Positions 1 through 64,000 of a stretch of DNA of 64,000 bases are shown in pieces. Both the position numbers and the translations under genes were made by a program. Numbering within the stretch: the stretch's first letter is position 1; the number at the start of each line of letters is the position of its first letter. The notes under the pieces are model-generated. The model did not search any database and was not told the DNA's origin. It saw nothing but the letters and a program-made list of their open reading frames with translations. Where the stretch lies: contig NIVC01001690.1 of the NCBI GenBank assembly GCA_002269645.1, positions 1 through 64,000 of the forward strand, read 5' to 3'. This DNA comes from Macrostomum lignano. Lineage: Eukaryota.

Positions 1-379
1 TTTTTCAAGATTTAAGTATTTTGGGACACAATTTCTTGCACTAAAAACCAATATACACAAAACTTAAAGAAGCAAAATTGAAAGATATTACAAATTCTGG
101 AAATAATTTTTTTTAAGAAAGTCAGGCGTTTCTGCTAACAACCTTATCGAAAAAGCAAAATTTCTAGTAAATAACTTTTGACAAAAATGTTTTTTTAAAG
201 CTAAACTACTTTAAGTAGGAAAAATTTCTGCAAGAGAACTTTATAGAGAAAGAAACTATTTAAAAAAGACAAATTTACTAAAATAAATTTTAAAAATAAT
301 TTTCGAAGAAAACAGCTATTCTAAGAAAGGAAGAGATTCAAATTAGTGATCATCAATTCTTGGAAAGTTCACAAACCAA

Positions 380-840
380 ACCTGCAATCTGGCCTGGTCT
401 GCTGCAGCATTCGGTCGAACCACCGCGTTCATCAGCGCAGTGCAGCCGGGATAAGTCATTCTGATTCCGATTGTTTTGGCACTAGCAACCGACTGGCCGG
501 CCCTAGCAACCAATCCAACGGATGAGGCACCGGTTCGGCTGGCCCAGAAGCAGGCTGAAGAGGCTGAGTTTGAGTCGCTTTGAACTCAAACTGCCAAGCC
601 CAGAAGTCGAAGTCGTACTTGGACAGAGATTCTTTGTCCTCGGCTGTGAAGCCGCGTCGAGCCTTGCGCAACGATTGCGTAAAAGCGAATAGGTGGGATT
701 GAGGCTGCGGCCAGGGTGCGGCAGCAGGCGGCGCACAGCAGGAGGCAGACGGCACGATGGAGTAGGAACAGAGCCGACTGGGGCAGCGGAGTGACAGCTG
801 GTCCGCTGCGGTGGTAGGGCAGCGTTGTTTTATTGATAGA
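380..840 (-). other. GC-rich island, possible exon of an unidentified gene
   Basis: GC/CpG-rich segment in AT-rich surroundings with overlapping minus-strand ORFs (e.g. SLRKARRGFTAEDKESLSKYDFDFWAWQF); no recognisable domain, frame uncertain. Confidence 0.2.
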
Positions 841-848
841 ATGGATCC

Positions 849-974
849 ACTGAGGATCTGGTAGGCTGGCCCAGCAACTGAGGATCTGGGAGGCTGGCCC
901 AGCAACTGAGGATCTAGTAGGCTGGCCCAGCAACTGAGGATCTGGGAGGCTGGCCTAGCAACTGAGGATCTGGG
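849..974. repeat. 28-bp tandem repeat, ~4.5 copies
   Basis: ACTGAGGATCTGG(G/T)AGGCTGGCCCAGCA starting at 849, 877, 905, 933, 961. Confidence 0.9.
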
Positions 975-1813
975 TGCAATACTACAGTGGAATACTCAAT
1001 TGTAATATGAGACAACTTTCAAGTGTAGTTGGTTAACAGGCTAACTACTTAGTAGTATAGTAAGCAAATTTCAGCCTACATTAGAAGACAGTATAATGTG
1101 GACAATCACAGCAATCAGATGAACAAATTAACAAACCTGAGGAGTAGAGCGCCTGTTTCAGCATGTACGGCAAAGCCATTGGCCAGCCCCATTGGGCCAA
1201 GCCAATGCAAAATCGTGTCTAAAACAGTGTGGCAATTGAAATGGTCTCATTTATGGCAACTTACTCTATCTAGACTAGATACCAAATAAAGCAAGGATAA
1301 AACTTACTGTTCCAAAAATATAATCAGGAATGGCTTCAAAGATGTTTGCTTCATATGGCTGGCTCTAAAATAAAAAAATAAAAAATGACATCAGATTAGT
1401 CTATGCAACATCTGATTTGATTTGAATCTTAAATGTACTTACTTGGCTACTTGAGTCCAAGTAGCGATAGAGCCTTGGTCCAGAAATAAAATCCCAAATT
1501 TTTGACATCTGGAAGAAATAGCTGAGTAATAAATAAGTTTGCCTTTAAGGATCATAGGCTATAGAAAAAGTATTGAATAAACTTAATTTAGAGTTAATTC
1601 AACAAATAGATTGAACACATTGAATTGAACAGCCTTTCAAAGTAAAGTCAAAATAGATTACATACACAACTTTTTTCAGTTTTATTCATTAGGTGGAACT
1701 TAGTTCTTTGACAAGAATGCAGCATTGCTGCATATGACTTCTGAATGAAAATTATTTTTTTCTTGCTTTCTAGGATAGAATTCTTATAATTTGGAATGTC
1801 TAATGGAACTATG

Positions 1814-2681
1814 CAGTGTTGGGCACCGTTAATGAAAATCTTAACTTTCGTTAATAGCAAAAGCATTTGCGTTAAAACAAAAAAAATCTTAACTTTTAAC
1901 TCCTAATTTTGTTAAGTTAACTGATAATCGTTAATAAGCATTATTCTGTTAAAGTTAACACAGAAAATATGGAAATCTTGCACATTTTTTCCAAAACAGA
2001 CTTTGTAATGTACGTCTTTGCTATTCCATCTTTTTAGCGAAACACAGGTCATCTAAGCAATTTGAAAGCTAAAAAAGTAATAAATAATCATTTTAAAAAA
2101 CTTGCATGCATAATACTACTAAAAGTAAAGCATATGGTAAAAAAGTAACTTTTTTATTTGAAACTTAAAAGCTAATAATGAGAAATTCATAATTAAATAC
2201 ACATAGGAAGGTTGTTTCAGTACTATTAGCAGGCGCAACAGAAAGTTGCGAAAGATTGGGACAGAAGTGAATCAAAGCGATCGATGCTCATGCGCAAGAA
2301 ATAAAGTTTCACACTATTTTAATTCATTATTTTAAAGTTTATTTGTAAGAAGTTGTTAATTACATATACATCTGTATGATCATCGTCATAAATAAAGAGA
2401 TTAAATTTAGGCATATAGGTAAGCTCAAATACATTTGTAATGTTTAAACTTCTTGTAAGACTTACATTTTTCGTTCCTTCTTTGCGTCTTTGGTCATTGA
2501 CATAGACACTACCGTTAACGATGAATTTATTGTTAATTCACAAAATTTTTAACACAAATTCGTTAATTTGTTAGTTCAAAAAAATCTTAACGACAGTCCG
2601 TTAATGTTAATGAAAAATATTAATGCTTATTAACACTTATTAACAGATTAACGCTTATTAATGGACTAGTGCCCAACACTG
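1814..2681. mobile_element. Non-autonomous hAT-type DNA transposon (MITE)
   Basis: 13-bp TIR CAGTGTTGGGCAC...GTGCCCAACACTG; perfect 8-bp TSD GAACTATG (1806-1813, 2682-2689); subterminal TTAAC/CGTTAA motifs; no ORF. Confidence 0.9.
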
Positions 2682-5644
2682 GAACTATGCAATTTATTAA
2701 TCATATACAAAACAATATCTCCTTGTTGCATTTTATGATTTTGGATGACTTAATAAATAACAAATGGTAGATAGTTTTCTTAGAAAGCTTAATTCAAATT
2801 CCTGTCAAATTTGTTTTTACTATATTCATTTTCATTCTATGTGTGATTATTATCTTACTAGTAACTATTGTGCATTTGTACTTTTTTAATATAAATTTGA
2901 CACATTTTGTTTTTAAGGCTTATCCTTGTTTGTTTTAACTAATTAATGCTTTTGTTATGCCATAAAGTTGGCATAAAGAAACTCAAGGTTTATTTTAACA
3001 AGCAAGTAGCCTATTTAATAATGACACAAGCAGGGGCTAAGAGAATACCAAAATAGAGTCACATAATGACAGTTAACTATATACAAGTTTGTAGAAGCTT
3101 AGGGGATGGCCAATCAGAGCAAAGGGAGAGAAAAAAATGGTGACTGGTATGTAGCGCTCCAGAACTATAGCTTATTTCTTATTCTATTTTTTCTTTTTTG
3201 ACCATTTGTGTTTTTTCTTTTATATCAATTTTTTAATTTTCTATTTTTTATCTTAAGCATCCCTGTTTAAATTTTTAGTTCATTGTTGATTAGGCTAATT
3301 TTGAAATATACTCCTTAGCTACCCTGTCACCTAGGGCCTAACTAAAACCGCTAAGCTTGCCAGGTGTCACACATAAATAGGTCCCTAGGCCTAGGTAAAA
3401 AGATGCTAAATATGCACTTGAAGAATACATTTAGATACTGATACATAAGATATATATAATTTAGGGCTTATGTATAGAGTATACAAATTTATTATAAGTA
3501 ATATTATTATAAAATATTTTTTATATATTTCTAGTTAGGTACTTGCAATGTGGGGTTATATCTAATCTATGTCTACAACTATGTAGTGCATACAATAGGC
3601 CCTATTAACTAAACCATATAGGCCTATATATATCTTGCTTGTCTCAAACTTTGATTTAAAAAGATCAGATTTTTAGCTAAGGGCAAGAAACAAAATAAAA
3701 AGTTATTAGTAGTTACCTGTCCTGTCCTGTCCTAGGTAAGGCTTATAATATTATAAAATATTAGGCCTAGGCCTAGTAGGCCTAACTACACAATACAATA
3801 GACTTAAGAGTATACTATGCTATGGGTATAGTTACTTACAAAAGTACTAGTATTATGACAATTGACAAATATTATACGCTAGGCTTATTCCTAATCTTAT
3901 ACCCACAATTATGGCATTCTTTCGTCCAGCAATTCCCTATGTTATATACTCAGTTTCGTTTTAAAATCCCATTAAAATGAGTGAAAAGGTGACATAGTTT
4001 ATCAGACAAAAGATGTCATAGTATTTGTATTTTGTTCAATGTTTTATTTCAAAATCCACATCGGGCCACACAGACATCGGGTAGGTCTCAATTTGATAAA
4101 AGAAACCAGAATCAACCAAACCGAAGAATAAAATTTCTATGATAACTATGTTAGGCCTAGGGTTCCAGTTAGAACAACAATCAACTCGATAACATTTAGT
4201 AGGCCTAGTATAGTATGAGGTAAGGTAAGCCTAGCCTAAATAGGTTAGGAAATGACACTAGAGGGGTAAATGTACAGAACTTATGAAAGACCACCATTGA
4301 TTGACTATCAACACTGCGACTTGCGCCATGCCAACTACGCATACGACAGATACATATGTACACCGTACACGTTCACGTAGAGCGCAGTGCAGACTGATTA
4401 TTATACTAGGGCTGCTTCGATGATGAGTAAAAAGATTTGTTTCAAATTTAAATCCTCAATATGACGCCTGTCCAATCAATATAACTATTTATATTAATGC
4501 TGGTGCATGCATTTTTATATTCAAATGAAGTTGTGGTAAAAATGAAAGTATTGTACGGTTTTTACTTAAGTAGAAAAATGTTATAATCGGTACCTAAATT
4601 TTGATTGTTTAAAAATTCTTAGGACCGTTTCATTTCATATGAATTATGAATTCATATTAAATTCTAAAACGGGCTTGATCAAACTGTACTATGCTGAAAA
4701 TTGAAGGCAATCAACAGTTATAAATTATATCTATAGTCCCTAAGACTTATCTATATAAATATTTATGCATATCAATATATACAGCATGTACGAACTAGTG
4801 GATTCTCAAATAAAAAATAAGCGTGCAAGTCATGGACGTAATACTGTTTTGACATATAAGTCATACTCATATGGTTTCATTAAGGAAAGTGAAAACCGCA
4901 TTGTTTTTTATTTTGCACGTGACGCCAATCGACACATCTTTACATGGATTATATTACGACTTTTAAACAAGGACTACACAAGTTATAGGACGCTGCATAT
5001 TTTAATCGTGCAAATAAATTCAGTTTTTTATTTTAAGCTTGTGGATCAACTAGGGCCATAAGACACTACTAGCTGTGTATTGAATAACATTTATTGACAA
5101 TTTTTACATAGATGTTAATTATTAGTATAGTAGAGGTCTAGAATAAATTGAAAATTTTGCGTAATAACAAACGCGTCACAATAAAAGAGCACATTAATGA
5201 AGCTTTATTCAATATTAGCGAGAAAAACCAAATAACAACACGGATGGAGCTTTACCTGACAGAGACTGTTGACAGAGACTGCTGAGCGTAAAACAAAGGA
5301 AAAAAATTCTGAAGACCTGATTTTAATTCAGCCAAGATGTATTGCCATCGAAAAGCCAAGTATTTCGATGGCTTTGGAAAAGTATTTGTGATTTCTTGTC
5401 TATTTGAACTTCCAATGAACGTCCTCTTAACTTAAAGGTCCTTTCTGTGATTCTGTGAGCTCAGCGGGTGACTTCACAAATCCCCAAAGTTCAAATTCGC
5501 AAAGTCTCATTTTGACTACGTAGATAGATAAACAATGGGTAAGTACGAGCGTAAACAGACAGACAGACACTCCGCTCCCCCAATTAAACGTGTCAGCACA
5601 CAGCAACCCTTAGTCGGGCAGCAAAGCAGGTGTCTATAAATAAA

Positions 5645-8388
5645 TCATCGCTTGGCGAAGCCGCCCATTCTGGCCGGGTCCTGGCTGGGGTAGCTGCTGC
5701 TGCCACCGCCGCTCGATGACAGCCCTGGCAGCAGGCTGGGAACACCTGGCGGTAGTGGCTCAGTTGAAGCCGCACTACCCGATGCTGAAGCTTTCGAAGT
5801 CGAAGCCGCAGCCGCGGACGATGACTCCGACGACGGTCCAGCCTCCAGAGCGGCCAGCGCGGCCTCCTCTCGCTGCTGTTGAATAGTGGCGTATTTAGTC
5901 ATGAGCTTGTTAGCCACGGGATCGTTTGTGCCGTGGTAGCGATCGCGGATGTTCTGCTCGGACAGCGGGTCGTCGGGATCTGTTGGGCGCTCGTGCCTGT
6001 GGGATGGACAGGTGAAAGCTTTTCAGTTTTTCAACACTCATGTCGTTCGTTACCTGGTGAATGGAACTTTTAGTGAATGGGCACAGGTGAGTAGCACAGG
6101 GGAACAGGTGGGTAGCATTGGGGGCACAGATGAGTAGCATAGGGGGCACAGGTGAGTAGCATAGGGGGCACAGGTGAGTAGCACAGGGGCACAGGTGAGT
6201 AGCACAGGTGAGTAGCACAGGGGAACAGGTAGGTAGCACAGGGGGCACAGGTGAGTAGCACAGGTGCACAGGTGAGTAGCACAGGGGCACATGTGAGTAG
6301 CACAGGAAAACAGGTGAGTAGCACAGGGGCACAGGTGAGTGGCACAGGGGCACAGGTGAGTAGCACAGGGGAACAGGTGAGTAGCACAGGAGCACATGTG
6401 AGTGGCACAGGGGCACAGGTGAGTAGCACAGGGGCACAGGTGAGTAGCACAGGGCGCACAGGTGAGTAGCACAGGGGCACATGTGAGTGGCACAGGGGCA
6501 CAGGTCAGTGGCACAGGGGTACAATCCAACCGCTCACCTATACGGACACTCCTCGCCGCGTCTGCATTCGCCTTTAACGTAGAAGCTGCAAATATGCGGC
6601 CGGTTCCGCTTATAATATGGCGTAGTTCTGGCCAGCCGGTGCAGCATCTCCGAGGATGGCGCCGGAGCCTTACCGCCGCCGCCGCTGCCGCCTGCTAGGG
6701 CTGCCAGCGCGCCGCTGCCACCAACGCCGCTGCCGCCACCCCCGCCGCCGGCCGTCAGAGCGCCGGCAGTCAGAGCCTGGTTCTGTGTTCAGGTTGTTAT
6801 GTATCTTTTTGGAGTATATTTGTTTTTATTTTTAATAAATAATAAATTGCTTTACACGGTGTGGGTGAGTGAGTAATTGAGTAAGTGAGTGAGCGAGTAA
6901 GTGAGTAATTGAATGAGTGATAAAGTAAGTGAGTAAGTGAGTGACTGATTGAGTGAGTGATTAAGTGATTGAGTGAGTGATTGAGTGAGTGATTAAGTGA
7001 TTGAGTGAGTGATTGAGTGAGTGAGTGACTGATTGAGTGATTGAGTGATTGAGTGATTGAGTGAGTGAGTGATTGAGTGATTGAGTGATTGAGTGAGTGA
7101 GTGAGTGATGGAGTGAGTGTGTGAGTGAGTGATTAAGTAAGTGATTGAGTAAGTGATTGAGTGATTGAGTAAGTGAGTGTCAGTGAGTGAGTGAGTGATG
7201 AGTGATTAAGTAAGCGATTGAGTGACTGAGTGAGTGATTGAGTAAGTGAGGGAGTATCGATGTGAATAACTATGAGAAAGTGAAGGAGGGTGTGAATAAC
7301 TATGAGCAAGTGAAGGAGAGTGTGAATAACTATGAGCAAGTGAAGGAGGGTGTGAATAACTATGAGCAAGTGAAGGAGGGTGTGAATAACTATGAGCAAG
7401 TGAAGGAGGGTGTGAATAACTATGAGCAAGTGAAAGAGGGTGTGAATAACTAATGAGCAAGTGAAGGAGGGTGTGAATAACTATGAGCAAGTGAAGGAGG
7501 GTGTGAATAACTATGAGCAAAGGAAGGAGGGTGTGAATAACTATGAGCAAGTGAAGGAGGGTGTGAATGCCTATGAGAAAGTGAAGGAGGGTGTGAATAA
7601 CTATGAGCAAGTGAAGGAGGGTGTGAATAACTATGAGCAAGTGAAGGAGGGTGTGAATAACTATGAGCAAGTGAAGGAGGGTGTGAATAACTATGAGCAA
7701 GTGAAGGAGGGTGCGAATAACTATGAGCAAGTGAAGGAGGGTGTGAATGCCTATGAGCAAGTGAAGGAGGGTGTGAATAACTATGAGCAAGTGAAGGAGG
7801 GTGTGAATAACTATGAGCAAGTGAAGGAGGGTGTGAATAACTATGAGCAAGTGAAGGAGGGTGTGACTGCCTAGATTGGTGAGTATACGACTGGTTAAAT
7901 GACGTGATAGCATCAAAAACAAGCATTGCACTCATTGCATAATTTATGAATAAATTAAAATACAGTGCAATGTACACAGTTCTCACCTGCCATGGCACAG
8001 TTGGGTCGTCAGCCAGCACTCGTTCAACCTGCTGCATATAATACTCGCGCCCCACATCGGATTTAGGCAGTTTCTCGTTAATCTTAAGCGCTTTATCCCG
8101 AACCTCAACTGGCAGTCCATACTGCAGGTCCAGAATGCAGGTCTGGCAGACATTTTTAATCTTAGCGCAGGTCTGACAGACTTCTGTCTTTTTAAACCGC
8201 GACTTTGGCCCGGGACACCAGCGGAACACGGTGAATGGCCTGGTGCAAATCTTGCACTCTTTACCATAGCGCTCCTTCATCATTCTTAAGTAGGGATTTT
8301 CTCCCAGACAAGTCTGGCACAGGATGGGAAACTCCGCATCCTCCCAGTTCTGTCGATTGTAAGTGTTGGTGCCTTTGGAGTGAGCCAT
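5645..8388 (-). CDS. RBM22: Pre-mRNA splicing factor RBM22 homologue, 3 exons, ~330 aa, RRM absent
   Basis: Exons 8388-7987, 6776-6538, 5996-5645 with GT-AG introns join in frame. Contains [79 protein letters not shown] and terminal [10 protein letters not shown], all matching RBM22. Confidence 0.95.
6082..6520. repeat. ~21-22-bp minisatellite in RBM22 intron 2
   Basis: GCACAGGTGAGTAGCACAGGG units. Confidence 0.9.
6862..7258. repeat. (TGAG/TGAT)n microsatellite in RBM22 intron 1
   Basis: Degenerate GAGT/GATT tetramer array. Confidence 0.9.
7259..7869. repeat. 30-bp minisatellite, ~20 copies, RBM22 intron 1
   Basis: GTGTGAATAACTATGAGCAAGTGAAGGAGG units, highly homogeneous. Confidence 0.95.
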
Positions 8389-8599
8389 GCCAGCTGCAAA
8401 GGGGATTTTTGGATGGCTTGGCTGAGTATTTTAATAATAATAATAATAATTTGCCCATAAACCGATTCAAAGCTAGATTTTTTGGCCTATTTTTATGGCA
8501 TATCAGCATACATGCCATAGTTTGGATTGTGTATTAGTGTACATTGGGTGCAGTGCAGTGAAAGAAAAAGTACATGACCACATTTGTATACCAGGGCCT

Positions 8600-10355
8600 A
8601 AAAATGTTTTTAACTTTGTAAACCAAAGTTGTACACTTTTTCATTCTTGAATTTATTAATAATGCAGAGTAACAAACTTAAAAAATTTACCATTTTTCAA
8701 CATGCACTGAGAAGAGACAATTATAAAGGAAGTACTTTAAATACTTTTATTGAAAAACTGAGATTGAGATAGAAATTAAAAAATTGAGAAATATATGTTT
8801 TTTAAGGTACAATGTTCAAATTGCTTTTTAATTAATTTTTTTCTTTGTTCTGTGAATCCATATTGATTGTGTTGTATACCAGGCATATAACAAGGGTCTT
8901 ACCATTTTTCAGCATATATCAGGGTATATCCCATCCAGGCTTCCCAGCATACATGACACAGTGGATACATTGTGTATTGTATTGTTTGTTTGTATTGGTG
9001 CACAAACCCAGCATACAAACAAGGTCTTGTCATTTTTCTGGCATTAAACCTGCTATACACTAATACACAATCCAAACTATGGGTTGTATATAATATATTT
9101 TATGTAAAGTTACTGTATTTGATCCTAACATATATGCAAATATGTATAAATAAGCCTCAATTTTTATTATAAAGTTTCTTAGAGAATTTCATTTTAAAAT
9201 ACTACTGTTGTTATATTAATGCAAAATTTTTACTATAAAAATAAGCCAGTTTAAAGCCAAGAGAATAAACTCATTTTTATTTCCACTTCTTGCTCAGCTT
9301 TTCAAAGCCTTTTACTTCATGTGCTCCAGGCATTCTATTTGGAAACAAAAGTCAATCAGCCTTAGGGCTTGTATTTGCTCTTGTGTTACTTATTTTTAGT
9401 TGTAGATAGTGACTTAGGAATAGCCCCAAGATTAGGAGAATTCAATCTGTTCTTAGATAATGAGATATCTAGATTTAGAATATGAGAAATTTCCTTAGAA
9501 GGCAAAAATCCTACCACAGGGTAGAATAGTCCAGACTCAGAGTCTAAGAAACCTACTGCAGGGTAGAATACCCAGCAAGTAAGCTATGACCCTCTGATTC
9601 CAAGAACACCCAGGACTAAGAGAATAAAAATCTTTAGAAGAGTATAGGGATAGAATAGACAATGCCATAAGACCACTTAGGCTAGAAGTACAGTATATGT
9701 ATATATGCTACTAGTAGTTGATAAGTATATATACTACCAGCAATACTAATATCTAAAAAAGTACAAGTATTATAAAATCATTATAACTTGGCAACTTTTT
9801 AGGAAATTATAAGGAAAGAAGAAACAGCTCTACCACAGCTAATGCCAGTAGTAAGATCATCTCAAAGGATAGGCATTAGCCCTAGGACATATGCCATAGG
9901 TCTATCTAAGCCAAAAGTTTCTACTATGTCATATATGCAGGGATTTATGTTGATATATATAGAAAAATTTTGGTAAATAGCCTACCCTTATTATATGCCA
10001 GGAAATCTCCAATATATGTCACTTTCCAAATTATAGTGTACATTAAAATCAAATAGTGACTTAATATAAAATATATTAAGGGCCTATATGCAACACCATC
10101 AATATAGAATAAGCAAAGAATAACAAAAAGCTTTTTAAACTTTTTATATTTTAAACTTTGTGCCTTAACCTTATTTTTTCTTATTTTTAGCCAGTTAAAA
10201 TTTTTAAAGTACTTCTTTTATAATTGTCTTTTCTCAATCCATATTGCAAAATTATATAATTTTTGTTTGTTAGGCTACTTTATATGAATAATGAATTCTA
10301 GAATAAAAAACAATAGTAAGCCTACAACTTTGGCATACATAGTTAAAAAATTTTT
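8600..10355. mobile_element. Degenerate foldback/long-TIR element remnant
   Basis: Diverged inverted arms ~8600-8830 and ~10140-10355, e.g. TGAGAAGAGACAATTATAAAGGAAGTACTTT vs AAAGTACTTCTTTTATAATTGTCTTTTCTCA; ends and TSD not resolvable. Confidence 0.5.
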
Positions 10356-12863
10356 GTCTTAGAAGACTTTCTCTCCTATTAGTTAGGCCTAGACCTAGGA
10401 CCTAGCATATATTAATACACGATCTAAACTATGCTTTTGCTTGTGGTAGATCTCAAGTCTCAAAAATCTTAAAATACAATATTGTCCAACTGCTAATCCT
10501 TGGCTTTATTAGGGCCTAGATATACTTTTATTATAAATAAAGTGATAAAAAGCAAAAAATGACATATTGGGTATAGAAATTTGTTAAATAAAAGTTATAA
10601 AAATATTAGTAAAAAAGTTTTCAACCAGTCTTTCAGATAGTGCTAGCCTAAAAAATGAAATGCTTATTTATATTAGGCTTAGTGTTATTAAAAATATTTG
10701 TTGATAGCCTAACAAAGGTATAGTGTCTAGTGTAGAAAAAAAGCAAAATATACATTGCAAACTAGACAAAAAATGGCATACAATAGTTTTTTATATGCAA
10801 CACATACCAAGTTATGTTATATGGACACTTGGCTACTTTTTGGTAGAAAAACCAAAGTGAGGATGCAACCAGTGGCGCAAGCAGGGGGGACAGTTGCTTT
10901 GCCTAAAGCAAAGACTCAAAAAAATCTAAGGGGGGACCAAGCAAATTTTTGCCAAAAACAGAGCTACCCCTCCGGCCTCTGCCCTCTCTCTCAGGACTTT
11001 ACCTTCTAGAATCTGCCCCTCTCAAAAATTTTCTGGTTGCGCTACTGGATGCAACTTAAAAAACTAGTTTTGGAAAATTGAAATTTAGAGCAAATTAAGC
11101 CTATTTAAACATCAATAAAGACTAGATTTAAGCAGAGTAGCAATTGAAGTGTGTTCTAAGACAAAACAGCAAGAAAAAATTCATCCTTATTTGGCTAGTG
11201 GAAATTTTGTTTTCTTTTTTTCAAACCCTTCTAATGACAGCAATGATTCAACATGTTTGGTTTCAAACAGGGCTTTGCAGTGTCTTGATTGCAATAGACA
11301 CATCCAAAAAAGGTATTCCCACAGAGTGGTTTCTTAGCTTGTAGTTTATGCACTATATGTCTATAGGCAATTGAAAAAAAGTTTTTTTTTCATTATAGAA
11401 AAGAAGCAACAAAGTTTTGAAAGCTGTTTCTAACAGATTTCATATCTAAATACAATGTAATAATCAGTTTGTGTGTAGGCCTAAAGTGTCCTGCATAGGC
11501 ATTTTTGCATTTAAAGTTTTTTTAAGCTACTGACAGTAGAAAATGAGCATTTTTGTATGATTTTTTGCAAGAGAGCAGAACTTTTGTTTATTTTTTACTT
11601 TTTTCTTTTTTCTTCTGCTTTATTATTCAAAATGGCATAGGCCTAAGGCCTACAAACAAGAGGAAACAATGATCTTATTGCTAGATCTTCCCACAACCCC
11701 AATAATGGTACCAATGATTTGGGTAAATGGCAGGAGTAAATACCTTGTAATCTAATTAGTATTCCATTCTTAATTTAGAGTACTAATCAAATGGGCATTT
11801 TTGCAACTTACCTTGGCTAGGCCATTTACCAAGTTACCAGATAGCTAGATTGGCTTAGTGTTGCACCTGCATGATCTATAGGCCTATAAAGATAAAAATA
11901 GAACAATAGTGGTCTAAGGATTAAAATTCCATTTATGGCACCTCATTATTTTGAGAATAGAAGAAAAACTATCAATTGTATTTTGCAAAGCACTAAATTC
12001 CCTAATGCTAGGGGGTCCAGTGAGAAAATTTTTTTTTTGAATTCTTAACTTTTAACTATGCCATTTTGTAGATCTGGATGTTCTGATTGAAATGACACCA
12101 AGGTTTTAAAAATCGGTTCAGTAATAAAAAAAGTTATTGAGGTTTTTCTTCTGAAAAAATGCATCTTTTTCGTATCTCAAATACACTAGAAACTGTGCTG
12201 TTTTTGGAGGAAAAATCATGTTTTTCACAGTAAAATCTGTATAACATTTTTATTTTTCAAATAATCTTGGTGCTTTTGGTGTCATTTTGTAGCATTTTGT
12301 TTCCACTTTTTGATCCTGTATTCTGATGTGTACATGTGCTGCTGGAATTAATGCACTTTAGTGGAGATTGGCAAAAATTTGTTAAATACCATTTTTCCCG
12401 AGATATATTACTTTTACTTATTTAGGGTATATCTCCATAATTCCTGAACCAATCTTATTGTTTTTGGTGTCATTTTGTAGCTCTTTGTTGCCACTTGTGG
12501 ATCTTATATTCTTCTAGGCATATATGCTGCTAGGGTGTATGGAATTCAGTGGAAATGGGAGAAAATAAGTAAATAACTAATTATCCCAGGCCCAGGCCCA
12601 GGGTATAGTCTTTTTTTAGTATAGCCAATATAGGTATATCTCCATTTACCTTATCATATTGATTATTGTCCTACAAATGGTTTCAAATGGCTTTTTTGTC
12701 ATTAGCAGTATTAGTAGAATGAATTAGTAACTTTTACTAAAATGACACAAAGTCACAACATATCCCCATTTGGCCATTTCCATGACCATGCCCATGGCAT
12801 GGGCCATGGGCCATGGCCATGACACTACATGACATTTCAGCCTTTGCATAGCTTCTGGTCATC

Positions 12864-13679
12864 ATGGCTAGTCCTAATTCTGAGCCTAAGCTTCAGGCTG
12901 AGCCCAAGCCCAAGGGGACTGAGGCAGGGCAGGAGACCAGGGTCACTAACGGTCTCATGCTTGCCACCCTGGAAACCGCCATGGACGCAAAGTTGCCCAC
13001 CACTGAGATCTGGGACTCCTTGGCAGAGTGTATAGATTTGCCAAGTGAGACAAGCTCGGACGGCCTCAGGCTTCTCCATCGTGTGGTGCTGAAGCTGAAG
13101 GCGAAGTTGCGGGACCTGCAGCGGTCAAGGGTGCGCGAGGAGGCTGCTGGCAAGAAGAGTGCCTGGTCCAGCTTCATGGAGGCTGCTTTCGTCTGTCCTG
13201 GTGGAGTGATGGCGACTGCAACCCAGGCGCTGCCCATTCCTTGCACACCAGTCGGCCGAGCGTCCTCTTCTGCTGCTGCTGCTGCTGCCACGTCCCCTGA
13301 GGAGCAACGGGGTGTAGAGGCTGGCCTCCAAACTTCTGTAGCGGACCTGCGGGCCCAGCTGGCAAGCTCAGAGCAGACTGTGTGGAAGCTGCGTGCCGAG
13401 GTCTCTCGGCGCCCATTGCGGAAGATCTGGGTGCAGCGGGTCTGGCATCTTCAGGACCGACTGCAAGCAGCTCGGCAGCATGCGCGGATCAAGACCCAGG
13501 TGCTGCTGGCCATGCGTGATGCCAAGCAGTCTCAGAAGCGTCGCCAGGTTGCCCAGGCAGAAGCTGCTGCGGTGCAGCGCATCCGCGACCTTCAGGCCGA
13601 ACTGCGCCAGATGCATGATATGTTGTCTACCGCAAACAGTCGCGTAGAGGCATTGAATATAAATAATGTGTAGCTATTG

Positions 13680-13714
<35 letters not shown>

Positions 13715-14944
13715 GACAGATAGACAGACAGACAGACAGAGAAACAGACAGACACAGACAAAAGAAATATTCTTTGTGTCATTCATTCAACTTCCACTTC
13801 GAATCCAACCCTTATTCCTAACACCTAACAGATCCAGTATCTCCAGGACTACATCCGTGCCGGCCAGACGCATGTGCTCCAGACGCGCGAGCCGCGCCCT
13901 ACCGGTGGACAACAGTACACCAACAGGGTCATCTCCACGTGCATGGACCTGGTGCTCAAGTGCCACGTCCCTGTACAAGCTGTCCGCAACACCGTCAGGA
14001 CTGTCGTGGAGGACCTCTGCGAGTGGCGGATCGTCGACAACCTGCAGGCTTTCCTGGGCCACCTGGAGAAGCAGAACGATGCGCCTGTCGACGAGGTCAC
14101 TGCGCAGGCTGTTTCGGTGCGGTCTGCTGACGACCGTACTAGCCGTGTCCAGGCTGCCATTGCCAAGAAGCTGGAGCCAGCGCAACAAAAGGCCCCAGCT
14201 GCATCAGCACATCCAGGCGCCGCCAGACCTCGTGGACGGGGCCGGGGTTCTGGCCGAGGAGCTCAGCCTCCGGCTCAGGGCACCGACAGAGGTGGACGCG
14301 GGACTGGGCGTGGACGCAGGACTGGGCGCGGACGCGGGACTGGGCGCGGATGTGGGACCGGGCACAGACGTGGGACCGGGCGCAGACGTGGGAGTGCTGG
14401 CATCCGAGCCGGTGCAAAGCGGCCTCGTATCTCCAGCTCCGAGTCCAAGTCTGATTCTGACGCCTCCAGTCCTGAGGATGCCCCGGAGGCTGCCCAAGCC
14501 GCACTGGTGCCGACACTTGAGAACCTGCCAGACCTTGTGGGTCAGCGCGTTGAAATGCGCTTTGGCTACGCTGATGGGTCAGAGTGCTGGTCGCAGGGCT
14601 ACGTGCTGGGCCGTGTGCCAAGCTCGAGCCGTGATGTCCTCGCATGGGTCTTTGAGATGGTCTTCGACGAGACTCATACATGCGCAACCTTGGGAATCAC
14701 CCGGCCATTTCTATTGGCAACACACACATGTAAGTCACTATTGGCTGAGAGCAGTCACGTGACTACTATTCTGACCAATAGCGACTTGCCTGTGTGTGTT
14801 GCCAATAGAAACGGCCGGGTGAGTCCCAAGGTTGCGCCCAAGCATGACGAGACTGGCCCTGAGGATGTGTACCGGTACACACTGTGCAATGATTGGATGA
14901 ACAATGACCTCCACGTGCTGGATAGCGATGACAATGACGAGTAG
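12864..14944 (+). CDS. Transposon-borne protein: coiled coil, RG-rich tract, C-terminal Spindlin-like Tudor domain (~638 aa if spliced)
   Basis: ORFs 12864-13667 and 13832-14944 join in phase 0 across a (GACA)n intron (weak donor AAT|gtgtag, good acceptor ctaacag|). C-terminus LVGQRVEMRFGYADGSECWSQGYVLGR...WVFEMVFDE[insert]TGPEDVYRYTLCNDWMNNDLHVL resembles Spin/Ssty Tudor repeats. No DDE triad seen. Confidence 0.65.
14675..14845. mobile_element. Hairpin (MITE-like) insertion in frame within the Tudor domain
   Basis: Near-perfect inverted repeat 14682-14837 flanked by 9-bp direct repeat GACGAGACT (14666-14674, 14846-14854); total gain 180 bp = 60 codons with no stop. Confidence 0.8.
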
Positions 14945-15125
14945 CTTAAGTCCTTCTTAAAGTACTTTGTGGCCCAGCACTGCATCGCATGGTAGAGGGA
15001 AGGGGGGCATAGGGGGAATGTATATAGTACATATATCATTGTATGTATCATGCATGTACAGTTTCTATGTTTCTGCATAAAGACTTGTACTTACCAATCA
15101 GTTGAGCAGTTTTCTTACTGAACAA

Positions 15126-16381
15126 TTATTAGAAAGGAAGTTAGCATCGTTGACCAGACAAATGCCAGGGGTCGCTTGCTGGGATAGCTTTGCTGGGGTC
15201 AGTATCCAGCAGCCTTCCAGCGGAAGCCTTCCTTTTGACCCCCATGTTCCATGTATGGAATTAGATGTACAGATTCGTATGAAGCCATTTGACCACATAT
15301 ATATAGCTGTATATATTGTATAGAGGGTACAGTGGGCCCTACTATACTGTTTTGCAAAAAAGTGCATGCAGCAATTCCCCTTCATCTTTTCAACCCCTTG
15401 CTGTACATTTTCCTATCTCCGTAATGTATTTGCATGTATGCCTGCACCAATGTTGAGAATTTTCACCTAGTGCGGCAAGGGCTAGTGGAAATCGCTTTTA
15501 GGACAAAATATATGACCAATGTCCCTACCATTTGGTGAAAAAAACTCGCGGTTGACTCTTTCCATTTTTTAAAAAAAGTGCGATTTTTTTATGTTACTAA
15601 TGGGGATTTACATGTATTTTGCCCATTTCTGGTAAGCACACTGCGGCAAGGGTTAGAAGCATCCTGTTTGGCATAACAGGTTCTTTTTATCACCAGAAAT
15701 AAGTGGAAAAAAGAATTAGGGAGTTGACTCATTCCATTCAAAAGTTATGGCCATTTGAATTTTTCGATGTACATGTACATGTACATGTACATTTTTTGGG
15801 AAAATTTTTTCAGCCAAAATGGTCTGCATAATGATCCCTCAATCCAATGTGCATGCATCTTTGATAGTTTTGCACTCATTCAATGAAAACTGGAGCTGCC
15901 TGACCCCATATTTTTCTCCAATTTCGGCACAGTTTTAAAAATGTACAAAAATGTACACCATGTTTCACAGTCTGCAACTTTCTTGTTGTATGTACTACAC
16001 ACACAAGCAATATGTTGTTTGAAAGATCTACTTGTCTACTTTCCAACAAATGTAAGATCGTTGCAGTGTGTCACTTATTTCAAAAGTTATAGCCACAGAA
16101 AGAATACCACTTTTTTTGCCATTTTCCTTTATTAGAAAGGAAGTTAGCATCGTTGACCAGACAAATGCCAGGGGTCGCTTGCTGGGATAGCTTTGCTGGG
16201 GTCAGTATCCAGCAGCCTTCCAGCGGAAGCCTTCCTTTTGACCCCCATGTTCCATGTATGGAATTAGATGTACAGATTCGTATGAAGCCATTTGACCACA
16301 TATATATAGCTGTATATATTGTATAGAGGGTACAGTGGGCCCTACTATACTGTTTTGCAAAAAAGTGCATGCAGCAATTCC
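15126..16381. repeat. 253-bp apparently exact direct duplication (15126-15378 and 16129-16381)
   Basis: TTATTAGAAAGGAAGTTAGC...GCATGCAGCAATTCC present twice, ~1 kb apart, no differences seen by eye. Confidence 0.9.
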
Positions 16382-16586
16382 AAAACAGGCTCACTGGACC
16401 CCCTACTAATGCAAAATAATATACAAGAAAATGCTAAAAAATGATACCAAGCTCATAGTCATAAAACTATATCAGTATATGCAGCAAAAAATTTAGAGCA
16501 TTAAGAACACAAATAAATCACTTTTTTGGTCAAAATGATCATATAGACACAGTCCTAATATAAATTTTCCATAGGCATAAGGAAAC

Positions 16587-18457
16587 CCCCATAGTTCGGA
16601 ACACTCTGTATGTACCCCGGAAAAAAAACTACCAATTTTTTTTGTGTACGCCGATGTACGCCATATATCTTTGTGACGTTGTCGTTTTACAGTGCAGTTA
16701 TTAAATTTGTCTTCTATGTAAATATATTACTTATAGGAGATCGAAAACAAAATCACTTCCAAACATTTGGTACTGTAGCTGCTCATGAATCTTGCACCGA
16801 GGATTTTCAGCTCGAAAGGCTTCATGGAGTGCACCCTATGACTCCGCAATTGCATCCCATTGGTTCATTGCTGCTTCATTGCTTAACGGTGTGGCCGTTT
16901 TGTTGTGTGGCTATTCCGCGTAACACGCGCCACACGCGGAACGGCCACACGACAAAACGGCCACACCGTCAAAACGGCCACACGACAAAACGGCCACACG
17001 ATGTAATAATTTTTTATTTTTTCATTTTTCATTTTTAACAATGGACGACAGTTGTCCAAAGTGTCTACTTAGAGTCAGACCTCGCCAGCATGCATTGTGT
17101 CTGAAAGGTGAGTTGCTGTTTATAGTATGCTGTTATAGTTGTAATTATTTGAATTAACTGTAATTGGTAATTATTGTATATCTGCTGCTACTGCAGGAGA
17201 CGCAGCCGTTTCTATAGCTCGCTACAATGCCATGAAGAATGAGACGATGCCATGGTTTTGTCCAAATTGCCTGCTAGCACCCAGCTCAGCTGCTGAGCAC
17301 AGTGCGGCAGCGGAACCCAGCTTAGCTGCTGAGGAGCGACCTGCCTTACATTTGCGAATAAGGATACCAGCATCTGACGCACCTGAAGTTGTTACCAGAA
17401 GGTTTAGGTAAGTCGATGCATGTGAAGTTGAGATAAAGCAGATTTTTTTCTACATTCCAATTCTCTACATTTCAGGCCTCGAGGCTGACTCTGAGACACT
17501 TGTAGACAGCTTGTTTAAGTTGCATAGCACAGAATTGGATGTTGGCATTGACGAACCAACAATTGAGCTGGAGCTTCCAACAGTACTGGAAGAAGAGGAA
17601 GAGGCTTTCTTACACAACTATTTTAGCATCTTTTAAAAATTTGCATAACTGCTGGTCGCTCCATAAAAAACAATTTCGTCTTCGCTTCTCTGGTGCTTCC
17701 TTTTCGGATCCTTTTCGGCCTACATAAATTTCACAATATCTCAATGCATTTACTTCTTTTGCATTTTGATGTCATAAGCTGGATCTCATGAGCAATCGAT
17801 CTGCAACCCTTTTTGTTTTATGTGGCCGTTTTGTCGTGTGGCCGTTTTAACGGTGTGGCCGTTTTGTCGTGTGGCCGTTCCGCGTGTGGCCGTTTTGACG
17901 GGCATCCAAGGAACTGCTGGGCCGCGAAGGTTGGGATGACTCGCGCATTTGAGTCCGATACAACCTAAATGAATGTCCAGGTTGTATCTATCTGGAATAT
18001 CAAATGTCTCACGCCCAAAACGGCCCGATAAAAACATATTTAATTTTAAATTGTCTATGTTGAAAACGGAAAGTAACTTTTTTATTTATTAGTAAGAACT
18101 ATTAAAAAGTGACAGATTTATATGTACACAGTTTATTTATAAAATTTAAGTAAAATTTGTGCATTTTTTGTTAAAATTACAACTTCACCACAAGCAAAAA
18201 ACACGAAAGTCAGTTCTGCATCAATCGTGAAATTTTACAGTAAATGCATAATGAACGACTTTGTAACTGTTATTGATTTCACTAGGTTACGAATTTTTTG
18301 TTTTTTGGTGCATGTTACACACCAAATTAATAATCATGGTTAAACATGTACGCCAAAAGCCTTAGAAAATTACTATTTGTACGCCAACATGTACGCCAAA
18401 TTTCTTGACTGTACCCCGGAAATTTCCGGCGTACATGCCCTCTTCCGAACTATGGGG
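16587..18457. mobile_element. 1.9-kb non-autonomous TIR DNA transposon with PHD-finger remnant
   Basis: 15-bp TIR CCCCATAGTTCGGAA / TTCCGAACTATGGGG; probable 4-bp TSD AAAC; subterminal TGTACGCC and GTACCCCGGAAA motifs; internal inverted arrays of ACGGCCACAC (~16920-17000 vs ~17820-17900). Confidence 0.8.
17041..17407 (+). pseudogene. Spliced PHD-finger-like mini-gene, internally deleted
   Basis: Exons 17041-17107 and 17197-~17407 (GT-AG) give MDDSCPKCLLRVRPRQHALCLKG|DAAVSIARYNAMKNETMPWFCPNC; first and last Cys pairs plus the W before the last pair are present, central C-H-C ligands missing. Confidence 0.55.
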
Positions 18458-19715
18458 AAACCCAAAGACAAAATATTTTTTCATAAAAAATTGAATAACT
18501 TTTTTGTTCCTCAACCAAATTCAACAAATAAGGCCTTTTGGACTTCTGTCACTCATATCTATCTATTTAAAAAATAAAAATTGTAGAAATATATAATTTC
18601 AAAATCTCACTGGAGCTGAGTCCCTATCTACTATAATATAATCTAGTAGTATCATACACTGTGTATGTAGTGATACATTTTTAAGAATTTTATCATGAAT
18701 ATATAGCAAATATGATTTTGATTTCAACAAAAATACAATATAATGAAATGCAAAATTATGGCTCACACAACACAAGTGTGCAAATAAATTTTAGCATGCC
18801 ATTTGTACCAAAAATCACATAAAATTATAGTGATGTTCATCTTGTCTACAAATTTGTATCCCAGGTTTGTCCACACCGCAACCCTAGTACATCAAACATG
18901 ATATATGAATTTATATATTGAGACAGACAAAAAACTGTCTGCATATTTTCTATTGGATTTTCGTAAACTTAAAGATAATGTTGTTGAACAATGACAAAAG
19001 ACAAATTACACGTTTCAATTTAATGTTAACAATTTGCGCCGTTCAAAAAAAGTTTTCCTATAAATGGCGTTATAACTAAAATTTGCCAAAATCATAAAAA
19101 ATATAAACGATTAAACCGCAAACTAAACCTACAGAACTAAAAGAATGTGTCGAAACAATTGATAACGTGATCCTGAAATGAAGTTAAACGTCAGCTACGA
19201 TAATGCATGTACATTCGTACGTACATGCATCTGCATATTGGATGCAAATTTACTGGTATAATCAGCGGTGTCGGAACATATTTCAAAGTGGGGGGGGGGG
19301 GCTATTGGTGGGAGGGCACATTGCACTTAATTTCTTTTAGTCTAAGGGCACCCAAACTTCTGCTGTTATATCAGTTTGTGAAATTGTGACAACCAGGCCG
19401 ATATTCAATTCTGTGTTGGAAGTGGACAAGTCTGAAAATGTTCAAATATTCAACTGATTCAAACATTGCGCAACTAATTGCGAAAATTGCATTATCAATT
19501 TCTTTAGTAAATATCTCAAATGAATGAAAACTGCAAGGGCAAGACCAGTAGTTTTCTGGTTCTCTCCTTTAGTTCCTCTTGGTGCTGACTATTCTTTTAG
19601 CTGGCGGTATTTTAGTGATTTTAGTTGCAGCGCCAGCAGCGGTTTAAGTCTTTGGGATTGCGGTGGACTCGGAATTTCAATCAGAGACGCCAAAGCGAAA
19701 TGGTAAACACAAAAA

Positions 19716-20724
19716 CAGGGGTCGGCAAACTCCGGCCTGAGGGCCAAATGGCCTGCAAAGCCTCTGATCTCTGTCCGGCCCTCGGATCCTTTAAATCTTC
19801 ACAATAGCGATCCGGCACACTCGATGTTTGTCACTTCTCAGCTCTCTTTCCTCACCTTTCTCTTCTCATATTATCTCCTCTCCTCTCCTCTCCTCTCATC
19901 TCCTCACCTATCTCCTCTCCTCTCTCCTTTTGTCTTCTCACCTCTCTCCTCTCTCCTTTCCTCTCCTCTCCTTTCCATTCCTCTCCTCTCCTCACCTACA
20001 TGTATCTCCTCTCCTCTCTCCTCTTATCTCCTCACCTATCTCCTCTCCTCTCTCCTCTCCTCTCTCCTCTTTCCTCTCATCTCCTCTCCTCTCCTCTCCT
20101 CTCGTCAGCTATCTCCTCTCCTCTCCTCTCCTCACCTATCTCCTCTCCTCTCTCCTCTCCTCACCTATCTCTTCTCCTCTCTCCTTTACTCTTCTTACCT
20201 CTCTCCTCTCCTCTCCTCTCTCTCCTCTCCTCTCCTCTCCTCTCCTTTCCTCTTCTCTCCTCTCCTCTCCTCTCCTCTCCTCTCCTCTCCTCTCCTCTCC
20301 TCTCTTCTCCTCCTCTCCTCTCCTCTCCTCTCCTCTCTCCTCTCTCCTCTCTTATCATCTCCTCTCCTCTCTTAGCTCGTATCATCTCTCATCTCCCTTT
20401 TCCTCTCCATTCTCTTCCCCCTTCCTCCCATCTCTCCTCTCTCTTAAATCTCGACTCTCCTCCTTCATCTCCCCTCTTCTATTTTATCTCTCTTCTCGTC
20501 TACTCTGTTCTCCTTTATTCTTTAGCCTCTCCTTTCTCCTACGCTCGTACTCGTATAGTTCTCTTCTCTATTCCCTATCCTCTCCCTTCTCTTGCCTGCA
20601 ATCACCAGGGACTCCTGGGCGCGTTTCGTTTAGGGGGCCCAGGGAAGCGGACCCAGAAGTGCAGTCATTGCGCCACGCTAGGTTCTTAATCTGGCCCTTG
20701 AGGTAAAAAGTTTGCCGACCCCTG
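19716..20724. mobile_element. hAT-type MITE nested in the previous element
   Basis: 16-bp TIR CAGGGGTCGGCAAACT / AGTTTGCCGACCCCTG; TSD CACAAAAA / CACTAAAA (7 of 8 match). Confidence 0.85.
19840..20590. repeat. (CTCCT)n pyrimidine-rich microsatellite inside the nested MITE
   Basis: CTCCT/CTCT array. Confidence 0.95.
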
Positions 20725-21677
20725 CACTAAAAGCACTAGGCTTAGGCAAATTAGATAAAACTGTAGTGAATGGGATTGAGAACAACATTAACTATTATAT
20801 CAGCCCTCAGCTTCCAAGACTCGGAAAAGCCAAAGCCGAAAACCGGCCGACACTTGCTTGAAATTCAAAAAGGGCACTTGCAGGATCATGCTAAAAAGTG
20901 GGGGGCTCCAGCCCCCCCCCCCGTGCCCTCCCCCCCCCCGGTTCCGACACCCCTGGGTATAATGCACAGAATTATGTATAATTCTGTGGGTATAGTGCAA
21001 AGTTTACACTGTTTTTCTATCCCCGGATTTAAGTACAGACGAAAATTCAATTTGGAACATTATATGTAACGCATCGATCATGGGTTAATCAAAGGAACTA
21101 CATGTACACTAGACTGGAGAGGGTACGTCATTTTACTCGTATAATGAAGTCTTCCTAGTGTTCCTCAGAGTTAATTAAATGTAAACTTGTACATGCATCA
21201 ATTTAAAAAATCAGTTTTGTAAGATGAAAAAACTAGAAATTTCTTCTCAATCGAAACAGTGCTGTAGAGGCCGCTTGAATTAGTTTTATTAATTAAATTA
21301 CTTGATTAATAAATTATTCAAACGTTTCATGTTGCATTCACTTGCCTTAGAAGAACGTTACAGCCCGGACTGTCACAAAACGTTCGTCCAACAAAAAAGA
21401 TATCTTCAGCTTACATCATCACTTAATTAATTGTACACATTTATTTACATACATGTAAAAATGTACATGTATGCGTGTAATGTCCCCACTGGAATATAAT
21501 TAAATTATGCTCGACTTGTCTTTCACACTGGACCAAAACTAGTGAGGTTTTTATACCCAAACCAGGCTTTCCAGACTACGCGCCTCCATCATTTTCTGCA
21601 AATCCATCTCAGCTTGGCTTGCAGCGACGACATTCAATATATAAGTTTCATTATTTTTGAATAAAAATTCAACTACA

Positions 21678-21999
21678 GGGGGTTGTAGTAGCCTAGTGGT
21701 AAGAGCGTCGGACTCACGACTTGAAGGTTGGGGGTTCGATTCCCGGTCCCTCTCGAACAATTTGTGTCCTTGCATGAGCAAGACACACATGTAACTCTGC
21801 TTGCTTCAGTTCACCCAGCTGTAAAATGGGTACCCGCGGTCCTTGGACTGAACAGCCGTACGCAGCCTTCAGATGCGCCGCGCAATAGCTGCGGCTGAGC
21901 TGTCGGCTGCACATCTGGCCCAATTGGGGCAGGTGTAATCAATTATTATTATATTATTGTTATTATTATATTATTACTATTATTATTATTATTATTATT
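21678..21999 (+). mobile_element. tRNA-derived CORE-like SINE, copy 1 (internal deletion)
   Basis: Box A TAGCCTAGTGG, box B GGTTCGATTCC, core GTGTCCTTG..AGCAAGACAC...CACCCAGCTGTAAAATGGG similar to the MIR core, (ATT)n tail. Confidence 0.85.
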
Positions 22000-23291
22000 G
22001 CCAATCCAGTAGCTTGGCACATGCTCCGCTCTGATGCGCCTATAACTAAACAAGGCGATCACACTGGGAATCGAAGGCACGAAAGTCATGTACATGTACA
22101 GTGTACATTGTGCAGAGAGTACATATGCGGCCTTAAACGGCGCACAGCAATCTGATGTCGGAAACGTCTGCAAACATTATTAGAATGTTGCCTGCATGGG
22201 CACATGAGGAATCGTATTACCATATTGCTTAGATTAGCCATATCTCTGTAACGTGTACACGTGTAAATGTACGTGTGCATGCAGTTACACGTGAGTTTAA
22301 GGCATGCAGCATTAATCCCACTGAGCTATTGAAATTGTGTGTAGGCTGGCATTTCTTACTGCTGGCTACAATGCTAATTTCAAGTAGAGTTATCCATTTT
22401 AAACTCTGTATTTTTCTACACATACCGGTAATACTGTTCAAGTGTTTTGACTCCTCGAAATCCGGGAAAACTTTTCTAATAAGCTTATCAATTCCTGTCG
22501 TGAAGGAGATTTTTCAGTTTTCTGAGAAGGCTAGCTAAGGCTAACAATTGCTAAGAGTTTCAGTACAGAGAAAAAACAAAAACCAAGGGGTCGACCTTCT
22601 TTATCTGCTGCTTGTGGCGCAGGATTAGTATAAAAAAGATTCTGCATTTAAAGTTATTTCCAAGTCCGGCTTTTTAACACATTAAACTGGAGCTAAAGTT
22701 AATGCTGTTAGGAGAAAAAATATAAACAACAGCTTTTTGAGGGTTCTTAAAAAAACGCGATTTCTTCTCTCACTTTTCTGGCATTCTGTCAACTCCTGAA
22801 ATCCTGTATCTATAGTCACACCTAATACCCTGATTAACATTCCGAGACGCTGAACCATTGAAAGCCTAAATTAGGGTAAGTTTAAAGTGAATTTTGCTTA
22901 GTGCATTGGGAATCTGGAGGCAGACTTAACTGCTGTTAGTGGGGTCATAAAGATCATGTTAATATTCGAGACATTCATTTGACACTTACAGAGGTGACTG
23001 TATCATAAAGTAAGACTAGCATTCTGGTTACCAGCAAGAAATCCAGTTGGAGTCACATGTACATCCGGGTTACCAGGTTGTCACAGAGGTAAAATCACAT
23101 CCTAGTCATCACCGGAGGTAGAATCACATTTGGTTTACCAGACCATCAAGGTAGTAGACTTTAGTCCTAGTTACCAATTACCATGAGCTCCTAAAGTTAA
23201 AAACTTACGTGTACATCTGTATATCTAGATCTGGATCATATTCGTACAGGTAGACTTACGATCCGGTTACAATCAGGTCATGTATTACCTA

Positions 23292-25056
23292 GTGCGTTCA
23301 AAAAGTTCTTAGACACCCCTCATATCTCTGCATCTGTTCGACCGATTTTGATGAGAATTTATACAAACATAGGTCTATATTTGATGAATTCAGTGCTATA
23401 GAGTTTCAGCTTGGTCGTATAGACAGAACGAAAGCAATTGATCATTTACTGACGAACCTACGAAATTAGCAATACGATTTTTAAACAGCATCGGATCTGG
23501 ACCTCACTCAAAACTGGGGGGGGGGTTGTGAAATCGCAGCTTGTTTTTGGAGGAATAAAAGCTTTCGCTGAGTATTGATTAATCATTACTTTCAAGCTGC
23601 GAGGGTTTAGCCATAGACAAAAAACAGATAGAACGAAGCAGTAGGCAGCATTGACTGAGTGCGCAAAACGAACGTCAGATTGAAATGCTGAGATTCAGAA
23701 CCAACCTCGGACGGTTTAAGAATGGCTAGTGCATATGGCGATAAAGTTTCGCAGCGCCTGATCGTTTTTGCTTTTGCGGACGAAGGCATGTCCGTGAACA
23801 CTATCCACCAGAGATTAGTCAGCCGTTTTGGAGATGATGCCTGCTGTCGAGCAACCGTCGCGAACTGGGTCCGGAAGAGAAAGGACGGCGAAACGAGCGT
23901 GCAGGACAAGCCGCGCTCAGGCCGACCAGCTACTGCAGTCAACGACAGCAGTGCCATCCTGATTGAAGAGCTGGTTAGTGAAAACGGCCACATCACTATT
24001 GACGAGTTGGCCAATGCCGCCGAGATTTCGTGTGGCTCGGTCTTCCAAATTCTGCACGAGCATCTTGGTCTGTCAAAGCTGGTCTCTCGATGGGTGCCAA
24101 GACTGCTAACTGCCGAGCAGAAAAATCGCCGATACGAAGTCTGCTTGCAAGAAAGGGCGGCAATTTCAGCTCTGGGAGACGAGTTCAAAAGCAGATTTGT
24201 AACTCAAGATGAGTCCATGTTTGCCCTGTACGACCCACTCTCCCGGCGGGAGTCGAGGGCCTGGCTTCCGAGGGGCGGCGGCGGCGGTGACGTCGAAAGC
24301 GCAGGCACCTATCCCAAGAAGATCATGTTAAGTGTTTTTTGGGATGCGAGCGGGCCCCTCATGTTCACGTGGTACAGCCAGGGCCAGACACAGAACAGCG
24401 AGCGGTTTTGTGACGAGCTCACGAGGCTGAGACAGGAGCTACTGCAACGGCGTCGGATCGTGCGCAAAGGCATCCTGCTGCACTGCGACAATGCCCGGCC
24501 GCACTCGGCAGCCCTCACTCGCTCTCACATCGACAGCCTCAGATTCCAGCAGTGGCAGCATCCGCCCTACTCGCCTGATTTGGCACCGTTTGACTATGGC
24601 CTTTTTGGACACGTCAAGGCGCAGCTGAGAGGCAAGAGGTTCGCTAGCTTCCCCGAGCTGCAAACGGCTGTTGAGGGGCTCGTCAGAGCGACTCCTAGAG
24701 ACACGTGGTTAGGATGGATCGAAGAGCTGCCGATACGGTATGACAAGTGCATTCAATGGAACGGTGATTACTTCGAAGATTTTCATGATTGGTGATCTGA
24801 TTTTTGAAGTTTGGGAACTTGCCAACTTGAACCGTTTGGCCTTTAGCTTGTACGTTTTGTTATGTGCTTAAAATCGTATTGCTAATTCGTAGGTTTGTCA
24901 GTAAATGATCGATTGCCTTTGTTCTGTCTATACGACCAAGCTGAAACTCTAGCACTGAATTCATCAAATATAGACCTATGTTTGTATAAATTCTCATCAA
25001 AATCGGTCGAACAGATGCAGAGATATGAGGAGTGTCTAAGAACTTTTTGAACGCAC
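23292..25056 (+). mobile_element. Full-length mariner transposon with ~190-bp TIRs
   Basis: TIR GTGCGTTCAAAAAGTTCTTAGACAC... at both ends, TA flanks (23290-23291, 25057-25058), intact transposase ORF. Confidence 0.95.
23722..24795 (+). CDS. Mariner (DD34D) transposase, 357 aa
   Basis: HTH region, WVPRLL, QDES (D1), HCDNARPH (D2), YSPDLAPFDY (D3); 34 residues counted between D2 and D3. Confidence 0.95.
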   Translation: MASAYGDKVSQRLIVFAFADEGMSVNTIHQRLVSRFGDDACCRATVANWVRKRKDGETSVQDKPRSGRPATAVNDSSAILIEELVSENGHITIDELANAAEISCGSVFQILHEHLGLSKLVSRWVPRLLTAEQKNRRYEVCLQERAAISALGDEFKSRFVTQDESMFALYDPLSRRESRAWLPRGGGGGDVESAGTYPKKIMLSVFWDASGPLMFTWYSQGQTQNSERFCDELTRLRQELLQRRRIVRKGILLHCDNARPHSAALTRSHIDSLRFQQWQHPPYSPDLAPFDYGLFGHVKAQLRGKRFASFPELQTAVEGLVRATPRDTWLGWIEELPIRYDKCIQWNGDYFEDFHDW

Positions 25057-25136
25057 TAAGGTGTAAAAAGTAAAATCAAAAGTTTCAATATTTCATTTTA
25101 AATAAGAGAATCAAATCGCAATATTTTTAGAAAGCC

Positions 25137-26069
25137 ATGCGTCCTATATTGTCTTCATTAGTGCAATCGAAACGTCAGATTACCTATTCACTGATTGGGC
25201 TGATGGCCCTAGCAATCATCCTGATCGGTGCGCTCATGTTAAACCAGAATTTTTCGACTCTGTCTGTAAGTCGCGCAACGGGTAGCTCTCAAGCACCGCT
25301 AATCAGTGAGTCAAAAATCGTATCAAAGGATGTCAGCTTTCTATCCCTGATTGAAAGCTCCATGCACAACATGACCGCACGGCAGCTGGAGGATCTGTAT
25401 TACTTCATCATACAGCACAGACAGATCGAGTGTTTCAAGTGGCGTCGAATTGGTAAGGAGGTCGACGGAGGCTGGGACGTTTGCTTTACAGCGCCATTCG
25501 ACATTCGACGGGTCAGCGGGCGACCCTGCGTAGCATTCTCCTTCGGCATCAACGGCGTCTTCGAGTACGACGACGAACTAGCGGACGCCTACCACTGCCG
25601 GGTGTACATGTTCGATCCGAGCATGACCAAAGTCGAAGACCATCAGCGCAAGAAAACATCCTGGTTCTACAAACTCGGCCTTGGACCCAGCAACTCCGTG
25701 CAGAAGAAAACTGGTTGGACAATGCGAACGTTGTGTACCTTATTTAAACAGTTCGGCTTCGAGAACTCGCCGATTGACATACTTAAAGTGGACATCGAAC
25801 TGTGGGAATGGGACAGCTTTGACGCTGCACTGCGCGAGGGTTGCCTGTCCAGGGTGCGTCAGCTGCTGTTTGAGTCGCACACAGACGAGCTGGTGTACCA
25901 GCGACCGGACTACGGGAAGCTGGTTCGAGTGTGGCTCGGCCTGTTCAAGATTGGCTTCCGTACTTGGAAGTTCCACGAGAACCCCTATTCGATTTTCTTC
26001 AAATCCATAACTGGAGATCAAAGGGCCTGTTGCTATGAGCACTACTTGGTGAATGTTGCTCACATTTGA
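25137..26069 (+). CDS. METTL24-like (Methyltransf_22/FkbM-type) methyltransferase with N-terminal membrane anchor, intronless, 310 aa
   Basis: Hydrophobic ITYSLIGLMALAIILIGALML; RIGKEVDGGWDVC, FSFGINGVFEYD, VYMFDPS, IDILKVDIELWEW, VRQLLFESH motifs. Confidence 0.85.
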   Translation: MRPILSSLVQSKRQITYSLIGLMALAIILIGALMLNQNFSTLSVSRATGSSQAPLISESKIVSKDVSFLSLIESSMHNMTARQLEDLYYFIIQHRQIECFKWRRIGKEVDGGWDVCFTAPFDIRRVSGRPCVAFSFGINGVFEYDDELADAYHCRVYMFDPSMTKVEDHQRKKTSWFYKLGLGPSNSVQKKTGWTMRTLCTLFKQFGFENSPIDILKVDIELWEWDSFDAALREGCLSRVRQLLFESHTDELVYQRPDYGKLVRVWLGLFKIGFRTWKFHENPYSIFFKSITGDQRACCYEHYLVNVAHI

Positions 26070-26424
26070 GCTCTGGACTACTTTAGTTTTATTTAGACAT
26101 TCTATAACAGGTGTTTCTCAAATCTTACGCAATTAGAACTGCAATTGCTACTTACTAAGAAGTAGTAGTTACAGACATTTACCTCACCTGTAGGAGAAGT
26201 GATGATATCTAAAATATAGTTTTAAATGCTTCGACCTGGAGCCTCCACACCATTTCTGACTCTACTCTTATTAAAATATACGAAAATGCCACAATCCGAG
26301 CTACCTCAGCTTAAAATTGGAGATACAAGTTTCAAATTGTCCTGAACCCGATTGAAACATCTCAGAGGAACTGAATCATGGAAAACTAGAGTACTAGTAC
26401 GAACCACTAGAGCGTTTGGTGGTT

Positions 26425-27323
26425 GATTCACTCGTTGGAGGTTGATTCAAAGGTTGGGATTGATTCAAAGGTTGGAGGTTGATTCAAAGGTTGGAGGTTG
26501 ATTCAGTGGTTGGAGGTTGATTCAAAGGTTGGAGGTTTATTCAAAGGTGGGAGGTTGATTCACTGGTTGGAGGTTGATTCAATGGTTGGAGGTTGATTCA
26601 ATGGTTGGGATTGATTCACTGGTTGGAGGTTGATTCAAAGGTTGGGATTGATTCAATGGTTGGAGGTTGATTCAAAGGTTGGGATTGATTCACTGGTTGG
26701 AGGTTGATTCAATGGTTGGGATTGATTCACTGGTTGGGGGTTGATTCAATGGTTGGGATTGATTCACTGGTTGGAGGTTGATTCACTGGTTAGTGGTTGA
26801 TTCAAAGGTTGGAGGTTGATTCAAAGGTTGGAGGTTGATACAAAGGTTGGAGGTTGATTCAAAGGCTGGAGGTTGATTCAAAGGTTGGAGGTTGATTCAA
26901 AGGTTGGAGGTTGATTCAAAGGTTGGAGGTTGATACAAAGGTTGGAGGTTGATTCAGTGGTTGGAGGCTGATTCAGTGGTTGGAGGCTGATTCAGTGGTT
27001 GGAGGTTGATTCAGTGGTTGGAGGCTGATTCAGTGGTTGGAGGTTGATTCAGTGGTTGGAGGCTGATTCAGTGGTTGGAGGTTGATTCAAAGGTTGGAGG
27101 CTGACTCAGTGGTTGGAGGTTGATTCAAAGGTTGGAGGTTGATTCAAAGGCTGGAGGTTGATTTAAAGGTTGGAGGTTGATTCAAAGGTTGGAGGTTGAT
27201 TCAAAGGCTGGAGGTTGATTTAAAGGTTGGAGGTTGATTCAAAGGTTGGAGGTTGATTCAAAGGTTGGAGGTTGATTCAAAGGTTTGAGGTTGATTCAAT
27301 GGTTGAGGTTGATACAAAGGTTG
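26425..27323. repeat. 19-bp minisatellite
   Basis: GGTTGGAGGTTGATTCAAA units. Confidence 0.95.
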
Positions 27324-27980
27324 ATCTATTTAAGTTGGTAAAAACGAACACATGTGTACAGCGGCCCTGACTTTCTCATCCCCAGGCATATAAATTCTCT
27401 GTGTCGTGGTAGGTTCTTTTATCTGGGCGAGGATTGCAGAAAAAGCCCTGACCAAATTTAATTTAATTCTATGATTCTGAACTTTGCGGCGCCGAGAGTC
27501 GGACCCCTAAAATGTTCTGTCAAATCGTCCTCTGAGAAGAGAAGAACTAATTAAAATACGAGCTACTACTGTATTAACACAACAATACATGTATGTACTT
27601 TTTCACATTTCTTGCTACCAGTCTGCTCTATTCGTCTAAATATAATCAAACAGACAGAAGGTTAAGCGAGTAGCATTCAAGGTCCAGTATGTGTTTTTGC
27701 ATTCAACTAACCAGTGAGTGACAACCTGTCCAAAGGCGCTGCACGTAGTTATTAGCAGAGCGCATAGGTAGGTACTCCCATGAGAACCACGCCAAACATT
27801 GAAGAGTTCTCAAGCAGTGAGAATTTGTCTATGCGATCTAGAATCAAAGGAACAGAAGAATTAAAATTTCTCAGCAAGTGGTTCAGTAAGAGCGTATAAA
27901 TATACCAAAGTAATGCGAGTATCATACTCGAGACAGACCTCAGCACTTTTAACTCCTTACCACTCGCAGATAAAATTATC

Positions 27981-30900
27981 ATGGCTGAAAACGTGGCCTT
28001 ATTTGGCAAATGGGAGAGTTATAGAAGCGAAAATACCAAGGCTGTGATGGAGAAAGCTGGTGAGACGTCACACGTTGCTCTGAACCTAATCTGGCTGACC
28101 TGCTGACATTCTTGTCTAACAAGAGACAAGTCAGGCTTATCCATCGTGTCTAACAGGTCTAACAGGACCTAACAATTGCGTCTAATACGTGTAACAGGAC
28201 CTAACAATTGCGTCTAACAGGTCTACAGGACCTAACCATCGTGTCTAACAGGTGTAACAGGACCTAACCATCGTGTCTAACAGGTCTAACAGGACCTAAC
28301 TATCCTGTCTAACAGGTCTAACAGGACCTAACGATTGCGTCTAACAGGTGTAACAGGACCTAACCATCGCGTCTAACAGGTCTAACAGGACCTAACAATC
28401 GTGTCTAACAGGTCTAACATGACCTAACAATCGTGTCTAACAGGTGTAACAGGACCTAACCATCGTGTCTAACAGGTCTAACAGGACCTAACAATTGCGT
28501 CTAATAGGTGTAACGGGACCTAACAATCGTGTCTAACAGGTCTAACAGGATCTAACAATTGCGTCTAATAGGTATAACAGTACCTAACGATTGCGTCTAA
28601 CAGGTCTAACAGGACCTAACAATCGTGTCTAACAGGTCTAACAGGACCTAACAATTGCGTCTAACAGGTGTAACAGGACCTAACCATCGTGTCTAACAGG
28701 TCTAACAGGACCTAATGATTGCGTCTAACAGGTGTAACAGGACCTAACCATCGTGTCTAACAGGTGTAACAGGACCTAACCATCGTGTCTAACAGGTGTA
28801 ACAGGACCTAACCATCGTGTCTAACAGGTCTAACAGGACCTAACAATCGTGTCTAACAGGTCTAACATGACCTAACAATCGTGTCTAACAGGTCTAACAG
28901 GACCTAACAATTGCGTCTAATAGGTGTAACAGGACCTAACAATCGTGTCTAACAGGTCTAACAGGACCTAACAATTGCGTCTAACAGGTCTAACAGGACC
29001 TAACGATTGCGTCTAACAGGTCTAACAGGACCTAAACATCGTGTCTAACAGGTCTAACAGGACCTAACCATCGTGTCTAACAGGTGTAACAGGACCTAAC
29101 CATCGTGTCTAACAGGTGTAACAGGACCCAATGATTGCGTCTAACAGGTCTAACAGGACCTAACAATCGTGTCTAACAGGTCTAACAGGACCTAACCATC
29201 GTGTCTAACAGGTCTAACAGGACCTACCCATCGTGTCTAACTGGTCTAACAGGACCTAACCATCGTGTCTAACAGGTCTAACAGGACCTAACCATCGTGT
29301 CTAGCAGGTCTAACAGGACCTAACAATCGTGTCTAACAGGTCTAACAGGACCTAACAATTGCGTCTAATAGGTGTAACGGGACCTAACAATCGTGTCTAA
29401 CAGGTCTAACAGGACCTAACAATTGCGTCTAACAGGTCTAACAGGACCTAACGATTGCGTCTAACAGGTCTAACAGGACCTAAACATCGTGTCTAACAGG
29501 TGTAACAGGACCTAACCATCGTGTCTAACAGATGTAACAGGACCTAACCATCGTGTCTAACAGGTGTAACAGGACCTAACCATCGTGTCTAACAGGTCTA
29601 ACAGGACCTAACAATTGCGTCTAATAGGTGTAACGGGACCTAACAATCGTGTCTAACAGGTCTAACAGGACCTAACAATTGCGTCTAACAGGTCTAACAG
29701 GACCTAACGATTGCGTCTAACAGGTGTAACAGGACCTAAACATCGTGTCTAACAGGTGTAACAGGACCTAACCATCGTGTCTAACAGATGTAACAGGACC
29801 TAACCATCGTGTCTAACAGGTGTAACAGGACCTAACCATCGTGTCTAACAGGTCTAACAGGACCTACCCATCGTGTCTAACTGGTCTAACAGGACCTAAC
29901 CATCGTGTCTAACAGGTCTAACAGGACCTACCCATCGTGTCTAACTGGTCTAACAGGACCTAACCATCGTGTCTAGCAGGTCTAACAGGACCTAACAATC
30001 GTGTCTAACAGGTCTAACAGGATCTAACAATTGCGTCTAATAGGTATAACAGTACCTAACGATTGCGTCTAACAGGTCTAACAGGACCTAACAATCGTGT
30101 CTAACAGGTCTAACAGGACCTAACAATTGCGTCTAACAGGTGTAACAGGACCTAACCATCGTGTCTAACAGGTCTAACAGGACCTAATGATTGCGTCTAA
30201 CAGGTGTAACAGGACCTAACCATCGTGTCTAACAGGTCTAACAGGACCTAATGATTGCGTCTAACAGGTGTAACAGGACCTAACCATCGTGTCTAACAGG
30301 TCTAACAGGACCTAATGATTGCGTCTAACAGGTGTAACAGGACCTAACCATCGTGTCTAACAGGTGTAACAGGACCTAACCATCGTGTCTAACAGGTGTA
30401 ACAGGACCTAACCATCGTGTCTAACAGGTCTAACAGGACCTAACCATCGTGTCTAACAGGTGTAACAGGACCTAACCATCCTGTCTAACAGGTCTAACAG
30501 GACCTAACGATTGCGTCTAACAGGTGTAACAGGACCTAACCATCCTGTCTAACAGGTTTAACAGGACCTAACAATCGTGTCTAACAGGTGTAACAGGACC
30601 TAACCATCGTGTCTAACAGGTCTAACAGGTCCTAACCATCGTGTCTAACAGGTCTAACAGGACCTAACCATCGTGTCTAACAGGTCTAACAGGACCTAAC
30701 CATCGTGTCTAACAGGTCTAACAGGACCTAATGATTGCGTCTAACAGGTGTAACAGGACCTAACAATCGTGTCTAACAGGTCTAACAGGACCTAACGATT
30801 GCGTCTAACAGGTGTAACAGGACCTAACCATCGTGTCTAACAGGTGTAACAGGACCTAATCATCCTGTCTAACAGGTCTAACAGGACCTAACCATCGTGT

Positions 30901-31697
30901 CTAACAGGTCTAAAAGGACCTAACAATCGTGTCTAACAGGTCTAACAGGACCTACATGTAAAAATCGTGTCCAACAGGTCTACCTGGTTCAGAAAAAATT
31001 CCAGCCAAGCTAACCTTCCACCCGCCACCAGGGGCTCCTTGGCTTGCCCAGAAGATGTCCGACAAGGCCAACCCCACCATGACCATCGAACGCATAGACG
31101 ACAAACGAATTCGCATAGCAACGAAGGTGATGCTTAGCAGCATGGAGCAGGAGCTCACCCTCGGTTCCATCTCGTCGATTCAAGCCGCCTCAGGGCAGCG
31201 AGCAGGACTGCATCGCCGAATGGGAGGACGGCAGGCTAGTGATCTACATCGCCAAGCCTGGCAGCGACCCCAAGTCTGGGGATACCAAACAGATTAGGGA
31301 GATTCTGGACAATGGGGAAATGCTAATGGTGAGGAGTTCCAGAGTCTGTTGCTGGGGTTGCGCTTGCATGCCTGAGGGAGGAGAGGGAAGGAGGGGGTGA
31401 TAGAGGGAGAAGAGACAAGAGGGAGGAGAGGGGGAAAGAGGGAGAGATGGGAGAGGCAGAGAGAGAAGGAGATAGGGAACAGAGGGACAAAGCACACAAG
31501 TTCACGATATATTCAGTGAATAGTATTGAAGTTGCTATGCCTAATAAGAGATTAGTCAAAACAATTCAGCATTAAAGGTGCTGGCAGTGCTAAAAATCCC
31601 GTAAACAACATTAAAAATATGCAGCGTGGCCCAAAATAACTTTCAGACGATGCAGTCAGGCGATGTGAAAGGTCAGCGCTGGTTCAAGAAGCACTAG
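27981..31697 (+). CDS. FABP: Fatty acid-binding protein (FABP/iLBP family), 3 exons, ~141 aa, one apparent +1 frameshift
   Basis: Exons 27981-28059 (LFGKWESYRSENTKAVMEKAG), 31032-31328 and 31647-31697 (TMQSGDVKGQRWFKKH*). Intron positions match conserved FABP introns 1 and 3. Removing one G at 31193-31195 restores SEQDCIAEWEDGRLVIY...TKQIREILDNGEMLM. Confidence 0.85.
28140..30953. repeat. 32-bp minisatellite, ~88 copies, filling FABP intron 1
   Basis: CTAACAGGTCTAACAGGACCTAACCATCGTGT units with variants. Confidence 0.95.
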
Positions 31698-33261
31698 CTA
31701 ATTGAATGGACATGGACTACAAAATTTGAAGCACCGGAATTGCCAGAGCCAAGAGCCTCGAATGTCTCGCAATTGGGCTAGTATGAGATATTAACCATTG
31801 AAATTATCGCACACGCTTGCTATCTTTAGCTACTTTTATTTGGTTACAGGACCTTCTTTATTTTCTGTAATATTTATTCATTAGTTTAAATAACATACTC
31901 ACGGGAAGAGCTCGCACTCAGAAAAACATGTGGTCTTCCTGCTGCCACCTTATCTACATGGCCTCATCAACTCCAGAAGGACCTCCAAGTACACTTCTTT
32001 TGCGTTAAAAGAATTGAAAGCAGACGTTACTTTCTGTAAGATTCAAGCATAAAAACTGGCAATACTTGTTTTTTTCCTATCCCGTCTGTGTATTTTTGCG
32101 TTTGATGGTCCCCCAATCGGGCCGTTTCATCCTTTGTGCTTGTGAAAAATATATTCAGAACGCCCTTTTGTCCTTTGTAGTGCGCACCAAGAAGTCTAGA
32201 CCGTCCAACCCTATTTTTAAATTCTGATAAGTGTTAGTCATTTAATTCAGTCTTCGATTATTTGTCCTACTAGCAATTGTACAATGACCTGCAACCAGCT
32301 CAATCTTACACGTGTAAGATCCACCACAACGATATTCACAGCAGAATGATGAGAATGATTATCACCGCGCACACTATCTTCCTCGACGACACCACTACTG
32401 CCGTCGTCTGTCTAGACTGCGCCTTCATGCCTGCTGGCACCGCCTCCAGGGCCCTCTTGCAGCACCTGCTATGGGCCCAGGAAGACAGTGCTCCGAATGA
32501 AGTCTACATGCCTAACGATAGATAAAGTTAGGGCCGCTGTAGCTCGTACACTCCTGTGTGTTTGTGCCTGTGTGTGCGCTTGTGCGCATGACTATTCGTA
32601 CGTTATCTGCGCATATGTGTGCCAAGGACTCCTTGATATGTGCCTGCTCAGAGTAGTCGACGTAATAAACAGAATTCCTCTCGCCGGATGCGTGACAATG
32701 TCGCTTAAAGTGCGCCTGGGTTCACTCAGCCCTCTGCTCCTTGTTGTGTGGTGATTAAAATATTCAATTTGTTAGACAGTACATGTATTGGAAACGTATA
32801 CATATATAATTTATTTTCTTAGCGTATTTTCTGTATACATTTTTATTGTCAGTAGAGTAGGAAATAAAAGTTCGGTATAATTTATGCTCGGTATTTTAAC
32901 ATAAATTTGTTCGTTTTATATACGGTACTTCGTGGCAATCCAGCCAAGTACATACATGTACAAATATAAATATATTGAACCAGTATATTGCTCACTTACC
33001 ATTTTCAACTGCAGTTGTAAAACACCAACATACGTAATTAAAGCAAAATTGTTTACCATTCCGATTAATCATGAGCAAAAATAGAATTGTTGTCAATTCT
33101 ATTTTTGGTCGTGATGATATTTGTCAATTCTATTCTTGGTCGTGATGATATGCTAAGCCAAGTACAAAGGCCGCAACTTTTCCTGAAAATGTGCTCAGTG
33201 ATCATAAATTCTGGCTGATAATTTACTTGTCCGTAAAAATCTCTCTTGACATTCATCTCGT

Positions 33262-34786
33262 ATGAACTCTGAATCCTGGGATCGTCAGCTGCTTCACGCA
33301 GCCGTTTCCGGAGACGTCAACGAGACTCGACGCCTGCTGCGCATCCCGGATCCCCCGTCGGTGACCGCCACGAAGTCGCCAAACTGTCGCAACGAGCGCG
33401 GCGAGACGCCTCTGTGGCTGGCTGCCAACGCGGGCGCATTGGACGTCGCTCGACGCTCGTCGAAGCCGGCGCAGACGTTGATTGTCGAAACGAGCGAGGG
33501 AGACGCCTCTATGGATTGCAGGCCAAAACGGTCAACTGAGCGTTGCCAGGCTGTTGCTAGGCTTAGGAACCGACGTTGACTGTCAGAGACGCAGCGGCGA
33601 GAGCGTCCTGTGGATCGCTGCTTGCAACGACCATCTCCGTCTGGTGGAGTTGCTTCTGCGGAATGGTGCTCGGCAAGACCTGCTCAACCAGGTGGGAATT
33701 TGCCCACTGTGGATCGCGGCCTGCAACTGCAACGCTGACATTGTCGACTCGCTGCTCCAGGCCGACAATGTCGACTGCCGGCGCAGCGGCGGAGAATCCG
33801 CGCTGTGGATCGCTAGCCAGTCGGATTGTCCAAGAGTTGTCCAAAAGTTGCTGACCGCCGGCGCAGAAGTTGACGCGACCAACTCCGAGGGACAGTCGGC
33901 TCTGTGGGCTGCTAGCCGTTTGGGGCACGCGAAAATTTCTGCGCAACTGCTCGCTGCAGGTGACATAGGCGATTAAATATGTACTTTTACTGTCCCAGCT
34001 TTTCCTTTTTAAATACACATCCATATCTTTCGTTGGGATCTGAAATCACCCCTTGCTCCACATATCCATATCTAAACTCACCAATGGTTCCACATCTGCA
34101 TTAGAAATCACCAATGGTTTAACATCCGCATTTACATCCACATTGGAAATCACTACTTGCTCCACATCCACATTTACATCCGCATCTGAAATCCCCACAG
34201 GGTTTCACATCCGCATCTGAAATCCCCATGCGTTTCACATCTTCATCTGACCACGGGTTTCACATCCGTATCTAAAATCACCACAAGGTCAGTACTACTG
34301 TACTGTATATCATGTAGAAGCATGTACGTGTTCAGAGGCTAATAGAAGAGGCAGCATGACTGCTTGCCTCCTGTCTGGCTGCAAGTCAACTGTCGCCTTG
34401 GACTCGCGGCAGTTCCCAAACCCCTCCAGCGACTTAAATATTAGAAGCAAAAGCATCACACATTTGACTTCAAAGGAGCCGATGTGAACTTGTCGAGCAA
34501 CTTCGGCGAGACACCGCTGTGGGTGGCAGCTCACAACGGACACGCTGACGCTGTAAAACTGTTGCTCAACTTTGGTGCTGCAGCCGGCAGTCGAGACAGA
34601 CGCTTGGCCAGCTCACCAGTGGAGAATGCAGCCCGAAACCGGCATCCAGAAGTCCTGCGACTGTTACTATCCAACGGCATTTGTGAATCGGACGTCTTAG
34701 GTCTCGACGACCCACTGATTGACCGAGAGTTTCTGACTACTGCCCTGGAGACACCGGAGAATAATCGGAATTACAAACAGCTGTAA
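33262..34786 (+). CDS. Ankyrin-repeat exons (~8 repeats), two apparent -1 frameshifts; possibly the N-terminus of the cGLR
   Basis: Repeated GETPLWLAA / GESVLWIAA / GICPLWIAA / GESALWIAS / GQSALWAAS motifs; exons 33262-33959 and 34476-34782 (or stop at 34786); frame slips near 33455 and 33499. Confidence 0.85.
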
Positions 34787-35049
34787 GATTATTTTAGCAC
34801 CTGAGATCTTACTCGTTGTCAAATGGACTTATCTATTGAGCACTTACCTACATGTATAGGCACACGTCTTCGATCTCTAGGCGATCTCTTCTATCATCCT
34901 TAACCTGAGTCGTTTGGAATGGAGCCGAGAAATTTCAAGGAAAAAACTGATTTCACTACTCGTAATTTACAAATATATTCACTAGTGCCTTAACTCTGTC
35001 TTCATGCAATTTATATCGATGAAAGACCCCCTGCTAGCTGCTGCTTGAG

Positions 35050-37553
<2,504 letters not shown>

Positions 37554-37779
37554 GATTAAACAGTTAAAACACAGACAACTACTTTCAGTAGCTGGTTAGG
37601 ATATGATTAGTCATAACTTTTAAATACGATGTTCCAAGCATAATATAACTGCAGTTTTAAGTTGGATCTTTTGTTTCTCGTTAAATTTGATTAAATTTAT
37701 TAAATATGAATATCTACAAATACATTTTAAAGGTATAGCCGACTCAAACGTGTTACAGGCAGATAGACGGATACATTTA

Positions 37780-38580
37780 TGACCTGTTAGATACAGTTTG
37801 TCCTGTTAGACTAAGTCGATGACCTGTTAGACACTGTATGACCAGACTCAGGGTACAACCTTTTAGACACAGTCTAGGACCTGTTAGAGACAGTCTAGGA
37901 CCTGTTAGACACGGTTTAGGACCCGTTAGACACAGTTTAAGATCTGTTAGACACAGTCTAAGACCTGTTAGACACAGTCTAAGACCTGTTAGATACAGTC
38001 TAGGACCTTTTAGACACAGTCTAATGACCTGTTAGACACAGTTTAGGAACTGTTAGAAACTAAGACCTGTTAGACACAGTCTAAGACCTGTTAGACACAG
38101 TCTAATGACCAATTAGACACAGTTTAATGACCAGTTAGACACAGTCTAATGACCTGTTAGACACAGTCTAATGACCTGTTAGACACAGTCTAATGACCAA
38201 TTAGACACAGTCTAATGACCAATTAGACACAGTCTAATGACCTGTTAGACACAGTTTAATGACCAATTAGACACAGTCTAATGACCTGTTAGACACAGTC
38301 TAATGACCAATTAGACACAGTCTAATGACCTGCTAGACACAGTCTAATGACCTGTTAGACACAGTCTAATGACCAGTTAGACACAGTCTAATGACCAGTT
38401 AGACACAGTCTAATGACCAGTTAGACACAGTCTAATGACCAGTTAAACACAGTCAAAGACACGTTAGACACAGTCTAATGACCTGTTAGACACAGTCAAA
38501 GACACGTTAGACACAGTCTAATGACCTGTTAGACACAGTATAGGAACTGTTAGAAACTGTCTAAGACCAGTTAGACAAGA
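37780..38580. repeat. 22-bp minisatellite
   Basis: GACCTGTTAGACACAGTCTAAT units. Confidence 0.95.
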
Positions 38581-38725
38581 TATATAGCTTACTCCTGTTA
38601 GGTTCGACTCATCTATGGTTTTATTGAAACGTCTCTAGGTTGTAAGAAATATTTTTAATAATTTAGCTACAAGCAATAGAACAGCTCGGACCATTGGACA
38701 TCAACAGCAGTAAAAGTTGAAAGCA

Positions 38726-39653
38726 TCATAGGTAGCTGCCCTGAAAGCGCCTCCTCTTGGACACCTGCACCGGGTTGAGATGGCAGGTGCAGCAGAACAT
38801 TGAGAAGCAGGACAAAAACAACAAGAAGATGCCGATGCTGAGCAGGCCACTGGACAGGTGCATCGCGAAGCGACCTTCGTCAGCTGATTCGTCAGTTTTT
38901 CTCAGCAGAAGCACCACTCCAGGGTAGGTCAGCCCGGTGCCAACGATGAGGCAGAAGAGGCTGAACAGGTAGAACCTGCGGCCCCATTTCATCATGTTGG
39001 ACTCGCCGCTGCAGGCGCACCAGGCGGCGACGTCTTCGCGACAGAATTCGGCAAATCTTGACAGGCGCTCGCCGAACTCCACCTGGTTGAGCAGTTGGTA
39101 GAGCCGTAGGGTTTAACATGGTTTAACATGATTGCCCTTGGATTCTCGGTTGACTTGCTTCCTAAGATTCCTAAGAATCCAGGATACAGTGTACTGAGGC
39201 TTTAGATTAGGGGTGTCCACTTCTTGAGACACGGGGTGTTCACTTCTTGAGACAGGGGTGTCCACTTCTTGAGACAGGGGTGCCCACCTTTTTAGACAGG
39301 GATGTCCACCACTTCTTGAGACAGGGGTGTCCACTGCTCGAAACAGGGTGTCCACTTTTTTAGACAGAGGTGTCCAACCTTTTTAGACAGGCGTGTTCAC
39401 CTTTTTAGACAGAGATGTCCACCACTTCTTGAGACAGGGGTGTCCACTTCTTGAGACAAGGGGTGTCCACTTCTGAGACAAGGAGTGTCCATTTCTTGAG
39501 ACAAAGGGTGTCCACTGCTTGAGACAAGGGGTTGTCCAATTCTTGAGACAAGGGGTGTCCACTTGGGTGTCTGTCACCTACCTGCGAGCCTTCCAATGCG
39601 TCCTGCTGCCTCTTGGCGGCTTCAAGATTCTGCACTGTAATGTGCCAGGACAT
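38726..39653 (-). CDS. Small two-TM orphan protein, 2 exons, ~142 aa
   Basis: Exon 39653-39582 (MSWHITVQNLEAAKRQQDALEGSQ|gtaggt) joins 39082-38726 in phase 0; two hydrophobic segments FYLFSLFCLIVGTGLTYPGVVLLL and LLSIGIFLLFLSCFSMFCC. Confidence 0.6.
39200..39562. repeat. ~21-22-bp minisatellite in the intron of the 2-TM gene
   Basis: GTGTCCACTTCTTGAGACAGGG units. Confidence 0.9.
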
Positions 39654-39898
39654 TTTCTGCCCAGTTCTGAAGGACACAGTGTTCGGAATGGAAGACAAAA
39701 CGAAATTAGTTCCTAACCAGGATATCGTCAAACTTCAAGCATAAAGCTAGACTTTATACTTATTTAGAGTTTATAGATTTCAATAATTTCCCTATTTTCC
39801 ATAGACAACAAAAATTCAAAAGTCAATAGACGATTAAAGTCTGCTTTTGCTGCAGAAGCAACCGAAATATTATAGGGCGAGGATTTGCTCTGAAAGGC
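39654..39898. promoter_or_regulatory. Putative bidirectional promoter
   Basis: Predicted start codons diverge at 39653 (-) and 39899 (+), ~245 bp apart; depends on both gene models. Confidence 0.35.
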
Positions 39899-42800
39899 AT
39901 GGAGTTAAGCCGCAGAGAGGCCGGCTTGTTTAAACGGAATGATAGTTGCCACTGCAATTCTACAGGCGTGTCATCTGTCAAGGTATTTAATTCTGTCTGT
40001 TGGCTTGGCAGAAATTCACTGACTTTTCACTTTTTTCCATTGGTTAAACAGCTGAGCAATTCACCCTTAAACAACTGAGCAATTCCCCATTAAACAACTG
40101 AGCAATTCCCCCTTAAACAACTGAGCAATTCCCCATTAAACAACTGAGCAATTCCCCCTTAAACAACTGAGCAATCCCCCCTTAAACAACTGAGCAATTC
40201 CCCATTAAACAGCTGAGTAATTCCCCAATAAACAACTAAGCAATTCCCCATCAAACAGCTGAGTAATTCCCCAATAAACAACTAAGCAATTCCCCATCAA
40301 ACAGCTGAGTAATTCCCTAATAAACAACATAGCAATTCCCCATAAAACAACTGAGCAATTCCCCATTAAACAACCGAGCAATTCCCCATCAAACAGCTGA
40401 GTAATTCCCCAATAAACAACTGAGCAATTCCCCATCAAACAGCTGAGTAATTCCCCAATAAACAACTGAGCAATTCCCCATTAAACAACTGAGTAATTCC
40501 CCATTAAACAACTGAGCAATTCCCCAATAAACAACTGAGCAATTCCCCATTAAACAACTGAGTAATTCCCCATTAAACAACTGAGCAATTCCCCATTAAA
40601 CAACTGAGTAATTCCCCATTAAACAACTGAGCAATTCCCCAATAAACAATTGGGAAATTCCCCACTAAGCAACTGAGCAATTCCCCAATAAACAATTGGG
40701 AAATTCCCCACTAAGCAACTGAGCAATTCCCCAATAAACAATTGGGAAATTCCCTATTAAACAACTGAGCAATTCCCCATCAAACAGCTGAGCAATTCCC
40801 TTTTAAATGATGGAGCGATTCCCTGCTGTGTAACCATGAATAATTATCCAGGCTCTTTAATTCCCAAATCAGCCGCATCAATTGCAGGACGCAAGCGACG
40901 ACTTCTCGAGTTGGCTGAGTCAGGGAGGTTACAGCAAAATCGACAGCCTCACGGAAAGTCACAGCGACATCAAGAAAACCTGCTTGATTGACTTGACAAT
41001 GAAAATTGTAAAAAATCTCTCCGACCAACTGACGGCCACTGAGGCCACGGCGGAGGCTGCAGATTCAGATGCGACCGGCGATGGAGCTTCAGACACGGAG
41101 ACTGCGACACCGCCTCGCGTGAAGCTGCGGGTAAAGGAAAGCGACTCTGTGAGTATCTAACACCTCTGTGTAACAGGTGACACCTGTGTGTAACAGGTGA
41201 CACCTCTGTGTAACAGGTGAAACCTGTGTGTAACAGGTGACACCTCTGTGTAACAGGTGAAACCTGTGTGTAACAGGTGACACCTCTGTGTAACAGGTGA
41301 AACCTGTGTGTAACAGGTGACACCTCCGTGTAGCAGGTGAGACCCCTGTGTAACAGGTGACACCCCTGTGTAACAGATGACACCTCTGTGTAACAGGTAA
41401 CACCTCTGTGTAACATGTGACACCTCTGTGTAACATGTGACACCTCTGTGTAACATGTGACACCTCTGTGTAACAGGTGACACCTCTGTGTAACAGGTGA
41501 CACCTCTGTGTAACAGGTGACACCTCTGTGTAACATGTGACACCTCTGTGTAACATGTGACACCTCTGTGTAACATGTGACACCTCTGTGTAACAGGCAA
41601 CACCTCTGTATAACATGTGACACTTCTGTGTAATAGGTGACACCTCTGTGTAACAGGTGACACCTCTGTGTAACAGGTGACACCTCTGTGTAACATGTGA
41701 CACCTCTGTGTAACAGGCAACACCTCTGTATAACATGTGACACTTCTGTGTAACAGGTGACACCCCTGTGTAACATGTGACACCTCTGTGTAACAGGTGA
41801 CACCTCTGTGTAACAGGTAACACCTCTGTGTAACAGGTGACACCTCTGTGTAACAGGTGTTATCACTGTGTAACAGGTGACACCTCTGTGTAATAGGTGA
41901 CATCATTGTGTAACAGATAGCATCCTGTCTAATACGTGAAAAGTTTAACAGAAAAACAATCTATCTAACAGGTGACAAAATCTATACAACATGGATCCCA
42001 TCATCTGTATCCTAACCCCGACCCCCGCGGCACCCACGCAGAGGCAGAGCAAAAGCAGCAAAGCTGCTCCCAGACCCAGCGGTCGGTCCTGCCTCATCAA
42101 AGTAACTGTGGCCAGCCATCCAGCCTCCTTGAGCAGCCCGCTGCAGCGGCGCAGGGCGACCAACACGGGAAGTCGAATATCGTTTTCTGAACCGCTGCGA
42201 GCACTGGACACCGCCTCAGAGAGCGAAGAGCAAAGTCTCAATTATTCCAGCACCGAGTCCACGGATACTTCCGGGGATGTTCCTGATGGTTCAGAGGTAG
42301 CTCTGCGGCCTTTCGACCTTCTATCTTAACCTTAATCTCAGTCTCAATCTCAATCTCAACCACAATTTCAATCTCAGTCTCAATCTCAATCTCAATCTCA
42401 GTCTCAATCTCAATCTCAATCTCAATCTCAATCTCAGTCTCAATCTCAGTCTCAATCTCAATCTCAGTCTCAATCTCAATATGGACTTGCAATCCGTTCT
42501 TTTCCAGTCGCTTAGTCCAACACGAAGCTTCGGCACCAGCCGACATCTCGGCCGTCGGTGCAGCACAGATGATGAAGAATGCACCCAGTCAGCATCCACA
42601 GAGTCTGTCAGCATTGTCAAGCAGAGTCGGCAAGCTTCTAGAAGGCGGCAAACAGACAGGAGCGGAAACAACGTCAACAACACGGACAACGCGCCTCTGG
42701 TGTCCGGCGACACCAAGGATTCTTCGAAGGTGACGAAGATTCTTCCTTCGGTGGCTGTGACCGCAGCTGGAGACGCAGCTGGGCTGAAGGCGAGTCAGCC

Positions 42801-45800
42801 GTGTGAGCAGATCAAAAAGTCGTGCCTGATGCCAGAGCCGTCTCTGCGTTTGCTTCAGCAACAGAAGCAGCAAGAGCAGCAGCAGCAACAGTTATTTACT
42901 CGCAGTGGTTAAGTATCACGATATTAATACTGATAATAAAAACTGCAGGAGGATTATGGCTTGTAATCAACAGGCATCAAGCCAAGCCAAGCCAAGCCCC
43001 CAATGAATGTAGGGCCGCGCACGAAACGAACCAGGGGTCGTGGCATGAGAGTCGTGGCACCAGTTTATTTCTCAGTAACCCATTTTCCTTCTTAGAAATC
43101 TAGTTTCTTCTCTTAGAAACTCATTTTTCTTCTTAGAAACCCAATTTCTTTTCTTGGAAACCCAGTTTATTTTCTTAGAAACCCAGTTTCTTTTCTTGGA
43201 AATCCAGTTTATTTTCTTAGAAACCCCGTTTCTACTTAGAAACCTAGTTTCTTCCTTAGAAACCCAGTTTCTTTCTTAGAAACCCAGTCTCCTTCTTAGA
43301 AACCCAGTTTCTTTCCTAGAAACCCCGTTTCTTCTTAGAAACCCCGTTTCTTCTTAGAAACCCAGTTTCTTTCTTAGAAACAACTCTTTCTTGGAAACCC
43401 AGTTTCTTTTCTTGGAAACCCAGTTTATTTTCTTAGAAACCCCGTTTCTACTTAGAAACCCAGTTTCTTTCTTAGAAACCCAGTTTCCTTCTTAGAAACC
43501 CAGTTTCTTTCTTAGAAACCCAGTTTCCTTCTTAGAAACCCAGTTTCCTTCTTAGAAACCCAGTTTCCTTCTTAGAAACCCAGTTTCTTTTTTAGAAACC
43601 CAATTTCCTTCTTAGAAACCCAGTTTCTTGCTTAGAAACCCAGTTTCTATCTTAGAAACCCAGTTTTTTTCTTAGAAACCCAGTTTCCTTCTTAGAAACC
43701 CAGTTTCTTTCTTAGAAACCCAGTTTCCTTCTTAGAAACCCAGTTTCCTTCTTAGAAACCCAGTTTCTTTCTTAGAAACCCAGTTTCCTTTTTAGAAACC
43801 CAGTTTCTTTCTTAGAAACCCAGTTTCCTTCTTAGAAACCCAGTTTCTTTCTTAGAAACCCAGTTTCCTTCTTAGAAACCCAGTTTCTTTCTTAGAAACC
43901 CAGTTTCTTTCTTAGAAACCCAGTTTCCTTCTTAGAAACCCAGTTTCTTTCTTAGAAACCCAGTTTCCTTCTTAGAAACCCAGTTTCTTTCTTAGAAACC
44001 CAGTTTCTTTCTTAGAAACCCAGTTTCTTTCTTAGAAACCCAGTTTCCTTCTTAGAAACCCAGTTTCTTTCTTAGAAACAAAGTTTCTTTTCTCAGAAAC
44101 GCAGTATTTCTTAGAATTCCGGTTTAATTCCAGGAAGCTTAAAGTTCACTAAAAAGTTCTGCTTGTTTTTACAAGTCATCAAAAATATTTTGACGTTTTC
44201 CAATCCCCTTTCACTCCCCTCTTTACTCTTTAATTATTCTCGCAAGCCTTCGGCCTGTCCTCCTTTTACTCACCGCGCCTCACCGCGCCCATTAACCCGA
44301 AATCTTCCCAATCAGCAGCCGAGTCCAGCAAAGACAGCGAAGGCTACTCATACAACACAGTTTCAACTCATTGCATCGAGCCCTGGCTGCCGGACCTCGA
44401 AGCGGCAGGAACCCTGGACGGTTTTTGCTGCGCAGACTTCATCTCAGCCGCGGTGCCAGCATCCGGCGCGGCAGGTCCCCGTAGACAGGTGGAGCAGCTC
44501 CACACGACAACAACTCAGTCGGCGACTCCGTCAGACTCGTCCACAGTGATGGATTCTGGCGAGGTGGATGAAACGGCAGCCTGGGACCAGCTGGTGTTCC
44601 AGTCTCAGTTGAGCAGATTGAGAAAGCAAATCTACGGAGACAATGGTTGGTCCTCGACTGACAGAAAACCAGCTTTGATGATGCCGAAATTTCCTGCTGA
44701 GAGCATCGACAGACAGCTGGGCTCAGTTGACAGTGCCGGCAAAACTCACGGGTGAGTTCAGTATTACCGTGAGAATCACTAGCCCTATCCCCGGGGTCTG
44801 TCCACAGCATGTCCATCCTTAGCACTCCTTGATGTAAGCAGCCCTGTCCATCTTTAGCACTCCTTGATCTACCGTAAGTAGCCCTGTCCATCTTTAGCAC
44901 TCCTTGATCTAAGTAGCCCTATCTTTCCTTAGCAATCCTTGATCTAAGTAGCCCTATCTTTCCTTAGCAATCCTTGATCTAAGTAGCCATGTCCATCCTT
45001 AGCACTCCTTGATCTAAGTAGCCATGTCCATCCTTAGCACTCCTTGATCTAAGTAGCCATGTCCATCCTTAGCACTCCTTGATCTAAGTAGCCATGTCCA
45101 TCCTTAGCACTCCTTGATCTAAGTAGCCATGTCCATCCTTAGCACTCCTTGATCTAAGTAGCCATGTCCATCCTTAGCACTCCTTGATCTAAGTAGCCAT
45201 GTCCATCCTTAGCACTCCTTGATCCGTAAGAAGCCATGTCCATCCTTAGCACTCCTTGATCTACCGTAAGTAGCCTGTCCATCCTTAGCTCTCCGTGATC
45301 TAAGTAGCCCTGTCTATTCTTAGCCTTTCAGCGGCAGCATCAGCCTCCGCATCGGATGAAGCGCCGGCATCGGATCAGCTGATTCTCCAGTCTCAATTGA
45401 GCAGCCTGAGAAACCAACTCTATGGCGACTCCGAACGGGTGCTCAATCCACCCCCAGTTTTCTGGAAGAGTCGGAAGCAAAAGCAGAAAATGCCGAAGTT
45501 TTCACCCCAAGAAGTCCAGGAGCAGCAGGCTAAAGTCAATAGTCCAGCACACTCGGGGTGAGCTGAGGAGCTATCAGAGTTGGCCAGCGTTACAAAAAAT
45601 AATCTCCGTTAGTGGTAAAAGCGTTGAAATGAAAAAAAGAAACTTTTTTGCAGCCAATTCCGTTGAAAATGAAAAAACTGAAGTTTGACAAAAAGCGTTG
45701 ATCCGTTACTCCTCTCTCCCTCTCTCTCCCCCTCTCTCTCCCCCTCTCTCTCCCCCTCTCCCTCTTCCCTCTCCCCCCTCTCTCTCCCCCTCTCCTCCCT

Positions 45801-46672
45801 CTCTCTCCCCCTCTCTCTCTTCCCTCTCCCCCTCTCTCTCCCCCTCTCCTCCCTCTCTCTCCCCCTCTCTCTCTTCCCTCTCCCCCCTCTCCTCCCCTCT
45901 CTCCTCCCCCCTCTCCTCCTCTCTCCCTCCCTCTCTCCCTCTCTCCTACTGCAGCTAATATATCCAACCCACTGGATGCCCATGCACTGGGCACCAGGTA
46001 CCCCAACCAAGTAGCCGGTACTGGTAGTACATCTATTTAATTATTTTTGCCCAAAAAATCTCAATTTAAAATAACGGCTTTCAAAGAAAGGTAAGCTAAC
46101 AATTTCTAAAACTATTGCTGTCAGTAGGAGAAAAAGTGTAAAAAATCCGGTAAAAAAGCTGTGCAGAAATCGTAAAAACCACTAGGAACCTCAAAAATTA
46201 ATGTCATTTCCGTGCGTAGAATAACGAACCCACGGACATATTTTCCCAATTCTCATCCTCCAGGGAGCCATCGGCAACGAAAGTCAAACAGGGCGTCTCA
46301 GCCTCTCTGATGAAGCCGAGGATTTTCAAGAAAGCCCGAGCAGTTCAAAGCCTGGTGCCTCTGCCGCGTCCGTCAAAGAAGCAGGCGTCGTCTGCGGCTT
46401 GTAAAAAGCAGAAATCAGAACAGCCGAAGTTGCAGAAACTGCGGCAGCAGAAAGAAAAGCAAAAGCAAGCTGAGCCGCAGCAGCAGAAGAAGAAAACTGT
46501 CAAAAAGAGAGGCGCAGCCAAGAAGCAGCCAGCAACTTCGAGTCTGTCGGCCATCGAAGTCGCATCCCGGCCGAAGGCCTCAACTGCGTTGAGTGCAACT
46601 ACTAAAGCAAGTAGTGTTAAGCGCGCATCTGGCACTAAATTTGTGACATTTTCCAGGCCTGTTTACATGTGA
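39899..46672 (+). CDS. Orphan low-complexity protein, 7 exons, ~680 aa, duplicated helical motif and Lys-rich tail; one apparent +1 frameshift
   Basis: Exons 39899-39982, 40873-41148, 41972-42296, 42508-42907, 44436-44751, 45324-45557, 46264-46672 are phase-compatible GT-AG if one T is removed at 42183-42186; S/Q/A/E-rich, polyQ, KKQKSEQPK...KKRGAAKK tail. Confidence 0.6.
40045..40800. repeat. 23-bp minisatellite (intron 1 of orphan gene)
   Basis: AAACAACTGAGCAATTCCCCATT units. Confidence 0.95.
41160..41915. repeat. 20-bp minisatellite (intron 2 of orphan gene)
   Basis: CACCTCTGTGTAACAGGTGA units. Confidence 0.95.
42335..42480. repeat. (ATCTCA)n hexamer repeat (intron 3)
   Basis: ATCTCA/GTCTCA array. 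Confidence 0.9.
43065..44085. repeat. 20-bp minisatellite, ~50 copies (intron 4)
   Basis: CTTAGAAACCCAGTTTC(T/C)TT units. Confidence 0.95.
44805..45315. repeat. 35-bp minisatellite (intron 5)
   Basis: CATCCTTAGCACTCCTTGATCTAAGTAGCCATGTC units. Confidence 0.95.
45710..45948. repeat. CT-rich low-complexity tract (intron 6)
   Basis: CTCTCCCC/CTCT array. Confidence 0.9.
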
Positions 46673-47084
46673 GCTCGAGTGCAGTATTTATTACTAAAGT
46701 CAGTCTTGAAAATATCTGTGCCCGATGCGTTTTGTTACTATTAATTATATCCAAACTATTAATAAATACAATAGGCAAGTCTGTGCCCTGGTGTGTCTGT
46801 CAGCTCGTACTCAGTTTCATATTTTCAAAAGTTATCCACCTTTTAACGCTATAAGCAATGAAAAGGGTAACTTTTAAAAATATATAATTTGATTACAAAA
46901 TGGGGTATTTTTAAACACTAAATAAGTAGATTTAGAGTAGCACTCAGTCTCTTGCAATTCATGTCTTGCTTCACGTGAAACTATTTGATTTAATTGAGTG
47001 CAAACCCGACGCATTATTGGTTTATCAATGTCTTCTGTGATTGCTGGTCTGTCACCCAGCTAGCCAGATATGTACGCTCTGGAT

Positions 47085-48055
47085 GGCTTCACTATACCTT
47101 ATCTCGTATGTACACCCAGAATGACTCACTACCGCCGTATCTTCCACACTTTGCACACGATAACTAACTAGCCAGATGGATATGTACATCCAGAATGACT
47201 CACTACCGCCGTATCTCCCACATTTTGCACACGATAACTAACTAGCCAGATGGATATGTACATCCAGGATGACTCCCTACCGCCGTATCTTCCACACTTT
47301 GCACACGATAACTAACTAGCCAGATGGATATGTACATCCAGGATGACTCCCTACCGCCGTATCTCCCACATTTTGCACACGATAACTAACTAGCCAGATG
47401 GATATGTACATCCAGGATGACTCCCTACCGCCGTATCTCCCACATTTTGCACACGATAACTAACTAGCCAGATGGATATGTACATCCAGAATGACTCACT
47501 ACCGCCGTATCTTCCACACTTTGCACACGATAACTAACTAGCCAGATGGATATGTACATCCAGGATGACTCCCTACCGCCGTATCTTCCACACTTTGCAC
47601 ACGATAACTAACTAGCCAGATGGATATGTACATCCAGGATGACTCCCTACCGCCGTATCTCCCAAATTTTGCACACGATAACTAACTAGCCAGATGGATA
47701 TGTACATCCAGGATGACTCCCTACCGCCGTATCTCCCACATTTTGCACACGATAACTAACTAGCCAGATGGATATGTACATCCAGAATGACTCACTACCG
47801 CCGTATCTTCCACACTTTGCACACGATAACTAACTAGCCAGCCGGATATGTACATCCAGAATGACTCACTACCGCCGTATCTTCCACACTTTGCACACGA
47901 TAACTAACTAGCCAGATGGATATGTACACCCAGGATGACTCACTACCGCCGTATCTTCCACACTTTGCAAACGATAACTAACTAGCCAGATGGATATGTA
48001 CACCCAGGATGACTCACTACCGCCGCATCTTCCACTCCACACGCGATAACTATGT
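47085..48055. repeat. 74-bp tandem repeat, ~13 copies
   Basis: GATAACTAACTAGCCAGATGGATATGTACATCCAG...TTTGCACAC; period 74 (47159, 47233, ...). Confidence 0.95.
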
Positions 48056-49107
48056 ACAACCATGATGACTCACTACACTAACAATGACCACTCGATGTAA
48101 AATGAAATTTACTTTTCATCTAATGAAAATTGCTCATTTAGATATGAACAGGAAGAGACCGCGGTTCAGTCGCCCAACCTGCAAGTTTGAAAGTTCATTT
48201 TCGTTTTAAGAACACGTTGATATGCGTATATATGTATGTACACATATACACATAAGAGCTGATCAAGTGCTCACAAATATCTGCGCACTGACTGCCTCGC
48301 ACCGTTCTACCTCGCAGAGGCCGCTTCTTACCCAAAGTGGCCGTTCACGGCTGAGTGAACTCGCCTCAATGGCCTCTGAGCTTCCATTTCTCTCTAGCAA
48401 AAACTACTCGTATTGCTGGATTTGTATCTTCTCTGCCCAGCTCGCAGCCACGTGAACGGCGGAGAGTCCCAGCGGCAGACGTCACAATGAGAGAAGCGCA
48501 AAAGAATTAAATGGAATATTTGGCCCTCAAGGTGAAATACTAAATACTATTTGGATGGAGAATAGCGTTTAATTGCTCAAAGCGATGCCAACTGTAAGTT
48601 TTGCATACTTGCCTGCCTATTGTGTCCCTGCCCCGTTGCCCACGCAGGCAAGATTCAATTCATGGATTTCATGAATTTGTTCAATTAATGGTTGGACTCA
48701 CTTGCCCCTTACTCTGCCTTCTCCAGCAAATGCCCTCAAGGTTTATTATGAAGACTTCTAACAACATAGCAGCATCTGAGACATCTGACGTCTTTGCATT
48801 CATTCTCTTACACTAAAAAGTTAAAGCAGCCACCGCTGCCGAGGCGAGGGTAGGGGAGCAGTGGACGGCGCTATTTAAAAAAGCAAAGCAACACGCCTGA
48901 CCACCTGCCGGTTTGCTACTCTCCAAACAGAAGCAAGCAAATAAGGCTCTCGCACCCGCGCGAGCACAAAATCGAGCCATATGGAGCGAAAAAACCGACG
49001 CGACCTTGGAGACAGTAAGTTCTAACGCGACTCGGGTTTCTTTTAGAGCTGACATCTTATACTCCGTATAGTCAATCAGTCTGAAAGTGCGTCACATCTG
49101 ACCATGC

Positions 49108-57900
<8,793 letters not shown>

Positions 57901-58479
57901 CTAAGCCGAACTAAGCTAAGATTCGATTTCGGATTAAAACAAAACACACCAACTATCGATTGAGTAATTAACAAAATTCTGTTTTTTTTACATTCATTAT
58001 TCATACATGTACTTCTAGTAACATACCAATATACACATTTTTCCTAAACTGCCCCAATTTTTACAATACTGCTAGAAATTATGTTAATCGTTAAGAACAT
58101 TTTTATTTACATTAAATACTCGTACTTCTGCCTTGTTAGTCCTAATGCATGACACGTAATCTTTATCGTAAATTCTTTAGTTTGCTGGTATCAGTATTTA
58201 CTAGGTTAATAGGACTGTTTTGATATTATTCTTCAATCCTTTAGTAAGTATTTAGCTATGCTACCCACTCAAAAAGTAATAAAATTTATTTATAATAAAT
58301 AAATAAATAAAATAATTTTTGAAATGAAAAATGTTGCTTTATTTCTGTAGTCTTTCTGTTTTTGTTTTATTCGAACGTTCAGCTGTAGTAGACAATCAAT
58401 TCTGTTTGCCCTAAAAATCAAGTAGTAAAAGTACATTTACAGTAGAAAGGGTTAGAAAGAGAGGGTTAGCTTAATCTGT

Positions 58480-58870
58480 CAGCCAACCAGAGCCGGAGAA
58501 TCGAAGCAGAGAGAGAAAGGGACAGTGACGAAATGAGCTGCCCCACCCCTGCGCCAGCCAACCAGAGACGGAGAATCGAAGCAGAGAGAGAAAGGGACAG
58601 TGACGAAATGAGCTGCCCCACCCCTGCGCCAGCCAACCAGAGACGGAGAATCGAAGCAGAGAGAGAGAAAGGGACAGTGACGAAATGAGCTGCCCCACCC
58701 CTGCGCCAGCCAACCAGAGACGGAGAATCGAAGCAGAGAGAGAAAGGGACAGTGAAGAAATGAGCCGCCCACCCCTGCGCCAGCCAACCAGAGACGGAGA
58801 ATCGAGGCAGAGAGAGAAAAGGGACGGTGACGAAATGAGCCTGCGCCAGTCAATCAGAGACGGAGAAGCG
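58480..58870. repeat. ~75-bp tandem repeat, ~5 copies
   Basis: CAGAGACGGAGAATCGAAGCAGAGAGAGAAAGGGACAGTGACGAAATGAGCTGCCCC... units. Confidence 0.9.
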
Positions 58871-59013
58871 AGGTAAAGAAAGAATTTAAAAGATGACGTA
58901 GTGTTTATAAAGCATTTTAACGACGTCATTTGGCTGAGTTGCGTATAAAACCGTTCATTAACACCACACTGTTATTTAAATTAAATACATTAATCAAATC
59001 TGCAGTAAACATT

Positions 59014-61128
59014 TTAGCCATCGCGACCGCTACCAGTAATCCTACAACAGCCGAGCTGACAATTCGCAAATTTACGAAACTCTGGCAGCAACAGAATAAA
59101 CAGCAGAGGATTAGTGATGCTATTCAAAGCCACGAGCATCGGATAGAACAGCCTGGCCAACAGGCTGTCGATACCCGGGCTGCCAGTCAGCGGCAGGTCT
59201 GAGTTGTTCAGATTGCGCCAGATGAAGCTGACAGCACCGAGGCTGTGCAGCAGGGTGTACAAGCAGCACGAGGCCGCTATGGCTTTCGTAAGCCGCCTGG
59301 TTGCTTTGGAAACGATGCTTAAACGACGTTCGTTTACAGACGCTGCAGCAGCCAATTCTACTGGCTGATTGTCAACGCTGCGACGCAAAACGGTCAGGGT
59401 GATGGCATAGGTGGCCAGCATAACAGTCAGGGGCAGTAGCCAGATTGTGAGGAAGTTTGCCACGCCGAAAGCCGTCAACAGCGGCGTCGGGGCGCTGAAT
59501 GTGACGCATCTGGTCGGGAGTTTTCAATGGAACATTGGTCACATCATGTACATTGGAAAGGAGCCTGAATATCGTTATATTCACCCCGTTATGAAGTTGT
59601 GAAATCACGAACTCACTCATGAACTCACTCATGAACTCACTCATGAACTCACTCATTATGAACTCACTCATGAACTCACTCATGAACTCACTCATGAACT
59701 CACTCATGAACTCACTCATTATGAACTCACTCATGAACTCACTCATGAACTCACTCATGAACTCACTCATGAACCCACTCATGAACCCACTCATGAACTC
59801 ACTCATGAACTCGCTCATGAATTCACTCATGAATTCACTCATGAACTCACTCATCATGAACTCACTCATGAACTCACTCATGAACTCACTCATGAACTCA
59901 CTCATGAACTCACTCATGAACTCACTCATGAACTCACTCATGAACTCACTCATGAACTCACTCATGAACTCACTCATGAACTCACTCATGAACTCACTCA
60001 TGAACTCACTCATTATGAACTCACTCATGAACTCACTCATGAATTCACCCATGAACTCACTCATGAACAACTCACTGATTCATAAACTTATTAATAAACT
60101 CATAACCTCACTCTTGAATTCACTGATGAAAACTCACCTATGAGCTTAATCATTAACTTACTCAAGAAGTCACTCAAAAGCTTGATAAATCAAGAACTCA
60201 CTCGCTCAATCATCAATTCACTCGTCTGGGGGGGGGGCGTAGCCCACGGGGTCTCGCACGGCTCTCTGATGTGCCAGCGGCCCAGGCTCGATTCCAAGTG
60301 CAGTCAAATTGATTTGGGGCTAAATTGGAATCTCGGCTTGGCTCTGCTCGTGGAATTTACCCCCTGCCCTTGAGGGCCAACCCCAAGGCACAGTGAGGGC
60401 CAACCCCAGGGCACAATAAGGGCCAACCCCAAGGCACAGTGAGGGCCAACCCCAAGGCACAGTGAGGGCCAACCCCAGGGCACAGTGAGGGCCAACCCCA
60501 AGGCACAGTGAGGGCCAACCCCAAGGTACAGTGAGGGCCAACCCCAAGGCATAGCGGAGCCGGCGGAACTCACTCACTTGTAGCCAGGAGTTGCATTGGC
60601 AGCGGCCCCCTCAGCCAGCGAAGGCACAGCGGAGGTGCTGATGAGGGAGAACGGCAGGTTCACAGGCAGGCTGGATGCAGCTGGCAGGGCAACCAGCAGC
60701 AGCCGCAGTCTGCGCCAGTGCAGGCGGTACCAGAACGGGGCACCCAAGCAGACGCAGCGCTCGATTGACAAGCCGACTAAACAGTACGTGCTGGCGTTCA
60801 CAAACAGCCAGAAGGTCATGTGGCTGTACACAACAGTGCAGTAGATTTGCCACAGCGCCAGCTCAGCGGCAGGATGCGGTCTCGGCACCAGCGGCAGCTG
60901 CACTGTGACCAGGTGTGTCAGCATCACTCCAATGTCAAACGCAGCGTTGGCTCGCATCAAAACGGTGCAAATTGCGGTGCCAATTTTGCACCGCATCGAA
61001 TAGGCAATCAGCAGGCAGTTGAGGCAGAGGCCAAGCAGAAGGACTGGCAGCTGTGCGATGCCAATCGCTATTCGCAGGCTTCTCTCGGTGTCAGATAGCA
61101 CTGACAGTGGAGACGATACGGAGGACAT
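59014..61128 (-). CDS. Class A (rhodopsin-like) GPCR, 2 exons, ~348 aa
   Basis: Exons 61128-60578 and 59509-59014 join in phase 2 (GYK|CVTF); seven hydrophobic segments, GLCLN in TM1, SIERC at the TM3 end, NSITNPLLF in TM7; alternative start at 61188. Confidence 0.85.
59610..60070. repeat. 12-bp minisatellite in GPCR intron
   Basis: ATGAACTCACTC units. Confidence 0.95.
60229..60365 (+). mobile_element. tRNA-like head (second SINE family or tRNA pseudogene) in GPCR intron
   Basis: GGGGCGTAGCCCACGGGG (box A-like) ... GGCTCGATTCC (box B-like); body unlike the CORE-SINE. Confidence 0.45.
60370..60550. repeat. 23-bp minisatellite in GPCR intron
   Basis: GAGGGCCAACCCCAAGGCACAGT units. Confidence 0.9.
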
Positions 61129-61503
61129 TGTGTCCGGGATGACTTGAGTGAAACGTTTTCGACTTATATAGCCATATGGTATCCGCATGAGCCAGCAAAC
61201 TTCCGTCAATATTAGTTTGATTGATTGCAGATTAAACTAATTTTACCCAAGCCAATATGGCTATTAGGCCAGAGTGAAAGTGGCTTATTCAGTGCGTTAG
61301 ATTGGTAGAAGGCTCTCCCTGTTTGCCTGCATGCACAACTCGATGAGAGAGATTTGTAAACACGGGAGACCCCGTGACTGAATCATGTTGACTCTGTGCA
61401 GGCATGAACTCAGCTGTGGCTACAGCAGCTCGAAATTAAATTTGTGAAAAAACAGAGCAAAACTAAGATCTTTTCAGTAAGGTAGGCATCTGAAGTGAAT
61501 TAC

Positions 61504-62139
61504 GGTTACTTCGGTGACAGTCAGTTCGGTGACAGAAATGTGTGCATAATTTCACATTTAAAACTGAAATAGATTATAGATTACGAGTGGCTCTAGATTA
61601 GTCACTCTGAGTAATTTGATGCCTTGCTTAAATAGGCCAGTTTCGAAAAGGAAGTATACTGCTTGTTTAATGTGACGTGTTTCTAAGAAAAAGAACGTAT
61701 ATTTTAATTTTTAAGATTTCTTTTCAAAGCAAAGTGCTTCTCAGAAACATGCTATATTTACTTTTACGCTTTCTTATTTCGTCAAAAACATAACTTGTCA
61801 AAAGCTTACAAAATGAAATATAAAATACTGTGTCCATGCCAAGCATAGATGTAAAGGAAAAATTAAGTTAGATTAATTAAGGGTTAGATTTATTTTTCAT
61901 GTTTATTTCTTAGAAACCCTTCACTTAAACAAAAAATTGTAATGTCCCTTAGAGGATATATATTGTATCTTAACTTTGCAGGACACTGAAATATAGTAAT
62001 TACTAAGAAAACTATTTTAAACTAAATTCAAAATCCATTTTAAATTTTGGACGAAAAGGTTTTTTACGAAAATGTCCTATTGAACCATTCGCATTGGCTC
62101 GACACATTTGTCACCGAACTGACTGTCACCGAAGTAACC
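61504..62139. mobile_element. MITE with ~40-bp TIRs
   Basis: GGTTACTTCGGTGACAGTCAGTTCGGTGACA... / ...TGTCACCGAACTGACTGTCACCGAAGTAACC; AT-rich interior; no TSD recognised. Confidence 0.75.
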
Positions 62140-62264
62140 AGTTCCCTCTGTAGTATCTGAGTGTTTGAAGCTCAACCTGCTCTCAACATGTCGGTAGCAC
62201 GACAATTGCCCGCGCACAACTGCCTGCAGCCTGAAATTATTAATATTATTTTTAACCTGTTGTA

Positions 62265-62585
62265 GGGGGCTGTAGCGTAGTTGTTAGGACGTCGGATTCA
62301 CGACTAGAAGGTCGGGAGTTCGATTCTCGACCCACTCGGAACAATTTGTGTCCTTGAGCAAGACACTTAACTCTGCATTGCTTCAGTTCACCCAGCTGTA
62401 AAATGGGTTCCAGCTTTAGCTGGGGTAATTGGGGCTGTGTGTGGCGACCCCCCAGTCCTTGGACTGAACAGCCGTACGCAGCCTTCAGATGCGCCGCGCA
62501 ATAGCTGCGACTGAGCTGTCGGTTGCACATCTGGCCTAAATGAGGCAGGTGTTATCAATAGTAATTGTTATTATTATTGTTATTT
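62265..62585 (+). mobile_element. CORE-like SINE, copy 4 (full length)
   Basis: Same head, core and tail as the other copies. Confidence 0.9.
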
Positions 62586-63454
62586 TTAGGCTTTCCGTAT
62601 AAAAACAAACTAGTGTTACGCAAGGCCCACATTGTATTATAGCCTCTTCTGTAGCAGAAAGAAGCTAAACTAACAGATGGTGCAAAGGGAAAGGTAAGAA
62701 AGTAAAAAAAAATTGTCTTTACTGACCATTCTTCACGAAGGGGCCTCGACGGAGAGACAAAAAATACGTAAAATGGAGACTTCGTGTGAACTTGAGGCTT
62801 TCAAATCGAAGCGGCTGTCTGATTGAGCGCGCTGGACCGACAATGAGAGATGAATCATTGATAACTGCTTCAATTACGTTTTAAAACATTTCAAGGACGC
62901 TGCTGCAACCCCGACTAGAAGTGCAGACCAAGAACTGGGGAGAAAAACTGCAAAACCAACGCCATCGAAAAGCGCCAGCAGACACAAGCGCCAGTGTATT
63001 TATACACCGCCGGACTATTATAAACTTAAGCTCATAAGGTGGAGTCCCTAATTATCTCCTTGCTTGTTCTCTCCTATCCCAGGTCCAATTTTTGCCGCTT
63101 ATTTGCCAAATCCAGCTTCCTGTTGTCACTGTGAGCAGAATGATATACTATTTGTGTACATAGGTTACTCGGGCTCCATTTTATGAGCTTTAGTTGACAG
63201 GCCCTCACTTTAGAAAGCCCAGCACGTGAACAGCCTATGAAGCTTGCGAAAAAATTCCCAATTAGCCTATCTATCAAGTGTACATAAGGCCTTATGGCCA
63301 TAAAGCCTGCTACTTGCTACTTGTCGTTTGGCCACATCACATAATCTTTTCATGAAACTTTTTTGCTTTGGAATAGTACTTTTATACACTCGTAGATTGT
63401 TTATGGCAGATGTTCAACCTTTCATCAGTTTTTGAAGTCATTTTTTCAGCAAGA

Positions 63455-63680
63455 ACTCAAAGCCTATTCACCAGACCTGGCCCCTTCGGATTTCTACTTG
63501 TTCCGCCAGCTGAAGAAGCCACTCCGAGGGCGCCATTTTGAGTCCAATGAGGAGGTCATCGCCCTCGTGAACCAGTGGCTGGAGGACCAGACGGTAACCT
63601 TCTACACCAGTGGCATCCAAGAGCTGCACGACCGTTGGCAGAAGTGTATTGATCGCCAAGGAGATTATGTTGAAAAATAA
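63455..63680 (+). pseudogene. Mariner transposase 3' fragment (different subfamily from 23722)
   Basis: YSPDLAPSDFYLFRQLKKPLRGRHF...RWQKCIDRQGDYVEK*; 5' part missing. Confidence 0.9.
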
Positions 63681-64000
63681 TGTAGCCTTGTCCCAGCATT
63701 CTTTGTTTGAATATACAGACGACAAACTTTTTGAACTTAAATATTGGGGAGATCGGTAACCGGAAGCCCTAAATCGCGGAGACCCTTAACCTGTTATTTA
63801 TACTCTGGGAAGCCCTTTGGGGACTAAAGGTTAATGAAGGCTTCTATTTTTCCTTTCAGGTCTGAACAACAGCAAGAGATCCATCAGCTAGACTGGAAGT
63901 GTTCAATCTCCAGCACTAAATTGACAATATCTCACCCTCTAGACTTTCGAACTTACTGAATTGCACTGAATATGTTAATGAGTGGGTAAGTGAGTGAGTG

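Follow-up and report, generated by a model that had tools for sequence, protein, structure and literature searches.

The 64,000-nucleotide stretch of Macrostomum lignano DNA that was analysed here (the window) contains, between inverted repeats, a gene whose product has a tract of RG dipeptides and a Tudor-like C-terminus. This raises the question of whether a DNA transposon has come to carry a chromatin-type module instead of a transposase core, as the preliminary description had it, or whether the module belongs to the transposase itself. Very probably, the segment 12009–16405 inserted recently and is a non-autonomous copy, with an internal deletion, from a family of cut-and-paste DNA transposons. 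The family has 7-bp target site duplications (TSDs) and short terminal inverted repeats (TIRs) starting with TAG, and the closest relatives of the element are found in M. lignano.

Anatomy of the insertion

The features of the element, in order along the window, are as follows.

12002–12008, unstranded: left TSD copy, 7 bp, CTAATGC, identical to 16406–16412
12009–12024, + strand: left TIR, TAGGGGGTCCAGTGAG, 16 bp, perfect reverse complement of 16390–16405
12009–12195, + strand: 5′ terminal region, with homology to the M. lignano L003 element at its 5′ end
12239–12587, + strand: two diverged subterminal direct repeats of ~161 bp each (12239–12399 and 12427–12587)
12864–13667, + strand: exon 1, residues 1–268, N-terminal region and coiled coil, homologous to the full-length transposase N-terminus
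13668–13831, + strand: GT..AG intron, 164 bp, with an (AGAC)n microsatellite
13832–14944, + strand: exon 2
13895–14020, + strand: putative helix-turn-helix RPTGGQQYTNRVISTCMDLVLKCHVPVQAVRNTVRTVVEDLC, residues 290–331, the family's most conserved N-terminal motif
14021–14038, + strand: in-frame internal-deletion junction, residues 332–337, EWRIVD; the equivalent of P0014 residues ~340–953 is missing
14039–14224, + strand: helical tail/linker, residues 338–399, homologous to the pre-RG region of full-length relatives
14225–14401, + strand: RG tract, residues 400–458, of which 14294–14393 repeats an 18-bp unit 5.6 times (TRF, repeat search)
14402–14530, + strand: Ser/Asp-rich acidic linker with a KRPR basic patch, residues 459–501
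14531–14941, + strand: single Spindlin (Spin/Ssty)-type Tudor-like domain, residues 502–578, interrupted by a MITE
14675–14846, unstranded: secondary insertion, 172-bp palindromic MITE, with the 8-bp TSD ACGAGACT at 14667–14674 and 14847–14854
15126–16381, + strand: 3′ non-coding region, in which 253 bp are directly and perfectly repeated (15126–15378 = 16129–16381)
16390–16405, − strand: right TIR, 16 bp, exact reverse complement of the left TIR
16406–16412, unstranded: right TSD copy, 7 bp, CTAATGC, identical to 12002–12008

The perfect 16-bp TIRs and 7-bp TSD originally proposed were present and exact, far beyond chance expectation; in 40 Markov shuffles of the 64-kb window, no perfect inverted pair of at least 14 bp with a TSD of at least 5 bp was seen. 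Rfam gave no RNA gene at the insertion site. The 5′ terminal region aligns to positions 1–186 of the L003 element with 75% identity over 191 columns (E 3e-23, blastn), and the stretch 15130–15244 shares 73% identity with the L001 element in its 3′ region. The subterminal repeats (70% identity, 188 bp spacing; repeat search) may act as a transposase-binding region. The copies of the 253-bp repeat (100% identity, 1003 bp spacing; repeat search) each contain a TIR-like motif, TAGAGGGTACAGTGGG, at 15321–15336 and 16324–16339.

The frame and splice sites of the two-exon gene were verified, in agreement with the preliminary description, as was the derivation of its RG tract from an ~18-bp repeat. 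The spliced reading frame of 1917 bp has the terminal stop only; the other two frames contain 13 and 34. L003 has an intron of ~170 bp at the position equivalent to the window intron. The 180-bp in-frame insert noted previously consists of the MITE (63-nt arms, 92% complementary) and its TSD. The boundaries first given were shifted by one register, which leaves the protein sequence after excision unchanged. The MITE is not present in the relatives, whose alignments run straight through the excision point, and the de-insertion is therefore correct. The MITE separates the strand that aligns with SPIN1 WFYITYE from the one that aligns with LYMYQL, and would have inserted later, in frame, in a loop of the Tudor domain. 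Only one of its six frames is open, which is the frame used by the gene.

Full-length relatives and the deleted transposase

A comparison of the product of 13832–14230 with 1.84 billion proteins found no real relatives besides P0001, P0002 and P0004, all three from M. lignano assembly GCA_002269645.1 (= Mlig_3_7). The matches (E 1e-9 to 4e-7) are to the putative helix-turn-helix, whose columns are invariant in family alignments A1 and A4 and which gave a weak match to Pfam HTH_Tnp_ISL3 (E 0.016).

The TIRs are near-identical in three related M. lignano families (TAGNNNGTCCAGTGAG). Those of the relatives read TAGGCTGTCCAGTGAG and TAGGGTGTCCAGTGAG as against TAGGGGGTCCAGTGAG in the window, with the window TIR one nucleotide different from that of L003/L010 and 2–3 nucleotides different from the two ends of L001/L002/L009. 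The relatives are mobile: a 7.3-kb stretch is 99.9% identical between L001 and L002, which have unrelated flanks, and the TSDs of the M. lignano relatives are CCTATAA, GTATAAT, ATTTTAT and TTATTAT. A family from another eukaryotic host, with transposases only 30% identical, has a shorter TIR beginning TAGCGAT, TSDs of CTGCTGG and GTTATAG, and two 3.9-kb copies that are identical to each other. The TSD was 7 bp in all seven independent insertions (the window element and six related ones), which establishes the length as a rule of the family.

Full-length M. lignano elements are 6.6–7.3 kb, and the P0014 and P0018 proteins are both of 1158 amino acids. The full-length protein opens with an N-terminal region and a coiled coil, followed by a putative helix-turn-helix (RPxGGxQYTNxV...CHVPV). 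Next come a candidate RNase-H-type DDE core, in which D, D, CxxH and E motifs are invariant, then a helical tail, an RG tract, an acidic linker and a single C-terminal Spindlin-type Tudor-like domain. The earlier reading depended on other TIR-bounded copies and predicted longer ones with both DDE and Tudor domains; such copies exist, with near-identical TIRs and 7-bp TSDs, and P0014 and P0018 each combine the candidate core, the RG tract and the Tudor-like domain. The catalytic core of the family members had no sequence match in Pfam or the PDB, and both AlphaFold models had pLDDT values (49 and 56) too low to classify folds. ‘DDE core’ and ‘hAT-like’ are thus candidate labels, taken from motif inspection and from residue spacing like that of Hermes.

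The window protein corresponds to the first ~335 and last ~240 residues of the full-length protein, and homology is established at both ends. Residues 26–339 are 36% identical to P0014 residues 31–346 (E 8e-40, blastp). Residues 338–575 are 38% identical to a single frame of L003 (13876–14490; E 1e-36, tblastn) that spans the linker, RG tract, acidic linker and Tudor domain. The RG tracts of P0014 and P0018 lie at the equivalent position, and the acidic linker, in which KRPR is a putative nuclear-localisation signal, aligns with SDSESDS (L003) and SDEASAD (L001).

At the deletion junction, homology extends to VVEDLC on the N-terminal side and resumes from NLQAFLG on the C-terminal side. An in-frame loss of ~610 codons would have joined the two parts. 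The motifs TDATSK, MTDRH, CGMH and APERNF all fall within the P0014 span that is absent from the window protein. The window copy cannot move by itself because every candidate catalytic residue has been removed, which bears out its description as a deletion derivative without the DDE domain. The copy still has its two TIRs and the homologous 5′ end, and a full-length relative could therefore mobilise it in trans. The phrase ‘instead of a transposase core’ thus holds for the window copy and not for the family; judged by the alignments, the RG tract and Tudor domain are native parts of the transposase, a C-terminal module, and not captured host sequence.

The family resembles hAT elements (Hermes, Ac, Tol2) in its short TIRs beginning TAG, those of the window element and L003 obeying the 5′-YARNG rule. 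Its single large transposase is also hAT-like, with an invariant D in D-x-T-S/T, a second D in TDRHxxxK, a CxxH motif and a block of ~320 residues, predicted with moderate confidence to be helical, before the E of an xxERxF motif. The candidate catalytic spacings in P0024 (D–D 74 residues, D–E about 323) resemble those of Hermes (D180, D248 and E572). Unlike canonical hAT elements, which have 8-bp TSDs, the family duplicates 7 bp, and it differs from them in having a coiled coil and helix-turn-helix at the N-terminus and a Spindlin-type Tudor domain at the C-terminus. No hAT dimerisation domain, BED finger or other hAT-related Pfam match was found in any family member, and no solved transposase in the PDB was matched by sequence. 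Some hAT families are annotated in Repbase with a 7-bp TSD (PMC4455052). The family is a candidate member of the hAT superfamily.

The order of coiled coil, helix-turn-helix and catalytic core resembles that of P transposase and THAP9. The 7-bp TSDs of Galileo, of the P superfamily, are a further likeness (PMC2775673, PMC4168063), and the CxxH motif is common to hAT, P, Kolobok and MuDR (PMC3706591). However, the context of the first D looks hAT-type, unlike that of the P superfamily (P element, Galileo, 1360); no THAP zinc finger was evident on reading the N-terminal sequences, and Pfam P-element and THAP9 domains had no matches in the family. Dada elements resemble the family in their TSDs of 6–7 bp and in a C/DxxH motif that follows the second D. 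They are without TIRs, carry zinc fingers of CCCC and CCHC types, and target snRNA or tRNA genes for insertion (PMC3706591). Unlike these, the family has clear TIRs and its seven TSD sequences are all different.

The Spindlin-type C-terminal domain

The window sequence alone, compared with the PDB by phmmer, matched Spindlins with E-values from 8e-4 upwards, and these were 16 of the 19 among the matches listed, including the top 16. With a three-sequence profile SPIN3 was matched at E 1.7e-6, and with a seven-sequence profile at E 3.5e-17, followed by SPIN1 at E 1e-15; the strong PDB matches of the latter profile were Spindlins only (SPIN3, SPIN1, SPIN2 and SPIN4; E 3.5e-17 to 1e-13). The next Tudor domain in the PDB searches was that of SETDB1 (E 4e-3). 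The seven-sequence profile matched all three Spindlin repeats, repeat 2 best. The domain scored 77 in a shuffle test against 25 ± 4.5, with none of 5000 shuffles equalling it. The Spin/Ssty identity suggested initially was therefore recovered, and at the level of the family profile the assignment is statistically solid. The Pfam check gave a divided result: the window sequence by itself had no Spin-Ssty match, while P0024 gave the best of the family (E 0.0018), its 18.5 bits falling below the curated cut-off of 25.

The SPIN1 alignment given in the preliminary description was reproduced by phmmer against the PDB, except that in the family-profile alignment the conserved W falls directly on W151 and not next to it. 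Aromatic residues occupy three of the four SPIN1 cage positions: those of F141 and W151 are an invariant F and W in all seven sequences, and that of Y170 is F or Y throughout. The Y177 position varies between Y, F, V and C. The window protein has F512, W521, F546 and Y555. The family thus resembles the Spindlins (SPIN1–4, Ssty; PF02513) in both profile match and cage; it differs in having one repeat rather than three, in the attachment to a transposase, in its Pfam score and in the variable Y177 position.

SPIN1 F141 and Y170 bind H3K4me3, and in full-length elements the Tudor domain may tether the transposase to methylated histone tails, which would bias the choice of integration sites; it might also serve in anti-silencing, as first suggested. 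It is possible, though unlikely, that the domain is not a histone reader and instead binds methyl-arginine RG sequences (its own tract or host proteins of Piwi or Sm type), or serves in protein–protein contacts or multimerisation. Many Tudor domains bind methyl-arginine; SPIN1 itself uses Tudor 1 to read H3R8me2a and Tudor 3 for contacts with proteins. The RG tract lies ~45 residues upstream of the Tudor domain in all three flatworm families, and the fourth cage position is unconserved. However, the distant relatives P0022–P0025 keep the Tudor domain and have no RG tract, and an RG ligand in cis is therefore not the general function of the domain. The best match is also to repeat 2, the H3K4me3 reader, with its F141, W151 and Y170 positions aromatic, which favours a histone ligand.

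The truncated protein and the origin of the module

In KP, a repressor from the Drosophila P element, and in similar transposase derivatives, the catalytic part is internally deleted, with the N-terminal DNA-binding region, the coiled coil and both element ends kept. The window copy is likewise internally deleted with its N-terminal regions and both ends intact; unlike KP, it also retains a C-terminal chromatin-type module. By analogy, the truncated protein, if made, might compete with transposase at the element ends. The stronger proposal that it is a selected regulator, either a repressor of the family or a domesticated host factor, is improbable. The deletion is in frame, the long frame is open, even across the MITE, where the other two are full of stops, and the coil, helix-turn-helix and C-terminal module are exactly what a competitor would need. 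Against this, the insertion appears young, with TIRs, TSD and 253-bp repeat all perfect, and an open frame is therefore expected without selection. A deletion is in frame one time in three and the MITE frame would be open in about one case in six. An insertion of 60 residues probably damages the Tudor domain, and a MITE within the exon that encodes this domain speaks against the protein having a function now. In its present, MITE-bearing state the truncated protein is most likely an inert by-product.

Captured fragments of host genes are common in some DNA transposons, and the window protein, with no transposase core and with a C-terminus like a host chromatin reader, could be read as a transduplication of Spindlin-like and RG-rich gene fragments, passengers unrelated to transposition. 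This is very improbable: the linker, RG tract, acidic linker and Tudor domain also end the full-length transposases of two other M. lignano families, and the Tudor domain is C-terminal in the 30%-identical transposases of another host. The domain is therefore ancestral to the clade and was not captured in the window copy. A coincidental TIR and TSD around an ordinary host gene, for which there is the lack of a second copy within the 64-kb window, is refuted by the shuffles, by mobile relatives with like TIRs and equal TSD length, and by the shared 5′ end.

The family, as an internally deleted copy and its full-length relatives reveal it, is comparable to other mobile elements with a C-terminal reader fold for methyl marks, thought to steer integration: the chromodomain integrases of chromoviruses, the Tudor-bearing Gypsy-10_Ec32 and the hAT-Chromo fusions of a sponge (10.1101/2021.11.30.470311; PMC12477816). 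Unlike the present family, these have chromo or PHD domains, or a Tudor domain on a brown-algal LTR retrotransposon, which its authors called the first transposable element with a Tudor domain. No published report of a Spindlin-type Tudor domain at the end of a cut-and-paste transposase was found in the literature searched. The family described here has a Spindlin-type Tudor domain joined to the transposase of a cut-and-paste DNA element, and the domain is conserved in two hosts with transposases of only ~30% identity.

Structure of the element and its surroundings

The transposon at 12009–16405 is bounded by perfect 16-bp terminal inverted repeats (TIRs; search pattern TAGNNNGTCCAGTGAG ... 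CTCACTGGACNNNCTA) and by a 7-bp target-site duplication (TSD), a length shared with six related insertions. When the window was Markov-shuffled 40 times, perfect inverted pairs of at least 14 bp were rare (mean of four), and none was accompanied by a flanking duplication of at least 5 bp. The features of the element are as follows.

Features of the window element
12002–12008 and 16406–16412: 7-bp TSD CTAATGC, abutting both element ends
12009–12024: left TIR TAGGGGGTCCAGTGAG, with its exact reverse complement at 16390–16405
12864–13667: exon 1 of the element's gene
13668–13831: GT..AG intron with an (AGAC)n array
13832–14944: exon 2 of the element's gene
14675–14846: palindromic MITE of 172 bp within the Tudor-coding exon, with an 8-bp TSD ACGAGACT at 14667–14674 and 14847–14854
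15126–15378 and 16129–16381: perfect 253-bp direct repeat in the 3′ part of the element

The reading frame of the gene contains only its terminal stop, whereas the two alternative frames have 13 and 34, and the RG tract occupies residues 400–458, partly as 5.6 copies of an 18-bp unit. As all of this anatomy was re-read from the window, the observations of the preliminary description hold: its TIRs, TSD, two-exon gene and RG tract were each confirmed, and the 180-bp insert that it had removed from the gene is the 172-bp MITE plus its 8-bp TSD. The tblastn alignments of relatives run unbroken across the excision point. A Pfam scan of the 578-residue protein with the MITE removed gave no real match.

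The MITE lengthens the reading frame by 60 stop-free codons, translated in the single one of its six frames that is open. Neither the window nor the M. lignano loci contain a further copy. Reading of the sequence by hand revealed no in-frame acceptor that would allow the MITE to be spliced out from its internal GTAAGT. The insertion lies in a loop between the strands that align to WFYITYE and LYMYQL of SPIN1, and the Tudor domain of the window copy is probably crippled by it.

The two copies of the 253-bp repeat are spaced by 1003 bp, equivalent to a 1.25-copy tandem duplication that ends 8 bp before the right TIR, and within each copy lies a TIR-like motif oriented like the left TIR. The repeat could have arisen by recent duplication or aberrant gap repair, or could be an assembly artefact. 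Together, the perfect TIRs, the TSD and the internal repeat suggest that the insertion is recent. A second copy of the element was not found within the 64-kb window.

The surrounding sequence is eukaryotic and rich in micro- and minisatellites. A second candidate TIR element lies 183 bp downstream, at 16588–18456, with a perfect 14-bp TIR CCCATAGTTCGGAA and a 6-bp TSD, GAAACC; its interior holds mirror-image 16-bp tandem arrays (16929–17001 and 17821–17897) and no long open reading frame (ORF) of recognised function. A Tc1/mariner-like element at 23290–25058 has TIRs of ∼190 bp (23290–23481 and 24870–25058) and an intact ORF for a 357-residue transposase (23722–24795; Pfam Transposase_1 and DDE_3), and may therefore be active. 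SINE-like sequence GGTGAACTGAAGCAATGCAGAGTTAAGTGTCTTGCTCAAGGACA... occurs three times (52854, 54211 and 62392), once beside a tRNA-like segment at 54084–54153 that scored 42 bits with Rfam, was not called by ARAGORN and probably forms the head of a SINE derived from a tRNA. Short repeats at 10918–11053, 18134–18455 and 18475–18615 are 70–81% identical to sequences in the M. lignano loci L001–L003, a hint that the window may come from a related flatworm and not from Mlig_3_7. Pieces of host genes are found at 7948–8388 (−), 25137–26069, 33482–33976, 35734–36660, 49502–49660, 55244–55723 and 59014–61209 (−). Among them are an STL11/RBM22-type splicing-factor exon that continues into a 30-bp minisatellite, a Methyltransf_22 ORF, ankyrin repeats, a Mab-21-like domain, a rhodopsin-type GPCR, and N- and C-terminal transglutaminase fragments separated by a 1-kb (CTGT)n array.

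Mobile relatives and the internal deletion

Relatives were found by searching 1.84 billion representative proteins exhaustively with HMMER, using as query the translation of 13832–14230, which avoids the RG tract. There were three real matches (P0001, P0002 and P0004; E 1e-9 to 4e-7), all from M. lignano and its assembly GCA_002269645.1 (Mlig_3_7, NIVC00000000). These proteins of 793–1092 residues align over the entire N-terminal third of the window protein, which comprises a short N-terminal region, the coiled coil and the motif RPxGGxQYTNxV(I/V)xxCxxLVLxCHVPV, including the segment GGQQYTNRVISTCMDL of the preliminary description. In the relatives there follow the invariant blocks (T/H)D(A/G)TSK, MTDRHVVNK and FCGMHxIVNLA and, farther along, NVAxERxF.

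The relatives belong to multi-copy elements. One 7.3-kb element occurs at loci L001 and L002, where the two copies are 99.9% identical and the surrounding sequences unrelated, and L009 has a third copy; the ends are TAGGCTGTCCAGTGAG and CTCACTGGACAGTCTA, and the TSDs are CCTATAA, GTATAAT and ATTTTAT. A second M. lignano family (L003 and L010) is a 6.6-kb element whose TIR, TAGGGTGTCCAGTGAG, is one base off that of the window element, and whose TSD is TTATTAT. Over its first 187 bp, the window element shares 75% identity with the 5′ terminus of the L003 element (E 3e-23). An intron of ∼170 bp interrupts the L003 element where the window gene has its own, and a portion of the 253-bp repeat matches the 3′ region of the L001 element at 73% identity. 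A distant, intronless family with ∼30% protein identity comes from assemblies in ENA (ERZ18545484, ERZ23495284 and ERZ6126425) and Logan (SRR18248219); its 3.9-kb copies L005 and L006 are 100% identical, with ends TAGCGATATCA and TAGCGATGTCA and TSDs CTGCTGG and GTTATAG. Flanking sequences differ among L001, L002 and L009, and between L005 and L006. Other TIR-bounded copies, the subject of a check proposed in the preliminary description, were thus recovered among the related families, those in M. lignano having near-identical TIRs and 7-bp TSDs, and in all seven independent insertions a 7-bp TSD accompanies a TIR beginning with TAG. The Logan contig L004 had no recognisable TIRs.

Comparison with these relatives indicates what the window copy has lost. 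In L003, a single frame at 13876–14490 encodes a helical linker, RG tract, Ser/Asp linker and Tudor-like domain, and matches window residues 338–575 at 38% identity (tblastn, E 1e-36); the arrangement recurs in L001 and L002 (E 5e-14). All parts are united in P0014 (PAA56257.1) and P0018 (PAA87338.1), each of 1158 residues. Window residues 26–339 match P0014 residues 31–346 on the N-terminal side, and the window protein lacks P0014 residues ∼340–953, the span that carries the D, D, CxxH and E motifs (TDATSK, MTDRH, CGMH and APERNF). Both element ends and both protein termini are therefore colinear with the full-length element, and the catalytic region is gone; the junction falls at window residues 332–337 (14021–14038). 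As L001 has no intron at the matching point, which lies within its second coding block, a deletion at the DNA level is likelier than exon skipping. The earlier view of the window copy as a deletion derivative without its DDE domain is supported by the absence of the span with the candidate catalytic motifs, and the longer copies that it predicted exist in P0014 and P0018, which hold a candidate catalytic core together with the RG tract and the Tudor-like domain.

The distant-family proteins P0022–P0025 (978–1000 residues) have the same domain at the C-terminus and no RG tract. Judged by sequence homology, the Spindlin-type Tudor domain is a native, ancestral part of this DNA transposase, having been kept across relatives that are only 30% identical.

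Searches of a 5.8-billion-protein index with the whole protein and with the C-terminus gave no match. For the whole protein, this is likely because RG and poly-Ala words crowded out candidates; for the C-terminus, the likely reason is that P0002 and P0004, which represent their clusters, are truncated or frame-shifted models without the Tudor part. An alignment free of low-complexity sequence (A4) did recover relatives in a protein search. The deposited M. lignano models P0002 and P0004 end or lose their frame before the RG/Tudor region (L001/L002 13693–14390; L003 model 10001–13238), and others are chimeric with neighbouring host genes, as in P0012, which continues into a flanking Arl8-like GTPase gene, and in models with the UniRef names ANK, CDT1, SAM and HECT. 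Such truncated and chimeric models hide the Tudor domain from searches of cluster representatives. The apparent half-Tudor with which P0001 ends probably reflects read-through, given the course of the P0012 model, and was dropped as evidence. A Pfam scan did not bear out the UniRef name of P0020, ‘DUF659 domain-containing’; its sister names come from chimeric models, and the name was also set aside.

The C-terminal domain and the Spindlins

When the window protein was compared with the PDB by phmmer, the only matches besides RG-rich low-complexity ones were to Spindlin-1, -3 and -4. With the C-terminal 102 residues alone, Spindlins made up the top 16 of 19 matches (E from 8e-4). This search reproduced the SPIN1 alignment given in the preliminary description, and a Smith–Waterman comparison with the SPIN1 segment scored 77, against 25 ± 4.5 for shuffled sequences, none of 5000 of which reached 77. 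Profiles of relatives sharpened the match, as set out below; the seven-sequence profile matched all three Spindlin repeats, with repeat 2 the best.

Database matches of the C-terminal domain
PDB, profile of three flatworm-type sequences: SPIN3, E 1.7e-6; SPIN1, E 2e-5
PDB, profile of seven sequences including the distant family: SPIN3, E 3.5e-17; SPIN1, E 1e-15; SPIN2, E 2.4e-14; SPIN4, E 6e-14
PDB, next-best Tudors with the seven-sequence profile: SETDB1, E 4e-3; L3MBTL3, E 4e-2
Pfam, P0024: Spin-Ssty, E 0.0018, 18.5 bits, under the 25-bit cut-off
Pfam, P0023 and P0024: PTM/DIR17-like Tudor, E 0.0025–0.008

No member reached the gathering score of the Pfam Spin-Ssty family (PF02513), and the domains of the window protein, P0014 and P0018 had no match to it. 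The Spin-Ssty assignment proposed earlier is thus supported by the PDB profile match to Spindlins but not by a PF02513 match of the window protein.

The proposed aromatic cage was compared position by position. We take W151 and Y177 to be cage residues of SPIN1, along with F141 and Y170. In the seven-sequence alignment, the positions of F141 and W151 are an invariant F and W, and that of Y170 is always F or Y. The Y177 position is a tyrosine in the window protein but is variable in the family, with F, V, C, C, Y and C in the other sequences. F141 and Y170 are the positions that were mutated in SPIN1 to abolish its binding of H3K4me3 (bioRxiv 10.64898/2026.08.20.746118).

AlphaFold models were of low confidence, with a pLDDT of 49 for the window C-terminus (including the MITE, from a single sequence) and 56 for P0024 (from a nine-sequence alignment). 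Beta strands were placed where expected, with pLDDT values of 49–62. Foldseek found no significant match for either model, the best being Spindlin-1 at a non-significant E of 0.07. We therefore infer the fold from sequence homology rather than from the models. The arrangement differs from that of SPIN1-like Spindlins, which are stand-alone proteins of three tandem repeats, whereas a single repeat is found here at the C-terminus of a transposase.

Superfamily, proposed working and significance

No Pfam family and no solved transposase matched the transposase core. Among nine members there was no match to the hAT dimerisation domain (PF05699) or any other hAT Pfam family, and profiles A2 and A6 matched no PDB transposase. 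By inspection, the D...D...CxxH...ERxF pattern is hAT-like. The catalytic residues of Hermes are D180, D248 and E572, and the spacing in P0024 (74 residues from D338 to D412, and ∼323 from D412 to the E) is similar for both intervals. The canonical hAT TSD is 8 bp, in contrast to the 7 bp of all seven insertions here. The 5′-YARNG rule for hAT TIRs is obeyed by TAGGG (window and L003), while TAGGC/TAGAC (L001) and TAGCG (L005) fail at position 5. Repbase contains hAT families annotated with a 7-bp TSD (PMC4455052), and the present group may already be among those entries, unremarked. We describe the family as hAT-like in its probable working, without filing it as a member of hAT.

The CxxH motif is characteristic of the hAT/P/Kolobok/MuDR group (PMC3706591) and places the family within it; since sequence searches of Pfam and the PDB gave no counterpart of the core, the clade may form a branch of that group that is still unclassified. 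A 7-bp TSD is also produced by Galileo of the P superfamily (PMC2775673, PMC4168063), but the agreement ends there, as no member had a Pfam match to the P-superfamily domains THAP or Tnp_P_element. Dada elements, which have a TSD of 6–7 bp, lack TIRs, carry CCCC and CCHC zinc fingers and insert into small RNA genes (PMC3706591), are excluded by the clear TIRs and the seven mutually unrelated TSD sequences; Rfam found no RNA gene at the window insertion site. A paper on amphioxus tesD and hATw proved unrelated, tesD being a bHLH gene and hATw there a RepeatModeler label.

The window copy, with no catalytic region, retains both TIRs and the homologous 5′ end, and a full-length relative would mobilise it in trans. 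The truncated protein, if made, would keep the presumed end-binding and oligomerisation parts along with the chromatin module, and for this reason would be expected to compete with the transposase, by analogy with the KP repressor of the P element. The persistence of the Tudor domain across 30%-identical relatives and the retention of three cage aromatics speak for its being functional at the level of the family. The simplest role of the domain would be to tether the transposase to a methylated histone tail during target choice, as envisaged by analogy with chromodomain integrases (10.1101/2021.11.30.470311). The RG tract is lineage-specific and so cannot be the general ligand of the domain. 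A wider reading, which we regard as rather improbable, is that a clade of cut-and-paste transposases in at least a flatworm and a second host (∼30% identity) reads methylated histone tails through a single Spindlin-type Tudor domain, serving integration-site choice or evasion of silencing, and that this domain is an evolutionary sibling of the animal Spindlin/Ssty readers, now used by mammals to silence young transposons, or even gave rise to them.

Mobile elements with chromatin readers are rare natural experiments on integration-site choice, the known cases being chromodomains on the integrases of LTR retrotransposons. Among the papers searched, none connects a transposase with Spin/Ssty or Spindlin domains. 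When fusions of transposable elements with chromatin domains were surveyed across eukaryotes, mainly Chromo and PHD domains were recorded (10.1101/2021.11.30.470311), and a Gypsy element of a brown alga was, to the knowledge of its authors in 2025, the first transposable element with a Tudor domain (PMC12477816). Recent work links SPIN1 of mammals to the silencing of young transposons through reading of H3K4me3/H3K9me3 (PMC11499256; bioRxiv 10.64898/2026.08.20.746118). The transposon-borne relative therefore opens three questions to testing: whether marked chromatin becomes the target of insertion through the domain, whether silencing by the host is disturbed by it, and where the Spin/Ssty fold originated. 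M. lignano is tractable for transgenesis (PMC5730564), and its multi-copy families have probably been active recently, some copies being 99.9% identical. With transgenesis and several such families at hand, M. lignano is a practical system for these tests.
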